A DNA stretch of 64,000 nucleotides from an uncultured Chloroflexia bacterium (GCA_963828165.1 CAWHDR010000001.1:64001-128000), one strand, 5' to 3'; shown: positions 1 through 64,000, counted from the first letter of the stretch. Numbers and translations: made by a program. The notes: generated by a model from the sequence alone, not told the origin.

Positions 1-135
1 CCGGAGCAGACGGCGCAGCGTGTCCCTGTCGATCGGCGGTGTCACACTGCGAGCCCTTCCGAAACCGCGCGGACCGTGGCAACGTAGACGCCCCCGAACG
101 CCGAATATCGAACGCCTCGCTCCCAGGAGGAAGCC

Positions 136-576
136 ATGTCCCGCTTGCTGCCCGTTCTCGCCATGACTGCCGCGCTGGCCCTTTCCGCGTGTGCCGGCGG
201 CGGCACGACCGGGACCGCGAGTCTCGGCCCGCCGGAACCAGCCGGCAGCGCGCCCGCGTCCGCCCCCGCGTCGTCGGACGCCGGAGCGGGTGCCGGCGCG
301 TGCGCGCCGTCCACGGAGGCCGGCACGGTCGACGCCGCGATGACCGGGAACGCGTTCTCGCCGGGCACGATCACGGCCAAGGTCGGGGACGTCATCACGT
401 GGACCAACGGCGACGGTGTGCCCCATACGGCGACGTACAAGGACGACCCGACGTGCACGACCGAGCGGCTCGGCCAAGGTGAGTCCGGCGGCCTCACGTT
501 CAGTGCGGCGGGCACGTACGCGTTCTTCTGCCAGGTCCACACGGACATGACCGGGACCATCGAGGTCACGAGCTAG
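136..576 (+). CDS. Cupredoxin (plastocyanin/azurin family) lipoprotein
   Basis: AGGAGG SD, lipobox LSAC, type-1 Cu ligands H(PHTAT) and C-x2-H-x2-M (FFCQVHTDM). Confidence 0.9.
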   Translation: MSRLLPVLAMTAALALSACAGGGTTGTASLGPPEPAGSAPASAPASSDAGAGAGACAPSTEAGTVDAAMTGNAFSPGTITAKVGDVITWTNGDGVPHTATYKDDPTCTTERLGQGESGGLTFSAAGTYAFFCQVHTDMTGTIEVTS

Positions 577-1590
577 TCAGTCCGCTCGCTCCGCGAGGAA
601 CACGGCCGCTCCGGACGGCAGGTCGATCGACGTCGGAGCGGGCAGTCCGGCGTCGGCGAACCATGCCAGGAAGCGCTCGCGCGACGCGAGCGCCGTGCCC
701 TGGTACAGCTCGTCGAGCTGGACGCCGGCGATGATCTCGCCGTGCCGGGTGCGGAACTCGTCCTGGCCCGACGGCAGCGGCCAGTCGAGCACGATCAGGC
801 GGCCACCCGGCCGCAGGGCGGCCCACGCGGCACGCAGGACCTGCGGAGCATCCCGCAGCTGGTGGAGCGCGTACTGGAAATAGGCGAGGTCGTACTCGCC
901 GACCTTGCCCGGATCCGTGGCCTTGGCCTCGCGGATATCGATGCGATCCGACAGCCCTGCATCGGCGACGATCGCCCGTGCGCGCGCGACCGAGTCCGCC
1001 TCGAACTCGACGCCGACGAGCTCGAGCGCGGGGAATCGCTGGGCCATCGCCACGAGCCAGCGGCCCCCGCCGCAATGGACATCGACGACGCGGCCCCCGC
1101 GCGACAGGTCGGCGACGAGCTGCGGGAGTGCGGCCAGCACCTCCTGGAAGAAGACCGCGATGTCCTGACGCGTGAGCGTCGCGATGGCCTTCCGGTATCG
1201 CTCCGGTCGCTCGGCGATCGGCGTCCCGGTCCGGAAGAAGTCGGGCATGCCACCCCAGTCCATCGACGCGACGACGGCATGCACGAACTGACCACCGAGG
1301 AAGTCGGCCCGATCGCCATCGAGCAGGATCGCCGCCACGTCCTCGTCCATCACCAGTCGATCGTCGTCGAAGGTCGTCAGGTCGTGCGCGTCGGAAGCCC
1401 ATGCCCAGGCGTCCACGGCAGCCGGATGCGTGCCGGTCGCCGCCGCCAGCTCCGCCGTCGTCACGCCCGTGTCGCGGGCGGCGCGGACCTGCTGGAAGAG
1501 ACCGAGCTCGATGCCCAGGTACACCAGCCACGACCGGTGAAAGCCCCCGAGGCTGGCGATCAGGTCGTCGTACCGGTCGTCGTGGCCCAT
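577..1590 (-). CDS. Class I SAM-dependent methyltransferase with N-terminal winged helix
   Basis: VVDVHCGGG motif I, LVGVE, LRPGGRLIVLDW; start placed at ATG 1590, 6 nt after GACAAT. Confidence 0.85.
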   Translation of the reverse strand: MGHDDRYDDLIASLGGFHRSWLVYLGIELGLFQQVRAARDTGVTTAELAAATGTHPAAVDAWAWASDAHDLTTFDDDRLVMDEDVAAILLDGDRADFLGGQFVHAVVASMDWGGMPDFFRTGTPIAERPERYRKAIATLTRQDIAVFFQEVLAALPQLVADLSRGGRVVDVHCGGGRWLVAMAQRFPALELVGVEFEADSVARARAIVADAGLSDRIDIREAKATDPGKVGEYDLAYFQYALHQLRDAPQVLRAAWAALRPGGRLIVLDWPLPSGQDEFRTRHGEIIAGVQLDELYQGTALASRERFLAWFADAGLPAPTSIDLPSGAAVFLAERAD

Positions 1591-1685
1591 GCCCGGATTG
1601 TCGCATGGTGCCCACGGCCGGGTTCGAGGTGACCCGGGTACCGTAGCGTCATGCAACGGTTGCGGAGCGGGCGGGGTTCCGGGGG

Positions 1686-2288
1686 TTGATGGATACGGAC
1701 GAACGCCTCACCACCGACCTCGCGCGCGACCTCGACCGCGCCTTCGATGCACTCGTCGTGGCCCACCAGGATCGGATGTACACGATCGCTCTGCGCATGC
1801 TTGGCGACCCGCGCGACGCCGAGGAGGCCGCCCAGGACGCCCTGGTTCGTGCCTATCGGGCGCTGGCCACATATGACGCCGCGCGGATCCGCGAGCTGCG
1901 GCTCCGTGGCTGGCTCACGACGATCGTGCTCAACCTGTGCCGCTCTCGTGGTCTCCGGCGGGCCTCGCGTGGTGCGCCCCCGATCTCGCTGGATGGCGAC
2001 GGAGCCCCGGCTCTCGGGCCGACCGCATCCCGGAACGAGGCGCCGACCGAGGTCGCGGAACGCCACGCCGAACGCGAGCGCTGGAGTGCCCGGCTCGCGG
2101 GGCTGCCACCCTCCTACCGCGCCGCCGTCGTGCTCCGCCACGTCGACGGCCTGTCCTATCCGGAAGCCGCCGCGGCCCTCGGTCGTCCCGAGGGCACGGT
2201 CAAGGCCCAGGTCCACCGAGGACTCGCCCTGTTACGCACGATGCTCGAGGCGGAAGCCCGCCACGAGCTCGAGGAGATGACCGCATGA
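1686..2288 (+). CDS. ECF-type RNA polymerase sigma factor
   Basis: Region 2 (DAEEAAQDALVRAY, GWLTTIVLNLCR) and region 4 (LSYPEAAAALGRPEGTVKAQVHRGL). Confidence 0.92.
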   Translation: MMDTDERLTTDLARDLDRAFDALVVAHQDRMYTIALRMLGDPRDAEEAAQDALVRAYRALATYDAARIRELRLRGWLTTIVLNLCRSRGLRRASRGAPPISLDGDGAPALGPTASRNEAPTEVAERHAERERWSARLAGLPPSYRAAVVLRHVDGLSYPEAAAALGRPEGTVKAQVHRGLALLRTMLEAEARHELEEMTA

Positions 2289-3103
2289 ACCACCCGCTCG
2301 ATCCTGCCACGACCGACGCAGCCGTCGAGGCCGCACTCGCCGACCTGACCGCGACGGCCCCCGCCGGGCTGCGGCCCAAGGTGCTCGTTGAGACCGGCCT
2401 GGCCGACGCCTACGCCCACATCGATTCGCCGATCGGGCCCCTGACGGTCGCCTGGAATGGCCGCGGGGTGTCGGAGGTGGCCGCGGCCACGGACGGCCCG
2501 ACCTTCCAGGCCCGCCATCGCGCGGCGACCGGACGTGACGCGTTCGCCATGGATACCCTGCCCGCTCGGTTGGCCGAGGCCATCGAACGGCGGCTCGGCG
2601 GGGACCGCCGGGTGCGGATCGACCTCGACCTGCGCGGGCACAGCCCGTTCGAGCAGGACGTCTGGCGCAAGGCGCTCGAGATCCCGCGCGGCGAGGTGCG
2701 TCCGTACGGGTGGGTCGCGGCCGAGATCGGCCGGCCCAGGGCCGTCCGAGCCGTGGGGACCGCCCTCGGCCACAACCCGGTCCCGTTGATCGTGCCGTGC
2801 CACCGCGTCGTGCGCACCGATGGGTTCATCGGCCAGTACTCGCTCGGTGGTCCGGACAACAAGCGGACGATCCTGCGCAGCGAGGGCCTGGATCCGGAGG
2901 GCCTCGAGGCGCAGGCCGCGGCGGGCATCCGCTACGTCGGCTCCGACACCACCAACATCATGTGCCTGCCCACGTGCCGCCACGCGCGCCGGACGATGGA
3001 CGTGCACCGGGTGGCGTTCCGTTCGGTCAGGGATGGAGTCGCGGCCGGGTACCGGCCGTGCAAGGTGTGCCGGCCGGATTCGGGGACATCGCTCGCGGCC
3101 TAG
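2285..3103 (+). CDS. ogt: Methylated-DNA-protein-cysteine methyltransferase with C-terminal Ada metal-binding domain
   Basis: Active site IVPCHRVV, RAVGTALGHNP; C-terminal CLPTC...GYRPCKVCRP; ATGA overlap with sigma gene. Confidence 0.9.
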   Translation: MNHPLDPATTDAAVEAALADLTATAPAGLRPKVLVETGLADAYAHIDSPIGPLTVAWNGRGVSEVAAATDGPTFQARHRAATGRDAFAMDTLPARLAEAIERRLGGDRRVRIDLDLRGHSPFEQDVWRKALEIPRGEVRPYGWVAAEIGRPRAVRAVGTALGHNPVPLIVPCHRVVRTDGFIGQYSLGGPDNKRTILRSEGLDPEGLEAQAAAGIRYVGSDTTNIMCLPTCRHARRTMDVHRVAFRSVRDGVAAGYRPCKVCRPDSGTSLAA

Positions 3104-3164
3104 GCATGCGCGACTCCGCGGCGGCAACTCCGCCCCGTCATGTCGACAGCGACACCAGCAGCCG

Positions 3165-3340
3165 GATGTCAGCCCCAGACACCATCTCTCCACAGCCGCG
3201 CACGACCGACGGCCTGATGTCAGCCCCAGACACCATCTCGCCACAGCCGCGCACGACCGGTGAACCAGATCGTCAAGATCAACGTACGACGCGGTCGATC
3301 ACGAGGGATCCGTCACGGAATGGTGTCTACGGCTGACACC
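3165..3340. repeat. 176-bp intergenic element, copy A: two 51-bp-period direct repeats plus an inverted terminal motif
   Basis: GATGTCAGCCCCAGACACCATCTC(T/G)CCACAGCCGCGCACGACCG at 3165 and 3216; inverted motif GGTGTCTACGGCTGACACC at 3322-3340; aligns without gaps to 33687-33862. Confidence 0.85.
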
Positions 3341-3400
3341 TTCAACGCCACAGGCCGGATCCCAGGCCCGCGCCCCTGAACCACGTCGTATGCTGGGTGC

Positions 3401-4399
3401 TTGGACCACCTGCCTATGCCAACCGAGCCCCGCCGCCCGCCCGATCGCGGGGCCGTCTGGCTCGGCCTGCTCATCCTCTATGTGGTCTGGGGCTCGACCT
3501 ACCTCGGCATCGCGATCGCGGTCGAGACGATCCCGCCGTTCCTCATGGCGGCCGTGCGGTTCGCGATCGCCGGGACGGTGCTGATGGCCTGGTCGCTCCT
3601 GCGAGCACGCGGCTCGTTCGTCGCCCCGAGTCGGCGCGAGTGGCGCGACACGGTCATCGTGGGCACGCTGCTGCTCGGAGGCGGCATGGGCATGGTCGCG
3701 TTCGGGGAGCAGACGATCCCGTCTGGCATCGCGGCCCTGCTCATCGCGATGATGCCGGTCTGGGTCGCGATCTTCGGACGCATCTTCCTCGGCGAGCGTC
3801 TGCCGCGGCTGGCCGGCGTCGGCATCGTGGTCGGCTTCGTCGGGGTCGCGATCCTCGTCGGGCCGACGATCCTGGGCCAGACCGGTGCCCTCGACCCGAT
3901 CGGCCTGGTCGCCCTGATCATTTCGCCGATCGCTTGGTCGCTCGGCTCGCTGTACGCCTCGCACCGCGCGACGCTCCCCCGCCAGCCGCTCGTCGCGACC
4001 GGCACGCAAATGCTCGCCGGTGGTGCGGTCCTCGCCCTCATGGCCGGCGTGACCGGCGAATTCGGGCGGTTCGATGCCGCCGCTGTCTCGAGCGAGTCGA
4101 TCGGCGCACTCGTCTACCTCACGGTCATCGGCAGCTTGCTCGCCTTCACCGCCTATGGCTGGCTCCTGCGCGTGGCGCCGCTACCGCTCATCGCAACGTA
4201 CGCCTACGTGAACCCGGTCGTGGCCGTGATCCTGGGCGCGCTCGTGCGCAACGAGCCGATCGACCCCCGCACGCTCGTGGCGGGCGGCGTGATCATCGGC
4301 GCGGTCGCGCTGATCGTGACCGCACGCGGCCGGATGACGGCGCCGGCGTTCAGGCCGTCGGACGCTCCCAACCCTGGGCCGGCCACGGCTCGCACCTGA
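3401..4399 (+). CDS. EamA/DMT family transporter
   Basis: LYVVWGSTYLGI and YAYVNPVVAVILG motifs, ~10 hydrophobic segments; TATGCT 6 nt before TTG start. Confidence 0.92.
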   Translation: MDHLPMPTEPRRPPDRGAVWLGLLILYVVWGSTYLGIAIAVETIPPFLMAAVRFAIAGTVLMAWSLLRARGSFVAPSRREWRDTVIVGTLLLGGGMGMVAFGEQTIPSGIAALLIAMMPVWVAIFGRIFLGERLPRLAGVGIVVGFVGVAILVGPTILGQTGALDPIGLVALIISPIAWSLGSLYASHRATLPRQPLVATGTQMLAGGAVLALMAGVTGEFGRFDAAAVSSESIGALVYLTVIGSLLAFTAYGWLLRVAPLPLIATYAYVNPVVAVILGALVRNEPIDPRTLVAGGVIIGAVALIVTARGRMTAPAFRPSDAPNPGPATART

Positions 4400-5559
4400 G
4401 CGGCCGGTCCTCGCGGTAGCCCAGGGCGTAGTCGGCCTGGATCAGCGTGTGGAGCTGGCTCGTCCCCTCGTAGATGACCGCGGCCTTCGAGTTGCGCAGG
4501 TAGCGTTCGACCGGGAACTCGTTCGAATAGCCGTTGGCGCCGTGGACCTGGATGGCGTCGAGCGCGCTCTGCACGGAGTGCTCGGTGGCGTGCCACTTGG
4601 CGAGGCTCGTCTCGCGCGTGTTGCGCAAGCCCTGGTTCTTGAGCCAGGCCGCGCGCCACACGAGCAGGCGGCCCATCTCGATGCCTGCGGCCATCTTCGC
4701 GATCATCTGCTTGACGAGCTGGTGCTCGCCGATCTCCTGGCCGAAGGTGTGGCGGTCGTGGGCGTAGGCGACGCTGGCATCGAGACAGGCCTGGGCGAGC
4801 CCAACGGCTCCGGCGGCGACCGTGAACCGGCCCTGGTCGATGGCGCTCATCGCGACGAGGAAGCCCTCCCCTTCCTCGCCGATGCGGTGCTCCTCGGGCA
4901 CGACGACGTCGTCGAGGTTGATCAGGCCGGTGTTGCCGGCGCGGATCCCGAGCTTGCCGTGGAGCGTGCCGGTCGACAGGCCGGCCATGCCGCGCTCCAG
5001 GAGGAACGCGGTGACGCCCTTGTGCTTCTTCGACCGATCGACGCTGGCGAAGACGAGGAAATGGTCGGCGATGTCGGCGAGGCTGATCCAGATCTTCTGG
5101 CCGTTCAGCCGGTACGCCGCGCCGTCGCGACGGGCGGTGGCTTGGAGAGCTCCGGCATCCGTGCCGACCCCGGGCTCTGTCAGACCGAACGTCGCGAGCT
5201 TCTCGCCCCTGGCCTGCGGGACGAGCCAGCGCTGGCGCTGCTCGTCGGTCCCCCACTGGAGCAGCGCCAGCGAGTTGAGCCCGACGTGCACGCTCTGGAC
5301 GACGCGGAACGCGGTGTCGGCACGCTCCAGCTCCTCGCACAGGAGCGCGAAGCTGACGTAGTCCATCCCCCCGCCGCCGTAGGTCTCCGGGATCGGGGCG
5401 CCGAGGAAGCCTTGCTCGGCCATCTTCTCGAACAGGCTCCGCGGGAAGCCGTCGCCCCGCGTCCCACTCGCGGATGTGGGGCAGGATCTCGGCCTCGGCG
5501 AAGGCCCGAGCTGCCCCCTGCACGAGCCGGTTCTCGTCGGTGAGCGTGAAGTCGACCAT
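4350..5559 (-). CDS. Acyl-CoA dehydrogenase (apparent +1 frameshift near 5455-5460)
   Basis: N-terminus MVDFTLTDENRLVQ in one frame, then FGLTEPGVGTDAG, QVHGANGY and IYEGTSQ in the next; shift falls in a G run. Confidence 0.9.
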
Positions 5560-5566
5560 GGGCCGA

Positions 5567-5618
5567 ATGCTAGCCGCTGCGCCCGGTGGTCGAGGCGCGC
5601 TCGTGGCGAACCTATAAT
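5567..5618. promoter_or_regulatory. Back-to-back -10 boxes of leaderless divergent genes
   Basis: TATAAT 5613-5618, 6 nt before ATG 5625; TAGCAT on minus strand (5567-5572), 7 nt before ATG 5559; no SD for either gene. Confidence 0.7.
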
Positions 5619-5624
5619 CCCGCG

Positions 5625-6932
5625 ATGGACCGACCCGTGACCGCGGTCGCCGCACCGGCGGCCCTTGCTCCGCACCTGACGCCCGTCCTGGGCCGCTATT
5701 TCCAGCGCGACTGGAGCCACGGCCAGGGGCACCGCCTGTACGACACGGATGGGCGCGCCTACCTCGACTTCGCGAACGGCATCGCGGTCACGGCGCTCGG
5801 GCACGTCCACCCGCGGGTGACCGCGGCGATCCACGCCCAGGTCGACAAGCTCATCGGACCGATCAACGCGGTCGGCTTCACCGAACCCATCAGCCGCCTT
5901 GCCGACGAGATCGCGGCGACCTTTCCCAGTCCGCTCGATTCGGTGATGTTCCTCAATTCGGGCTCCGAGGCGATCGACGGCGCCCTGAAACTCGCGCGTC
6001 GGGTCACGGGCCGGCCGGGGATCATCGCGTTCCGGGGCGGCTTCCACGGCCGGACGTGGGGCGCGACCTCGGTCACGAGCTCCGCGATCAACTACCGGAC
6101 CGGGTACGAGCCGCTGCTCCCCGGTGTGCACCTCTCGACGTTTCCGGCCGTGTACCGAGGGTTCGGCGGTGACGAAGCGGCTGCCGTGGCGGGCGCGATG
6201 GCCGACCTTCGGACGCTGACCTCGACCGACATCCCGGCGTCATCGGTGGCATGCGTGCTCATCGAGCCCGTCCAGGGCGAAGGTGGCTTCACGCCCGCTC
6301 CGCCTGCCTTCCTGCGCGAGCTTCGGGCTTTCTGCGACGAGCACGGGATCCTGCTCATCGCCGACGAGGTCCAGTCCGGCTACGGTCGGACCGGACGCAT
6401 GTGGGCATTCGAGCACGCAGGCATCGTGCCGGATGTCGTCGTGCTGGCCAAGGCGATCGCCAACGGCCTGCCGCTCTCGGCGATCGTGTCGTCGCGGGAG
6501 CTCCAGGAGCGCTGGGGTCGAGGCGCGCACGGGTCGACGTACGGCGGGAACCCGGTGGCCTGCGCGGCGGGGTCGGCCGTCCTCGAGACCATCGGCGAGG
6601 AAGGCCTGGTCGAAAACGCCGCCGCACGCGGCGCCGAGCTTCGCTCCGGGCTCGAACGGATCGCCGCGGAGGACGACCGCATCGGGGATGTGCGCGGCCC
6701 GGGCATGATGATCGGGGTGGAGTTCGTCAGGGATCGCGCGACGCGCGAGCCGGACGGGACCCTGCCCGACCGGTTGTCGGCCGCCTGTGCGGATGCGGGG
6801 CTGCTCGTGCTCACCTGCGGGAGCCAGCACGAGGTCGTGCGCTGGATCCCGCCACTCGACGTGACCGCAGCCGAGATCAGCGAGGCCGTCGAGATCTTCG
6901 GCGAGACATTGGCGGGGATCCCGCGAGACTAG
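5625..6932 (+). CDS. Class III PLP aminotransferase (4-aminobutyrate aminotransferase-like)
   Basis: NSGSEAIDGALK, FHGRT, IEPVQGEGG, LIADEVQSGYGRTG, LAKAIANG, STYGGNP. Confidence 0.9.
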   Translation: MDRPVTAVAAPAALAPHLTPVLGRYFQRDWSHGQGHRLYDTDGRAYLDFANGIAVTALGHVHPRVTAAIHAQVDKLIGPINAVGFTEPISRLADEIAATFPSPLDSVMFLNSGSEAIDGALKLARRVTGRPGIIAFRGGFHGRTWGATSVTSSAINYRTGYEPLLPGVHLSTFPAVYRGFGGDEAAAVAGAMADLRTLTSTDIPASSVACVLIEPVQGEGGFTPAPPAFLRELRAFCDEHGILLIADEVQSGYGRTGRMWAFEHAGIVPDVVVLAKAIANGLPLSAIVSSRELQERWGRGAHGSTYGGNPVACAAGSAVLETIGEEGLVENAAARGAELRSGLERIAAEDDRIGDVRGPGMMIGVEFVRDRATREPDGTLPDRLSAACADAGLLVLTCGSQHEVVRWIPPLDVTAAEISEAVEIFGETLAGIPRD

Positions 6933-7050
6933 TAGGCGGCACCCAGTCGCGGGCATGCCAGAGCGCCCGGGGAGGGACCGGGCGCTCGGAGGCGGCGTCG
7001 CGAACTGTCGGGCGGGCGTGGCGACAGCCACGACCGCCGAGTCGGCTGAG

Positions 7051-7245
7051 TTAGCGGTTCTGGTGGAGGAACTTCATCACGTCGTCAAGGCGGAAGCGGC
7101 GATCGCCACGCTTGCAGACGCGATAGAAGGGCAGCTCACCCCGGTCGCCCAGGCGCTTCACCGTGTTGACGTGTAGGTGGAGCATCTCGGCGACTTCGGT
7201 CGCGGTGAGCATGGGCCCAAGTTCGTTCATGACCATCGATGCCAT
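7051..7245 (-). CDS. Small excisionase/BldC-like HTH DNA-binding protein
   Basis: MLTATEVAEMLHLHVNTVKRL...GELPFYRV...GDRRFRLDDV, typical HTH_17 pattern. Confidence 0.85.
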   Translation of the reverse strand: MASMVMNELGPMLTATEVAEMLHLHVNTVKRLGDRGELPFYRVCKRGDRRFRLDDVMKFLHQNR

Positions 7246-7403
7246 GGTGTGGGTTGCCTCAGTTCTGGACGCTTGTTCGGCGGCTCCGGTCCCCTGGGGT
7301 AGTCAGGGGTAGGGTCCGGCCCGCTTCGAGGCAGACTGTATGGGTGCGGGGCGGGTCCACCAAGCCGTACTTTGGGGTAGCCGCCAGTACCCCACCGGAG
7401 TCA

Positions 7404-8087
7404 TCAACGGCCGTGCGCGATCCTGCGTGCCTTGCGCGTGACCCGCACGAACTCCGTGAAGTGGTGCCAGGGTCGGATATGGGACGGTTCGCCCGCGTAG
7501 ATCGTGCGGATCGGGACCGAATCGATCGGGAGCCCGAGCGCGATGCAGCGCGCGATCATCTCGACCTCGAACTCGAAGCCCTGCTCCTCGCTGTCGAGCA
7601 CGGCGCGCATCAGCGTGCGGCCGATCAACCGGTAGCCCGACTGGTTGTCCGGCACCCAACGGCCGAGGGCCGCCGCGAGCGCCAAGCCTCCGATCGTGTT
7701 CGATAGTCGTCGGACGCGGGGCATCGAGCGCAGGTCGCGCTGGCCGATGATCAGCTCGGCTCGTCTCGCCCCGAAGCGTTCCAGGAACGCCGGGATCTCA
7801 TCTGGATCGTGCTGACCGTCGCCGTCGAGCGTCACGACCGCCGGCGCTCCCGCCTCGAGCGCATGCCGGAACCCCATTCGCAGGGCAGCGCCCTTGCCCG
7901 CGTTTGGGAGGTGGCTAAGAACGGTGGCCCCGGCCGCGCTCGCTCGGGCCGCGGTATCGTCGTGCGAGCCGTCGTCGATCACCACGACCGGCAGATGCCG
8001 GCTCGCGGACTCGACGACCGCGCCGATGCGTGGCCCTTCGTCGTAGGCCGGGATCAGCGCGAGGAGCGGCCCATCCGGGTTCGACAC
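7404..8087 (-). CDS. Glycosyltransferase family 2 (DPM-synthase-like)
   Basis: LIPAYDE, VIDDGSHD, GKGAAL, TLDGDGQH, DNQSGYR. Confidence 0.92.
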   Translation of the reverse strand: MSNPDGPLLALIPAYDEGPRIGAVVESASRHLPVVVIDDGSHDDTAARASAAGATVLSHLPNAGKGAALRMGFRHALEAGAPAVVTLDGDGQHDPDEIPAFLERFGARRAELIIGQRDLRSMPRVRRLSNTIGGLALAAALGRWVPDNQSGYRLIGRTLMRAVLDSEEQGFEFEVEMIARCIALGLPIDSVPIRTIYAGEPSHIRPWHHFTEFVRVTRKARRIAHGR

Positions 8088-8194
8088 CGGCAGAGTATCG
8101 CCGCACCAGCCATTCTCATGACTCGCTCAGGAACCGCCTCCACGCTTCACCACAGTCCACGCCTCGATAGGGGCTGCGCAAACGGAGACCTGCG

Positions 8195-9235
8195 ATGCCA
8201 TCGAATCCTCCCGATACCGCGACCGACCAAGTCGAGTTTTCCTCTCGGACCCCGGGGCCGAGCCGGCGCCGCGTGGCCCTGATCACCGGTGGGGCAGTGG
8301 TCCTGGTCGTCGGAGCCGTGGCGACCTCGATGGCCGCCTCCCCTGCCCCGTCCTCGTCCGGAGCCCCGAACGGCACGGTGCCCGCGCCATTCATCGCCGC
8401 CGAGCCTTGGCTCGAGGAAGGCGTGGTCGATCTCGAACATGGCCGCTTCGGCGGCCAGGGCTTCCGCGAGATCACGATCACCGCGATCAGCGGCTCGAAC
8501 GTGACCCTCGGCACCGACGATGGCTGGACGCGCACGATCGCGGTGACGGGGGCCGTGGACCTGACCAAGGGCGGCCAGGACATCGCGCTGACCGATCTCG
8601 CGGTCGGCGACCAGGTCCGCTTCCGCCAGACCCGCAACGACGATGGCACGTACACCGTCAACGCCCTCGCGGTCGTCGTGCCCAGCGTGCGTGGCACGGT
8701 CAGCGATGTCAGCTCCAGCGGGTTCAAGGTGACCGGTCGCGGTGGCGCGGTCTGGACGATCACCGTGAACGCAACCACCGACTACCAGTTCGGCACGGGC
8801 GAGGGTTCGCTGGCCGACGTGACCAACGGAACGACCGTCATGGTCCAGGGCACGAGCAGCGGCGACAACGCGCTCACCGCGCTGACGGTTCGGGTCAAGC
8901 CGGACCGCGCGGTCGGCACGGTCAAGGCCAAGACCGCGGACACCATCACGATCACCAGGCGTGACGGCTCGACCGTCACCGTCCACGTCGATAGCGATAC
9001 GACCTACCGGGTCGCGGGCGTCGAGAACGCCGATCTCGGCGACGTCGCCGTGGACATGGCGGTCGGCGTGTCGGGTCGCGAGCGAGCGGACGGCTCCATC
9101 GACGCGTCTGCGGTCGCCGCCGGGAATGGCCGCGGCTTCAAGCGGGGCGGCGGGCTTCGCGGCTTCGACGGTCCAGGGGTCAAGCCCGGCAACTTCGAAT
9201 TCCCGGGTCTCGAGGAGGACATTTCGGAGAGTTGA
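8195..9235 (+). CDS. Membrane-anchored protein with three OB-fold-like (DUF5666-type) repeats
   Basis: N-terminal TM helix; three repeats of the form G-T-V...F/I-x-V/I-T...T-I/V-x-V...T-x-Y...L-A-D-V...V-x-V-x-G. Confidence 0.7.
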   Translation: MPSNPPDTATDQVEFSSRTPGPSRRRVALITGGAVVLVVGAVATSMAASPAPSSSGAPNGTVPAPFIAAEPWLEEGVVDLEHGRFGGQGFREITITAISGSNVTLGTDDGWTRTIAVTGAVDLTKGGQDIALTDLAVGDQVRFRQTRNDDGTYTVNALAVVVPSVRGTVSDVSSSGFKVTGRGGAVWTITVNATTDYQFGTGEGSLADVTNGTTVMVQGTSSGDNALTALTVRVKPDRAVGTVKAKTADTITITRRDGSTVTVHVDSDTTYRVAGVENADLGDVAVDMAVGVSGRERADGSIDASAVAAGNGRGFKRGGGLRGFDGPGVKPGNFEFPGLEEDISES

Positions 9236-9249
9236 GCGCAAGGAGGGTT

Positions 9250-9325
9250 TGGCGTCCCCGGCAGGATTCGAACCTGCGACCTTCCGCTTAGAAGGCGGTT
9301 GCTCTGTCCACTGAGCTACGGGGAC
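9250..9325 (-). tRNA. tRNA-Arg(TCT)
   Basis: GTCCCCGTAGCTCAGTGGACAGAGCA...CT-TCT-AA...GGTTCGAATCC...GGGGACGCCA; TAGACT -10 box upstream. Confidence 0.95.
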
Positions 9326-9444
9326 CGCGGCGAGTCTAGCGACCCCTCGGCGTTCGTGGCTGCTCGACGACGGGTGGGCTGGATCGCGACTCGGGAAGGA
9401 GCGGCATCAGCGGCGATGCTGCCCGTTCGCGAGCAGCCTGGATG

Positions 9445-9699
9445 TCAGTCCTGCCGACGCTTGAACCCCGTAAACCGGAATGGCTGGTCGGCGCGTGCCT
9501 TCGTTGCGGCGGCCTCGGCTGCGCGCTTGTTGTCGTCGTTCCTGGAAATCCACTGGGCGACCATCACCGAGAGCCCGACGGCGGCACCCCAGATGCTCCC
9601 ATCAACAACGCTCATGATCTCGGTTCCTTGGGCGATCAGGCCGCCGGCGATCACGCCGATGGCCGGGTACGGTCCAAGCGCCGACAGGACGTCGACCAC
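9445..9699 (-). CDS. Hypothetical small membrane protein
   Basis: 84-aa ORF with two hydrophobic segments and a basic tail; no recognised motif. Confidence 0.45.
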   Translation of the reverse strand: MVDVLSALGPYPAIGVIAGGLIAQGTEIMSVVDGSIWGAAVGLSVMVAQWISRNDDNKRAAEAAATKARADQPFRFTGFKRRQD

Positions 9700-9830
9700 G
9701 AATCGTGCAGGCAGGGGACTAGGCCCTCCAGGCGAATGCGAACCCGAAAGACGGGGATCGCCGAATCACCCTACTCCGCCTGGCAAGCACGCGGAACCTG
9801 GGCAGGCACGGCGGAACTCGGCAATCGAAC

Positions 9831-10913
9831 CTACGGCGCGACTGAGGCGGCAGATTTGACTGGGCCCATCCACTTCTTCGTCCACGTGCGGACCTCGCCG
9901 ATCTTGAGGGCGAAGGACGCGCCAACTGTCGACTGGGCCCATTTTCTCGGCCCGAAGACGATCCCCGCCGCCTTCTTCGTCTTGGCCGATCCGACGATCT
10001 CGAAGATCTGTGGCGCCTGGGCCAGTGGCAGGTCGGTCTTGACGTAGTCCCGGGCGATCGAGATCAGCTCCGGCAACTGCAGGAGGCCGAGCTTCTTGAC
10101 GGAGCCGACCGCGGCCGCCACGAGCTTCTGCTGACGCCGGGCCCGTTCGAAGTCGTTATCGGCCTTTCGGGTCCGGGCGAAGATCAACGCGCGCTCGCCG
10201 TTGAGGTGGTTCTTGCCGGCTTTGAACGTGACGCCGCGCTTCGTGGGCGTCAGCCAGTACACCGGGTCCCTGATCGCCTTGTCCAAAACCACGTCCACCC
10301 CGCCGACGGCGTTGACGAGCCGCTTCACGCCCTCGAAGCCGAGCACGACGTAATTGTCGATCTCGACGTGCAACGCGCGACCGACGGCTTTCGACATCGC
10401 CGGACCGGCCTTCTTCTCGCCGATCCTGGAGACGTAGCGCTGGTAGAGCTCGTTGATCTTGGGAGCGAACTTCGTTCCGTCAGGCAAGGGGAATGCGACC
10501 GTGTCGCGCGGGATGCTGGCCGCCGAGACGGCGCCGTTGGTCGGGTTGACCGAGATGACCATGATCGTGTCGGTCCGATTGCCCGGGTGGCCGCGGCGAT
10601 AGTCGGAGCCCAGGAGCAGGATCGTGAACCGCCCGTCGCTGCCGAGAAGGGACTCTACCCCGGGGGTGGGGATCGGCGTCGGAGCCGGGCTGGGGCTTGG
10701 CGACGGCGATGGCGTGATCGTCGGTGACGGGGTCGCGACCGGAGCCGGGCTCCGCGACGGCGGCACCGCCGCGACCGGTATGGGCGTGGCTGCCTGCAGG
10801 GCGAGCGATGCCGTGATCGCCGCGGCTACGAGCAGCGCGACAAGCGCCCCGGCGGACAACGCGAGCCTGGGTCGGCGACGCACCGACTGCCAGGCGCCCC
10901 TCGGATCGGTCAT
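9831..10913 (-). CDS. LytR-CpsA-Psr (LCP) family cell-wall ligase
   Basis: TM helix, Pro/Ser/Thr linker, ILLLGSD...RTDTIM, SIPRD, ALIFARTR..DNDFERARRQQ. Confidence 0.92.
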   Translation of the reverse strand: MTDPRGAWQSVRRRPRLALSAGALVALLVAAAITASLALQAATPIPVAAVPPSRSPAPVATPSPTITPSPSPSPSPAPTPIPTPGVESLLGSDGRFTILLLGSDYRRGHPGNRTDTIMVISVNPTNGAVSAASIPRDTVAFPLPDGTKFAPKINELYQRYVSRIGEKKAGPAMSKAVGRALHVEIDNYVVLGFEGVKRLVNAVGGVDVVLDKAIRDPVYWLTPTKRGVTFKAGKNHLNGERALIFARTRKADNDFERARRQQKLVAAAVGSVKKLGLLQLPELISIARDYVKTDLPLAQAPQIFEIVGSAKTKKAAGIVFGPRKWAQSTVGASFALKIGEVRTWTKKWMGPVKSAASVAP

Positions 10914-11314
10914 GGCCGGACGCTACCACTCCGCACTGCACCAATCCCCCCGTACGATGGTCCCGCAGGTGCCTGGTCCGCGGCCACCGACCACGACTCG
11001 CAGGAAGCCCGCCGTGACCCCGAACGTGCCGGAGGCGGCGGGCTGGTCAGGTCCGAGGTGGCCCCTTCGCCGGCGATGGCCGGACGGTGGGGACGGGGCC
11101 GGGGAGGGACCGAGCCCCACGGAGTCGGCCTGGACCGCCTCCCTGGAACCCGGGCGTCAACCCGGTTCCGCATGACCCTCGTACCTCGTCATAGCCTACC
11201 CCCGCCGAGGCTTGCCGACCACCCCGGAACGCCGATTTTCTCGTGCTACACTCCGCGCCCCATCGCGCCGACGACGACGATCGGCGTGCGGGTCAGGGAG
11301 GTATCGACTCGCCG

Positions 11315-12721
11315 ATGTCGGCCGGACCCGGTCCGAACCGAGCGCCGTTGCGAACGGCCTCCGCAGGCCAGCTCGCGCTCGAGCTCCCGGTCGAGCTGCC
11401 GGTCATCTCCCTCGCACCCGAGTGGAAGGACCAACAGCGGCTGTGGGGCCACTCGTTCCACCCGATGTGCTCGTACCTCGCGAGCTTTCCCGCCGCGCTG
11501 ACCCATGCGTTCATCGCTCGGTACTCTCGGCCCGGTGACGTGGTCCTCGACCCATTCTCCGGGCGGGGCACGACGCCGCTCCAGGCCTGCGCCGAAGGCC
11601 GCATCGGTGTCGGCAACGACCTCAACCCGTTCGCGCACCTGCTGACGGCGTCCAAGGTCCGCCCGGCGACCCGCGGGGCAGCAGCGACGCGACTCACCCA
11701 GCTGCGGCTCGCCTGGTACGCCGAGGCCGCGCCATGGTCGGAGCTTGCGCGGCGGGTCATGGCGGATCCGGACACGACCTTGGTCCCACGCGCCGGATCG
11801 CGCGACATCGCGGGCGCAGACGAGATCGTCCCGCGCGAAGTGGCCCTCGCATTCCATCCGGATACCCTCGCCCAGCTGCTGTTCGTCCGTACGTCGCTGC
11901 AGTTGGACGATCGGACGGACGGGTTCCTTGCCGCCGCGATCACCGGCATCCTGCACGGCAAGAGCGCGAGCTACCTCTCGGAGCTCATGCCCAACACCTT
12001 CAGCATGGCCCCGCGCTACGTCCGCGACTTCGCCGCGCGGACCGCCTTCGCCTCGCCACACCGAGACGCCTTCGACGGCCTGGCCGCCAAGCTCGACCGG
12101 CTGTTCCGACAGCCGCCGCCCCCGATCGAAGGTGTCGCGCTCCTCGGCGACGCACGCGACGTCGCGCCACGAGCCCGCGAGGCGTTGCGGGACCTGGGCC
12201 GGCCGGAGCGGGCCCGGCTGGTGGTGACGTCACCACCCTATCTACGGGTCGTGAAATACGGCTACTACAACTGGCTGCGCACCTGGTTCCTCGGGTTCGA
12301 CGCCCGCGAGATCGATGCGACGCTCGACGACGCCCACCACCGCGAGCCGTACCTCGCGTTCCTGCGCGATGTCCTCGCGGGTCTGCGCCCGGTCCTTGCC
12401 GATGACGCGGTGATCGTGCTCGTCATCGGGGACGTCGAGACCGACCGCGGGCGGCGCATCAAGGGCGGCGTCGGCCTCGCCGAGCGTGCCTGGGAACAGG
12501 CCGCCGAGCCAGAAGGCTATCGCCTGGCCGGCATCGCCCTGGACGATGTGGCGGCCCTCCGCAAGATGACGAAGCTGTGGGGTGCGGAGGCGGGTCGCGC
12601 CACCAAGACGGACCGCATCCTCGTCCTGGGGGCGACCGAAGCCGGCCGGCGCCGGGCCCTCGCGAGCGCCTCGCTCGACATCGACTGGACCTGGCCCCCT
12701 CGGTCGCTGCGCCCGATCTGA
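11315..12721 (+). CDS. Orphan amino-DNA methyltransferase (probably N4-C; motif I precedes motif IV)
   Basis: YLASFP..L, VLDPFSGRGTT (motif I), LVVTSPPY (motif IV); GGAGGT upstream of ATG 11315; start uncertain. Confidence 0.8.
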   Translation: MSAGPGPNRAPLRTASAGQLALELPVELPVISLAPEWKDQQRLWGHSFHPMCSYLASFPAALTHAFIARYSRPGDVVLDPFSGRGTTPLQACAEGRIGVGNDLNPFAHLLTASKVRPATRGAAATRLTQLRLAWYAEAAPWSELARRVMADPDTTLVPRAGSRDIAGADEIVPREVALAFHPDTLAQLLFVRTSLQLDDRTDGFLAAAITGILHGKSASYLSELMPNTFSMAPRYVRDFAARTAFASPHRDAFDGLAAKLDRLFRQPPPPIEGVALLGDARDVAPRAREALRDLGRPERARLVVTSPPYLRVVKYGYYNWLRTWFLGFDAREIDATLDDAHHREPYLAFLRDVLAGLRPVLADDAVIVLVIGDVETDRGRRIKGGVGLAERAWEQAAEPEGYRLAGIALDDVAALRKMTKLWGAEAGRATKTDRILVLGATEAGRRRALASASLDIDWTWPPRSLRPI

Positions 12722-12763
12722 GGGTCGTCGGCGACCGGGCTCCCGCCTTGCTACGATGCGCCG

Positions 12764-12991
12764 ATGCAGCAGATGTACCACCCGTCGGACCTGGCCGCGA
12801 TGGATCCGCTGGTCCTCATGAAGAACCTCGACCACGTCCGTATGACCAGCCGGCGGCTCTCGTACATCCTCCAGCAGCAGGTCCACCTTTATGCCCCCGA
12901 GGCGAATGAGCTCCGCGAGCAGATCGACCGGTATGTCGAGGCGGAGCGCCAGATCGAGGGCGAGATGGCGAGGCGCCGCATCCGCGCCTGA
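12764..12991 (+). CDS. Small hypothetical protein (helical)
   Basis: 75-aa ORF with strong GC3 bias, TACGAT 6 nt before ATG, terminator downstream. Confidence 0.75.
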   Translation: MQQMYHPSDLAAMDPLVLMKNLDHVRMTSRRLSYILQQQVHLYAPEANELREQIDRYVEAERQIEGEMARRRIRA

Positions 12992-13011
12992 TCGGCCCCG
13001 ATCCGTCCAGA

Positions 13012-13052
13012 CGAAAAGCCCCGCTCGGTGGGGGTCCGGGCGAGGCTTTTCG
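13012..13052. terminator. Bidirectional intrinsic terminator
   Basis: CGAAAAGCC-CCGCTCGG...CCGGGCG-AGGCTTTTCG hairpin between convergent genes. Confidence 0.75.
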
Positions 13053-13072
13053 GGATGATTGCGATGCCGGTA

Positions 13073-13519
13073 TCAGGCCCCGGCGGGCACCGCGATGAGA
13101 CGGACGGGTGTCTCCGGTCCTCGGATGGGCTCGACCGGCGGTCGAGCGATGACGATGTCCACGGGGGCGATACCTGACGGGATGTCGGCGGGCGGGTCCT
13201 CGGAGACGCTCTCGGAAACGTCTTCCGCGGCTGGCGTGATGATGACCGTCATCGGCCTGCGGGCGGTCTGCTCCTCGCCCACGATCCTTGCCGCGAGCGC
13301 GGCAAGCGCCGGGGTGTCGAAGAGGCTGAAGCCGATCCCGTGGGCGGCCAGGTCATCCGTCACGAGCCCGTGAAACAGTCCACGCGCGGCGACGGCGCAC
13401 ATCTCGTCATAGAGCTCAGGCCAGCCCACGCGCCGACGGCGGTAGCAGAACCGGATGAACTCAACCGCCTCCGGGTCGGGGTCTCGCGTGGTGGCGGTGC
13501 GTGGATCCATCGATGGCAT
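13073..13519 (-). CDS. Hypothetical protein
   Basis: AAGGGAGG SD before ATG 13519; globular-looking core FIRFCYRRRRVGWPELYDEMCAVAARGLF, acidic tail. Confidence 0.7.
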   Translation of the reverse strand: MPSMDPRTATTRDPDPEAVEFIRFCYRRRRVGWPELYDEMCAVAARGLFHGLVTDDLAAHGIGFSLFDTPALAALAARIVGEEQTARRPMTVIITPAAEDVSESVSEDPPADIPSGIAPVDIVIARPPVEPIRGPETPVRLIAVPAGA

Positions 13520-13721
13520 GCCCTCCCTTCGATCTTGGACGTGCGGTGGCCAGGGCCAACGCGCGCTCGGTCTTCCTAGCGTGGGAACCCAGGTCGGCCA
13601 TTCGTCGACCCGGCGACGGACGGTCGGTCTTAGCCTTCCCTGGGACCGGCCAACCTCCCTGGGACGCTCGGTGGCCGTATCCCGACATCCTAGGCCGGTC
13701 GGGACCTCGCCGGAAGGGGGC

Positions 13722-13784
13722 TTGTCCACGACTTCGTCCACCTTTTTGTCCACACGAACGAACGTTCTCCCGAACGCCTGTGCG
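13722..13784. promoter_or_regulatory. Three DnaA-box-like 9-mers and two LexA-box-like sites
   Basis: TTGTCCACG (13722), TCGTCCACC (13734), TTGTCCACA (13746) at 12-bp period; CGAAC-GAAC-GTTCT (13755) and CGAAC-GCCT-GTGCG (13771). Confidence 0.5.
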
Positions 13785-13816
13785 GAACGTGCACGCGCGG
13801 ACCGTTTCGCCGAGAT

Positions 13817-14887
13817 TCACGGCTCGCGCCGCGTCAGGCCGAGCCCCGGTCGATCGGCCAGGCGCCAGCGCTTGTCGGGTCCGAGGTCCAGGCCTTCGAA
13901 CGGGTCGTCGGCCAGCAGCAGGTTCCCGTCGAGATCGACCCATTCCGCGAGCGACGCGACCACGGCCGAGCCGGCGATCCCGACCGACGTCTCCTCCATG
14001 CAGCCCAGGAAGGTCCGAAAGCCGAGCTCGCGGGCTCGCTCGAGCATGTGCTTCGCCGGCCCGATGCCTCCGCACTTGGCGAGCTTCACGTTGACGCCCG
14101 CGACGACGCCGACGAGCGCCTCGAGGTCCTCTTCTGCGACCCCACTCTCGTCGGCGACGATCGGAAGCGGGGAGCGTTCCTGGAGCCAGCCGAGGTCCTT
14201 GTAAGCGCGTGCCGGGAACGGCTGCTCGATGAGCTCGACCCCCAGATCGACGAGCTCGGGCAGCAGCGTCTCTGCGTCCTCCCGCGACCAGCCGGTATTG
14301 GCATCCACCCTGATCGGCCCCGCGAAGACGTCGCGGACCGCCCGAAGGGTGGCCAGGTCGGATGGGCCACCGCACTTGATCTTGAGGGCCGGAAAGTCGG
14401 CCGCACGTCGTGCGCGCTCCGCCACGACCGCCGGCTCGTCGATCCCGATCGTGAAGTCGGTCGGCGGCAGGTCGCGCGGAAGCTCGAGGAGCGTATGGAC
14501 CGGCGTCTCGAGCACCTTGCCGGCCAGGTCGTGGAGGGCGATGTCCAGGGCACATTTCGCCGCTCCGTGCCCGCGGATGGCGCCCGCCCAGGTCGGTCCA
14601 AGCCAGGCCAATCCCTGTCGCGCTCGATCCGGGTCGGTCAGATCGATCTCGTTCTCATCGGCCACGGCCAGCAGAAGGGGCCAGACCGCGGCCATCGTGT
14701 CGGGGGTCTCGCCATAGAAACGATCCGGATATCCCTCCCCCACGCCGACGATGCCCGGATGGCGATCGTCGCGGATCTCCACGACGACCGTCGTGATGCG
14801 CGTCCCTTCGTTGTGGTCCGAGCGGGCGATCCGGAACGGGTCGCGCAGGGCCAGCGACAGGACCTCGTGGCTGACGGTCAGACCCAC
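13817..14887 (-). CDS. Dipeptide epimerase (enolase superfamily; AEE/DgcA-like)
   Basis: LKIKCG, IRVDANTGW, LIEQP, IVADES, VNVKLAKCGG, GCMEE, DLDG. Confidence 0.9.
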   Translation of the reverse strand: MGLTVSHEVLSLALRDPFRIARSDHNEGTRITTVVVEIRDDRHPGIVGVGEGYPDRFYGETPDTMAAVWPLLLAVADENEIDLTDPDRARQGLAWLGPTWAGAIRGHGAAKCALDIALHDLAGKVLETPVHTLLELPRDLPPTDFTIGIDEPAVVAERARRAADFPALKIKCGGPSDLATLRAVRDVFAGPIRVDANTGWSREDAETLLPELVDLGVELIEQPFPARAYKDLGWLQERSPLPIVADESGVAEEDLEALVGVVAGVNVKLAKCGGIGPAKHMLERARELGFRTFLGCMEETSVGIAGSAVVASLAEWVDLDGNLLLADDPFEGLDLGPDKRWRLADRPGLGLTRREP

Positions 14888-15960
14888 GGCAGGGCCTCGA
14901 CGGCATCACGCACTGCCGGCCAGAGGCGATCGGCCCCGAATCGGACCGGGTCGTCGGCGGGCAACCCGGTCTCGGCCGACGTTGCCTCGATCACGGCCCG
15001 CGCTTCGTCCTCGGACGGGTAGAGCGAGGTGTTGAGGGCCACGGCGACGACCTTCGACGGCGCCACGAGCCCGGCGATCCGCTCGTGCAGCTCGATGAAC
15101 GGCGGCAGCGCCGCGATCGGGAATGAGGCCTCGGGAAGGTGGGTGAAGTCGTGCTCGACGAGGCCCGGCTTGTGGACGAGGACCATCGCGTGCGGCGTGG
15201 CGCCATGGATGAGCCCCATGGTCACCGCGCTGTAGGCAGGGTGGTCGATCGAGCCCTGACCCTCGACGATCACCCAGTCCGCGCGTTCTTCGCCCTGCTC
15301 GACCAGCCACTCGACGGTCCCATTGGTGAAATCGCTGATGACCCGGTCCACGGCGACGCCCCAGCCCTCGATCATCATCCCGGTCTGGCCGGTCGGCACC
15401 ATCGCCGCAGAGACACCATCACGCCGGGCCGCCGCGACCAGCTCCAGGGCGACCGACATCTTGCCGATCGCGCAGTCTGTCCCGACGGTCAGGATCACCC
15501 GCTTGCCGGCCACGTGTTGCCGTCCGACGGACGTCTCCATCCGGTCGGGCGGCCGGCGATAGTCGATCAGCCGCGTTCCCGCCGCCTCCGCCGCGGCGAC
15601 GAACTCGGGGTCGTCGCCCAGGAACTGGTGCAGCCCGGAATGGACGTCCAGTCCCGCGCGGATCGCCTCGAGGATGGTCATCCGCCAGTCACCCGGGAGA
15701 CGACCGCCGGTCGGAGCGATGCCGATCAGCAGCCCGTCTGGGCGCACGCGGCCGTGGAACGTCTCGTCGAGTGTGGCCACGAAGGGCACGTCGAAGCCGG
15801 GCATCACCTCGCCCAGGTTCCGCCCGACCATCGTCGAGTCCAGGATCGCGAGGATCTCGTCGCGGCCATAGCGGATGACCCCGAGCGCCGTCTTGGCGTC
15901 GTGGAGGTTGAACTGTCCCTCGGTCAGGATGACGAGACGTCGAGGCTCGGTGGGCAACAT
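14878..15960 (-). CDS. DUF1611 domain protein (DgcN-like)
   Basis: AKTALGVIRY, GIAPTGG, GLHQFL, LTVGTDCAIGKMS, TGQTG, VEGQGSIDHPAYS. Confidence 0.9.
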   Translation of the reverse strand: MLPTEPRRLVILTEGQFNLHDAKTALGVIRYGRDEILAILDSTMVGRNLGEVMPGFDVPFVATLDETFHGRVRPDGLLIGIAPTGGRLPGDWRMTILEAIRAGLDVHSGLHQFLGDDPEFVAAAEAAGTRLIDYRRPPDRMETSVGRQHVAGKRVILTVGTDCAIGKMSVALELVAAARRDGVSAAMVPTGQTGMMIEGWGVAVDRVISDFTNGTVEWLVEQGEERADWVIVEGQGSIDHPAYSAVTMGLIHGATPHAMVLVHKPGLVEHDFTHLPEASFPIAALPPFIELHERIAGLVAPSKVVAVALNTSLYPSEDEARAVIEATSAETGLPADDPVRFGADRLWPAVRDAVEALPWV

Positions 15961-16098
15961 GCTCCGGAGTCTAGGGAAACGGGGACGCCCCCGGGGCGCG
16001 GTCCGGGGGCGTCGGAGAAGACACGTGAGCCGCGGATCCGTGCGGCTCGGATGAGTCTACCAAGCGCCGGGGGCGGGTGCTTGGGTACAGTTCCGCTC

Positions 16099-16857
16099 AT
16101 GAGCTTCGACGTCGCCGCGGACGCGTACGACCGCTTCATGGGCAGGTACTCCATCGGGCTCGCACCGCAGATGGCCGATCTTGCCGGGGTCAGCAGCGGT
16201 CAGCGGGTGCTCGACGTCGGCTGCGGCCCGGGCGCGCTCACGACCGAGCTGGTGTCGCGCGTGGGGCCTGGTAGCGTCTCGGCGGTGGATCCCTCCGAGT
16301 CGTTCGTCGCGGCGGCGCGCGAGCGCAACCCGGGGGTCGAGGTGCTTCAGGCATCGGCCGAGCGACTGCCGTTCCCCGATCGGACCTTCGACGCGGCGCT
16401 GGCGCAACTCGTCGTCCATTTCATGGCCGATCCGGTCGCCGGGTTGACCGAGATGGCCCGAGTGACCCGGCCAGGTGGGGTCGTCGCCGCATGCGTCTGG
16501 GACCACGCCGGCGGCGGTGGACCGCTGGGCATCTTCTGGCGGGCGGTGCACGAACTCGACCCCGACGTTCACGACGAATCACGCCTCGCGGGCGCGCGCG
16601 AGGGTCATCTGGGGGAACTGTTCAAGGCGGCCGGATTGCGCGATATCCAGGAGAAGACCGTGTCGGCCACTCTGGAGCACCCGAGCTTCGAGGAGTGGTG
16701 GGAGCCATACACGCGCGGCGTCGGGCCGGCGGGCGCCTACGTCGCCGGCCTCGACCCGGAACAGCAGACCCGGCTGCGCGAGACCTGCCGCGGGCTGCTA
16801 CCCAGCGGCACATTCGTGATCTCGGCACGGGCGTGGGCAGCCCGCGGTCTTGTGTAG
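16099..16857 (+). CDS. Class I SAM-dependent methyltransferase
   Basis: YDRFMGRYS, VLDVGCGPG, AVDPSESF, RVTRPGG. Confidence 0.9.
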   Translation: MSFDVAADAYDRFMGRYSIGLAPQMADLAGVSSGQRVLDVGCGPGALTTELVSRVGPGSVSAVDPSESFVAAARERNPGVEVLQASAERLPFPDRTFDAALAQLVVHFMADPVAGLTEMARVTRPGGVVAACVWDHAGGGGPLGIFWRAVHELDPDVHDESRLAGAREGHLGELFKAAGLRDIQEKTVSATLEHPSFEEWWEPYTRGVGPAGAYVAGLDPEQQTRLRETCRGLLPSGTFVISARAWAARGLV

Positions 16858-16864
16858 GTGGGGT

Positions 16865-17263
16865 TCAGGCCGGGTCGTCGCTCGGGGTCGTGACCCATTG
16901 GACGAGCTGGATCACGATCCCGTTCGGATCGGTCACCTGGAGGAACCGCTCGCCCCACGGCTCGGTCTGCAGCGGGGTCGTGATCTCGACGCCGCTGTCG
17001 ACCAGGCGCTCGTGGTCGGCGTCGATATCACGCACGACGAACACCACGAGCAGACCACCGGCGGGCCCCTTCTGGGCCTCGGGCTTGAACGTCGAGAGCC
17101 CCGTGCGCAGGAAGATGAGGTTGAAGCCCGCATCGGGCCGGCTGAGCGAGTGGAAGCCGTCCCCGCGCATCTCTGTGGTGAAGCCGAAGTGAGCGATCAC
17201 GAAGGCCGCCGAGGCGTCCGGGTCCGTCACATTGAGTGAGATGGCCGAGGCAGTGATCTCCAT
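16865..17263 (-). CDS. VOC (glyoxalase/bleomycin resistance) family protein
   Basis: EPWGERFLQVTDPNGIVIQL; GGAGAG SD. Confidence 0.9.
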   Translation of the reverse strand: MEITASAISLNVTDPDASAAFVIAHFGFTTEMRGDGFHSLSRPDAGFNLIFLRTGLSTFKPEAQKGPAGGLLVVFVVRDIDADHERLVDSGVEITTPLQTEPWGERFLQVTDPNGIVIQLVQWVTTPSDDPA

Positions 17264-17332
17264 GGCCAGTTCTCTCCGTAGTAGCAAGCAACAGGCCCGA
17301 TCCGGGATCGGATCGGGCCGAACTGGCGATCG

Positions 17333-17409
17333 TGGTACCGCATACCGGATTCGAACCGGTGATCTCCGCCTTGAGAGGGCGGTGTCCTGGGCCTCTAGAC
17401 GAATGCGGC
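17333..17409 (-). tRNA. tRNA-Glu(CTC)
   Basis: GCCGCATTCGTCTAGAGGCCCAGGACA-CCGCC-CT-CTC-AA-GGCGG...GGTTCGAATCC...GCGGTACCA. Confidence 0.95.
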
Positions 17410-17488
17410 GCAGAGACGACGGCGGTGGACGCCGTCGCCGGGCCGAAGGATACCAGCGACCCCGCGAAGCCTCAACCGTCGGGGCGCC

Positions 17489-18379
17489 CTAGAGCCGATG
17501 CGTCTCGAGGAACAAGCGGATCGCCTCGGCGACCTGCTGGTGGCTCTGTTCGCCAGCCACCAGGCCGAAGTGCGAGTGCGCCCCGAACGGCTCGTACTCC
17601 GCGCCGAGCCACTCGGCCAGCCGCTCGGCCTCATCGAGGCTCACGGTGCGGTCGAGGCCGCCGGCGATCACCAAACGCGGAACCTGGGCGACGACCCGCC
17701 GATCGACGGGCACACCCGCCAGGACCTGTCGTCGAGCGGCCCCGGCCTCGTGCGGCTTCTGGCCGAGCAGGTGCTGGATCTTGAGGATGTCCGGCAGGGT
17801 CAGGTCGCGATCGTCACGCAGCAGCTTCTCGGGGAGGGTCTCCCAGCCGATGACGCTCCGGCCGTAGACCTCCGGGATCTCGCGCAGCTCATGCTGCCTG
17901 ACCGGCTGGCGAAGGTCCCGCGGCAGGCCCGGCGCGAGGAGGACGAGTCCCGAGATGGCGACGCGCTCCGCCGCCTTCAGCGCGAGTAGCGCGCCCATCC
18001 CGTGGCCGATCGCGACGGTCGTCGGGCCGAGTCGGTCCAGGGCCGCAACGACGTCTTCGGTGTAGGTATCGAACGAGAGCGTCGTCGGATCGGCGGTCTG
18101 CGACCAGTAGTGGTTCCGCAGGTTCAGGGCGTGACCTTCCCAGCCGCGGCCGGCGAAGTAGCCCAGGTAGCGCTCCCACAGCCACGAACCGGCGAGCTCG
18201 CCATGGATGAACATCAGCGGCTTGCGCCTCGAGCGCCGCTCGGGCAGCCACGACTCGATGTAGATGCCGCGGTCGTGCAGCTCGATCTCGTCCTTGCGCA
18301 CCGGCCGGCCATTGGGCGGTGGGAGGACAGCGCGTGCCAGGATCGGATCGGGGATCGTATCGGGCATCCGGTTCACCAC
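17489..18379 (-). CDS. Alpha/beta fold hydrolase (nucleophile elbow GHGMG, no Ser)
   Basis: FIHGELAG, LNLRNH, AIGHGMGALLA, GGLDRTV, HSH. Confidence 0.8.
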   Translation of the reverse strand: MVNRMPDTIPDPILARAVLPPPNGRPVRKDEIELHDRGIYIESWLPERRSRRKPLMFIHGELAGSWLWERYLGYFAGRGWEGHALNLRNHYWSQTADPTTLSFDTYTEDVVAALDRLGPTTVAIGHGMGALLALKAAERVAISGLVLLAPGLPRDLRQPVRQHELREIPEVYGRSVIGWETLPEKLLRDDRDLTLPDILKIQHLLGQKPHEAGAARRQVLAGVPVDRRVVAQVPRLVIAGGLDRTVSLDEAERLAEWLGAEYEPFGAHSHFGLVAGEQSHQQVAEAIRLFLETHRL

Positions 18380-19692
18380 TCGTGCGGGTTGATGACGAGG
18401 CCACTCAGGGCCTTCGGGTAGAAGTAGGTCGATTTCTGGGGCATGACATCGCCGGCCCGTGCGACCGCCAGGATCGACGCCACCGGGGTGCCTTCAAGCA
18501 GGAACGCCGCGTCCGCCTCGACCGAGTCGACCTCATCGATGGCTTCAGAGGCGGACTTCGTGTACCTGACCGCGCCGTTGGCGACGGCCGCCGCATCCAC
18601 GCCGAGCAGCTGTTCCAGCGCGACGCCCAGCAGCGACACGTCGAGCGAGCGGAGGGCCTCGCCACCGGGCGGCAACAGGTTCGCGAACGCCTCTCGTCGG
18701 GCCGTGAGCACGGCGCCGCCGTCCCTGGTCCACAGCCCGAACCGCCCCCGGCCTCCCGACTCCAGCCCGGCGTGCTCGAACGGCTCCACCAGCGCCGGGG
18801 CCGTATCGACCGGCTCGACGTCGAACAGCTCCCGGGCGCGATCGACCAGTAGCTCGCCGCCGTGGGTCACACCCGTCACGATCCGATGCGTCGGCAGGAC
18901 GGTCAGGGGCTCACCGGTCGCCTCGAGGAACAGCGTCAGCAGGTAGTCGAACGCCGGATCCTCTTCGCACGACCGGCTCATCCGCCGCTCGTCGCGGTAC
19001 TGGAGCGCGGTCTCATACCGATGGTGCCCGTCGGCGATGGTGACCGGGCCCCTCGCGGCTGCGGCGATGAGCGCGGCGGCGATCTCGGCCGGAGCGCCGT
19101 CGCCGTCGGCGGGCACCGCCCACAGGCGATGGTGGACGCCGTCGTCGTCGGTCGCATCGATATCGGCGGGACCAGCGGCCGCGAAGGCCAGTCGCTTGGC
19201 CGTGCCACCGAAATCGTCATCGAACAATGCGACGACCGGGCTCGTGTTGACGCCGGTCGCGCGGAGCAGCTTGTAGCGGTCCTCGCGCGGGCCCGCCAGC
19301 GTCCGCTCGTGCGGCAGGACACCAGAGTCCGGGCCGAAGGGTTCGAGCCGGAGGCGCGCAAAGAACCCGCGCTGTGTCCGCTCGACTTCGGTCCCGGGCA
19401 CCCGGTAGGTCTGCTCGTAGACGTACACCGACGGATGCGGATCCTTGCGCAGCGTCCCATCGGAGCGCCAGGCCGCGAGGGTCCGCGCCGCGCGCCGGTA
19501 GCGGTCCTCCGGTTCATCCCCCGGCTGTTCGACCGGCAGGTCGAGGCGAACCACGTTCGCCGGGTGGCGAGCCTCGAGCGTCGCCCGCAGGTCCGGCCCG
19601 ATCACGTCGTACGGCGGGGCAACCACGAGGCCCGGGTCGCCCACCACGGTTCGGTCAAAACGAAGCGCGCGGAATGGTCTGACCTCGGGCAC
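18373..19692 (-). CDS. DUF1015 domain protein
   Basis: VRPFRALRF, APPYDVI, LPHERT, IADGHHRYETA, MPQKSTYFYPK; AGGAG SD. Confidence 0.92.
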   Translation of the reverse strand: MPEVRPFRALRFDRTVVGDPGLVVAPPYDVIGPDLRATLEARHPANVVRLDLPVEQPGDEPEDRYRRAARTLAAWRSDGTLRKDPHPSVYVYEQTYRVPGTEVERTQRGFFARLRLEPFGPDSGVLPHERTLAGPREDRYKLLRATGVNTSPVVALFDDDFGGTAKRLAFAAAGPADIDATDDDGVHHRLWAVPADGDGAPAEIAAALIAAAARGPVTIADGHHRYETALQYRDERRMSRSCEEDPAFDYLLTLFLEATGEPLTVLPTHRIVTGVTHGGELLVDRARELFDVEPVDTAPALVEPFEHAGLESGGRGRFGLWTRDGGAVLTARREAFANLLPPGGEALRSLDVSLLGVALEQLLGVDAAAVANGAVRYTKSASEAIDEVDSVEADAAFLLEGTPVASILAVARAGDVMPQKSTYFYPKALSGLVINPHEW

Positions 19693-19884
19693 GGGCTCCT
19701 CGGGATGACGGCGGGCTGGCCGACGGGGCTTGGGACGCCTCCATCGTACGATAGGTCCCGCTTGGACCGCGACTGCCGAGGGCCGGGGCTCTTCGCCGTG
19801 AGCGGCCGGGCACCGAGCGCAACTTTCCGGGGGACCCGGGCGTCCTTGCTCCGATCCTCCCCGCCTTCCGTCATCGGAGTCTGC

Positions 19885-22347
19885 GTGCGTCATCCACGAT
19901 CGGCCCTGACCACCCGTCTCGTTCGCGCCGCCGTTGCGGTTGCGCTCGTGGCGGGCCTCGTCACGACCCCGGCACTGGCGGTCGAGGCTCCGGCCGGGCT
20001 GACCATCGAAGCGAACGTCCTGATGGACGGTCATGTCCGGGTCGGTTCCTGGATGGCGATCGACATCCACGTCGCCAACACCGGCCCGGCGATCAGCGGG
20101 GAGTTGCGGCTTGCAGGCGGCGCCCAGGGCCGGACCCGTTTCGGCACCCGGGTCGACCTGCCCACCCAGTCGGACAAGACCTATCGGCTGTATGCCCAGC
20201 CACCTGGCTTCGGCCGCGACCTCGAGATCAGCCTCGTCGACGGCAACCGGACCGTCGCCACGACCAAGGCGACGTTCACGGTGCACGACGCGACCCAGCT
20301 GGTCGTCGGCATCATCGCCGAGCAGCCGGGGGACATCGTCGGCGACCTCGATCTCCTGCCGAACCAGAACAGTGTGGCGCCCCTGACCGTTCCTCTGACC
20401 GTCGGGGAGCTACCCGTCCGGGTCGAGGCATGGGGCGTCCTGGACCGGCTGGTCTGGCAGGACACCGATTCCGCGGGCCTGACCACCGAACAGATCGCCG
20501 CGTTGCGGGGCTGGGTCGCGGGCGGGGGCCGGTTGGTCATCGTCGGCGGGACCGCCGGACCGGCCAGCCTTTCCGCCTTCCCGGACGTGCTACTGCCCTA
20601 CCGCCCGACGGCCACGATCGATGTAGAGCCCGAGGCGCTCGTCGCCCTGCTCGGGGAGCTGCCCGAGACCGCGACCGCCCTCCCGGCTCTGTCCGGTGAG
20701 CTCATCCAGGGCCGCGCGCTCGCCACATCCGGCGATGGAACCGTCGCGGCTGAGCGGGCCTACGGCAGCGGTTCGGTGACGATCGTCGGTTTCGACCCGA
20801 CGGCCTCGTGGATCGCCGGCACGAGCCAGGCCGAAGGCATGTGGCGCCGCCTCCTCCCGACTCGATCGAGCGGGGGCCCGATCATCGGCGACGACAGCCA
20901 GATCGTGTCGGCGGCGACGCAGATGCCGTCCCTCGCCCTCCCGCCGATCGGCGGGCTCATCGCCCTCCTGGGCGCCTACATCCTGCTGATCGGGCCGATC
21001 AACTACCTGGTGCTGCGCCGGCTGGACCGGCGCGAGTGGGCATGGATCACGATGCCGGTGCTGATCGTCGCGTTCGCAGCGGGCGCGTACGGCTTTGGCT
21101 CGCTGCTGCGTGGCAGCGATCTCATCGTCAACGAGGTCGCCATCGTGCGCGGGGCGCCGGGTACGACCGACGGAGCGGCCCAGATCTATCTCGGGGTCTT
21201 CTCGCCATCGCGCGGGACCTACCAGATGCGGGTGCCGGGCGGAGCGCTGCTCTCCTCGCCGACCGGGGGCGACTTCCTGGGCGGCGACGGCACGACCGCG
21301 ACGCTCGACGTTCTCCAGGGCGATCCCGCACAGGTCCGCGACCTCGGTGTCGGGTTCGGCTCCCTGCGAACCGTCCGTGCCGAAACCGCGGTCGCGGTTC
21401 CGCTCGTGCAGGCGGAGCTGAGGCTCGAGGACGGGCGCCTGAAGGGCACGGTCACCAACGCCTCGGACGAGGTCCTGCTCAAGCCGGTCGTCGTGCTGGG
21501 AGGCACCGTCGCCAAGCTCTCGGACCTGGCGCCGGGCGCCTCGGAGTCGATCGACGTGAAGCTCCAGGCCGTGCAGATGGGTCAACAGCTGTCGGACAGG
21601 ATCGTCGGCCCCGTGAACTACGGGGAATTCGGCCCGATCACCGAAGGGGTGTCTCGGTTGAACGCCCGCAACACCATCATCAACCAACTGACCTTCGACC
21701 CCGCGATGGGGTTCACCGGGCAGCTGCCGACGGACGGCCCGGTCGTCCTGGCCTGGGCAGATCGGGAGCTGCTCCCGGTCGAGATCGAAGGCGTGGCCCC
21801 GCGCCGGACGGGAAACGTCCTGTGGTTCCTGCCGACCGATCTCTCGGTCAGCGGCACGACGACGTTCCGCAACGACCTGATCCGCTCGACGGTGATCAAA
21901 TCGGACGCGGCGTTCTTCAGCAAGGATCCGTTCACGATCAACTTCGGGCGCGGCAGCGCCGAACTGTCGTACCGGCCCATCGCCTTCGACGGGACGCTCA
22001 CGGCCACCGAGCTGGCAATCGGAATGAACTTCGGCGACCCGGGCTTCACGCTGGACCCCAAGCTCATCGAACCGCTGCCCTCGATCCCCGCACCGTGCGA
22101 CGAGGTACAGGTCGAGAACTGCCAGGGGCCGAACTTCGACGGGCTGCCGGAGGTCGAGCTCTTCGACCTGTCCGACGCGGCCTGGAAGCGACTGCCACAC
22201 CTCGACGCCGGCACCCGGTTCGCGGTCGCCGAGCCCGCCCGCTACGTGGACCCGGCGACGGGAACCGTTCTGATCCGGCTCGTCAACGACAATAGCGATG
22301 GCGTCGGGTTCAGCCTGGACCTGTCGATCACGGGGGACGTGAAGTGA
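19885..22347 (+). CDS. Large secreted/membrane protein with class-I GATase-like domain
   Basis: Signal peptide, ALRGWVAGGGRLVIVGG, GSGSVTIVGFDP, two TM helices (YILLIGPINYLVLRRLDRREWAW). Confidence 0.75.
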   Translation: MRHPRSALTTRLVRAAVAVALVAGLVTTPALAVEAPAGLTIEANVLMDGHVRVGSWMAIDIHVANTGPAISGELRLAGGAQGRTRFGTRVDLPTQSDKTYRLYAQPPGFGRDLEISLVDGNRTVATTKATFTVHDATQLVVGIIAEQPGDIVGDLDLLPNQNSVAPLTVPLTVGELPVRVEAWGVLDRLVWQDTDSAGLTTEQIAALRGWVAGGGRLVIVGGTAGPASLSAFPDVLLPYRPTATIDVEPEALVALLGELPETATALPALSGELIQGRALATSGDGTVAAERAYGSGSVTIVGFDPTASWIAGTSQAEGMWRRLLPTRSSGGPIIGDDSQIVSAATQMPSLALPPIGGLIALLGAYILLIGPINYLVLRRLDRREWAWITMPVLIVAFAAGAYGFGSLLRGSDLIVNEVAIVRGAPGTTDGAAQIYLGVFSPSRGTYQMRVPGGALLSSPTGGDFLGGDGTTATLDVLQGDPAQVRDLGVGFGSLRTVRAETAVAVPLVQAELRLEDGRLKGTVTNASDEVLLKPVVVLGGTVAKLSDLAPGASESIDVKLQAVQMGQQLSDRIVGPVNYGEFGPITEGVSRLNARNTIINQLTFDPAMGFTGQLPTDGPVVLAWADRELLPVEIEGVAPRRTGNVLWFLPTDLSVSGTTTFRNDLIRSTVIKSDAAFFSKDPFTINFGRGSAELSYRPIAFDGTLTATELAIGMNFGDPGFTLDPKLIEPLPSIPAPCDEVQVENCQGPNFDGLPEVELFDLSDAAWKRLPHLDAGTRFAVAEPARYVDPATGTVLIRLVNDNSDGVGFSLDLSITGDVK

Positions 22348-23318
22348 CCGAGATCGTCCGGACCGAGGGTCTGGTCAAACGTTACGACGGCACGCTCGCG
22401 GTGGCGGGCATCGACCTGTCCGTGGAGCAGGGCGAGATCTTCGGCCTGGTCGGACCCAACGGCGCGGGCAAGACCACGACGCTGCGGATCCTGGCGACCC
22501 TGCTGTTGCCATCCGCGGGCACGGCCGAGATCGCCGGGATGTCGGTGACCCGGAACCCGGATCAGGTTCGCCGCGTCCTCGGGTTCATGCCCGACTCGTT
22601 CGGCGTCTACGACGACATGAAGGTATGGGAATACCTTGACTTCTTCGCGCGCTGCTACGGCATCGGTCCGGCAGACCGACGGCGCATGATCAACGATCTC
22701 CTGGAACTGGTGGACCTTGGTCGCAAGCGAGACGACTACGTCCAGACCCTCTCGCGCGGGATGCAGCAGCGCCTGTGCCTCGCGCACGCCCTGGTGCACG
22801 ACCCATTGGTCCTGCTGCTCGACGAGCCGGCCTCCGGACTCGACCCGCGCGCAAGGGTCGAGCTGCGCGAGCTGCTTCGGGAGCTGCGCAGCCTGGGCAA
22901 GACCATCCTGATCAGCAGCCACATCCTTCCCGAGCTCGAGGAACTGTGCACGAGCGTCGCGATCGTCGACCGCGGCCAGGTGCTGGCGCAGGGCCGCGTC
23001 GCCGACATCGAGCGGCGCCTTCGGTTCGGCGCCGTGCTGCGCGTCCGGCTGTTGCTCGAGGGCGAGGCCCTCGAAACCGCCCGTGACCGGTTCGCCCAGG
23101 ACGCCGACGTCGCGAGCGCCGTCCTGCTCGCGGATGGCACGATCGAGATCGGGTTCCGCGGCGACGACGCCGCCTCGGCACGACTCTTGAGCGAGTCGAT
23201 CGCAGCCGGGATGCCGATCGTGAGCTTCGCCAGAGCGGCGAGCGACCTCGAGGAGCTCTTCCTGCAGGTCACCTCGCCAGATCGCGAACCGCTGGAAGCG
23301 GTAGGAGCGAGCGCATGA
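22344..23318 (+). CDS. ABC transporter ATP-binding protein
   Basis: GPNGAGKTT, LSRGMQQR, LLLDEP, SSH. Confidence 0.95.
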   Translation: MTEIVRTEGLVKRYDGTLAVAGIDLSVEQGEIFGLVGPNGAGKTTTLRILATLLLPSAGTAEIAGMSVTRNPDQVRRVLGFMPDSFGVYDDMKVWEYLDFFARCYGIGPADRRRMINDLLELVDLGRKRDDYVQTLSRGMQQRLCLAHALVHDPLVLLLDEPASGLDPRARVELRELLRELRSLGKTILISSHILPELEELCTSVAIVDRGQVLAQGRVADIERRLRFGAVLRVRLLLEGEALETARDRFAQDADVASAVLLADGTIEIGFRGDDAASARLLSESIAAGMPIVSFARAASDLEELFLQVTSPDREPLEAVGASA

Positions 23319-24538
23319 CCGAGCTGACCGACACGGTCGACCTCACGCCCGCGACCGTCGTGCCCCGACCCAAGCGGTTCACCTCGTTCGCGCGGGCCGC
23401 CGGCGGCATCGCCGCGATCGGCGTGAAGGAGCTGCGTGGCCGGATGCGCGGCCGGCGGGCGTTCGCGATCATCACGATCTACCTGGTGCTGCTCGGTGGT
23501 TTCGCGCTCATGGCCGAGCGCCTCGTCGAGGCGAATGCGTCCAATGGCTTCGGCGGCACCTCCGCCTTCGCGAGCGCGCAGATCGGCCAGGGCATCTTCG
23601 CGGCGCTGCTCATGCTCATGACCCTCCAGGTCGTGTTCCTGGCTTCGTCTTCGACTGCTGGATCCATCAGCCTCGAGCGCGAGAAGCAGACGCTGGAGCT
23701 CCTGATCGCGACCCCGATCAGCTCCCTTGCGATCGTGGTCGGGAAGCTCCTGTCCGCGCTCGTGTACGTGTTCCTGCTGATCGCCGCATCGATCCCCCTG
23801 ATGGCCGTCGTGTTCGTCTATGGCGGCGTGGGACCGGAAGATGTCCTGCGCGGCTACATCGTCCTCGTGGCGACCTCGCTCGGACTCGGTTCGTTCGGGC
23901 TGCTGTGCTCCAGCCTCGTCAAACGGACGACGGCCGCGACCGCCATCACGATCTTCGGCGTGCTGGCCGTGACCATCGGGACGATCTTCGTGCTCGGCTT
24001 CTGGCAGGCAATCGGCCGCTCCGACGAGAACGGCAACCGCGAGGGCCTCTTCGGCATCCGCTCGCCGGTGATCCTGGCCTACCTCAACCCGTTCGTGGCC
24101 CAGGCCGATGTCATGTGCGGAACGGAGTCCACGTTCGGTGGCGGCTGGTGCAGCCTCGTCAGCGGCCTCGTACCGAGCAACGACGGCATCATCTTCACCG
24201 ACCAGCCGGTGCCCATGCCCGCGCCGGCAGTCATGCCCGACAAGGGGTTCGTCGACGGCGGTTTCGTCAACGGTGCGGGCCGCGTCATGTTCGCCGACGA
24301 GCAAATCGCCATCGAGCGCAAGTTGGTCGCAGTCCAGGATCAGCAGGCCGGCGTCGCGATCGATCCGGCCCAGGTCCAGCCGTTCGACGTCCAGCGCGAC
24401 TTCCTGTGGCCGAAGAGCGTCGTGACCTGGCTGATCCTGTCGGCCGTCTTCCTGCTGCTGTCCGTCCAGGCCGTCTCCCCGACGCGTCGCTGGCACATCC
24501 GCCGGCGCAAGCGCGTCACTCCGAGCCCCACCGAATGA
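23315..24538 (+). CDS. ABC-2 type permease
   Basis: KELRGRMR, SISLEREKQTLELL, GKL; multiple TM helices. Confidence 0.9.
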   Translation: MTELTDTVDLTPATVVPRPKRFTSFARAAGGIAAIGVKELRGRMRGRRAFAIITIYLVLLGGFALMAERLVEANASNGFGGTSAFASAQIGQGIFAALLMLMTLQVVFLASSSTAGSISLEREKQTLELLIATPISSLAIVVGKLLSALVYVFLLIAASIPLMAVVFVYGGVGPEDVLRGYIVLVATSLGLGSFGLLCSSLVKRTTAATAITIFGVLAVTIGTIFVLGFWQAIGRSDENGNREGLFGIRSPVILAYLNPFVAQADVMCGTESTFGGGWCSLVSGLVPSNDGIIFTDQPVPMPAPAVMPDKGFVDGGFVNGAGRVMFADEQIAIERKLVAVQDQQAGVAIDPAQVQPFDVQRDFLWPKSVVTWLILSAVFLLLSVQAVSPTRRWHIRRRKRVTPSPTE

Positions 24539-26472
24539 CCCGCCGGTTCGGCCTCCCGTTCCTCCGTCGAGCGTCATCGCCGGCGGGTGGTGGCGCCGTG
24601 ATCCCGCCGGATCCACGCCAACACCTTGCCGGCCAGTTGGATCCCTCGATCGATGCGCTGCGCGCGTCGCTCGCCCCGCATCGCCGGCGCCTGTGGCTGC
24701 GGCGCATGGTGCGCCGTGCCTGGATCGCCCTGGCCGGAGTCGTGGTTGCCGAGGCCGCCCTTTGGACGCTCGCCCGGTTCGTCCCGCTCGAGGCGGCACC
24801 GGTCATCGGTGCGGCGATCCCGGTCGTCGGCGTGCTCGCCTTGCTGGTCGCGGTCGTGGGGGCGCGACCGTCACTGGGCGAGACCGCACTGGCCGTCGAC
24901 GCCGAGGGCCGCCTCGGAGACCGGGTGTCCAGCGCGCTCGAGCTCGCGGTCGGGTTCCCGGCCTCCGCCACGCCACCGGCCGATGACGTTGCGCTCGACA
25001 TTCCGCACGAGGGCCCGTTCGACGAGGCCGTCGAGGCCGACCGGTTCGTCCGCCGGCAGCGCCGCGATGCATTGGTCGCCCTGAGGACCGTGCCCAGCCT
25101 GTTCAAGCCGCGCTTCTCACGGTCGCCCGCGCTCACCTCCCTGGCTTCGGCCGTGCTCCTAGGAGCGGTCCTCCTCGTGCCGAATCCGCAGGACCTGGTG
25201 ATCGCCCAGCAGCGTGATGTTCGTGAGGCTGCCGACCGACAGGCCGACCGGCTCGACGAGCTTGCCGAGGATCTGGAGTCGAAGGGCGGCGAAGCCGAGG
25301 ACCCCCGGACCGAGCTCGCCGAGGAACTGCGTGAGCTGGCTCGCCAGCTGCGCGAGCGGCCGGACGAGCTCGCGGTGAACCTGCGGCAGCTCGGCGCGGT
25401 CGAGAGCGAGGTCCGTTCCCGCATCGATCCCTCGACCGAACAGCGCGCGTCTGCGATGACCTCACTGGCGCGGTCGCTGTCGCGGGCCGCGAGCGGCAAT
25501 CCGGAGGCAAATCGCGACGGCGACCCGGAGAAGACCCGCGAGGATCTCGAGGAGCTCGGCGACAAGCTCGATGAGCTGACCCCCGAGGAACAGCGCGAAC
25601 TTGCGCGGGAGCTCGCGGAGATGGAGTCGACCGCGTCAAGCGCGGACGGCGGCGCAGCCACGGCGCTGCGGGACGCGGCGCAGAGTCTGGCCCAGGGTGA
25701 CGCGGCGGGCGCCCGCTCCGCGCTCGACCGGCTTGGCGAGGCCATGACCGGGGCCCAGGCCGGCGTCGAAACGAACCGCGACCTCGCCGAGGCGGCGTCG
25801 CGCCTGCAGGACGCTCGCCGCGACCTGGCCGATGCCGGACGTCAGGGTCAGGGCCAGCAGGGCCAGGGTCAACAGGGTCAAGGTCAGCAGGGCCAAGGGC
25901 AGGGCCAAGGGCAAGGTCAGGGCCAGGGCTCCCCTGCCCCGGGGCAGGGCCAGGGGCAAGGCCAGGGCCAGGGCCAAGGGCAAGGGCAGGGGCAGGGCCA
26001 AGGTCAGGGCCAAGGTCAGGGTCAAGGTCAAGGTCAGGGGCAGGGCCAAGGGCAGGGTCAGGGCCAAGGTCAAGGTCAAGGTCAAGGGCAGGGGCAAGGC
26101 CAGATCGGTGGTGGCGGCTCGAACGCCCGGAGCCTGGGACAGGGCACGGGGGGAAACGCCCTTCCGGGCGCCCCGACGGGTGCCAACCGCGCCGCCGAGC
26201 TCGGCGAGGACGCTTCCTCGGTGTTCGCGCCATTCGATCGCGTCGGCCGGCCCGGCGATCCGTCGTACGTGGCGGGCACCGGTGGCGACGGGCAGACCCA
26301 GCAGGGAAACCAGACCGGTTCCGGCACCGACAACGGCGTGTTGACTCCGTACCAGCAGGTCTACGCGGACTTCGAGCGCTATGCCCAGACGTCCCTCGAT
26401 CGCGGCTACGTACCGCTCTCGGTCAAGGACTACGTCCGAGACTACTTCAGCTCCCTCGATCCCTCGAACTAA
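24535..26472 (+). CDS. Membrane-anchored coiled-coil protein with long (GQ)n tract
   Basis: TM helices, RLGDRVSSALE, helical middle region, C-terminal YVPLSVKDYVRDYFSSL. Confidence 0.85.
   Translation: MTRRFGLPFLRRASSPAGGGAVIPPDPRQHLAGQLDPSIDALRASLAPHRRRLWLRRMVRRAWIALAGVVVAEAALWTLARFVPLEAAPVIGAAIPVVGVLALLVAVVGARPSLGETALAVDAEGRLGDRVSSALELAVGFPASATPPADDVALDIPHEGPFDEAVEADRFVRRQRRDALVALRTVPSLFKPRFSRSPALTSLASAVLLGAVLLVPNPQDLVIAQQRDVREAADRQADRLDELAEDLESKGGEAEDPRTELAEELRELARQLRERPDELAVNLRQLGAVESEVRSRIDPSTEQRASAMTSLARSLSRAASGNPEANRDGDPEKTREDLEELGDKLDELTPEEQRELARELAEMESTASSADGGAATALRDAAQSLAQGDAAGARSALDRLGEAMTGAQAGVETNRDLAEAASRLQDARRDLADAGRQGQGQQGQGQQGQGQQGQGQGQGQGQGQGSPAPGQGQGQGQGQGQGQGQGQGQGQGQGQGQGQGQGQGQGQGQGQGQGQGQGQGQGQIGGGGSNARSLGQGTGGNALPGAPTGANRAAELGEDASSVFAPFDRVGRPGDPSYVAGTGGDGQTQQGNQTGSGTDNGVLTPYQQVYADFERYAQTSLDRGYVPLSVKDYVRDYFSSLDPSN
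25843..26103 (+). repeat. Coding 6-bp tandem repeat (CAR GGN) encoding ~87 aa of Gly-Gln
   Basis: QGQGQQGQG...GQGQ with varied synonymous codons and one SPAP interruption. Confidence 0.95.
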
Positions 26473-26520
26473 CGGAACACCGGCCGTCACGACGGTCGCC
26501 GACACACCACCGGAGGCCTC

Positions 26521-27531
26521 ATGGAAGCGACCGCCACCAACGCCGATGCCCGCCTTGCTCCGGAGGCCTTCGCCGAGCGCGCTCAGGCCATCGAGCGCGA
26601 GGTCGGCCGCGTCATCGTCGGTCAGCGCGAGCTGGTGCGCCAGACGCTGACCGGCCTGCTCGCGAACTCGCATGTCCTGCTCGAGGGAGTCCCTGGTCTG
26701 GGCAAGACGATGCTCGTGCGAACGATCGCGGACGTCATCGACTGCACCTTCAACCGCATCCAGTTCACGCCGGATCTGATGCCGGCCGACATCACCGGCA
26801 CCAACATCCTCATCGAGGAGGATGGCCAGCGGATCTTCAAGTTCCAATCGGGTCCCATCTTTGCGAACCTGGTGCTCGCGGACGAGATCAACCGGGCGAC
26901 GCCCAAGACCCAGTCGAGCCTGCTCGAGGCGATGCAGGAGCACCAGGTCACCGTGGCCCGCCAGCGCTTCCCGCTGGACCCGCCGTTCTTCGTCCTGGCG
27001 ACCCAGAACCCGCTCGAGATGGAGGGGACCTATCCCCTGCCCGAGGCCCAGCTGGACCGTTTCATCTTCAAGGTCATGGTGCCCTTCCCGTCGGAGGAGG
27101 ACCTGATCTCGATCATGGATCGGACGACCGGCTCCGAGAGCGTGACAGCCTCCAAGGTCTGCACGGCCGCCGAGATCGTCGAGATGCAGCGACTCGCCCG
27201 GGCGGTGCCGATCGCGCCCCACGTCACGGCCTATGCGGTCAGCATCCTCGCCGCGTCCCATCCCGACCAGCCGCGCGCGCCGGGGCTCGTCCGCGACTAC
27301 GTCCGCTACGGGGGCTCGCCGCGAGGTGCCCAGGCCCTCGTGACCGCGGGCAAGATCTACGCGCTCCTCGACGGCCGGTTCAACGTCTCGACCGACGACA
27401 TCCGGGCGGTGGCGATGCCGTCGCTCCGCCACCGCATCATCCTCAACTTCGAAGGCGAGGCGGAGGGCATCACGACCGAGGCCACCGTGCGGGCCATCCT
27501 CGACGCCGTCGCCGTCCCGACCGTCGAGTAG
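26521..27531 (+). CDS. moxR: MoxR family AAA+ ATPase
   Basis: LLEGVPGLGKT, RIQFTPDLMPADITG, LADEINRATPKTQS, TQNPLEMEGTYPLPEAQLDRF. Confidence 0.95.
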   Translation: MEATATNADARLAPEAFAERAQAIEREVGRVIVGQRELVRQTLTGLLANSHVLLEGVPGLGKTMLVRTIADVIDCTFNRIQFTPDLMPADITGTNILIEEDGQRIFKFQSGPIFANLVLADEINRATPKTQSSLLEAMQEHQVTVARQRFPLDPPFFVLATQNPLEMEGTYPLPEAQLDRFIFKVMVPFPSEEDLISIMDRTTGSESVTASKVCTAAEIVEMQRLARAVPIAPHVTAYAVSILAASHPDQPRAPGLVRDYVRYGGSPRGAQALVTAGKIYALLDGRFNVSTDDIRAVAMPSLRHRIILNFEGEAEGITTEATVRAILDAVAVPTVE

Positions 27532-27541
27532 CCGCGACACC

Positions 27542-28510
27542 ATGACCGAGCGAAGCGGCCCCGAGCCGGGGGCGTCATCGCCCACGGCCGTCGCGGCGGG
27601 CACCCGCCCGGTCTTCCTGCCGTCGGAGGTCGACCCAACGGTCTTCGACGAGGCGTTCCTGCGCCAGCTCGAGCGGCTGCTCCTCCTGATGCGCTCGCCC
27701 GTTCGGGGCGGCCTGAAGGGCGGCCGGCGCAGCGTCAAGCGCGGTCAATCGGTCGAGTTCGCCGACTACCGCGACTACACGCCCGGCGACGACCTCCGCC
27801 AGCTCGACTGGAATGTCTACGCCCGGCTCGAGAAGCTGTTCGTGAAGCTGTTCGTCGAGGAGGAGGACATCACGGTCACGCTCCTCCTGGACGCCTCGGC
27901 GTCCATGGCGACCGGTCATCCGGACAAGCTCACGTTCGCCAAGCGCGCGGCGGCGGCCCTCGGGTACATCGGGCTGGCCAGCGAGGATCGTGTCGCGGTC
28001 AGCGCGCTGACGGGCAGGAGCGCCCGCCGGCGGGCGGCGCTCCGCGGCTCCGGCCGCGTCTTCCGCCTCCTGGCCGACCTGTCATCGATCCAGCCAGCCG
28101 ACGGGACGACGGACCTCGTCGCCGCGGCGCGTCACGCGGCCGCACAACTGCACGGACGCGGTGTGGTCGTCCTGCTCAGTGACTTGCTGGACCCGGGCGC
28201 AGACCGGGTGATCCGCGAGCTCGCCGCGACCGGCTCCGAGTTGATCGTCCTGCACGTCTTGTCACCCGAGGAGCTCGACCCGTCGCTCGAGGGCGATCTT
28301 CGTCTCGTCGATACGGAGACCGGCGACCGGGTCGACATCACGGCCGACCTCGCGACCATCGACGCCTACAAGGCCCGGCTCGCGGGCTGGAAGGACGGCT
28401 TCGCCGATGTCGCGGCCAAGCGCCGCGCGAGCTACGTGGACCTCGCGTCCGATGTGAACCTCGCCGAGCTGATGTTCGCCGAGCTGCGCCGGCGCCGGGT
28501 GCTGGGCTAG
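27542..28510 (+). CDS. DUF58 domain (VWA-like) protein
   Basis: EFADYRDYTPGDDLRQLDWNVYAR, DASASM, VVLLSDLL. Confidence 0.95.
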   Translation: MTERSGPEPGASSPTAVAAGTRPVFLPSEVDPTVFDEAFLRQLERLLLLMRSPVRGGLKGGRRSVKRGQSVEFADYRDYTPGDDLRQLDWNVYARLEKLFVKLFVEEEDITVTLLLDASASMATGHPDKLTFAKRAAAALGYIGLASEDRVAVSALTGRSARRRAALRGSGRVFRLLADLSSIQPADGTTDLVAAARHAAAQLHGRGVVVLLSDLLDPGADRVIRELAATGSELIVLHVLSPEELDPSLEGDLRLVDTETGDRVDITADLATIDAYKARLAGWKDGFADVAAKRRASYVDLASDVNLAELMFAELRRRRVLG

Positions 28511-28516
28511 GCGGTC

Positions 28517-30625
28517 GTGCCCTTCACGACGCCGCTCGCGCTGCTCGGACTGCTGTTCATCCCAGCGGTCATCGCGATGTACCTGCTCAAGCTCCGCCGG
28601 GACGAGGCGGTCGTCCCATCGACGCTCCTCTGGACGCGCCTGGTGGCGGATGTCGAGGCCAACGCCCCGTGGCAGAAGCTCAAGCGCAGCCTGTTGCTGC
28701 TGCTCCAGCTCCTGCTCGTGATCATCCTTGCGCTGCTCGCGGCCAGACCGTTCGTGGAACGGCCGGCCGGCCTCGCTCGGGACATCGTCCTCGTCCTGGA
28801 CACCTCGGCCAGCATGGCCGCCACGGACGTCGTGCCGGACCGCCTGACGGCCGCCAAGGTCGCCGCGACCGAGGCGTTGAAGGACCTGCCCACCGGCGGC
28901 AAGGTCAGCGTCATCGCCGCCGGGCGGAGCGCCCGCATCGTCGTGAACGAATCGACCGACCTGAGCCGCGTCCGGGGGGCGATCGACGACGTCGCCGTCA
29001 GCCAGGGCAGCGGGGACCTCGGCGATGCGCTGGAGCTGGCCTCCAAGCTCGCGGCGCGCTCCGGCGACGCGCAGGTCCTCGTGGCGACGGACGCCGCGCT
29101 TGCGACCGATCCGACCGGTCGGGTCGCCGCCAGGGTCAAGGTCCTTCCCGTCGGTCGGGACCGCAAGAACCAGGCCATCGTGGCGCTGGCCGTGAAGACC
29201 TCGCCTTCCGCGGTTTCGCGCTCCGTCTTCGTGAGCGTGGCGAACGTCGACCTTGAACGGACGACGCGGCGGCTGGAGCTGTGGGGAGACGGAAGTCTCC
29301 TGGAAGTCCGCGACGTCCCGCTCGAGGCGCAGGCCCGGGCGAACGTGATCGTGGACGACATCGACCGCAGCGTGCGTACCCTCGAGGTCCGCCTCGTGGG
29401 CAGCGATCCGGCCGTCGTGACGGCGCCCGACCAGCTGGCCATCGACGATCGTGCGTGGGCCGTCATCCCGCCCGACCGCACGCGCCTGATCCTCGTCGTC
29501 GGCGAGGGCGATCCGTACCTCGAGACCGCGCTGTCCTACCTTCCGAACGTCGAGCTCTTCGGCGTGCCCCCGAACGAATACGGGCCGAAGACGCAGCGCC
29601 AGGACGGCCGGCCGTGGGATCTCGTGATCTTCGAGGGCTTCCTCCCGGCGACGCTGCCGCGCTCCCCGATCCTCGCCATCGCTCCCCCGCGCACGAGCGA
29701 CCTCGGGCAGGTGGCCGGTCGGCTCACGAACCCGGGGATCGGGAGCCTGGATCCGGATGAGCCCGTCCTCCGCTTCGTCGACCTGTCCACGACCCACATC
29801 GCCGAGGCCTCGCGGCTGACCACGCCCGATTGGGCTCGAACGATCATCCCGGGCCCACGCGGCGCGCCCTTGCTCTACACCGGCACCCGTGACGGGCTGC
29901 CCAGCGCGGTCCTGGCGTTCGAGCCACGCCGGTCCGACCTGCCCCTCCAGGTCGCCTTCCCGATCCTGCTCGCCAACCTGACGGGCGAGCTCCTCGGCTC
30001 CACGACCGCCCCGAGCGAAGCCGTCGAGCCCGGCACGCCGGTCGAGCTGGCCATCCCGACCGGGGCGATCGGCGTGACCGTGACGTCGCCTGACGGGAGC
30101 GTCACCGAGCTCGTCCCGGGCACCAGCGGTGGGTCGGCGGTGAGCTTCGCGGCGACCGACCTGCTCGGTGTCTACACGGTCACCCCGATCGCCGACCCCG
30201 AGGCGTCACCCGCGCCGTCGGCCAGTGCCAGCACGGGTTCGTCTCCCAGTCCGAGGGCGAGCCCGTCCGCTGCGCCCTCGCCGGGGACCTCCGCCGGGGC
30301 GGGCGCAAGCCCCCCGCCCGAGGACCCCATGGCCCCGGTGCGATTCGCGGTCGATCTGTTCGATGTCGATGAATCCACGATCGCCCCGGGTTCCGCGGCT
30401 GCCATCGAGGCCCTTGGCACGACGGCTGCCGGCTCGCCGGAGCCCGGCACCGGGGGCGCGACGACCGAGCGCCCGACGACCCGCGACGAGCTGTGGGTGC
30501 CGATCGTCCTGCTCGTCCTGACGTTCCTTTGCGTCGAGTGGGCCCTCTATCACCGTGACGGGCTCACCCGGATCAAGCGCTCGCTGACGACGCGGTTGCG
30601 CCGCGGCGCGGGTGAGGCCGCCTGA
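28517..30625 (+). CDS. BatA-N + VWA domain membrane protein
   Basis: BatA N-terminus (F..P.ALLGLL...VPSTLLW...LLLLLQLL..LAARP), MIDAS DTSASM, C-terminal TM helix. Confidence 0.9.
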   Translation: MPFTTPLALLGLLFIPAVIAMYLLKLRRDEAVVPSTLLWTRLVADVEANAPWQKLKRSLLLLLQLLLVIILALLAARPFVERPAGLARDIVLVLDTSASMAATDVVPDRLTAAKVAATEALKDLPTGGKVSVIAAGRSARIVVNESTDLSRVRGAIDDVAVSQGSGDLGDALELASKLAARSGDAQVLVATDAALATDPTGRVAARVKVLPVGRDRKNQAIVALAVKTSPSAVSRSVFVSVANVDLERTTRRLELWGDGSLLEVRDVPLEAQARANVIVDDIDRSVRTLEVRLVGSDPAVVTAPDQLAIDDRAWAVIPPDRTRLILVVGEGDPYLETALSYLPNVELFGVPPNEYGPKTQRQDGRPWDLVIFEGFLPATLPRSPILAIAPPRTSDLGQVAGRLTNPGIGSLDPDEPVLRFVDLSTTHIAEASRLTTPDWARTIIPGPRGAPLLYTGTRDGLPSAVLAFEPRRSDLPLQVAFPILLANLTGELLGSTTAPSEAVEPGTPVELAIPTGAIGVTVTSPDGSVTELVPGTSGGSAVSFAATDLLGVYTVTPIADPEASPAPSASASTGSSPSPRASPSAAPSPGTSAGAGASPPPEDPMAPVRFAVDLFDVDESTIAPGSAAAIEALGTTAAGSPEPGTGGATTERPTTRDELWVPIVLLVLTFLCVEWALYHRDGLTRIKRSLTTRLRRGAGEAA

Positions 30626-33600
30626 TGGGCTTCAGCTTCGAGGCGCCACTCGCGCTGCTCCTCCTGGTCCCGGCACTGGCCCTCACGATCGCGCTGTACC
30701 TGGGCGCCCGCCGCCGGCTCGGGGCGGGACGTCGGAGGTTCGCCCTCTTCGTCCGGACCGCGCTACTGGTCGCGCTCGTCTTCGCGCTCGCGGGCTTCCG
30801 GATCGTCCTGCCGGTCGACCGGCTCGCGACGGTGTTCGTGGTGGATCTCTCCGACTCGGTCGGGAACGACGGCCGCGAGGACGCGCTCGCGTTCCTGCGC
30901 GAGACCCTCGACGTCATCCCGGACGGGGACGTGGCCGGGATCGTCGCATTCGGCAAGGAGGCGCTTGTCGAGCGCCTGCCATCGGACCTTGGCGAGATCG
31001 ATCGACTCGCGTCCACCCCGGTTCGTTCGGCCACCGACATCGGCGCCGCGCTACGACTGGCCAGCGCGTTGTTCCCCGACGATGCCCAGAAGCGCATCGT
31101 CCTGCTGTCCGACGGCAACGACACGACCGGCGGCGGCCAGGCGGAGGCCGCGCTGGCGGCGACGCGGGATATCCGGATCGAGACGCGGCTGATCGGGCTG
31201 GGCGCCACGGACGAGGTCCTCGTGGAGCGACTGATCACCCCCTCGACCTCGAACCTCGGGGACTCGGTGGAGGCCATCGCCGAGATCCGCTCGTCCGTCG
31301 CACAGCCGGCGACGGTCCGCCTGTTCGTGAACGGCGAGATCGCCGACACACAGCGGCTGAACCTCGAGGCCGGGGTCACCCGCGTCGTCTTCGACATCGA
31401 GCCCACCGAGGCCGGCTTCCACACGTTCCGGGTGGTCGTCGAGGCGGGGCGCGACACGTTCAGCGAGAACGACCGGGCGGACTCGAACACGATCGTGAAA
31501 GGCGAGCCGCGGACCCTGGTCCTGTCCGGCAACGAGGCCGTGGCCGCGGAGCTGGTCGACGCCCTGATCGCGCAGCGCCAGAAGGTCGACACGATGGTCC
31601 CCGAGCAGCTCCCGACGGATTTCGCGGCGCTCGCGACGTACGACAGCGTCGTGCTGGTCGACGTGCCGCGGGTCCGCCTTTCGGATCGCCAGCTGGCGGC
31701 GCTGCAGGTCTACGTGCGCGACCTCGGCAAGGGTCTCGTGATGATCGGCGGGCCGGACAGCTACGGGGCCGGCGGCTATCAGCGGACAGCCCTGGAGGAG
31801 ACGCTCCCGGTCGACATGGGCGTCCGGGACCGGCAGAAGCAGCCAGATGTCGCGCTGGTCGTGGTCATCGACCAGTCGGGATCGATGGATGCGTGCCACT
31901 GCAACACGTTCGACGGCGGCGCCGGCGGCGGCGGGACGGGCATCGGCGGGGTGCGCAAGGTCGATATCGGCAAGGAGGCCATCCTGCGCGCCGCGGCCGC
32001 CATGACCGAGCGGGACGAGCTCGGCGTCGTGTCCTTCAACGAGCAGGCCCACTGGGTCGTGCAGACCCAGCCGCTCGGTGGCATCACGGACCTGCAGGGC
32101 AAGATCGCCGGCCTCCAGCCCCTCGGCCAGACGAACATCTTCGCGGGCCTCGAGCAGGCCGTCGAGTCCCTCGAGGGCGCCGTCGCGACCCGTCGCCACA
32201 TCATCCTGCTGACGGACGGCTGGTCGAGCTCCGGGCAGTACGACGCCATCCTCGACCGCATGAACGCCGCCGGCATCACGCTCTCCACGGTCGGGGCGGG
32301 CGGAGGCTCCAACCCGTTCCTCGAGGGCCTCGCGACGCGCGGCGGTGGCCGCTTCTACGACGCGGCGAACCCGGCGAGCATCCCGGACATCTTCCTCAAG
32401 GAGACCCAGCAGGTCTCCGGCCAGCAGATCGTGGAGGAGCCGTTCTTCCCGATCCTCACGTCATCCTCGCCGATCATGCGCGGACTCGACGAGGGCATGC
32501 CGCGGCTGCGCGGGTACAACGGGACCACGGCCAAGCCCGCGGCCCAGACCGTCCTCGTGACGGCTCGCGACGATCCTCTCCTCGCGCAGTGGCAGTACGG
32601 CCTGGGCCGGTCCGTTGCGTGGACGTCGGACACGACCGGGCGCTGGGCACGCGACTGGGTCGGCTGGAGCGGCTTCTCGCGGTTCTTCAGCCAGCTCGTG
32701 TCGTGGACGTTCCCGGGCGAGGAGACCGGCGGCATCGAGGCGGTGTTCGACACGCAAGGCGGCAAGACCACCCTCCACGTGGAGTCCGTGGAGACCGACG
32801 GTTCGCCGCGGGACTTCTACGACACGACCGCCGTGGTCGTGGGGCCGGACTTCCAGCCGAGCGACGTCTCGCTCGTGCAGATCGCCCCGGGGGTGTACGA
32901 AGCGCCGCTCGGCGAGATCGACCCGGGCGCGTACGCCATCCGGGTCACGCAGACGCGGCCGGGGTCGTCGCCGCTGGGCCGCACGGTCGGACTCGTCGCA
33001 CCGACCGCCGCCGAGTACCGGCAGCTTGGCGCGAACGAGGCGTTCCTCGGGGCTCTCCGCGCGGCAACCGGCGGGGCCATCGTCGAGACGCCACTCGACC
33101 CGTGGCGCCACGACCTGCTCACGACGTCGCGTTCGACCGACCTGTGGCCGCTGCTGCTCGTGCTGGCCCTGCTCCTCTGGCCGCTCGATATCGCGCTGCG
33201 GCGCGTCTCGGTGGGTCGCCGCGAGTTCGCCGCCGCGGGGGCGTGGGTCCGCGCCATCCCGAAGCGTCGGCGCAGGGCGGCCCCGCGCACCGCCGCGGGC
33301 GAGGGCCTGTTCGCGGCGCGCGAACGGGCGACCTCAGCCTCGGTCCGGGCGGCGATCACGCGGGCGGATGCTGCGCCGACCCGAAGTGGGTCCCGGACGG
33401 AACCGATGGAGGACGGTGCGTTGGCAGCGACGGCAGCGGCCGTGCCTCGACCGACGCCCGAGCCGACTGCGCCGCCGTCGCCCGTGGTGCCGAAGCCCGC
33501 GACGGCACCAGCACCGACCCCGCCCGCTGGCGCCACACCAGCGCCGACGCCGCCTGCCGCCGCCTCCGCCGCTCGGGCTCCCGCTCCCGCTCCTGCTCCT

Positions 33601-33654
33601 GCCGACACGATGGCCCGCTTGCGAGAAGCGAAGAAGCGCGCCCAAGAGCGCTGA
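30625..33654 (+). CDS. Double VWA + GATase-like membrane protein
   Basis: MIDAS DLSDS and DQSGS, LLSDG and LLTDG, GLVMIGGPDSYGAGGY, WQYGLGRSVAWTSD. Confidence 0.9.
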   Translation: MGFSFEAPLALLLLVPALALTIALYLGARRRLGAGRRRFALFVRTALLVALVFALAGFRIVLPVDRLATVFVVDLSDSVGNDGREDALAFLRETLDVIPDGDVAGIVAFGKEALVERLPSDLGEIDRLASTPVRSATDIGAALRLASALFPDDAQKRIVLLSDGNDTTGGGQAEAALAATRDIRIETRLIGLGATDEVLVERLITPSTSNLGDSVEAIAEIRSSVAQPATVRLFVNGEIADTQRLNLEAGVTRVVFDIEPTEAGFHTFRVVVEAGRDTFSENDRADSNTIVKGEPRTLVLSGNEAVAAELVDALIAQRQKVDTMVPEQLPTDFAALATYDSVVLVDVPRVRLSDRQLAALQVYVRDLGKGLVMIGGPDSYGAGGYQRTALEETLPVDMGVRDRQKQPDVALVVVIDQSGSMDACHCNTFDGGAGGGGTGIGGVRKVDIGKEAILRAAAAMTERDELGVVSFNEQAHWVVQTQPLGGITDLQGKIAGLQPLGQTNIFAGLEQAVESLEGAVATRRHIILLTDGWSSSGQYDAILDRMNAAGITLSTVGAGGGSNPFLEGLATRGGGRFYDAANPASIPDIFLKETQQVSGQQIVEEPFFPILTSSSPIMRGLDEGMPRLRGYNGTTAKPAAQTVLVTARDDPLLAQWQYGLGRSVAWTSDTTGRWARDWVGWSGFSRFFSQLVSWTFPGEETGGIEAVFDTQGGKTTLHVESVETDGSPRDFYDTTAVVVGPDFQPSDVSLVQIAPGVYEAPLGEIDPGAYAIRVTQTRPGSSPLGRTVGLVAPTAAEYRQLGANEAFLGALRAATGGAIVETPLDPWRHDLLTTSRSTDLWPLLLVLALLLWPLDIALRRVSVGRREFAAAGAWVRAIPKRRRRAAPRTAAGEGLFAARERATSASVRAAITRADAAPTRSGSRTEPMEDGALAATAAAVPRPTPEPTAPPSPVVPKPATAPAPTPPAGATPAPTPPAAASAARAPAPAPAPADTMARLREAKKRAQER

Positions 33655-33686
33655 CTTCCGGGTGTCCATGGTTCGTGGGGGCGCAG

Positions 33687-33862
33687 GGTGTCAGTCTCAG
33701 GCACCGATACCAGACAGCCGTGCAGGGCCGGACTCGGGATGTCACCCTCAGGCACAGGATCTGGACAGGTCTGCACGACCGACCGCCCAGATTGCCCGGA
33801 TCTGCGCATGAGGCGATCGATCACGAGGGACCTGTGATTGGAGCGTGCCTCAGGCTGACATC
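33687..33862. repeat. 176-bp intergenic element, copy B
   Basis: GGTGTCAGTCTCAGGCACC (33687), GATGTCACCCTCAGGCACA (33738, +51), inverted GTGCCTCAGGCTGACATC ending at 33862. Confidence 0.8.
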
Positions 33863-33897
33863 GGCCTGCGCCCAAGCGCGGTGATAGCCTCGCACCG

Positions 33898-34365
33898 ATG
33901 CCCCTCCGTCAACGCTTTCTGCCGCTGGCCGCCGCGCTCCTGGCCGCGGCGTTCGTGGGAGCGTGCGGGACGATCTCGACGACGCCTCCCGCCCCGACCC
34001 CGGCCGACTTCCAGGGCATCGCCAGCGAGGTCACGAAGCGTGGCATCGCGATCGACCACATCGTGTCGGGCGACGCCGGCTGCACGGACCCGGTCCTGAT
34101 CCCCACGGCGATCGGATTCACCGCCAACGGGCTCGACCAGGCCGCCCCGACGCGCATCTACCTGTACGTCTTTCGGAACCGCGAAGCGTTCGAGCGGCTG
34201 CGCGCGACGGTCGACGGTTGCGCTCGATCGTTCGTGACCGACCCCGACACCTTCGAGACCATCGAGCAGTCGCCGTTCGTCGTGGCGGCGCAGGGCCCCT
34301 GGGCCCCCGAGTTCGAGGCCGCGCTGCGCGATTCCCTTGAGGTCGCCGCCGGCACCGGCGACTAG
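33898..34365 (+). CDS. Hypothetical lipoprotein
   Basis: Lipobox VGAC; TAGCCT 7 nt before ATG. Confidence 0.75.
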   Translation: MPLRQRFLPLAAALLAAAFVGACGTISTTPPAPTPADFQGIASEVTKRGIAIDHIVSGDAGCTDPVLIPTAIGFTANGLDQAAPTRIYLYVFRNREAFERLRATVDGCARSFVTDPDTFETIEQSPFVVAAQGPWAPEFEAALRDSLEVAAGTGD

Positions 34366-34664
34366 CCGCCCACTGGCATCGAGAGATGCGCGCCGCAGGG
34401 GCGGCGCGGCGAAGGCGCCGAAGGCGCCGGGGGGCACGAGGGCGAGCGCGGAACCGTCGGGCCGATGGCTCGCGGAGCGTCGCCTCGGACTCCGGGGTAG
34501 TGCGTGAGCGAACGCGCGGACCCGGCAACGCGCGCCGCGCCGTTCCTGTGGCGTGCCGCCGATGACGATGGTCCGGTCCCGTGTCCGGGACCGCACCTCC
34601 TTCCCATGCGGACTGGGACGACCGGGCCACAGTCCGGTGGCGTCTGGGTGGGGATGCTGCGGTC

Positions 34665-35405
34665 ATGCCCATTCAGGCCCGTGCCGCCCGGTCCCTGCTC
34701 GCCCTCGCCCTCATCGCGAGCCTCGTCGCGGCCGCGACCCCCGCGGCTGCATTCGGTCGCCAGCCGCTCGTCGCCGGCGTCGATCGCGCCGCCTCGAGCG
34801 CGCCACGGCCCGGTCCCGACGCCCACGACGTCAAGAGCCCCCCGCGACTCGTCCGCCGAGCGATCGACGAACGCACGACATTCGTGCAAGCACGTTCCGC
34901 CCGCGTCGCTTGGGTGACCCGGGCGATCCCGGACGTTCCCGCCCCGAAGCCGAAGTCGATCTCCAAGGCCGATCTCGCCGCGGGTGGCTCCGGCGGCTCC
35001 AGTCCGTCGACCTTCAAGGGCCGCAACCACGTCTGGATCCCGGCCCTGGGGATCAATCGGTCCGTGTCGTTCTTCTCCTGCTCGTCGTCGGCCTATCCGG
35101 GCAACCGCGTCTATCGATGGGGCTGTGCCGGTGGCAACAACGTCTACCTGTTCGCCCACGCCCACAGCGTCTTCAAGCCGCTCCACGACGCATACGTCCG
35201 CGGACGGCTCTCGAAGGGCATGAAGGTCGTCTACGCCGACGGCAACGGCCGGGTCAGCAGCTACGCGGTCGCGTGGTGGAAGGTCACGACCCCGGACAAG
35301 GGCGGCTTCGCCTACGCCGGCCAGTCCCGGCCGAGCCTCACGCTCCAGACATGCGTCGGCTCGAGGAGCCAGTACCGCCTGATCGTCCGGTTGCTCAAGG
35401 TCTGA
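34665..35405 (+). CDS. Sortase-like protein
   Basis: N-terminal hydrophobic segment, VWIPALGI, LFAH (His), LTLQTC (Cys), YRLIV (Arg). Confidence 0.75.
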   Translation: MPIQARAARSLLALALIASLVAAATPAAAFGRQPLVAGVDRAASSAPRPGPDAHDVKSPPRLVRRAIDERTTFVQARSARVAWVTRAIPDVPAPKPKSISKADLAAGGSGGSSPSTFKGRNHVWIPALGINRSVSFFSCSSSAYPGNRVYRWGCAGGNNVYLFAHAHSVFKPLHDAYVRGRLSKGMKVVYADGNGRVSSYAVAWWKVTTPDKGGFAYAGQSRPSLTLQTCVGSRSQYRLIVRLLKV

Positions 35406-35433
35406 CGCCCATCGCCGTAGCTCGGTCCTTGGC

Positions 35434-36600
35434 TCAGACGACGCGCAGACCCAGCACCTTGCGCGCGATCACCAGCCGCTGGATCTGACTGGTCCCCTCC
35501 CCGATCTCGGTCAGCTTCGCATCACGCATGAAGCGTTCCACGGGATAGTCCGAGACGTAGCCGTAGCCGCCGTGGATCTGGATCGCGGCATTCGTCGCGC
35601 GGGCGCTCACCTCGGAGGCGAACAGCTTCGCCTCGGCCGCCACGAGCCCGTAGTCACGCCCCTGATCCTTCAGCCAGGCGGCTTTCCAGACGAGCGCCCG
35701 AGCCGCCTCGATCTCGGTCGCCATGTCGGCGACCATGAACGCGACACCCTGGAACGACCCGATCGGGCGGCCGAACTGCTCGCGCGTCTGCGCGTACGGG
35801 ATCGCGGCGTCGAGCGCCGCCTGGGCGAGACCGACGGCCAATGCGCCGATCGAGATCCGCCCGCCGTCGAGGATCTTGAGGAACATCCGAAACCCGTCGC
35901 CGCGGTCCCCGAGCAGGTTCGCCGCCGGGATCGCCGCGCCGTCGAAGCGCAGCTCGCCGGTCGCCGAGGCGTGGAGACCGAGCTTGTCTTCGAGCCGTCC
36001 GACCGAGAAACCCGGTGTGTCGGCGGGCACGATGAAGGCGCTGATCTCCGCGTCGCCCTTGGCCGTCTCGCCGGTACGCGCCGTCACGATGTAGGTCCCG
36101 GCCTGCCCGGCGTTCGTGATGAACCGCTTGGAGCCGTCGAGCACCCAGCGACCGCCATCCTCCCCGTCGTCGAACCGGGCCGTCGTCCTGGTTCCGCCTG
36201 CGTCCGAGCCGGCACCGGGCTCCGTGAGGCCGTAGGCGCCCAACACCTTGCCCTGCGCCATCGGGACGAGGTGGGTCTGCTTCTGGTCGTCGGTGCCGGC
36301 GAGGTGGAGCGGGCCGCAGCCGAGGCTCGTGTGGGCGGCCACGATCAGGCCCAGCGAGCCCCACACGCGCCCGATCTCCTCGATCGCGACGGCGTAGGCC
36401 AGGGTATCGAGACCCGCGCCGCCCTCGTCCTCCGGGATCGGGATGCCGAGCCAGCCGAGCTCCCCGATGCGGCGGACGATGTCGGTCGGGAAGCGGCGCT
36501 CGCGCTCATGTTCCTCGAGGACCGGAGCGACTTCGGTCAGCATGAAGTCGCGGATCGTGTCGCGGAGCAGCGTGTGTTCGGCGGGCAGATCCAGGTCCAT
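35434..36600 (-). CDS. Acyl-CoA dehydrogenase
   Basis: [41 protein letters not shown]. Confidence 0.95.
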
Positions 36601-36658
36601 CGGCGGCGAGCCTACCATCACAGCAGGACGGCGGTCCCGGTGCTAGCCTTCGGCCACG

Positions 36659-37396
36659 ATGCGCGAGTCGAACGCCGAGCACCAGGCGTCCGTCAACGTC
36701 CACCCCTCGGTCGCCGATGCGGGCCGTCCCGGCACCGTACCGGTCGACGCCGTGGGCGGCTCTTCGAGCCTGCGAAGGGCGCTGTTGCTCCGCCTGCGCC
36801 ACGACGGACCGAGCTCGCCCGAGGATTTGGCCACCGGTCTCGGCGTGAGTCGGACCGGCGTCCTCCAGCAGCTCCATGCGCTCGAGACCGCGGGCCTGGT
36901 CAGCCGCCAGGCCGTCCGTCACGGCGTCGGGCGACCGCGTCACGTGTACGACGTGACGGACGCCGCCCAGGATCTCTTTCCAACCAACTACGACGGGCTC
37001 GCCAGCGGCCTGCTTGCCGCGATCCGGGCGATCGGCGGCGAAGAGCTGGTCGACGGCGTTTTCGAGGAACGCCGGCGCATGACGCGCGACCGGATCCGGC
37101 AGCGGATGACGGATCGCCTGACCCCGCAGGCGCGCCTGGTCGATCGGGCACGGGAGCTGGCGGTGATCCAGGACGAGCTGGGCTATCTCGCCGAGACGCT
37201 CATCGGGCCCGACGGCGTCATCCGCCTGGTCGAACGCAACTGCGCGATCCACCGCGTGGCGGCCGACAACGGCGCCGCCTGCCAAGCCGAGCTCGACCTG
37301 TTCCGCGAGATCCTCGGGCCCGACGTCGTGCGCGAGACGCACATCGCCGCCGGCGACCGCTGCTGCACGTATCGCATCGGTCGCGCCAGCGACTGA
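36659..37396 (+). CDS. SufR-like HTH regulator with Cys-rich sensor domain
   Basis: LATGLGVSRTGVLQQLHALE, GVGRPRHVY, FPTNYD, NC-x12-C...CCTY. Confidence 0.8.
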   Translation: MRESNAEHQASVNVHPSVADAGRPGTVPVDAVGGSSSLRRALLLRLRHDGPSSPEDLATGLGVSRTGVLQQLHALETAGLVSRQAVRHGVGRPRHVYDVTDAAQDLFPTNYDGLASGLLAAIRAIGGEELVDGVFEERRRMTRDRIRQRMTDRLTPQARLVDRARELAVIQDELGYLAETLIGPDGVIRLVERNCAIHRVAADNGAACQAELDLFREILGPDVVRETHIAAGDRCCTYRIGRASD

Positions 37397-37409
37397 GGCC
37401 CGCTCCGCC

Positions 37410-38462
37410 TCAGGCTTCCTCGCGCTCGACGGCTACCCGGGAAGCCGGCTCGAGACGCGGCGCCGGCACGTCCGAGACGTTCGGGACGAACGAGGCGGCC
37501 ATCGAGGTCGCGGCAGCCTGCTGCTGGTCGTCCACGGACAGGATCCCGAGACGGCCAAGCTGGGCCATCTCATCGCGGATGTAGGTCTTGAGCATCTCGG
37601 GGCCGTCCGTGTTGATCGTGAACCGGATCTCGTTGCGCCGGAGCGTGTCGAAGATCCAGCGGAACTCGTCCCAGCTCGACACGACCTTCGTGTTGAGGTT
37701 GGAGGTCGGGCAGATCTCGAGCACGATCCCACGCTCGCGGATCATCTCCATGGCGCGCGGATCGTAGGCCGCCTTGACGCCATGGCCGATGCGGTCGGGC
37801 TCGAGCAGCTCCACCACCCGGGCGACCTCATCGACCGGGCCCGCCTCGCCGGTATGGACCGTGAGCCCCAGGCCGTACTGGCGAACTCGCCGGAAGAGTC
37901 GCTTGTAGTCGGCCACCCTGAAGGTCGATGCCTCGGGGCCGGCGATATCGACGCCGACGACACCGCGATCACGCCAGGCGATGGCCTTCTCAGCGATGAT
38001 CTCGTTGAGCTCGAACGGGAACGCGCGGTCGAGGCAGAAGATCAAGCCGGGCTTGATCGGATACTCGAGGGTCGCCTTGTCCATGCCCCGGACCGCCGCG
38101 GCGATGATGTGGTCGAGATCCTGCTCGCCGCCTCGGTTTCGCTTCATCGGATTGAAGCGCAGCTCCATCGTCGTGATGTTGTTCTTGCGGTAGGCGCCGC
38201 CGACGACCTCGTAGACGCTGCGCTCGACCGCCAACGGCGAGCTCTGGATGAGCTCGGTCCAATGGAACAGCTGCAGGTAGCCATCGAAGCTCTGGGTCCG
38301 CTTCGACACGGTGATCATGTCGCGGAATTCCCAGTAGTCCTTGGTCGGCAGCTTGATGCCCTGGGAATGGGCGATGCCCCACATGATGGCCGGGGTGACG
38401 GCGCCGCCGAGATGGCAATGCAGCTCCGCGAGCTGGATCTTGCGGGCAAGCTGACGAGCCAT
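37410..38462 (-). CDS. add: Adenosine deaminase family protein
   Basis: AELHCHLGG, ELRFNP, TVHTGE, RIGHG, EICPTSN, INTD. Confidence 0.88.
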   Translation of the reverse strand: MARQLARKIQLAELHCHLGGAVTPAIMWGIAHSQGIKLPTKDYWEFRDMITVSKRTQSFDGYLQLFHWTELIQSSPLAVERSVYEVVGGAYRKNNITTMELRFNPMKRNRGGEQDLDHIIAAAVRGMDKATLEYPIKPGLIFCLDRAFPFELNEIIAEKAIAWRDRGVVGVDIAGPEASTFRVADYKRLFRRVRQYGLGLTVHTGEAGPVDEVARVVELLEPDRIGHGVKAAYDPRAMEMIRERGIVLEICPTSNLNTKVVSSWDEFRWIFDTLRRNEIRFTINTDGPEMLKTYIRDEMAQLGRLGILSVDDQQQAAATSMAASFVPNVSDVPAPRLEPASRVAVEREEA

Positions 38463-38497
38463 GGTCGCAGGATACCCGGCGAGGCGGATCCAGGGCG

Positions 38498-39862
38498 TCA
38501 GCCGATGCGGATCATCTTCTTGTTCACGAACTCGTCGGCGCCGAAGCGGCCGAGCTCGCGGCCCGAGCCCGAGCGCTTGATGCCGCCGAAGGGTAGCTCG
38601 ACGCCGTCGGCGAGCACGACGTTCACGAAGACCATGCCGGCCTCGATGCCGTCGGCGACGCGCAGCGCCTGCTCCTTGTCGGTGCTGTACACGTACGAGC
38701 CCAGGCCGTACGGGGTGTCGTTCGCGATGCGCACGGCGTCTGCCTCGTCCTTCGCGCGGTAGACCTGCGCGACGGGGCCGAAGAATTCCTCCTTCGACGC
38801 GGGGTTCTCCGGCGTGACATCCGTCAGCACGGTCGTCTGGAAGAACGCACCGTCGCGGGTGCCGCCGTGGACGAGCGTGGCGCCGTGCTCGATCGCGCGC
38901 TTGACTTGCTCGTCGATGTTCTCGGCGGCCTTCAGCGACGACAACGGGCCGAGCGCCGCGTCGGCCGACGTCGGATCGGTCGCCTCGATCTCGGCGAGCT
39001 TCGCGGTGAACTTCTCGAGGAAGGGGTCGTACAGCTCGTCGGCGACGATGAAGCGCTTGGCCGCATTGCACGACTGGCCACTGTTGTCGAGGCGGGCGTC
39101 GACCGCGTTCTGCACCGTGGCGTCGAGGTCGTCGGTCGAGAGCAGGATGAACGGGTCCGAGCCGCCGAGCTCGAGCACGACCTTCTTCAGGTGGCGGCCG
39201 GCGATCTCGGCGACCGCGGCGCCGGCGCGCTCGGAGCCGGTGAGCGAGACGCCCTGCACGCGCGGGTCTGCGATGACCCGCTCGAGCTGGTCGTGCGAGG
39301 CGTAGACGTTCACGTAGGCGCCTGCTGGGAAGCCCGCGTCGAGGAAGATCTGCTGGATCGCGGCGGCGGACTCGGGGCACTGCGCGGCGTGCTTGAGCAG
39401 GATCGTGTTGCCGATGATGAGGTTCGGGCCGGCGAAGCGGGCGACCTGGTAGTACGGGAAGTTCCACGGCATGACGCCGAGCAGCACCCCGAGCGACGAG
39501 CGGCGGATGACCGCCGAGCCATCGCCGGCCAGGAGCTGGATGGGCTCGTCCTTCAGGAAGTCCGGCGAGTGGTCGGCGTAGTACTCGTAGATGTCCGCGG
39601 CGAAGTCGACCTCGCTGAGCGCCTGCCCGATCGGCTTGCCCATCTCACGCACGATGAGCTCCGCCAGTTCCTGACTGCGCTCGCGGTGCAGTTCGCTGAC
39701 GCGGCGGATGAGGGCCGCGCGCTCCTCGACCGTGGTCGACTTCGACCAGGTGCGGTGCGCCTCGTCGGCCGCGGCGACCGCGGCCTCGAGCTCGGCGTCG
39801 GTGATGATGTCGTAGGTCTTGACCGTCTCGCCCGTGGCGGGGTTGGTCACGGCATAGCTCAA
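38498..39862 (-). CDS. NAD(P)-dependent succinate-semialdehyde dehydrogenase family
   Basis: MPWNFPYYQVAR, LTGSERAG, LELGGSDP, NSGQSCNAAKR, EEFFGP, PFGGIKRSG. Confidence 0.92.
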   Translation of the reverse strand: MSYAVTNPATGETVKTYDIITDAELEAAVAAADEAHRTWSKSTTVEERAALIRRVSELHRERSQELAELIVREMGKPIGQALSEVDFAADIYEYYADHSPDFLKDEPIQLLAGDGSAVIRRSSLGVLLGVMPWNFPYYQVARFAGPNLIIGNTILLKHAAQCPESAAAIQQIFLDAGFPAGAYVNVYASHDQLERVIADPRVQGVSLTGSERAGAAVAEIAGRHLKKVVLELGGSDPFILLSTDDLDATVQNAVDARLDNSGQSCNAAKRFIVADELYDPFLEKFTAKLAEIEATDPTSADAALGPLSSLKAAENIDEQVKRAIEHGATLVHGGTRDGAFFQTTVLTDVTPENPASKEEFFGPVAQVYRAKDEADAVRIANDTPYGLGSYVYSTDKEQALRVADGIEAGMVFVNVVLADGVELPFGGIKRSGSGRELGRFGADEFVNKKMIRIG

Positions 39863-40082
39863 GGTGGGGTCTCCGTGTCAGTGCGCACGCCGAGGGGGTA
39901 TGCCGCGGTGCAGTCACTCGTGCGCCGAACAAGATATACCACCGACTGATTCACGACGAAGCGGTTGCTCAGGGCTCGACGCGCACCTGGAATGGCCCCG
40001 ACAACGCTGCCGATCTCGGCGAGGCGGACCCAGGTCACGAGCGGGTGGACCTTGGCCTTGGCCCGGCCGGCGCCGCGGCGGG

Positions 40083-40799
40083 TCAGTCGCAGAAGGGCAG
40101 GAACTTGGGGCCGTGGCGACGCACGAGCTGGACGGTGAAGCCGGCTTTTGACGTGAAGATCGCCTGATCGGCCCCGACGGGGGCGATCGTCCCCTCGGCG
40201 GCGTTGATCGCGTCGCCGTGGTCGTAGTCGACGAGTCCGACCGGGTCCCACCAGCTCCCACCGTGATCGATCCCGCTCCAGATCCCGCAGTGCCCCAGCG
40301 AGAAGGGCTGCGGGCCACCGGGGATCGGCGGCCGCGAGGTGGGCGGTAGCTGGATGCCGAACGCCTCCTGGCGCTGGGCGTCCAGGTTCCCGTTCGTGAC
40401 CTTGATGTGGAAGCTCAGTGCGCCGCCGACGAACTCGAGCGTCATGTCGCCCTCGGAGCGCGCCACGAGCGTCGTCGGGCAACCTTGCCCTGCGGGGCAG
40501 CCGAACGGCCCGACCTGGACATAGCCGATCCTCGGGTCGTCGGCGGTCAGGAGGGTCGTGACGTGCGCCACGACGCGACGACAGTCCCCTTCCCCGAGGC
40601 CGATGCAGGCGGTGGGCACACGCGCCAGGTCCACGGCGCCTGCGGCGGTGGCGCTCGGCTGGGGTGGCTCGCTTGGGCTGGTGGTTGCCGACGGGCTCCC
40701 ACTGGCGCTCGCGCAGGCGGCGAGCAGGATGGTCACGACGACGAGGGACGCGATCTGGGCGATGGGTGGCCGCCTGACGGAGCGATGGGGGGTGCTCAT
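40083..40799 (-). CDS. Hypothetical lipoprotein
   Basis: Lipobox LAAC, several Cys, LGHCGI...WW motif, C-terminal FCD. Confidence 0.7.
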   Translation of the reverse strand: MSTPHRSVRRPPIAQIASLVVVTILLAACASASGSPSATTSPSEPPQPSATAAGAVDLARVPTACIGLGEGDCRRVVAHVTTLLTADDPRIGYVQVGPFGCPAGQGCPTTLVARSEGDMTLEFVGGALSFHIKVTNGNLDAQRQEAFGIQLPPTSRPPIPGGPQPFSLGHCGIWSGIDHGGSWWDPVGLVDYDHGDAINAAEGTIAPVGADQAIFTSKAGFTVQLVRRHGPKFLPFCD

Positions 40800-40848
40800 G
40801 ACGCCCGGGACGCCGCGATGCCGGTCGCGGTTTCGCCCGTCCGCCGTG

Positions 40849-41907
40849 TCAGCCGGCCAATGGGACGACCCGGCCCTCCGCGTCGAGCGTGGCCTCGCGG
40901 CGCAGCCGCTTCAGCTCGGCGCCCGGCACCTGATCGCGCGCGTGGTAGCTCGAGCGGACGAGCGGGGCCGCCTCGACGTGCTTGAACCCCAGCCCGAGTG
41001 CCTGGACCTTCATCTCGGCGAACTCGTCGGGGTGGTAGTAGCGCTCGAGCGGGAGGTGCTTGAGCGACGGACGCAGGTACTGACCGACCGTCAGGATGTC
41101 GACGTCCGCCGCGCGTAGCGCCTCGAACGCCTCGGTGAGCTCTGGGCGGGTCTCGCCCAGGCCGACCATCAACGAGCTCTTCGTGTGGACCGGATAGCCG
41201 ATATCGAGCGCCATCTCCTTCGCCCGGGCGAGGACGTACAGCGAGCGATCCCACCGAGCGCGCTTGCGGACCGGCTTCTGGAGGCGCTTCACGGTCTCGA
41301 GGTTGTGGTTGAGGATGTCGGGGCGGGCATCCATGACCGTCTGCAGGCGATCGTCGGAGCCGTCGAAGTCGGGGATGAGCACCTCGATGCCCATGCCGGG
41401 CGACCGCTCGCGCATCGCGAGGATCGTCTCGGCGAAGATGCGGGAGCCGCCGTCGGGCAGGTCGTCACGCGCCACGCTCGTCACGACGACGTGCTCCAGA
41501 CCAAGCTGGCTGACGGCCTCCGCGACGCGACGAGGCTCGTCGTCGTCGAACCAGGTGGGGCGGCCGGTCTTCACGGCGCAGAACCCACAGGCCCGGGTGC
41601 ACGTGTCGCCGAGGATCATGATCGTGGCGGTGCGCTGGTCCCAGCACTCCCCGATGTTCGGGCAGTGGGCCTCCTCGCAGACGGTGTTCAGGTCGAGGCC
41701 GCGAAGCAGGCCCTTGAGCTCGTGGAAGTTGTCACCGGACGGCATCCGGGCGCGGATCCAGTCGGGGTGGCGCCGAAGGGCGACCGAGCCATCGGCCGCC
41801 GGCAGCCCGGCCGCTCCACCACCGCCGATCGAGATGGGCAGGTCCGGGCGCTGGTGATGGGTGGGTCCCGAGGGCGCGGATTCGAACATCGGGAGCTCGC
41901 GAGCCAT
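40849..41907 (-). CDS. lipA: Lipoyl synthase
   Basis: [32 protein letters not shown]. Confidence 0.97.
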
Positions 41908-41952
41908 GCTCGGAGTGTAGTGCCTCGGCCGCGCCTGGGCCCTGGACCGCGG

Positions 41953-42925
41953 TCAGCCCTCGTCGAAGGTGGCGCGCAGGCCGGTGCCGAGGTCGCGCGG
42001 CCGGTAGCCGAGCTCCGTGGCCGCCTTGGCGGATGACGCCCAGTACGTGACGCCGAGGCCGGCTCGAAGCACCTCGCCCAGATCGTCCGGCAGGCCGGCC
42101 GCACGCGCCAGCGGCGCGGGTGCGTGGGAGCCGAGGCGGATGAGCGCCGTCGGCAGCTCCAATCGCGGCAGGCTGCGACCGCCGATCCGGGCGGCGACCC
42201 GCATCGCGTCACGCAGTCGCGTGTTCTCCCCACCAAGGATGTAGGACTCGCCGACACGGCCAAGGTCGAGTGCAGCCACGATGCCGGCCGCCACGTCCTC
42301 GACGTAAACGGCCGAGATCCCGACGTCCGCCAGGGCCATGTACCCAAGGCTGCCGTCGTGGGCGCCACGGATCTGCTGCCCGGTCCCCGAGTGGTCGCCC
42401 GGACCGTACGTGACGCCGGGCATGACGATGACGATCGGGGCGCCCGAAATCGACGCGCTCGCGGACCGCGCGGTGAGCGAGGTACTTCGTCTCGTCGTAG
42501 TAGTTCAGGAAGCCCTTGGACAGGTCCCGCCGGTAGCGCTCGTCGATGATCCGGCCCTGCGTGTTCCCGGCGACGTTGACCGTCGACACGTACACGAGGC
42601 GGTCCAGACCGGCCGTGGCGACCGCGTCGAGGATCCGATGGGTGACCCCGACGTTGGCATCGAGCATGGCCGGACGCATCGCGGCCGGGATGCCGACGCG
42701 GTACATCCCCGCGACGTGGATGGCGGCGTCGGTGCCGCGCATCGCATCGACGATGGCCGCGGTCCGCGACAGGTCTCCCGCCCGCATCTCCACCCCGAGG
42801 TCCGCCAGCTGCGCCGCCCGATCGGGATCGCGGACCACGGCCATGACCCGGTCGCCGCGTTGCACGAGCCGTCGCACGACCGCGAGCCCGATGAATCCGG
42901 CACCGCCGGTGACGAAGATGCGCAT
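41953..42925 (-). CDS. NAD-dependent epimerase/dehydratase (apparent +1 frameshift near 42443)
   Basis: VTGGAGFIG, YDETK; removing one G gives FGAPIVIVMPGVTYGPGD and a continuous protein. Confidence 0.85.
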
Positions 42926-42958
42926 CAGTGGCCGACGCCCGAGGCGGCGCCCCCCGGC

Positions 42959-44548
42959 TCAGTAGACAGGCGTCTCCGGCCCGATCGCCTCGAGCCAGGT
43001 CTTGATCGCCTTGAGGAGAGCTGCCGCCTGCGCGCCGTCGTTGGCGCGGTGATCGATCGCGAGGACCATGTTCATGATCGGCCGGATCGCGATGACGTCG
43101 CCGTCCGGCGTCTCCTGGACCACCGGGCGCTTGGTGATCGCCTCCATCGTCAGGATCGCGACCTCCGGCACGTTGATGATCGGCATGGTGAGGTTCGAGC
43201 CGAACCAGCCGGTGTTGTCGATCGTGAAGGTGCTTCCGCCGTAGTCGTCCAGCTTGAGCTTGCCCGCCCGAGCCCGGGCCGCCACGTCGGCGATCGCCCG
43301 GTTCAGGCCGCTGATGCTGAGCTGGTCGACGTCGCGGACGACCGGAACGAGGAGCCCGTCGTCGACGGCGACCGCCACGCCCATGTGGACACGCCGCTTG
43401 GCGAGCACGCCGTTCTCGGTCCAGTGGGCGTTGAATGCCGGGAAATCGCGCAGGGCGGCCACGGCAGCCTTGATCACGAAGGGCACGTAACTCAGCGAGA
43501 TGCCCTCGCGAGCCTGGTAGTCGCGCTTGGCCTTCTCGCGTGCCTTGACGAGGTTGGTGGCGTCGACCTCCATGTGCACGTACGCATGTGGGACCGCGAG
43601 GGCCCGGGTCATCTGCGCGGCGATGCCCTTGCGCATCTGGGTCATCGGGAGGAGGACCTCGTCGGCGCCCTCGGGGAACTCGATCGGGGCGCCGGCCGGC
43701 ATGCGGGCCGGTGGGGCGGCTGGGGCGGCTGGTGCCGCCGCGGCGGTAGGGGCAGGTGATCCACCGGTTGCGGGGGCCGAAGCCGTGGCAGTCGCTCCGT
43801 TGCCCTGGGACATGACCGGTACGGGTGGTGTCCCGCCGGTGCGAATCGATTCGACGACCGCCAGGACGTCGTCGCGGGTGATCCGCCCGCCACCACCCGT
43901 GCCCACGATCTGGTCTGGGCGGAGCGCGTGTTCGCGGAGCAGACGACGGACCGCGGGCGTCATCCGCGCGTCGGGGTCGCCGGTCGAGGTGGCGGAGGCG
44001 GCGGCTGTCGCGGTCGGAGCGGCTTGGGCTGTCGCGGTCGGAGTGGCTTGGGCGGCCGGGGCGGATCCGGCGGGAGCCGCGGCTGGCGCCTCCGCCGGCG
44101 TCGGGGTCGGGGTCGGGGTCGTCGGGGCCGGGGCGGGGGCAGCCGCGGCAGCACGGTCCGTGTCGGCCGGCGCCGACTCATCCGAACCGGCGGGTCCCTT
44201 GGCCGGCGCAGCCGCATCGGGGTCGCGCGGCTCGACCTGGGTCGTCCCTTCCGCCTCGGGCCCGCCTTCCTTCTCGAGCGCCATGGGCGCTGGCGCGTCG
44301 CCACCCGCCTCTTCGGCCGTCTCGATGATGGCGATCTCAGCGTTGTTCGGGACGGTCGCGCCCTCCTCGGCCAGGATCTCCTTGAGGACGCCTTCGAAGG
44401 GCGACGGGACCTCGGCGTTGACCTTGTCCGTGATGACTTCGAGCAGCGGTTCGTACTTCGCGACGGCGTCGCCCGGTTGCTTGAGCCACTTGCCGATCGT
44501 CCCCTCCGCGACGCTCTCGCCGAGCTGGGGCATCGTCACCTTTGCCAC
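42959..44548 (-). CDS. bkdB: Dihydrolipoamide acyltransferase (E2) of branched-chain 2-oxoacid dehydrogenase
   Basis: MPQLGESVAEGT, TDKVNAEVPSP lipoyl site, E3-binding TPAVRRL..GTGGGGRITRDD, DHRANDG. Confidence 0.92.
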   Translation of the reverse strand: MAKVTMPQLGESVAEGTIGKWLKQPGDAVAKYEPLLEVITDKVNAEVPSPFEGVLKEILAEEGATVPNNAEIAIIETAEEAGGDAPAPMALEKEGGPEAEGTTQVEPRDPDAAAPAKGPAGSDESAPADTDRAAAAAPAPAPTTPTPTPTPAEAPAAAPAGSAPAAQATPTATAQAAPTATAAASATSTGDPDARMTPAVRRLLREHALRPDQIVGTGGGGRITRDDVLAVVESIRTGGTPPVPVMSQGNGATATASAPATGGSPAPTAAAAPAAPAAPPARMPAGAPIEFPEGADEVLLPMTQMRKGIAAQMTRALAVPHAYVHMEVDATNLVKAREKAKRDYQAREGISLSYVPFVIKAAVAALRDFPAFNAHWTENGVLAKRRVHMGVAVAVDDGLLVPVVRDVDQLSISGLNRAIADVAARARAGKLKLDDYGGSTFTIDNTGWFGSNLTMPIINVPEVAILTMEAITKRPVVQETPDGDVIAIRPIMNMVLAIDHRANDGAQAAALLKAIKTWLEAIGPETPVY

Positions 44549-44665
44549 GTTCGCTGCTCCTTCGGGTCGCCTGGTCGCGCCAGCACGTACTCGCGTAGTT
44601 TCCTCCATCACGGCGATGCAGGTCGAGTCGGCAATCCGCGATGGTCAGCGTGCATGATGCGCTCG

Positions 44666-47437
44666 ATGTCCTCTGTCGACCATCGGCTCGCCCGCGCACT
44701 GGGCGTTCGCACCGGCGAAGGCCGCTTGGCCGCGCATGTCGCCCTCGTGTTCGCGGTCATCGAGGCGGGCCGCGGCTTCGGGGAGGTCGGCGTCGATACG
44801 CTGATCCTGGGTCGCTTCGGGGGCGACGCCCTGCCCGAAGTCCTGCCGTTCCTGTTCATGGCGCTCGGCGGGACGAGTCTCGTCGTCGCCCTGGCCTACG
44901 GTGCCGCGTTGGGGCGCCTGCCCCGGGGCCCGCTGTTCGTCGCGATCCTCACGGCGATCGCGGGACTCATCGTCGCCTTGCGCTTCGCTCTCGGCGATGG
45001 CTCCCTGGCGATCGTGGCCGTGTTGTGGTTGACCGTGTACGCGGCCGGGATGCTGGCCGTGACGATGTCCTGGACGGTGGCGAGTGGGTCATTCGACGCC
45101 CGGCAGGCCAAGCGCCTGTTCCCGCTGCTCACCGGGGCCGCGATCGCCGGCTCCTTCGTGGGGACCCTCGGCGCAGGGCCGGCGACGGCGATCGGCGGCG
45201 TCGAGGCCTTGATGGTGATCGAGGCGTCCATGTTGGTCGTGGCGGCGGCACTGATCGCGCGGCTCCCGCGCCGCTCCCCAGCGACCGCGGGTCGTGGTGC
45301 CCGTCGATCGATCGTCGGCGAGATCCTTGCGGGATACCAGTTCGTGGTCCGCTCCCCGTTGATGCGCCTCGTCGCGGTCGCCTACGTGCTGCTGGCGATC
45401 CTGATGTTCTCCGTGTCGTACCCGTTCCTCTTGGCCGCTTCGGCCGCCTTCCCGACGGACGTCGAACGCGCCACCGCGCTCGGGCTGCTGTCGGCAGCGG
45501 TGACCGCCACCTCGTTCATCGTCTCGGTCACGCTGGCCAACCGCATCTACACGAGGTTCGGGGTGACGACGGGTGCAGTCGTCCTGCCGGTCGTCTACCT
45601 CGCCGGGTTCGGGTTGTGGCTCGTCAGCTTCTCGTTCGCGACCGCTGCACTGGTCAGATTCGCCCAACAGGTGACCCAGCGGGGCATCTCGAACGCGGCC
45701 TGGAGCGCCTTCTACAGCACGGTCCCGGCCGAGCGACGAGCCCAGGTCATCGCCTTCAACGACGGGGTACCCGGGCAGGTCGGGATCATCCTGTCCGGCG
45801 CCCTGCTGCTGGCGGCCGGACGATTCCTCGCCGCGGACCAGGTGTTCTGGCTGGGCATCGTGACGGCCCTGGTGGCCACCGGCGTCGTCTGGGGGATCCG
45901 CAGCCGGTACGCGGGCAGCCTGTTACGGGCGTTGCGTTCGGGTGGGGCCGAGCAGGTGCTCGAGGGCGGGGCCGGGATGGGGGCGCTGGTGCGCGACCCG
46001 ACGGTGGTGGAGGCACTGCTCGAGGCCGTTCGAGCCCCGGAACCCGGGGTCCGCGAGATGGCCGTCACCGTGCTCGGGCGCACTGCGCCGCCCGGCTCGC
46101 GGGACGCGCTGGTCGAGGCGCTCGGCGACGGAGACGCGCGCGTCCGGGCCGCAGCGATCGGGGCGCTCGCCCGATCCGCCGACGGATCCGCGGGACTCGA
46201 CCTGGGCCCGTTCGCTTCGGACCCGAGCCCGCTCGTCCGGGCCGCAGCCATCGTCGCGAGGGCCGGACCGGAGGTCGCCCCCGGGAGTCCGCTGCTGTCC
46301 GATGTCTCGCCGGAGGTCCGGGCCGCGGCTCTCGGGCGCCTGCACGGCTCCGATCCGGAGCATCGGATCAGGCTGATCGCCGCCCTGGACGACGACGCCG
46401 CCATCGTCAGGGGGGCAGCGGCCACCGCGCTCGGCGCCTCGCCGAGCGACGGCCGCGATGTCCTGGCTGTCCTGACCGATGGAAGCTCGCGCGCCCAGCT
46501 CGCCGCGCTCAGCGCCTTGGCCGGAGTCGCGGAGAGCGATCCGTCCATTCGCGCGCCAGTAGCCGAGTGGGCCTTCGAGCGGCTGGGCCGCGCGCGCGAG
46601 CTGCGGACGGCCCGGCTCGCGATCGCCCGAGCTGCCAAACCCGGGGGCGCGGCGTCCGGTTCGCAGGCGTTCCTCGTATCCGTGCTGGATCGCCGGGAGG
46701 AGGCCCTCGAGGAGTCCGCACTCGCGGCGCTGGAGGTCCTCGGCGCACCGGAGGCCCGAGGCGTCATCCGGCGCTGCCTCGGATCGAACGATCCCGAGAT
46801 CCGCGCCCAAGCCATCGAAGCATTGGAGACCCTGGCCGATCGCCGGATCGCGACGGCCCTGATCCGCCTCCTCGAGGATGGCGCCGAAACGGGGGTCACG
46901 TCGGCCGACACGGCGCTCCGGCGCATGGCCGATGATGGGGACCCGTGGATCCGGGCATTGGCGCGACACTGCATCCTCGATGCCGGAGGAGACGACATGG
47001 CGGCGACTGAGCGGACCCTGTCCGACCTCGACACGATGCTGCTGCTGCGCAGGATCCCGTTGTTCGAGGGACTCGATCCCGAGGACCTGCAGCGGATCGC
47101 CGACACGTCCGAGGAGCGCACGTTCGACAACGGCGAGACGCTCATCCGCGAGGGCGAGGTCGGACACGAGCTCATCGTCATCGTGGATGGGTCCGTGCGG
47201 GTCGTCCAGGCCAACCCGGACGGCGGCGAACGGGAGATCCGCCGCTACGACGCCGGCCAGCACATCGGTGAGCTGGCCGTCCTGCGCGAGCGACCGCGCG
47301 CGGCAACCGTCGTCGCAGCCGAGCCCGTTCGCGGCCTCGTCATCAGCGGTGACGCGCTCAGGTCGATCCTGCGCGAGCGACCGGGGGCGGCGATGGCGAT
47401 GCTGGCCACGCTCGCCGACCGGATCAGCACGCAGTAG
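44666..47437 (+). CDS. Npt/TLC-like (MFS) transporter - HEAT repeats - cNMP-binding fusion
   Basis: ~12 TM helices with FDARQAKRLFP; HEAT repeats D-x3-VR-AA; C-terminal LRRIPLFEGL..IREGEVG..IGELAVL..PRAATV. Confidence 0.85.
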   Translation: MSSVDHRLARALGVRTGEGRLAAHVALVFAVIEAGRGFGEVGVDTLILGRFGGDALPEVLPFLFMALGGTSLVVALAYGAALGRLPRGPLFVAILTAIAGLIVALRFALGDGSLAIVAVLWLTVYAAGMLAVTMSWTVASGSFDARQAKRLFPLLTGAAIAGSFVGTLGAGPATAIGGVEALMVIEASMLVVAAALIARLPRRSPATAGRGARRSIVGEILAGYQFVVRSPLMRLVAVAYVLLAILMFSVSYPFLLAASAAFPTDVERATALGLLSAAVTATSFIVSVTLANRIYTRFGVTTGAVVLPVVYLAGFGLWLVSFSFATAALVRFAQQVTQRGISNAAWSAFYSTVPAERRAQVIAFNDGVPGQVGIILSGALLLAAGRFLAADQVFWLGIVTALVATGVVWGIRSRYAGSLLRALRSGGAEQVLEGGAGMGALVRDPTVVEALLEAVRAPEPGVREMAVTVLGRTAPPGSRDALVEALGDGDARVRAAAIGALARSADGSAGLDLGPFASDPSPLVRAAAIVARAGPEVAPGSPLLSDVSPEVRAAALGRLHGSDPEHRIRLIAALDDDAAIVRGAAATALGASPSDGRDVLAVLTDGSSRAQLAALSALAGVAESDPSIRAPVAEWAFERLGRARELRTARLAIARAAKPGGAASGSQAFLVSVLDRREEALEESALAALEVLGAPEARGVIRRCLGSNDPEIRAQAIEALETLADRRIATALIRLLEDGAETGVTSADTALRRMADDGDPWIRALARHCILDAGGDDMAATERTLSDLDTMLLLRRIPLFEGLDPEDLQRIADTSEERTFDNGETLIREGEVGHELIVIVDGSVRVVQANPDGGEREIRRYDAGQHIGELAVLRERPRAATVVAAEPVRGLVISGDALRSILRERPGAAMAMLATLADRISTQ

Positions 47438-47446
47438 GGTCACCAG

Positions 47447-50074
47447 ATGCAAGAGCTCGCCGAGAGACGCGACCTCCCGACCGGCACGGTCACCTTCCTG
47501 CGAACCGACGTCGAAAGCTCGATGGTGCTGGCACGCACGGCCGGCGCGGACTGGGACGCGCTCAATGCCACCCATGTCGCGCTCATACGCCGCGCGATCG
47601 TCGATCACGGCGGCGTGCTCGTTCGAACGGAGGGCGACGGGATCTTTGCCGTCTTCACGGACGCCGGAGCGGCAGTTGCCGCGGCCATCGACGGACAACG
47701 GCTGATCGGCGACCACGCCTGGCCGCGGGAGGCCACGATCCGGGTGCGGATGGCCCTCCACACGGGTGAGGCGCATCGGGCGGGGGACGACTACGGGGGC
47801 TTCGAGGTCAACCGCGCGGCACGGATCGCCGGCGCCGGGCACGGTGGGCAGATCGTCCTGTCGGAGGCCACCCGGGCACTGGCTGCCGATGTGTTGCCGG
47901 ACGGCGTTCTGGTCCGCGATCTGGGCCTCCATTCGCTCAAGGACGTTCCCCGCCCCGAACGGCTGTTCCAGCTGGACGTCCCCGGCCTGCGCACGGAGTT
48001 CCCACCCCTGCGCACGGCCGGGACCGCCTTGGGCGACGTCCCGGTCCCGCTGACGAGCTTCATCGGTCGGCGTCGAGAAGTCGGGGAGCTGCTCGAACTC
48101 CTGGAGGGTCACCGGCTGCTGACCCTGACCGGACCCGGTGGCATCGGCAAGACACGACTCGCGATCGAGCTCGCCCGGTCGAGTTCGACCGCCGCGCCGG
48201 ACGGCACGTGGTTCGTCGCGCTCGACGAGATCGAAGAGCCGGCGCTCGTTCCGTCGGCCATCGCGCGCACCATGGGTCTCTTCGACGGACCGGAGCGATC
48301 CGCCGCCGATGCGCTTCTCCCGTACCTGGCGGATCGCTCTGCGCTGCTGGTCCTGGACAACCTCGAGCACCTGATGGGAGCGACGTCCGACGTCACGGCG
48401 ATCCTCCGCGGCTCTCCCGGAACGCGTGTCGTGGTCACCAGCCGATCGCCGCTGCGGATCAGCGGCGAACAGGAGTATCCGGTTCGACCGCTCGAGGCGT
48501 CGGCCTCGGGAGCGCACGATTCGGTGGCCCTGTTCGTCGAGCGTGCGCAGCGGGTCCGGCCCGGGTTCGATCCCGGTCCCGAAGCCGCCACTATCGCCGA
48601 GATCTGCGAGCTGCTGGACGGGCTTCCGCTGGGCATCGAGCTCGCCGCGGCACGCACATCGCTGCTGCCACTGCCGGCGATCCGCGATCGTTTGGGGGCG
48701 CGCCTGCCGCTTCCGGGCGCCGGGCTCCGCGACGTGCCCGATCGACAACGGACGTTGGAGGGTGCGATCAGCTGGAGCTACGCCCTGCTGCCGCCGGAGC
48801 GGCAGCGTCTGCTGCGCGACATCTCCGTCTTCGACGGGGGATTCGATCTCGAGCAGGTCGACGCCCTCCAGGGCGGCGCCGATGTGCTCGATGGGCTCCT
48901 GGAACTCGTCGACCAGAGCCTCCTGATGCGTGAATCCGGTGGTGAGATCCGCTTCCGGATGCTGCGGACGATCGGGACGTTCGCGTTGGCCGAGCTGGAG
49001 GCCGAGGGCCGATCCACAGAGCTCCGGCGACAGCACGCGCTTGCATATCTGGCGCTTGCCGAGACCGCGGCGCCCAACCTGCCGGGTGCGGATCAACCTC
49101 GCTGGCTCGATCGGCTCGGCCTGGACCACGCGAATCTGCGAGCCGCGATGCGCTGGGCACTCGACGCGGGCGAGGTGGACCTGGCATTCCGGCTCCTCGC
49201 CGGGCTGTGGCGGTACTGGCAGCTTGACGGCCACCTGGCCGAGGGCGCCGAGCTGGCCCACGCCGCGATCTCCCTGCCCGGGGCGGAGCTCCCGACGCCG
49301 CATCGCCTCGCGGCCATCACTGCCCTGGGCAACATCGCCTACTGGCAGGGTCGTGCCGATGAGGCGGTCCGCTACTACGAGGAGCAGCTGGCGCTGGCTC
49401 GCGAGCTTGGGGACCGCGCCGCGGAAGCGGATGCGGTCTTCAACCTCTCGTACGGCGCCTTCATCCGTCAGGACTTCGCGCTCACCTACGAGCGGGTGGA
49501 AACCGCGCGGGCCCTGTACCTGGAGGTCGGCGACGCCCGCGGCGCGGCTCGGACCGACTGGAGCCTGGCGACCGCTGTCATGAGCGAGGGACGGCCGGGC
49601 GATGCCCTGCCGATGTTCGAGGCAGCCGCGGAACGCTTCGCCGAGCTCGGCGACGTCTGGTACCACGCGATGGCGACCGGCAGCGTCGCGTGGGCCATGT
49701 TCGCGACTGGCGACATGCGCGGTGCCACGCACAAGTTCGCGGAGTCCCTGGCCGAGTACCGCGCGCTGCGCGACGTCGGAACCACCGCGATCTCCATCCA
49801 GATCGGCGCGATCGTCGCGCTGATCGCCGGTCGACCGGAGGACGCGGCTGTGCTGCTCGGCGCCACCGAGAGCCTGACCGAGCGATACGGGGTCGTGCCA
49901 CCAGCCGGCCTCGCATGGCTGATCGGCGCCCAGAACCCGAATGAGCGGGTGGCGGAGGTGCTCGAACCGGACGTGCTGGCGTCCGCGCTTGAACGGGGCC
50001 GGCGATTCGGTCTCGACGAGGCGGTGGAACTCGTCGTCCGGATCGAATCCGAATTGCCTACGGTCGAGAGATAG
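47447..50074 (+). CDS. Class III adenylate/guanylate cyclase - STAND NTPase - TPR protein
   Basis: TFLRTDVESS, TEGDG, EVNRAARI; Walker A TGPGGIGKTRLA, Walker B LLVLDNLEH, DGLPLGIELAA; C-terminal TPR-like helices. Confidence 0.92.
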   Translation: MQELAERRDLPTGTVTFLRTDVESSMVLARTAGADWDALNATHVALIRRAIVDHGGVLVRTEGDGIFAVFTDAGAAVAAAIDGQRLIGDHAWPREATIRVRMALHTGEAHRAGDDYGGFEVNRAARIAGAGHGGQIVLSEATRALAADVLPDGVLVRDLGLHSLKDVPRPERLFQLDVPGLRTEFPPLRTAGTALGDVPVPLTSFIGRRREVGELLELLEGHRLLTLTGPGGIGKTRLAIELARSSSTAAPDGTWFVALDEIEEPALVPSAIARTMGLFDGPERSAADALLPYLADRSALLVLDNLEHLMGATSDVTAILRGSPGTRVVVTSRSPLRISGEQEYPVRPLEASASGAHDSVALFVERAQRVRPGFDPGPEAATIAEICELLDGLPLGIELAAARTSLLPLPAIRDRLGARLPLPGAGLRDVPDRQRTLEGAISWSYALLPPERQRLLRDISVFDGGFDLEQVDALQGGADVLDGLLELVDQSLLMRESGGEIRFRMLRTIGTFALAELEAEGRSTELRRQHALAYLALAETAAPNLPGADQPRWLDRLGLDHANLRAAMRWALDAGEVDLAFRLLAGLWRYWQLDGHLAEGAELAHAAISLPGAELPTPHRLAAITALGNIAYWQGRADEAVRYYEEQLALARELGDRAAEADAVFNLSYGAFIRQDFALTYERVETARALYLEVGDARGAARTDWSLATAVMSEGRPGDALPMFEAAAERFAELGDVWYHAMATGSVAWAMFATGDMRGATHKFAESLAEYRALRDVGTTAISIQIGAIVALIAGRPEDAAVLLGATESLTERYGVVPPAGLAWLIGAQNPNERVAEVLEPDVLASALERGRRFGLDEAVELVVRIESELPTVER

Positions 50075-50086
50075 CGGCGGGCTGGC

Positions 50087-50818
50087 TCAGGACGCCGGCG
50101 TCCCCGCCGAACTCGCGTCCGCGTGCGATTCCGCGTCAGCGTCAGTCTCGACGTCACCAAGGGTGAGCCAGCCCTGACGGGCCGCAAACGTGACAGCACG
50201 GACACGGTTGGGCACCCCCAGCTTGTGCAGGATGCTCGACACGTGGTTCTTGACCGTCTGCTCGCTGACGTCGAAGAGCTCCCCGATCTCGCGGTTGCGC
50301 TTCCCTCCGGCGATCAGGCGGAGGACGTCCAGCTCCCTCGGGGTCAGCGGGTTGGTCGTTGGGCCGTCCGGGTGTCGGGTGCTCTCCCGGAAGCCCTCCA
50401 TGATCCTGTCGATCAGATCGGGCCTTCCGATCACCTCGGCGCGCAATGGATCTTCGCCATCGGCGACCTGGCGGATCACCGCCACGAGCTCGGCAGGCTT
50501 CGCAGCGGCGGCAACGTGACCCGCTGCGCCGATCTCGACGGCCCCCAGGATGCTCGCGTCGTCGTCTTCACGACCGACGACCACGATCCCGGAAGTCGGG
50601 GCCTCCAGGACGAGTCGCTGGGAGGCGGCACTGGTTTCGGGCTCCTGCAGCTCCACGTCGAGGATGAACACGTCGGGGGCGTCATCCCGGGCGACCGCAA
50701 GCGCGTCGTCGGCAGAGCGGACCTCCGCGACGACCTCCATGTCGACCTCGCGATCGAGGACGCCGCGGATCCCCAGACCCGCGAGGGTCCTGGGTTCGAC
50801 GAGGACGATCCGAATCAT
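50087..50818 (-). CDS. NarL/LuxR family response regulator
   Basis: REC domain (PDVFILDV) and LTPRELDVLRLIAGGKRNREIG...TVKNHVSSILHKL; start may be 50833. Confidence 0.9.
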   Translation of the reverse strand: MIRIVLVEPRTLAGLGIRGVLDREVDMEVVAEVRSADDALAVARDDAPDVFILDVELQEPETSAASQRLVLEAPTSGIVVVGREDDDASILGAVEIGAAGHVAAAAKPAELVAVIRQVADGEDPLRAEVIGRPDLIDRIMEGFRESTRHPDGPTTNPLTPRELDVLRLIAGGKRNREIGELFDVSEQTVKNHVSSILHKLGVPNRVRAVTFAARQGWLTLGDVETDADAESHADASSAGTPAS

Positions 50819-50906
50819 GTCGCGACCAGGCATCGTTGCAGGCTGTGATCGTCCCATCGTGGTGCGTCTCCTGGGCGCTGGGGGTACGCGCTTGCGTGGA
50901 GGCTAC

Positions 50907-51150
50907 CTACGAACGGCACATCGCGCATGACCCGAAGGGACCAACTTCGCGCGAGCCGTTCGTTCTCCCATCGGCGCTCGCCCATGCAACGACTTGCGAG
51001 TGCGTGGCAACTCGTAGATCGCGCTGCGCCGCACCCCAGGGCGTATCGCCGCCCGTGGCCTCGTTGCCCGTGACGTGCATGCGCGCGGCATACGGCGAGA
51101 GCATGGCCTTGAACCGATCGAACAGCAGCCCGAATTCGTCCGGCTGCCAC
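50907..51150 (-). pseudogene. Possible degraded gene fragment
   Basis: GGAGG then GTG GCA GCC, continuing after a one-base shift as DEFGLLFDRFKAMLSPYAARMHVT, then losing codon bias. Confidence 0.3.
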
Positions 51151-51166
51151 CCCCGTGCCCTCCGCG

Positions 51167-52150
51167 TCAGTACGCCGCCAGCGTCCGGATGCCCGCTTCG
51201 ATCTTCTCGGGACTGACCATGAACCAGTCCTCGAGAACGTGGTTGTACGGCACGCCCGGGACGTCCGGCCCCGCGATGCGCGTGACCGGCCCGTCGAGGT
51301 AGTCGAACGCCTCTTCGGCGACGATCGCCGCGACTTCCGCGCCGTACCCGCCGAACCGGTTGTCCTCGTAGACGATCAGGCACTTGCCGGTCTTGCGGAC
51401 CGACTCGAGGACGGTCTCGGTGTCCAGCGGGCGGAGCGTCCGCAGGTCGACCACCTCCACGCTGATCCCATCGTCCGCGACGCGGTCCGCGGCCTCGAGC
51501 GCGTAGTGCGCCATGAGCCCGTACGCGATGACCGATACCTGCGAGCCCGGGTGCGTGACCGCCGCCTTGCCCAGGGGAACCGTGTAGTCGGTGTCCGGCA
51601 CATCGCCTCGCACGGAGCGGTACATCTTCTTGTGCTCGAAGAACAGCACGGGGTCCTCGTCGCGGATCGACGCGCGAAGCAGGCCGCGAGCGTCGTACGG
51701 TGTGGACGGGATCACGACCTTGAGGCCCGGCACGTGGGTGAAGAACGCCTCGACGCTCTGCGAATGATAGAGCGCGCCGTGGACGCCGCCGCCGTACGGG
51801 GCCCGGATCACCATCGGGACGCCGTAGCCGTTGTTCGAGCGATATCGCATCCGTGCCGCCTCGGACACGATCTGGTTGAACGCCGGGAAGATGAAGTCGG
51901 CGAACTGGATCTCGGCGATCGGCCGGAGGCCGTTCACGGCAGCGCCGATCGACGCGCCGATGATCATCGATTCGGTGAGCGGCGTATCGATCACCCGGTC
52001 GTCGCCGAACTCCGCCCACAGACCGTCCGTGGCGAGGAACACGCCGCCCTTCTTGCCGACGTCCTCGCCCAAGACGATGATCGACTCGTCCCGGCGCATC
52101 TCGTCCGCCAGCGTCTCGCGGATCGCCTCGATGAACGTCCTTGCCGGCAT
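51167..52150 (-). CDS. bkdA2: 2-oxoacid dehydrogenase E1 beta
   Basis: GEDVGKKGGVF, DTPLTES, EIQFADF, HGALYHSQS, FFEHK. Confidence 0.92.
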   Translation of the reverse strand: MPARTFIEAIRETLADEMRRDESIIVLGEDVGKKGGVFLATDGLWAEFGDDRVIDTPLTESMIIGASIGAAVNGLRPIAEIQFADFIFPAFNQIVSEAARMRYRSNNGYGVPMVIRAPYGGGVHGALYHSQSVEAFFTHVPGLKVVIPSTPYDARGLLRASIRDEDPVLFFEHKKMYRSVRGDVPDTDYTVPLGKAAVTHPGSQVSVIAYGLMAHYALEAADRVADDGISVEVVDLRTLRPLDTETVLESVRKTGKCLIVYEDNRFGGYGAEVAAIVAEEAFDYLDGPVTRIAGPDVPGVPYNHVLEDWFMVSPEKIEAGIRTLAAY

Positions 52151-53212
52151 CTACTCGGTGTCCTCGGCGAACACGTAGCGCATGGCGGTGGACGGATCGG
52201 GGTCGGGCTGGGACTCGGCGTAGTCGGTCGCCTCCTCTACCGAGGCCTTGATCTCGGCCGTCAGCCGCTCCTCGATCTCGTCGGTGAGGACGCCGGCGTC
52301 GCGCAGCTGCGCCCGGAAGGCCGGCACGGGGTCGCGCTCGCGCTCGGCCGCGAGCTCGTCCTCGCTCCGGTACTTCGTCTGCTGGTCGTCCGAGGAGTGA
52401 CCGGTCAGGCGGGTGACCTTGGCCTCGATGAGCGTGGGGCCGTCCCCTGCCCGCGCCCGGGCGACCGCGTCGCGCGCGGCTGCATAGCAGGCCAGGACGT
52501 CGTTGCCGTCCACGATCACGCCGGGGATGCCGTATCCGGCCGCACGATCGGCAACGTTCGGGCTCGACACCTGGCGCGCCATCGGGACGCTGATCGCGTA
52601 GCCGTTGTTCTCGACCACGTAGATGAACGGGAGCTTGTGGATCGCCGCGAAGTTCAGGCCCTCGTGGACGTCGCCCTGGTTGCTGCTCCCCTCCCCCATG
52701 CTCGTCATCGCGACCTGGCCGGTCTTGCGGACCTTGGCCGCGAGCGCGATCCCGACCGCGTGGAGCAGCTGCGTCGCCACCGGCGACGAGACGCTGACGA
52801 GGTTGTGCTCGTGCGAGCCGTAATGCCCGGGCATCTGGCGACCGCCGGAGCTCGGGTCGTTGGCGGTCGCGTACTGCGCCGTCAGGATGTCGCGCGGGCT
52901 CATCCCGAACGTGAGACACGTGGCGATCGAGCGATAGAACGGGGCGATCCAGTCGTGGCCACGCTTGAACGCCCAGGCGATCCCGACCTGGGCGCCCTCG
53001 TGGCCCTGACCGGAGATGACGAACGGGATCCGCCCGGCTCGGTTGAGGATCCACATCCGCTCGTCGAGCGAGCGGGCAAGCGCGACATAGCGGTACATCT
53101 CGACGAGGTCGGCGTCGGTCAGGCCGACCGAGGCCGCGAGGCTGCCCGCCGCTTCGCCGGGGGCGGCGCCCTCGGTGCCTCCCTTGGCGGCGTCGCTCTT
53201 GGTCACGGCCAT
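52151..53212 (-). CDS. bkdA1: 2-oxoacid dehydrogenase E1 alpha (branched-chain type)
   Basis: GQGHEGAQ, DPSSGGRQMPGHY, GEGSSNQGDVHEGLNFA...ENNGYAIS, GHSSDD. Confidence 0.92.
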   Translation of the reverse strand: MAVTKSDAAKGGTEGAAPGEAAGSLAASVGLTDADLVEMYRYVALARSLDERMWILNRAGRIPFVISGQGHEGAQVGIAWAFKRGHDWIAPFYRSIATCLTFGMSPRDILTAQYATANDPSSGGRQMPGHYGSHEHNLVSVSSPVATQLLHAVGIALAAKVRKTGQVAMTSMGEGSSNQGDVHEGLNFAAIHKLPFIYVVENNGYAISVPMARQVSSPNVADRAAGYGIPGVIVDGNDVLACYAAARDAVARARAGDGPTLIEAKVTRLTGHSSDDQQTKYRSEDELAAERERDPVPAFRAQLRDAGVLTDEIEERLTAEIKASVEEATDYAESQPDPDPSTAMRYVFAEDTE

Positions 53213-53231
53213 CGTGGTCGATCGGCCTCCG

Positions 53232-54674
53232 TCAGAAGTTGATGGACCGGCCGTCCACCGCCATCGCCGCTTCGCCGATGACCTCGGACAGGGTCGGGTG
53301 GGCGTGGGTCGCGCCGCCGATCTCCCACGCGGTCGCGTCGAGCTCGAAGGCAAGCGAGGCCTCGGCGATGAGGTCGGTGGCATGCGGTCCGACGATGTGG
53401 ACGCCGAGGATGTCCTGGTTCTCCGGGTTCGAGATGACCTTCGCGAAGCCCTCGTACTCGCCGCCGATGATGGCTTTGGCGATGGCCTGGAACGGGACCT
53501 TGCCCACCTTGTACGGCGTGCCCGTCGCCTTGACCTGCTCCTCGGTCAAACCGATCGAAGCGATCTCGGGGTGGCAATACGTGGCGCGGGGCTGCTTCGT
53601 GTAGTCCATCTCGTGGACATCGGCTTCGCCGGCGATCACGTGCGCCGCGATGAGCCCCTCGTGCGCGGCGGTGTGGGCCAGCCACAAGCCGCCGATGATG
53701 TCGCCGATGGCGTAGACGTGCGACTCCTTCGTGCGCATCCGTCCGTTGACCTTGATGACGCCCTTGTCGGTCTCGACCTTGGTCGTCTCGAGGCCGATCT
53801 CCTCGATGTTCGCAGCTCGACCGGTCGCGACGAGCATCATGTCGGCGCGCAGCTCCCCTTGTTCCTTGCCCTCGGGGCCGACCATCAGGCAGATGCCGTC
53901 CTTGTCCGTGCTGACTGCCGCCGGATCGAAGCGGGCGTTGGTCATCACCGTCATGCCGCGCTTCTCGAACGAGCGCTGGACGACCTTCCCGACCTCGGCG
54001 TCTTCGAGCGGGACGATCTGGGGCGCGTACTCGAGCAGCGTCACCTTCACGCCGACGTCGTGGAACATCGAGGCGAACTCGACGCCGACGGCGCCGGCTC
54101 CGACGATCACGATGTCCTTGGGCAGGGTGGTCATGCGCAGGATGTCGTCGCTCGTGACGATCTTCTGACCGTCGGGATCCAGGCCCGGCAGGCTCTTGAC
54201 ACGAGAGCCGGTCGCGAGGATGACGTCCGTCGCCTGGAGGACCCGCTCGCCACCCTTGCCGGGGGTGCCGTCCTCACCGGGTTGGGCGACGCGGATCTTC
54301 TGCGGGCCGTCGAGGCGGCCTCGGCCGTCGATCCAGGTGACCTTGTTCTTGTCGACGAGGGTCTTGAGCCCGGTCCACATCCGCTTCACGACCTGGTCCC
54401 GCCGCGCCGCCATCTGCGCGTAGTCGATGGTGGCCTCGCCCGGGAGCGTGAGTCCGAAGTCCTTCGCGTGGCGAAGGCGGTCGGCGAACGCGGCCAATTC
54501 GAGCAGCGCCTTGGTCGGGATACAGCCGCGGTGGAGGCATGTGCCGCCGATCTTGCCCTCGTCGACGAGCGCAACCTTGAGCCCGAGCTGGCCCGCACGG
54601 AAGGCGGCCGTGTACCCGCCCGTGCCAGCGCCGAGCACGACGAGGTCGAAGTCGTTGGAGGAGCCGACGGCCAT
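53232..54674 (-). CDS. lpdA: Dihydrolipoyl dehydrogenase (E3)
   Basis: GAGTGGY, GGTCLHRGCIPTK, HAHPTLSE. Confidence 0.96.
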   Translation of the reverse strand: MAVGSSNDFDLVVLGAGTGGYTAAFRAGQLGLKVALVDEGKIGGTCLHRGCIPTKALLELAAFADRLRHAKDFGLTLPGEATIDYAQMAARRDQVVKRMWTGLKTLVDKNKVTWIDGRGRLDGPQKIRVAQPGEDGTPGKGGERVLQATDVILATGSRVKSLPGLDPDGQKIVTSDDILRMTTLPKDIVIVGAGAVGVEFASMFHDVGVKVTLLEYAPQIVPLEDAEVGKVVQRSFEKRGMTVMTNARFDPAAVSTDKDGICLMVGPEGKEQGELRADMMLVATGRAANIEEIGLETTKVETDKGVIKVNGRMRTKESHVYAIGDIIGGLWLAHTAAHEGLIAAHVIAGEADVHEMDYTKQPRATYCHPEIASIGLTEEQVKATGTPYKVGKVPFQAIAKAIIGGEYEGFAKVISNPENQDILGVHIVGPHATDLIAEASLAFELDATAWEIGGATHAHPTLSEVIGEAAMAVDGRSINF

Positions 54675-54875
54675 GGGTCAGGGTGCCTCGGGATGCCTCG
54701 GCGCGGGTGCCATCGAGCGTTCGTCGAGGGGCTGCGCGGGCGGATGGGTCATCGCGGGTCATCGTACGGCCGGGGTCGCGCGGGGCGCAACCGAGGCAGG
54801 CCCGGCGGCTGGTGCTAGAGTTCGGCCCGAGCGCCGCCCCCCATCGGCGGCCCGTGATCGAGGTCGAGGCCGAGC

Positions 54876-55523
54876 GTGGACCCAGCGATCCTGTTCCGGG
54901 CGGGGTTGCTCATCGTCCTTGCCTACGTCGCGGGCTCCATCCCGGTCGGATCGCTCGTGGCTCAGCGAGTCGGCGGGCCGGATCTCCGCTCGGTTGGGTC
55001 GGGCCGGACGGGCGGCACCAACGCACTGCGCGTGCTCGGGCGCAAATGGGCCGCGCTCGTCGTTCTCGGCGATCTGTCGAAAGGGGCCTTGCCCGTCCTG
55101 GTCGCGCGAGTCGTGACGGGCGATCCGCTCGTCGAGGTGCTGTGCGGTGTTGCCGCCGTGGCCGGTGCCATCTGGAGCGTGTTCGCCGGGTTCCGCAGCG
55201 GACGCGGCGTGGGCACCGGCGTGGGTACGATGCTGGTGATCCAGCCCCTGGCGGTCGTCCTGGCGGCACCGGTCTTCGTGCTGGTGATCGTGCTGACGCG
55301 GTACGTGTCGCTCGGATCGCTGCTTGGGTCGGCGGTCATGTTCCCCGTGATGCTGCTGCTCCTCCTCGTCGTGCCGGAGACGCCGCTGCCGTACGTGATC
55401 TACTCGGCGGTCGGTGCCGCGCTGATCTGGCTCGCGCACGCGGACAACATCGATCGCTTGATCCACGGGACCGAGCGCAAGTTCGACCTGGGATTGCTCG
55501 CAGGCAAGTCACGGAGCGGCTGA
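54876..55523 (+). CDS. plsY: Glycerol-3-phosphate acyltransferase PlsY
   Basis: GSIPVG, DLRSVGSGRTGGTNALR, DLSKG, FRSGRGVGT, TRYVSLGS, HADNIDRLIHGTE. Confidence 0.92.
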   Translation: MDPAILFRAGLLIVLAYVAGSIPVGSLVAQRVGGPDLRSVGSGRTGGTNALRVLGRKWAALVVLGDLSKGALPVLVARVVTGDPLVEVLCGVAAVAGAIWSVFAGFRSGRGVGTGVGTMLVIQPLAVVLAAPVFVLVIVLTRYVSLGSLLGSAVMFPVMLLLLLVVPETPLPYVIYSAVGAALIWLAHADNIDRLIHGTERKFDLGLLAGKSRSG

Positions 55524-55530
55524 CACCCGC

Positions 55531-56466
55531 TCAGACCGCCGCGTCCCTCGTAGCCGTCCGTTCTCGGGCGATGGCCGCCGCGGCACCGAGCTGAGCCACG
55601 GCCTCGACCGTCCGCGGCCAGAGGTGGACGATGAGGTGGCTGACCCCGAGAGCCTCATAGCCCGCGAGAGCCTCGGCGATCTCGTCGACGCTGCCGGTGA
55701 TCGTCTCCTCGGGCCGGTCGTCGTCGGCCGGGGCGGTGGCGACGAAGATCCCGGCCGTGAGCTCGAGGGAGTCTCGCGGCCGGCCCACCGCGTCGAGTGC
55801 GGCGTGCAGCCGCGTGATCCGCTCGCGCAGCTCGTGGGCATCGTCGGGATGTCCGTACCAGGCCGCGTTCCACGCATCGGCGTGGCGCGCCACCAGGTCG
55901 AGCATCCGCGGCCGCTTGCCGGCGATCAGGATGGGCGGTCCGTTCGGGCGTGGACCCGCGGGCACGGGACGGGCGTCGGCCGCCCGCTGCCAGCGGCCAT
56001 CGAATGTGGCGGTCCCGGCCCGTAGCATCGGGACGATGATCTCGAGCGCCTCAGCGAACTGGCCCACGCGGTGCTCGAATTCGTAGCCGAAGGCGTCGAA
56101 CTCCGGCTCGTGCCAGCCACACCCGAGTCCCAGGATCAGTCGCCCGCCGCTCACCTCGTCGAGCGTCGTCGCCATCTTGGCGGTGAGCGCGGGATTGCGG
56201 AACGGGACACACAGCACGAGCGGGCCGATCTGGACGCGAGTCGTGATGGCGGCCACCGCCGAGAGGATCGTCCACGCCTCGTGGATGCCATCGGTGCCGC
56301 CGGGCTCCGCGGTCTCGTCGTGGCGGAACAGCAGGTGATCCGCGCACCAGACGGAATCGAGGCCGCCCTCGTCCGCGGCGAGGGCCATGGCCCGGAACAG
56401 GGACCAGCGGTCGGGTCCGGCCAACAGCTCCTGCTGGCCGATGGGCAGCATCAGGCCGATCTTCAT
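55531..56466 (-). CDS. LLM class flavin-dependent oxidoreductase
   Basis: SVWCADH, RNPALTAKMATTLDEVSGGRLILGLGCGW. Confidence 0.92.
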   Translation of the reverse strand: MKIGLMLPIGQQELLAGPDRWSLFRAMALAADEGGLDSVWCADHLLFRHDETAEPGGTDGIHEAWTILSAVAAITTRVQIGPLVLCVPFRNPALTAKMATTLDEVSGGRLILGLGCGWHEPEFDAFGYEFEHRVGQFAEALEIIVPMLRAGTATFDGRWQRAADARPVPAGPRPNGPPILIAGKRPRMLDLVARHADAWNAAWYGHPDDAHELRERITRLHAALDAVGRPRDSLELTAGIFVATAPADDDRPEETITGSVDEIAEALAGYEALGVSHLIVHLWPRTVEAVAQLGAAAAIARERTATRDAAV

Positions 56467-56590
56467 GACCCGATGCTAGCTCGCGTGGACCGTCCCTGGG
56501 GAATCGTTCGACCCGGGTCGGCTGACAACCCGGGTCGGGATCTACGCTGGTTCGGCGGGCCGTTGGTCGGCCCGCGCCGAGAGGACTAGG

Positions 56591-56968
56591 TCAGCCGCCG
56601 CGCTGGGTGCGGAAGCAATCGCTGCAGTAGACGGGCTTGCCGCTCGTGGGACGGAACGGGACCTGGGCTTCCTTGCCGCAGGACGAGCACGTCGCCTCGA
56701 ACATCTCGCGCGGGCCGCGGTCGCGGTAGCCACCGCCGCCGCCGCCGTAACCACCCTCGCCGCCGGCGGAGTATCCGCCGCCGGCGCCGTAGCCGCCGTA
56801 CGAGCTACCGCCACCCTCCGCGTTGCGCGCGGCCTTGCGGCTTGCGCGACACGAGGGGCAACGTCGCGGCTCGGTGAAGCCGCGCTGCGCATAGAAGTCC
56901 TGCTCGGACGCGGTGAACACGAATTCCTGTCCACAGTCCGCACAGGTCAGGTTCTTGTCGTTGTACAC
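56591..56968 (-). CDS. Double zinc-ribbon (CxxC-x17-CxxC) protein with Gly/Tyr-rich linker
   Basis: DKNLTCADCGQEFVFTASEQDFY..PRRCPSCR; REMFEATCSSCGKEAQVPFRP..KPVYCSDCF; GAGGAG SD. Confidence 0.92.
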   Translation of the reverse strand: MYNDKNLTCADCGQEFVFTASEQDFYAQRGFTEPRRCPSCRASRKAARNAEGGGSSYGGYGAGGGYSAGGEGGYGGGGGGYRDRGPREMFEATCSSCGKEAQVPFRPTSGKPVYCSDCFRTQRGG

Positions 56969-57153
56969 GAAGACGAAACTCCTCTCGGTAGCCGGCGCGA
57001 TCCCGTCGGGTTTCTCGCGTCAGCCGTGAGAGGAGTCCGAGTGAGTGCCTGCGTCGAGCTACGTTCTGGCCACGGACGTTTCCGTGGCGTTTTCAGGCGG
57101 GATGGTACGCGCTCACATCGTGCCTGTATAGCCCCGACTTTTGGGGCATCCGC

Positions 57154-57865
57154 TCACGCGCCGAACGGCGCGACCGCGAACAGGTGGCTGAACTGTTTGC
57201 ACCAGATGAGGGCGCTGCGGAATCGGGCCGGGTCGATGCCGTCAGGGAGGTCGTAGCCGAACGATCCGTCGGTCGCCTTCAGCTTTCCGAGCTCGAGCGC
57301 ATCTTCCGCGTATCCCTCGGCATCGGGCGAGAGATACACGAACAGGTCGGGGCCGTTGCGGACCGAGAATTCGTCGAGCCGCAGGTGATAGCGACCGGGT
57401 TCGACTTCGACGATCGACGCCGTCCCGCTTCCGAAATGGAAGTCGTCGGTGCCGCTGAATTCGCCGCTCGCCACGGTCGTGGCGGTGAACGGCGTCGGCT
57501 GCCGGGGTCGGAGGCGCCGTCGGCGAGCCCGAGGGCACGACCGACGGCGCCGATTCGTTCGATGGGGCTGCGGAGACGGCCGGAACCGGGGTCGACGCGA
57601 TCGCGGCCGGTCCCGGTTCGAGGAGTGACGTGCGGATGAAGATCGGCGAGCCCAGGTACCAGCCAACCGGCAGCATCACCGCCAGCGCGACCGCGGCCAC
57701 GACGGCGGTGCGCCCAGGGTGGCGACGAGCCGCGGCGATCCAGCCCAACCGGGCGGCGACGAATACGGCCAGGACGGCCAACGCGATCGACGCGATGGCA
57801 ACCGGGATCCGGAACTCGTACAGGGCTCGGGCGACGTCGTTGGCGATGTCGCCGATCGATGGCAT
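57154..57865 (-). CDS. DM13 domain membrane protein (apparent frameshift near 57497)
   Basis: TM helices and WYLGSPIF in one frame; SGEFSGTDDFHFGSG, NGPDLFVYLS, LGKLKA, IWCKQFS in the next. Confidence 0.85.
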
Positions 57866-57907
57866 GGCGCGATGGTGGATGCCGCGCGTGACCGTCGTAT
57901 GACGGCG

Positions 57908-59640
57908 TCAGCCCGTGATCGGCGGGGCCGCGAGCGCCGGCTCGGTCGCCGACTCGTGCGCCGACGGCGATGGCGCGATCCCGTATTCGACGGTCGCGGT
58001 CGCGAGGTACGCATCGACCTCGAGGTCGCGGCGCGCGGCGTCCCAGCCGAGCTCGCCGGCCATGATCTCGGCGACCCGCGGCGCGACGCTGGCCCCGCGA
58101 TCGGCCAGCTCCGGGCTCAGACGCAGCCGGCGTGACAGGACGTCGTCGACCGACAGGGCGAGCTCGCGCCGGACACCCCAGGCCACCTCGGCCTCGAGGA
58201 ACGGCCGACCCGCCACGAGCGGTCGGAGCAGATCGAGCTCGCCGCCGAGCGCAACGACGCCGGGCGCCTCCGTGCCGTGACGGGCCACGAGTCGCGCGGC
58301 GGCTTCGGGATGGGCCGCCGCGATCGGCCTTGACGCTGCCGATCTCCGCGACGATCCGGTCCAGCACCGCACGTTCCGCCGCCCCGACGAGCCGTCGCTC
58401 GGCCGTCGCGCTTGGCAGCCGCTCCGCTCCCTCACGCCCGAGGACCGCGTCGATGACGTCGCGGGCCATGACGCGGTAGGTCGTGTACTTGCCGCCACCG
58501 ATCCGGACGATGCCGTTCTGCTCGATGGTGACCCGGTGCTCGCGCGAGGCCTTGACCGTCGAGCCGTGGCTCGGCGCGATGAGCGGCCGCAGCCCCGCGT
58601 AGGTGCCGACGACGTCGCTCCGCCGCAGGTCGACGTCGAGCGTGTCGTTGACGGTTCGCAGCAGCTCGTCGATCTCCCAGCCGTCCGCGGCAGGGCGGGC
58701 GGAACGGCCGTCATAGGGCGCGTCCGTGGTCCCGATCAGCCAGTGATCCGGCCACGGGATGAGAAAGACGACCTTGCCGGGGACGCGGATCGTGAGTCCG
58801 GCCGACATCGGGATCCGCGGACGAGGCACGACGAGATGGGCACCGCGGCTCGGGAGGATCCGGGTCGACCGACTGGATAACGGGTGCTCCGGATCGGCCG
58901 CCCAGACGCCGGTCGCGTCGACGACCGCCCGTGTCCGGATCTCGAGCTCCGCGCCCGAAGCGACATCGCGGGCGCGCAACACGCGATGCGATCCCGACGT
59001 GGAGGCATGACCAAGACCGCGGGCCTGGACCCGGGTGACGGCCAGGGACCGGGCATCCTCGGCAAGCGCGGTACGGACGACGGCGAGGGCCAGTCGGGCG
59101 TCGTCCTCCATGCCGTCGTGGTAGAGCAACCCGCCACGCAGGCCCTTGCGTCGCAGGGACGGGGCGATCGCGATGGTCTCGTCGACGTTCAACCGGCGGT
59201 GCCATCCGCCGTCGTGGCGGGCACCCAGAAGGTCGTACAGCGTCAGACCCGCGTCGTAGAACGCCTTGCTCAGGAACGGGATGCCACGGATCGGGAAACA
59301 GCTGCGGTTCGAGGGTCACGAGGTGCGGGGCGTTGCGCAGAAGCCGGCCCCGTTCGGCGAGCCCTTCTCGAACGAGCCCGATCTGGAGCTGCTCCAGGTA
59401 TCGCAGGCCACCGTGGATGAGGCGCGACGATCGCGACGACGTTCCGGACGCGATGTCGTCCTGCTCGATCAGGGCGGCGTGAAGGCCGCGCGTCGCGGCA
59501 TCCAGCAAAGCTCCGGCGCCGACGATCCCGCCGCCGACGATGACGACGTCCCAGGCCGTGTCGACGAGGCGCGACAACTCCGTCGCGCGCCGCTCGGTCG
59601 GGGTGGGTGCGTTCGCCGTCGAGGGCGTTGCCTCGCTCAC
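57908..59640 (-). CDS. glpD: FAD-dependent glycerol-3-phosphate dehydrogenase (two apparent frameshifts near 59297 and 58330)
   Basis: VGGGIVG, SGTSSRSSRLIHGGLRYLEQ; DDARL, IGTTD, YAGLRPL, GGKYTTYR; EAEV..DDVLSRR spread over three ORF segments. Confidence 0.88.
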
Positions 59641-59867
59641 TGGCCGTCGTCGATCGGCCGACCTCGCGAGATCCGCCACAGCAACCAGCCCGTGCCCACG
59701 ATGAGCACGCCGATCATCACCGGCCCATCGAGGATCGCCCCCCGGATCGGATCCGGCAGGAGGCCCGTCAGCGCGGCGGCCCCGATGACCACCACGACGA
59801 CGCCGGCCGCGACCGTGAGGACCTCGAGCCAGCCCGGCTGGGAGCCGCGGGGACGTGCGTCAACCAC
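59637..59867 (-). CDS. Small two-TM hypothetical protein
   Basis: Two hydrophobic helices; overlaps nnrE stop and glpD start (GTGA). Confidence 0.7.
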   Translation of the reverse strand: MVDARPRGSQPGWLEVLTVAAGVVVVVIGAAALTGLLPDPIRGAILDGPVMIGVLIVGTGWLLWRISRGRPIDDGQ

Positions 59868-60693
59868 GATCGGCCTCTGGCGGGATCCCGATCGGCGCGA
59901 CCAGGACCTTGCCGGCATGCGCGGCTCCGCGTCGGGTCGCGAGACCGGTCTTGGGTCGGTGGAACGTCACGGTCAGGTCGGCGCGCACCGCGGGCTCCGA
60001 GGGCTCACCGCTCGACAGGTCGATCGCTGTCGGAGTGTCGACCGCCACGACCGGGATGCCGCCGGACCGGGCGTGCTCGATGAGCTCGACCGCCGACCGG
60101 ATCGGATCGCGAAGCGGTCCGCGGACCCCCGTTCCGAGCAATGCGTCGACGATGACCGCGGCCCGCTCGATCCCGTGGCCGAACAGCGCCACGTCACGGG
60201 CGACCGGGGCGTGCACCTTGCTGATGCCGGTGTCGCGGGCGATGCGGTCCCAGTTCCGCGATGCGGCCGTTCCCCTGGGTCTCGCCTCGGTCGCTACGAC
60301 GGCAACGACGACCCCCGCGCCGGCGAGGGCGAGACGCCGTGCTGCCACGAACCCGTCGCCCCCGTTGTTGCCCGGGCCGCACATGATGACGATGGGCCCG
60401 GTGCCCCAACGGCCCGTGTCGACGGCCAGGGCACGGACCGCCGCCGCCACCGCCGTCCCGGCGTGCTCCATCAGCCGCTCCTCCGTCACACCCAGGGCCT
60501 GGGCGCGGCGGTCGGCGCCGGTCATCGCCTCGGCACCGATGGCCGGCATCGCGGCCCGATCGGCCCAGCGGCGCCGGAGCTCCCGCAGGTCCATCTCGAA
60601 GATCGAGGGATCGTTGGCGGGCAGGGACCGCATGCCCGCCGCATCGGGCGCGGCGCTGCGCCGATCGCCGGCCGGGAGGGAGGTGGAGGACAT
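59860..60693 (-). CDS. nnrE: NAD(P)H-hydrate epimerase (stand-alone YjeF-N)
   Basis: LMEHAG, CGPGNNGGDG, DALLGTG, AVDTPT, TVTFH..KTG. Confidence 0.92.
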   Translation of the reverse strand: MSSTSLPAGDRRSAAPDAAGMRSLPANDPSIFEMDLRELRRRWADRAAMPAIGAEAMTGADRRAQALGVTEERLMEHAGTAVAAAVRALAVDTGRWGTGPIVIMCGPGNNGGDGFVAARRLALAGAGVVVAVVATEARPRGTAASRNWDRIARDTGISKVHAPVARDVALFGHGIERAAVIVDALLGTGVRGPLRDPIRSAVELIEHARSGGIPVVAVDTPTAIDLSSGEPSEPAVRADLTVTFHRPKTGLATRRGAAHAGKVLVAPIGIPPEADRG

Positions 60694-60727
60694 GGCGAGC
60701 CAAGCGTAGCCGACCGGGCTCGACGGG

Positions 60728-61651
60728 TCAGGCGAGAGGCAGCCGTGCTCGAAGCGCCGAGTCCGCGCCCTTGGCCGATCCGATCTCGAGGACCCCGTCG
60801 GCGGCCATGGCGTCGGCGGCGGCCCGGACCTGTCCGAGGTCGTGGGTCCCGATCGCGTCGTCGAAGGCGACCCAATGCCCGTCCGGCGCCGCGCGCAGCC
60901 GATCCAGGATCCGGCCGCGAAGCCAGCGGTTCGTCGCTGGGAAGCGGATGGCCGGTGGGCGACGGGTACGCGGACGGGGCGCTGCCGGCGGGGCGGGCGA
61001 GGCGGTCGCGCGCGAAGCGAGGCGACACCAGGGACGGGCCGGACACGCGTCGCACCGAGGCTCGCGAGGGCGGCAGAGCATCGCGCCGAGGTCCATGAGG
61101 GCGTGGGTCCAGTCGCCCGGCCGGTCCTGCGGGACCGCGTCATCGGCGACGTCCTGGAGCGCACGTGCCGAAAGGACGACGGCATCTCCCGCGACGATCC
61201 GCCCGAGGACGCGACGGACATTGACGTCGACCGCGCCCACCGGCGTGTCGAACGCGATCGCAGCGACGGCCCGCGCGGTGTAGGGCCCGATCCCGGGGAG
61301 CGCCTGCAGCTCCGCCACGGTCGACGGGATGCGACCGTCATGCTCGGCGACCACGATCCGGGCCGTCCGCCACAGCGCCAGGGCCCGCCGGTCGTACCCG
61401 AGACCCTGCCACGCCCGTAGCACGGCCGCCGGGGTCGCTGCGGCGAGCGCCTCCACCGTGGGGAATCGCTCCGTGAACCGCTCCCAGTACGCCGCCGCCC
61501 GCGACGCCTGGGTCTGCTGGGCCATGACCTCGGACACGAGGATCCCGTACGGGTCTTTCGTCCGCCGAAACGCGAGCGTCCGGCCCTGCTCCCCGTACCA
61601 GGCGAGGATCGCGTCCCGAGCCTCGGGCGGGACGCTCGTCGGGGTGGTCAC
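60728..61651 (-). CDS. mutY: A/G-specific adenine glycosylase (short form)
   Basis: PYGILVSEVMAQQT, WQGLGY, LPGIGPYTA, VDVNVRRV, C-x6-C-x2-C-x5-C. Confidence 0.92.
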   Translation of the reverse strand: MTTPTSVPPEARDAILAWYGEQGRTLAFRRTKDPYGILVSEVMAQQTQASRAAAYWERFTERFPTVEALAAATPAAVLRAWQGLGYDRRALALWRTARIVVAEHDGRIPSTVAELQALPGIGPYTARAVAAIAFDTPVGAVDVNVRRVLGRIVAGDAVVLSARALQDVADDAVPQDRPGDWTHALMDLGAMLCRPREPRCDACPARPWCRLASRATASPAPPAAPRPRTRRPPAIRFPATNRWLRGRILDRLRAAPDGHWVAFDDAIGTHDLGQVRAAADAMAADGVLEIGSAKGADSALRARLPLA

Positions 61652-61733
61652 GCCACGAGGATAGCCCGGGTGAAGCCGTCGTTGATGGCGGGGTGAGCGG
61701 CACGCGGTAGGATGCGAAAGCAGCATTCACGAG

Positions 61734-62450
61734 GTGTCGCCGATGGTCGTCGAGACCAGCACGTTCACCGGATTCCGGCCTGAAGCCATCGACTTCCTGG
61801 CCGAGCTCGCGCAGAACAACGATCGATCCTGGTTCCAGCCTCGCAAGGCCGAATACGAGCGCCTGCTCAAGGAGCCGATGGAGGCGTTGGTCGGCGCCCT
61901 TGCGGATCGATTCGAAGCCCGCGGGCTGCCCCTCGGGGCGGATCCGAACCGCTCCGTATCCCGGATCTACCGCGATACGAGGTTCGCCAAGGACAAGTCG
62001 CCGTACAAGTCGAACATCTACGCCAGGTTCCCGTGGATCGGCCGCGGCTCGGACCACGACGCTTCGGACGAGGGTGCCCACGGTCCCGGCGCCTACGTCA
62101 GCGTGATGCCCGGTGAGAGCTACGTGGGCGGTGGCATGTGGCGGCCGGAGAAGCCCCGACTCGACGCCTTCAGGGCGGCGATCCTCGACGACCCCGATCG
62201 CGTCCGGGCAGCGCTGGAGGATCCAGGCTTCATTGCCGAGTTCGGGCCGGTCCACAGCCACGACTCGCTCAAGCGCGTGCCGCCCGGATTCCCACCGGAC
62301 CATCCCATGGCCGAGCTGTTCCGGTACAAGGACGTGATCTTCGGGCGCAACCTGTCGGACGACGAGGTCCACTCGCCGGACCTGCCGGACATCCTCGCCG
62401 ACGCGTATACCGCGGCCGTGCCCGTGTTCCGGCTCCTCTCGAAGCTCTAG
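61734..62450 (+). CDS. DUF2461 domain protein
   Basis: FLAELAQNNDRSWF, RIYRDTRFAKDKSPYK, LKRVPPGF. Confidence 0.92.
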   Translation: MSPMVVETSTFTGFRPEAIDFLAELAQNNDRSWFQPRKAEYERLLKEPMEALVGALADRFEARGLPLGADPNRSVSRIYRDTRFAKDKSPYKSNIYARFPWIGRGSDHDASDEGAHGPGAYVSVMPGESYVGGGMWRPEKPRLDAFRAAILDDPDRVRAALEDPGFIAEFGPVHSHDSLKRVPPGFPPDHPMAELFRYKDVIFGRNLSDDEVHSPDLPDILADAYTAAVPVFRLLSKL

Positions 62451-63382
62451 CGATCCTGGGCGGACGTCCGGCGCCAGAGCTCGGCGGCCAGGAGCTCGGC
62501 CGTCACCGACTCGACGATCGCTCGATGAAACGGGTCGGCGTCGGACGAGGTGCTCGGGACCGGGATCACCGTCCCGCCACGCCGCTCGATCGTGGCGCTG
62601 ACCTCAGCGTCGGCCGCCGCGCCCGGGAAGAGCAGGGCCCGGTGCCCCGGGAGCGCGAGATAGACGGCCGTGTGGAGCCAGTCGCCCGTGTCGCGCGCGG
62701 TAGCACGGAGCCTGGGCGCCTCCCGGAGCATCAGGGCCGCCTGCTCCGCGAGGCCGAGGATCCCGGCGTCGGCCAGGACGTCGATCGCGGGTGCGCCGTC
62801 CAGGGCCTCGCTCATGTCCGCCAGCCAGTGGTCCCGACCCTCGATCGCCGTCGTGAGGTCCGAGACGGTCGACGCCAGCGCCGCCGGCGTCCGACCGGCG
62901 AGCATCGCCAGCACCGCGACCGTGGCGCGGAAGGTGCGCGTGGCGACCCCCGCAGCTTCGATGCCCGCAAACACCGGCAGGACATGATCGGCGGCCGACG
63001 CCAGCTCCGACTCGGGATCGTTCGTCACGGCGATGACGAGACTCGTACCGCGATGTCGGCGCGCCGATGCGATCACCTCGGCCGTCCCGCCGGAGGCGGA
63101 GATGGCCACGAATGCCAGGTCCGGAGCCGGCGCCGTCGGCGCTCCGGTCGACGCGTACTCCACCCAAGCCGACGCCCCCGCGGCCCGCAGGTCGGAGCTT
63201 GCGATCATCGCGGCATATCGGGAGCTGCCGAGCCCCGTGAACGCGACCCGCGACATGACCCGCATGGTCGGCAAGAGAGCCGCGAGTGGCGTCTCGGCCC
63301 GGTCGTAGGCCTCCAGCAGGCGCTCGAGGGCGGCCGGGCCACCGAGGATGTCCGCCACCAGCTGGTCGACTCGATCGGTCAC
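62447..63382 (-). CDS. SIS-domain protein (GlmS/AgaS-like sugar-phosphate isomerase/deaminase)
   Basis: FTGLGSSRYA, AISASGGTAEV, AVTNDPESELA, ALMLREAP..DWLH. Confidence 0.85.
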   Translation of the reverse strand: MTDRVDQLVADILGGPAALERLLEAYDRAETPLAALLPTMRVMSRVAFTGLGSSRYAAMIASSDLRAAGASAWVEYASTGAPTAPAPDLAFVAISASGGTAEVIASARRHRGTSLVIAVTNDPESELASAADHVLPVFAGIEAAGVATRTFRATVAVLAMLAGRTPAALASTVSDLTTAIEGRDHWLADMSEALDGAPAIDVLADAGILGLAEQAALMLREAPRLRATARDTGDWLHTAVYLALPGHRALLFPGAAADAEVSATIERRGGTVIPVPSTSSDADPFHRAIVESVTAELLAAELWRRTSAQDR

Positions 63383-64000
63383 TCGCCGTCCTCGAACAGG
63401 GCGCGCATCCCCTCGGTCGGGGCGTAGAGCCACGACGGTAGGTAGGTGGTGGCATAGGCGAACTCGTACAGCTCCTTGTCGATCTCGAATGCCCGCAGCA
63501 GCGCTGGGTCCATGGCGATCCAGACCCGCTCCTGCCGGAGACCGGCCTGGTATGCCTCGAGGAACCGCTCCCGCGAGCGGCGGATCCAGCCCTCGAGGTC
63601 CAGTCCGACGTGGTCGAGCGGGCCATCGTTGGTCACCTCGGCCCGCCGAAGCGCGCTGCGAGCGACGTGGTCGAGCGAGCGCAGCATCGAGGCCACGTCA
63701 CGCAGCGGCGACCGATGCGCACGTCGGGCATCCGGCGGACTGAGCGGCTCACCCTCGAAGTCGATGACGCGAAAGCCGTCTGGCGCCAGCAGCAGCTGAC
63801 CGAGGTGGTAGTCGCCATGCGCCCGGATGACCTCCGGTGTCGTGGGGAGCGCGTCGAGCACGGTCAGTGCCTCGGCGATCTTCGGGGCGAGCTCGCGCAG
63901 GGTCGCGCGGGCCTCGTCCGCCGTAGTGACATCGAGCGCCGTCTCGAGGTGCGTCCGGGCGTCACGGGCCCATGAGCGGATCTCGTCGCGCGTCGCCTCG
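63379..64000 (-). CDS. Maltokinase-like phosphotransferase (5' part outside window)
   Basis: IRAHGDYHLGQLL, VIDFEGEP, SPLRDVASMLRS, FEIDKELYE. Confidence 0.85.
   Translation of the reverse strand, partial: EATRDEIRSWARDARTHLETALDVTTADEARATLRELAPKIAEALTVLDALPTTPEVIRAHGDYHLGQLLLAPDGFRVIDFEGEPLSPPDARRAHRSPLRDVASMLRSLDHVARSALRRAEVTNDGPLDHVGLDLEGWIRRSRERFLEAYQAGLRQERVWIAMDPALLRAFEIDKELYEFAYATTYLPSWLYAPTEGMRALFEDGE

Follow-up and report, generated by a model that had tools for sequence, protein, structure and literature searches.

The window analysed here is a stretch of 64,000 nucleotides from a soil Chloroflexota bacterium, in which a carrier gene and a cyclase gene adjoin each other as co-directional open reading frames on the plus strand. 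Gene 1 (44666..47437, +) encodes an NTT-HEAT-cNBD protein of 923 aa and was delimited by its open frame, by domain matches and by full-length relatives, which amount to 568 cluster representatives at E <= 1e-30. Three in-frame ATGs at 44654, 44657 and 44666 are start candidates; a database twin of 927 aa fits the start at 44654, which would lengthen the protein to 927 aa. Gene 2 (P0002; 47447..50074, +), delimited by its open frame and domain matches, encodes a cyclase-STAND-TPR protein of 875 aa. The spacer between the stop codon TAG of gene 1 (47435-47437) and the ATG of gene 2 at 47447 is 9 bp long.

The pair is an antiparallel insert within a 2-oxoacid dehydrogenase operon, and this site is fixed in 50-59 of 80 related loci that were retained from 107 relatives. 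The E2 gene of the dehydrogenase (42959..44611, -; 2-oxoacid_dh, 1.4e-73) is divergent from gene 1, with 42-54 bp between the two starts, and is a neighbour in 57 of the 80 loci. Two further genes of this complex, E1 beta at 51167-52150 (-) and E1 alpha at 52151-53383 (-), were identified by domain search and are convergent with gene 2; E1 beta is located downstream of the pair in 59/80 loci. In genomes of the same genus that do not contain the pair, E1 beta directly adjoins E2. A response regulator gene with REC and GerE/LuxR domains (50087..50857, -; domain search) is also convergent and lies 13 bp past gene 2. A similar gene was matched in only 8 of the 80 loci, namely six close relatives and the records L050 and L078, where the match has 33% identity and is several kb away, and the response regulator is probably not part of the cyclase-carrier unit.

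The N-terminal part of the gene 1 product (about aa 1-430; 44666..45955, +) was assigned as an NTT/TLC-type membrane domain with 12 helices using structure modelling, Foldseek, a PDB profile search and the Atlas. The Pfam TLC model matches the first 430 residues weakly (E 0.0034, 16.7 bits, below the cut-off of 21). In an AlphaFold2 model (pLDDT 87.3, pTM 0.86) the domain folds into 12 long helices arranged as 6+6. Foldseek comparison with the PDB placed the ATP/ADP translocators AtNTT1 (9j3m/9j3l) and C. pneumoniae NTT1 (9j3n) at ranks 1-3 (TMq 0.69-0.76), with 16-17% identity in the structural alignments; SPNS2, a general MFS transporter, scored nearly the same (TMq 0.71-0.72). A sequence profile of the domain searched against the whole PDB matched AtNTT1 and C. 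pneumoniae NTT1 alone (E 1.4e-4 and 3e-4), and in the Atlas the 30 named clusters closest to it are without exception NTP/NDP exchanger families (score 0.97). Behind the carrier domain follows a HEAT-repeat region (about aa 440-780; 45983..47005, +) with matches to HEAT_2 (4.5e-24, 85 bits) and HEAT (4.3e-15, 54.8 bits), whose profile also matches alphaRep and HEAT structures. The C-terminal cNBD (about aa 795-923; 47048..47434, +) matches cNMP_binding PF00027 over residues 818-904 (1.1e-20, 73.8 bits), and its profile matches the cNB domains of PKA and PKG. The domain carries the phosphate-binding cassette GELA...RAAT (GELAVLRERPRAAT), in which Gly868, Glu869, Arg878 and Ala880 are invariant in 20/20 relatives. 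Gene 1 has the complete architecture of the NTT-HEAT-cNBD family, consisting of a 12-helix NTT domain, HEAT repeats and a C-terminal cNBD with intact cassette.

In gene 2 the class III nucleotidyl cyclase domain (about aa 10-185; 47474..48001, +) is closest to the class III cyclase Ma1120 (E 2e-17), with further matches to the Rv1900c/LipJ type (1e-6) and to the cyclase part of the NCBIfam LipJ model (1.3e-11); Pfam Guanylate_cyc (PF00211) reached 18 bits, below the cut-off of 21.9. Alignment to Ma1120 revealed the metal-binding residues Asp21 and Asp64 and the transition-state motif Asn122-x3-Arg126. In a set of 75 cyclase family members, 72 retain Asp21, 74 retain Asp64 and all retain Arg126; at position 122, Asn is found in 63 and Ser in 11. 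The substrate-specifying positions were assigned through the same alignment and from the general motif of these enzymes, in which a Lys/Asp pair stands for ATP. Asp115 is conserved in 75/75 members. At the site of the canonical adenine-specifying Lys there is Arg60, with Arg in 68/75 members, and because of this replacement the product of the cyclase is uncertain. The STAND NTPase (48044..49126, +) is of the NB-ARC/AP-ATPase type and AfsR-like: NB-ARC reached 26.2 bits (cut-off 23.5), Walker A and Walker B are located at aa 229-236 and 300-308, and AfsR (8k60) aligns to the NOD with an E value of 4e-7. The TPR sensor region (about aa 561-875; 49127..50071, +; TPR_12, 4.3e-10, 40.1 bits) is the fastest-evolving part of the protein, with a median identity to relatives of 45.5% versus 67% for the cyclase domain. 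A domain search at E <= 0.01 found no GerE or other HTH domain in P0002, and the C-terminus consists of TPRs. Most of the longer proteins related to the NOD-TPR module contain BTAD, GerE, HTH or kinase domains, and some contain Guanylate_cyc. The initial annotation had described two co-directional genes 9 bp apart, the first with an Npt/TLC-like 12-TM domain, HEAT repeats and an intact-looking cNBD, the second with a class III cyclase that retains both metal-binding Asp and the N-x3-R motif, a STAND NTPase and TPRs. The gene borders were correct, and the domain assignments were borne out for gene 1 by the AlphaFold2 model, Foldseek and PF00027, with TLC remaining below its cut-off, and for gene 2 by Ma1120, NB-ARC and TPR_12.

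In 74 of the 80 related loci, the carrier gene has a P0002-like cyclase gene as its direct neighbour, with both on one strand. The cyclase is downstream of the carrier in 72 cases, including a remnant of 55 residues in L005 and a gene cut by the contig end in L026, and upstream in two (L056 and L061). Five loci (L027, L029, L067, L072 and L073) have the pair away from the dehydrogenase cluster, and the same holds for the Actinomycetota records L050 and L078. In an unbiased sample of the class comprising 401 genomes the carrier was found in 44, of which 28 belong to the main clade and 16 to a clade with 34-38% identity. An adjacent cyclase gene was present in 26 of the 28 main-clade genomes, absent in G444 and undetermined in G426; without the unpublished genome G478 the count is 25/27. 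Within the host genus 17 of 28 genomes contain the carrier. A carrier without intact cyclase was found in L005/G444, which retains only the remnant, and in L039, where an AlkZ gene occupies the place of the cyclase; G752 contains a decayed copy with stop codons. The cyclase-STAND-TPR family is far more common than the carrier (340 versus 44 of the 401 genomes), and an adjacent cNBD gene was found at only 4 of the 20 best-scoring cyclase-STAND-TPR loci without carrier.

More distant carriers are accompanied by other types of cyclases. In L076 a Zn-ribbon-Guanylate_cyc-AAA_16-TPR gene is located beside the carrier, twice, and L095 contains a stand-alone cyclase beside a distant-clade carrier. 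In 3/4 genomes of another family, DUF2652 with or without SRPBCC is encoded directly upstream of the carrier; the accessible text of PMC4886424 treats DUF2652 as a family predicted to resemble class III cyclases. In the clade with 34-38% identity only 1 of 6 loci examined has a cyclase neighbour. Among 65 metagenome loci, 62 had any neighbouring frame to scan; the immediate neighbour contains a cyclase or DUF2652 domain in 19 of the 65, and 43 of the 62 show no cyclase neighbour. These 19 comprise eight DUF2652, three Ad_Cy_reg or C-terminal cyclases, four plain cyclases, three cyclase-STAND-TPR proteins and one TPR-cyclase. With 12 cyclase genes in 3.31 Mb and two neighbours per gene, the chance of a cyclase neighbour is about 0.75%, compared with the observed 74/80 and 19/65. 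Both genes also occur as one natural fusion of about 2,150 aa, in which the domain order equals the order of the two genes. The protein P0123 (2154 aa) contains the TM part, HEAT repeats (521-680), cNBD (905-990), Guanylate_cyc (1036-1207), AAA_16 (1234-1422) and TPRs (1747-2090), and P0303 (2129 aa) aligns to it collinearly along the full length with 47% identity. In these fused polypeptides of two lineages the cyclase begins about 45 residues past the cNBD.

Taken together, comparative genomics strongly supports a predicted coupling of the cyclase and carrier genes. On the basis of the sequence data we consider it rather probable that the pair is a dedicated cyclic-nucleotide circuit for the physiological control of a membrane carrier. 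By analogy with AfsR and MalT, some ligand or protein would bind to the TPR region of gene 2, whereupon the NB-ARC-type NTPase would change to the ATP form and oligomerise. As expected from the biochemistry of class III cyclases, the oligomers could bring the N-terminal cyclase domains together as catalytic dimers. The messenger would be a 3',5'-cyclic nucleotide, with cAMP as the likeliest and cGMP as a possible product. It would bind to the C-terminal cNBD of gene 1, and the HEAT arm might relay this signal and change the activity of the NTT-type 12-helix carrier. Judged by its fold, the carrier probably transports a nucleotide or a nucleotide-like cofactor. A physiological role is the most likely one, given the fixed site in a metabolic operon, the lack of matches to defence models, the SRPBCC and Ad_Cy_reg sensors of the sister clades and the relatives among transcription factors and kinases.

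Among the alternatives, the cNBD of the carrier might read the cell-wide cAMP pool, to which gene 2 would be one contributor encoded on the same transcript, so that co-expression would exist without a private channel. The genome contains about 12 cyclase genes and about 11 cNBDs, so cross-talk is possible; in addition, carriers have outlasted the adjacent cyclase in L005, L039 and G444, and certain carrier clades have no cyclase neighbour at all. The trees of carrier and cyclase, compared for 43 pairs, correlate only with r = 0.46. In AU tests of tree groups that were picked with both trees already known, the clade of the carrier tree is rejected by the cyclase data (delta lnL 478.6, p-AU 6.5e-56) and a clade of the cyclase tree by the carrier data (delta lnL 203.6, p-AU 1.1e-53). 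This incongruence speaks for a shared pool in that it gives no sign of partner-specific co-evolution. Within the favoured circuit, the disagreement indicates that lineages exchanged sensors without loss of the adjacency, and an exchangeable sensor gene fits a diffusible messenger and speaks against a co-evolved protein interface. Tandem extra copies of the sensor were detected in L034, L041, L068, L073 and L080, and those compared (L041, L068, L073 and L080) are 51-78% identical. The adjacency has survived changes of gene order, of context and of sensor, several unrelated cyclase types were recruited beside the carrier, and the tether of about 45 residues between cNBD and cyclase in two lineages is hard to explain without a benefit of local production. 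For these reasons we regard a mere shared pool as unlikely.

The initial annotation had proposed Pycsar-like signalling or defence by nucleotide efflux, and the whole interpretation divides at this point. The coupling of cyclase and carrier is upheld by the recurrence of the pair far beyond this genome (74/80 related loci and 26/28 carrier-positive class genomes), by the other cyclase types beside distant carriers and by the fused protein in two lineages, all of which agree with one unit of cyclase and cNMP receptor. The defence half did not find such support: the cyclase has no PycC match, the pair is located in a metabolic operon, and no defence genes were found within about 15 kb. In its strongest form this reading would make the pair an undescribed NLR-like sentinel of the NLR/Avs type. 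The TPR-STAND part would sense an invader protein or danger signal, the cyclase would fire, and the cNMP would open the NTT-type carrier; the resulting loss or exchange of ATP, NAD or dNTPs would drain the nucleotides and arrest the infected cell as a form of abortive infection. Immune STAND proteins indeed have the same arrangement, with an effector at the N-terminus, then the STAND module and repeats at the C-terminus, and a preprint (10.64898/2026.08.12.744502) assigns cyclase-STAND fusions, in its accessible part, to a predicted 'Immune clade 1'. The patchy distribution (44/401 genomes of the class, 17/28 in the genus) with remnants and decayed copies, the swapped and tandem-duplicated sensor gene, the fast-evolving TPR part, a genome with at least 20 copies of the family, and TIR-WD40 and SLATT genes 1.5 kb away at one distant locus (L084) point in the same direction. 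However, no PycC or other cyclase model of PADLOC matches P0002 at E <= 0.01; its sole PADLOC match is a generic TPR model (6.8e-7), and there was no match to an Avs or NLR model. The PADLOC models for Pycsar effectors and PycTIR match only the generic cNBD of gene 1 (51 bits, residues 809-921). None of the 24 frames that flank the pair in the region from 26 to 64 kb forms a defence system, and the fixed antiparallel site in the dehydrogenase operon (50-59/80 loci) does not resemble a mobile island. The sister carrier clades are paired with SRPBCC or Ad_Cy_reg cyclases, that is with small-molecule or pH-type sensors, the neighbours of the paralogues are metabolic or transport genes, and longer NOD-TPR relatives are mostly fusions with transcription factors or kinases. 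Furthermore, the NTT-HEAT family is kept even in Chlamydiaceae according to the accessible text of PMC5381601. Overall, we judge a role in defence to be improbable. If it were true, the sensor swaps, tandem copies, patchiness and decay would be traces of an arms race, the operon site would be a stable landing pad, and the carrier would represent a new effector class for messenger-based immunity.

With regard to the output, the membrane domain may be no nucleotide carrier but may transport other cargo, or act as a receptor or anchor whose HEAT arm recruits partners, with the control by cNMP unchanged. HEAT repeats are protein-interaction modules, and the similarity to NTT proteins is remote (16-17% identity, profile E values of about 1e-4, TLC below its cut-off), with SPNS2 (TMq 0.71-0.72) close to the NTT scores. 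All NTT-HEAT proteins are uncharacterised as far as the accessible text of PMC5381601 shows, but the phylogeny in the same source places these fusions within the NTT family. Since the three best structural matches and the sole sequence matches in the PDB are ATP/ADP translocators, and 30/30 of the nearest named Atlas clusters are NTP/NDP exchangers, we think another cargo or a receptor or anchor role quite improbable. The idea that the two genes have no functional link and adjoin only through synteny inherited in a single bacterial class can draw on the fact that most of the 80 loci come from Limnocylindria-type Chloroflexota with common E2, E1 and lipA flanks and are for this reason not independent, but it is strongly disfavoured and very improbable in view of the pairs in other contexts and in another phylum, the reversed gene order in L056 and L061, the different cyclase families beside distant carriers, the conserved fused proteins, and frequencies of 74/80 and 19/65 against about 0.75% by chance.

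The dedicated circuit that we favour has counterparts among known systems. Major, Embley and Williams (2017, Genome Biol Evol; PMC5381601) described the NTT-HEAT-cNBD proteins as a monophyletic group that is widespread and of uncharacterised function, and gene 1 has the same three-part architecture. The accessible text names many free-living bacteria, Chlamydiaceae and oomycetes as hosts of NTT-HEAT(-cNBD) proteins and speculates about cAMP from an adenylate cyclase as a possible ligand of the cNBD. It includes two Chloroflexi sequences only and reports no linkage to a cyclase gene, whereas the cyclase is adjacent or fused in our data. AtNTT1 (9j3j/9j3l/9j3m) and C. pneumoniae NTT1 (9j3n/9j3o), which resemble the membrane domain most closely in structure, share 16-17% identity with it and lack the HEAT and cNBD tail of gene 1. 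Gene 2 has in common with the STAND proteins of the AfsR/SARP and MalT type an NB-ARC/AP-ATPase NOD followed by TPRs. Rv0386 is presumably a mycobacterial cyclase-ATPase-TPR-HTH protein with a C-terminal LuxR-type HTH. In contrast to the AfsR, MalT and Rv0386 types, P0002 has no DNA-binding domain, the cyclase is its sole output domain, and its gene is tied to a cNBD carrier.

The logic of a cyclase gene adjoining the gene of a cNBD effector is also that of Pycsar and Pucsar, whose effectors, in the accessible part of the 2026 preprint (10.64898/2026.08.12.744502), are of the cNBD-TIR or cNBD-TM type; the same source predicts an immune role for fusions of cyclases with STAND NTPases. Differences to Pycsar are the missing PycC match, the effector, in which an NTT-type carrier of 12 helices and HEAT repeats take the place of TIR or 3TM, and the absence of a defence context. 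P0002 and the Avs/NLR-like antiviral STANDs have in common that an effector, a STAND module and repeats follow each other in this order. In Xanthomonas campestris a class III cyclase gene is likewise linked to the gene of a cNMP receptor (XC_0250/XC_0249; PMC3770947), but according to the accessible text the receptor acts in a signalling pathway and is no carrier, and the cyclase has no STAND-TPR part. A literature search did not find the cyclase-carrier pairing in published work. The carrier fusion has been known since 2017.

The pair may provide a first handle on the control of a widespread carrier family, with gene 2 as putative writer, the cNBD as reader and transport as output. The design seems to be modular, with STAND-TPR, SRPBCC, Ad_Cy_reg and Zn-ribbon-AAA_16-TPR sensors serving one type of predicted cNMP-gated carrier. 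The exchange of the sensor would illustrate one way in which cNMP signals may be kept private in bacteria that possess a dozen cyclases.

The two genes lie co-directionally on the forward strand. Gene 1 may start at ATG 44654, 44657 or 44666 and forms an open frame up to the TAG at 47435-47437; a start at 44654 would agree with the 927 aa of an identical protein in the database. After a spacer of 9 bp gene 2 begins with ATG 47447 and extends to 50074. [quoted passage not shown] The membrane domain of gene 1 (about aa 1-430) has only a weak Pfam TLC match, with an E-value of 0.0034 below the cut-off. An AlphaFold2 model of this domain, computed with an alignment of 44 relatives, contains 12 long helices in a 6+6 layout (pLDDT 87.3, pTM 0.86). 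Using Foldseek against the PDB, the three top hits of the model were the ATP/ADP translocators AtNTT1 and C. pneumoniae NTT1, with general MFS transporters close behind. The NTT1 proteins were the sole matches of a profile of the domain in the whole PDB, and all 30 of its nearest named Atlas clusters (30/30) are NTP/NDP exchanger families. The HEAT repeats occupy about aa 440-780 and are followed by the cNBD (PF00027, E 1.1e-20), whose phosphate-binding cassette residues Glu869 and Arg878 are invariant in 20/20 relatives. According to the accessible text of Major et al. 2017 (PMC5381601), this NTT-HEAT-cNBD architecture is already known and uncharacterised.

The cyclase domain of gene 2 belongs to class III, is closest to Ma1120 (E 2e-17) and possesses the two metal-binding Asp, the Asn-x3-Arg motif and the purine-contacting Asp; an Arg is located at the position of the canonical Lys. 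The catalytic columns are retained in 63 to 75 of 75 family sequences. The STAND core (NOD) is of the NB-ARC/AP-ATPase type and exceeds the Pfam cut-off, with Walker A at 229-236, Walker B at 300-308 and an alignment to AfsR with an E-value of 4e-7. The C-terminal part consists of TPRs, and a Pfam scan of the product detected no DNA-binding domain. The contigs of a soil metatranscriptome, where carry-over of DNA is possible, include short stretches of gene 2 such as 48653-48818, which shows no difference; none of these contigs spans the 9-bp junction, which is uninformative on co-transcription. A DNA run contained scattered pieces. A promoter and terminator scan of 44300-50400, a method uninformative for the host phylum, returned 0 sites of either kind.

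The pair is located antiparallel within a 2-oxoacid dehydrogenase/lipoate cluster (42959-54674), in which lpd, E1 alpha, E1 beta and a REC-GerE gene, all on the reverse strand, lie on one side and E2, a small frame and the lipoyl synthase gene lipA, likewise on the reverse strand, on the other. The distance between the starts of E2 and gene 1 is 42-54 bp. Of the four carrier-less genomes inspected from this genus, G664, G612 and G690 have E1 beta running directly on into E2, with lipA after it, all on one strand; in G124, E2 was matched as a fragment only. Since E1 beta and E2 are contiguous in carrier-less relatives, the pair was either inserted into this fixed operon site or cleanly lost from it. 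The REC and GerE/LuxR response regulator (50087-50857, reverse strand) is convergent with gene 2 and lies 13 bp beyond it; a similar gene was matched in 8/80 carrier loci, six of them the closest relatives, and it probably stands outside the two-gene unit. Two frames with coding-like GC3, 41953-42423 between E2 and lipA and 40083-40799 beyond lipA (both reverse), gave no Pfam family at E <= 0.01. Farther away, an adenosine deaminase gene (37410-38498, reverse) is found 6 kb from the carrier, its sole PADLOC match being the deaminase part of the CARF-ADA model; another is located 4 kb from the carrier in locus L061 (2866-3945, forward). Other purine-related neighbours are an HIUase and a xanthine-dehydrogenase-like gene in L029 and L072. 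At 60728-61726 (reverse), 11 kb from the pair, a frame matches the PADLOC model 'Type II nicking endonuclease' (3.6e-29).

A survey with one genome per species yielded 107 relatives of the carrier, of which the best 80 loci were kept; by record title nearly all come from Chloroflexota or Candidatus Limnocylindria, and three from Actinomycetota. Pairing was scored by tblastn with three parts of gene 2. In 72 loci a gene 2-like gene comes immediately after the carrier, in the same orientation, including a 55-residue remnant (L005) and one locus ending at the contig edge (L026). In two further loci (L056 and L061) it lies directly upstream on the same strand, so that the order is reversed and the adjacency retained, and six loci have no such match beside the carrier. 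One of the six, L039, has an AlkZ-like gene where the cyclase would be. L054, L055 and L063, likewise without a cyclase match, were re-scanned: in L054 the carrier adjoins SRPBCC-like and M23 peptidase genes, and L055 has an upstream 529-aa frame without Pfam family. In L076 the two downstream genes belong to another family (Zn-ribbon-Guanylate_cyc-AAA_16-TPR).

The E2 flank is present in 57/80 loci, the E1 beta flank in 59/80 and both in 50/80. Because most loci share these flanks, much of the conservation is inherited synteny and the loci are not independent. The pair also occurs in other contexts, namely in L027, L029, L067, L072 and L073 and in the Actinomycetota loci L050 and L078. Both Actinomycetota loci have it divergent from another E2 (37-38% identity), and L078 from lpd too; this may be a sign of a metabolic link with the 2-oxoacid dehydrogenase complex, with two lineages being too few for more. 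Within the class, 401 genomes were sampled without bias, and 44 of them contain the carrier, a tally including the unpublished genomes G478 and G506. The cyclase is adjacent in 26 of the 28 genomes with a main-clade carrier (25/27 without G478); of the other two, G444 lacks an adjacent one, and G426 is in too many pieces to tell. Cyclase-STAND-TPR genes far exceed the carrier in frequency: they occur in 340 of the 401 genomes (15 unpublished ones in the tally) vs 44. The rule holds from carrier to cyclase, not from cyclase to carrier. Carriers also persist after loss of the cyclase (L005/G444 and L039).

To compare the histories of the two genes, trees were calculated for the window and 42 loci in which both are single full-length frames; 38/80 loci with cut, broken or partnerless frames were left out. 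The trees differ, with a correlation of patristic distances of r = 0.46. The cyclase alignment rejects the carrier-tree clade of the window with L001-L004 and L006 (delta lnL 478.6, p-AU 6.5e-56), and the pairing of L004 with L025 in the cyclase tree is in turn rejected by the carrier alignment (delta lnL 203.6, p-AU 1.1e-53), p-values that overstate the case since the groups were chosen after both trees had been seen. Despite this post hoc grouping the conflict is large. In five loci two or three cyclase-STAND-TPR genes stand in tandem, and the copies compared in L041, L068, L073 and L080 are 51-78% identical. Across 48 loci the median identity to the window is 92% for E1 beta, 85% for lipA, 67% for the cyclase domain, 58% for the NOD, 53% for the carrier and 45.5% for the TPRs. 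The tree conflict and the tandem copies indicate that sensors were replaced and multiplied while the link to the carrier was kept, an outcome easier to reconcile with a diffusible messenger than with a co-evolved protein interface.

Cyclases also accompany more distant carriers. For carriers of another Chloroflexota family (31-33% identity), the gene immediately upstream encodes DUF2652, with or without SRPBCC, in 3/4 genomes. The kinship of DUF2652 with class III cyclases is a prediction of PMC4886424, as far as its accessible text goes; a PDB sequence search with one DUF2652 neighbour gave only designed-repeat noise. The six loci examined from a 34-38% identical clade contain a stand-alone cyclase (one), a Ser/Thr kinase (two) or neither (three). 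A metagenome scan with an alignment of distant carriers yielded 65 loci, whose 89 nearest neighbour frames were scanned with Pfam; in three loci there was no such frame. Beside the carrier, a cyclase or DUF2652 domain occurs in 19/65, directly upstream on the same strand in 15, downstream on the same strand in one and convergent in three, where chance adjacency would be about 0.75% (estimated from about 12 cyclase genes in the window's own 3.31-Mb genome). These neighbours are DUF2652-SRPBCC in eight loci, plain cyclases in four, Ad_Cy_reg-cyclase or its cut equivalent in three, cyclase-STAND-TPR in three and TPR-cyclase in one; three more loci carry STAND/TPR genes broken off at the contig start. 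In addition, both genes occur as one. The fusion protein P0123 (2154 aa) contains TM, HEAT, cNBD, Guanylate_cyc, AAA_16 and TPR parts in the order of the two genes, and P0303 (2129 aa) aligns with it collinearly from end to end (47% identity), so the fusion is a conserved gene and no assembly slip. From the cyclase side, none of the 120 longer relatives listed for the gene 2 protein (P0002) carries HEAT_2 or cNMP_binding.

Several other neighbourhoods of distant carriers were recorded. The metagenome loci L125, L126, L133 and L171 each have a co-directional PLD-like (PLDc_2) gene after the carrier homologue, and L133 has a DUF2652 gene upstream as well. In L097, L100, L138, L139 and L141 a Ser/Thr protein kinase gene occupies the directly upstream position held by the cyclase in other clades, and a PIG-L deacetylase gene is convergent downstream in this kinase clade. 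L084 (12521-16841, forward) encodes a TIR-WD40 protein of 1002 aa together with a SLATT_1 protein, 1.5 kb away on the downstream side of a distant carrier homologue, the sole conflict-type neighbourhood among the loci examined. The protein P0305 (3779 aa) matches the query in 12 stretches, best over the cNBD, and may be a multi-cNBD giant protein.

The idea that every cyclase-STAND-TPR gene has a cNBD neighbour was rejected, as this was the case in 4/20 of the best-scoring carrier-less loci (L102, L117, L118 and L119). The others adjoin genes for an ABC-2 transporter and amidohydrolase, GMC oxidoreductase, MFS, NUDIX and similar proteins. L102 (G573:C6:19400-30100; 3293-7093, reverse) occupies the same E1/E2 site, with a 128-aa cNBD-only gene before the cyclase-STAND-TPR gene. 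This cNBD is 70% identical to that of the carrier, and the gene looks like a carrier stripped of the membrane domain and HEAT repeats, or else like the result of a fission. The window's genome (G000) itself has, besides the window's cyclase, 11 matches to PF00211, and 11 to PF00027. In its locus L085 (G000:C1:2015000-2031000; frames 6309-9227 reverse, about 9128-9517 reverse and 9186-10115 forward) a paralogous cyclase-STAND-TPR gene stands beside two small cNBD genes, one directly upstream and the other divergent, with a flavin monooxygenase gene alongside; this layout is repeated in L117, L118 and L119. At two further places of the same genome a cyclase domain and a cNBD are 2.5-4 kb apart (G000:C2:33111-36384 and G000:C1:2846104-2851014). 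G564, another member of the family, shows a large lineage-specific expansion, with 38 matches at E <= 1e-8 and no fewer than 20 paralogues of the cyclase-STAND-TPR gene.

Neither cyclase-STAND-TPR proteins nor linked pairs of cyclase and receptor genes are new in kind; in the literature searched we found no description of a conserved pairing or fusion of such a sensor with an NTT-HEAT-cNBD carrier. The likeliest mechanism, which we regard as reasonably probable, is a private circuit of five steps modelled on the biology of the families. A ligand would bind to the TPRs and cause oligomerisation of the NOD, which in turn would bring the cyclase domains together as dimers. The cyclic nucleotide would be produced beside the carrier, or tethered to it, and be bound by the cNBD, and the cNBD could then alter carrier activity via the HEAT arm. 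The direct observations on this circuit are the parts list and the genomic linkage only.

The initial annotation had also suggested signalling or, with the logic of Pycsar, defence by nucleotide efflux as the purpose of the pair. Its patchy presence, the decay of the locus and the swapping of sensors would suit a defence system, and a 2026 preprint (10.64898/2026.08.12.744502) predicts, in its accessible text, that cyclase-STAND fusions are immune proteins. However, PADLOC detected no defence system in the 24 frames between 26 and 64 kb; gene 2 matched a generic TPR model and nothing more, and the Pycsar effector models that matched gene 1 cover the generic cNBD part only. With neither defence models nor defence neighbours and with a site in a metabolic operon, the defence claim found no support, and we consider a defence role improbable. 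Physiological signalling is favoured instead, because defence models and neighbours were not found, because the longer relatives of the NOD-TPR module are mostly transcription-factor or kinase fusions, and because the carrier family is kept in Chlamydiaceae, as far as the accessible text of PMC5381601 goes. The small-molecule-type sensors of the sister clades and the fixed site of the locus in a metabolic operon likewise argue for a role of the pair in the physiology of the cell.
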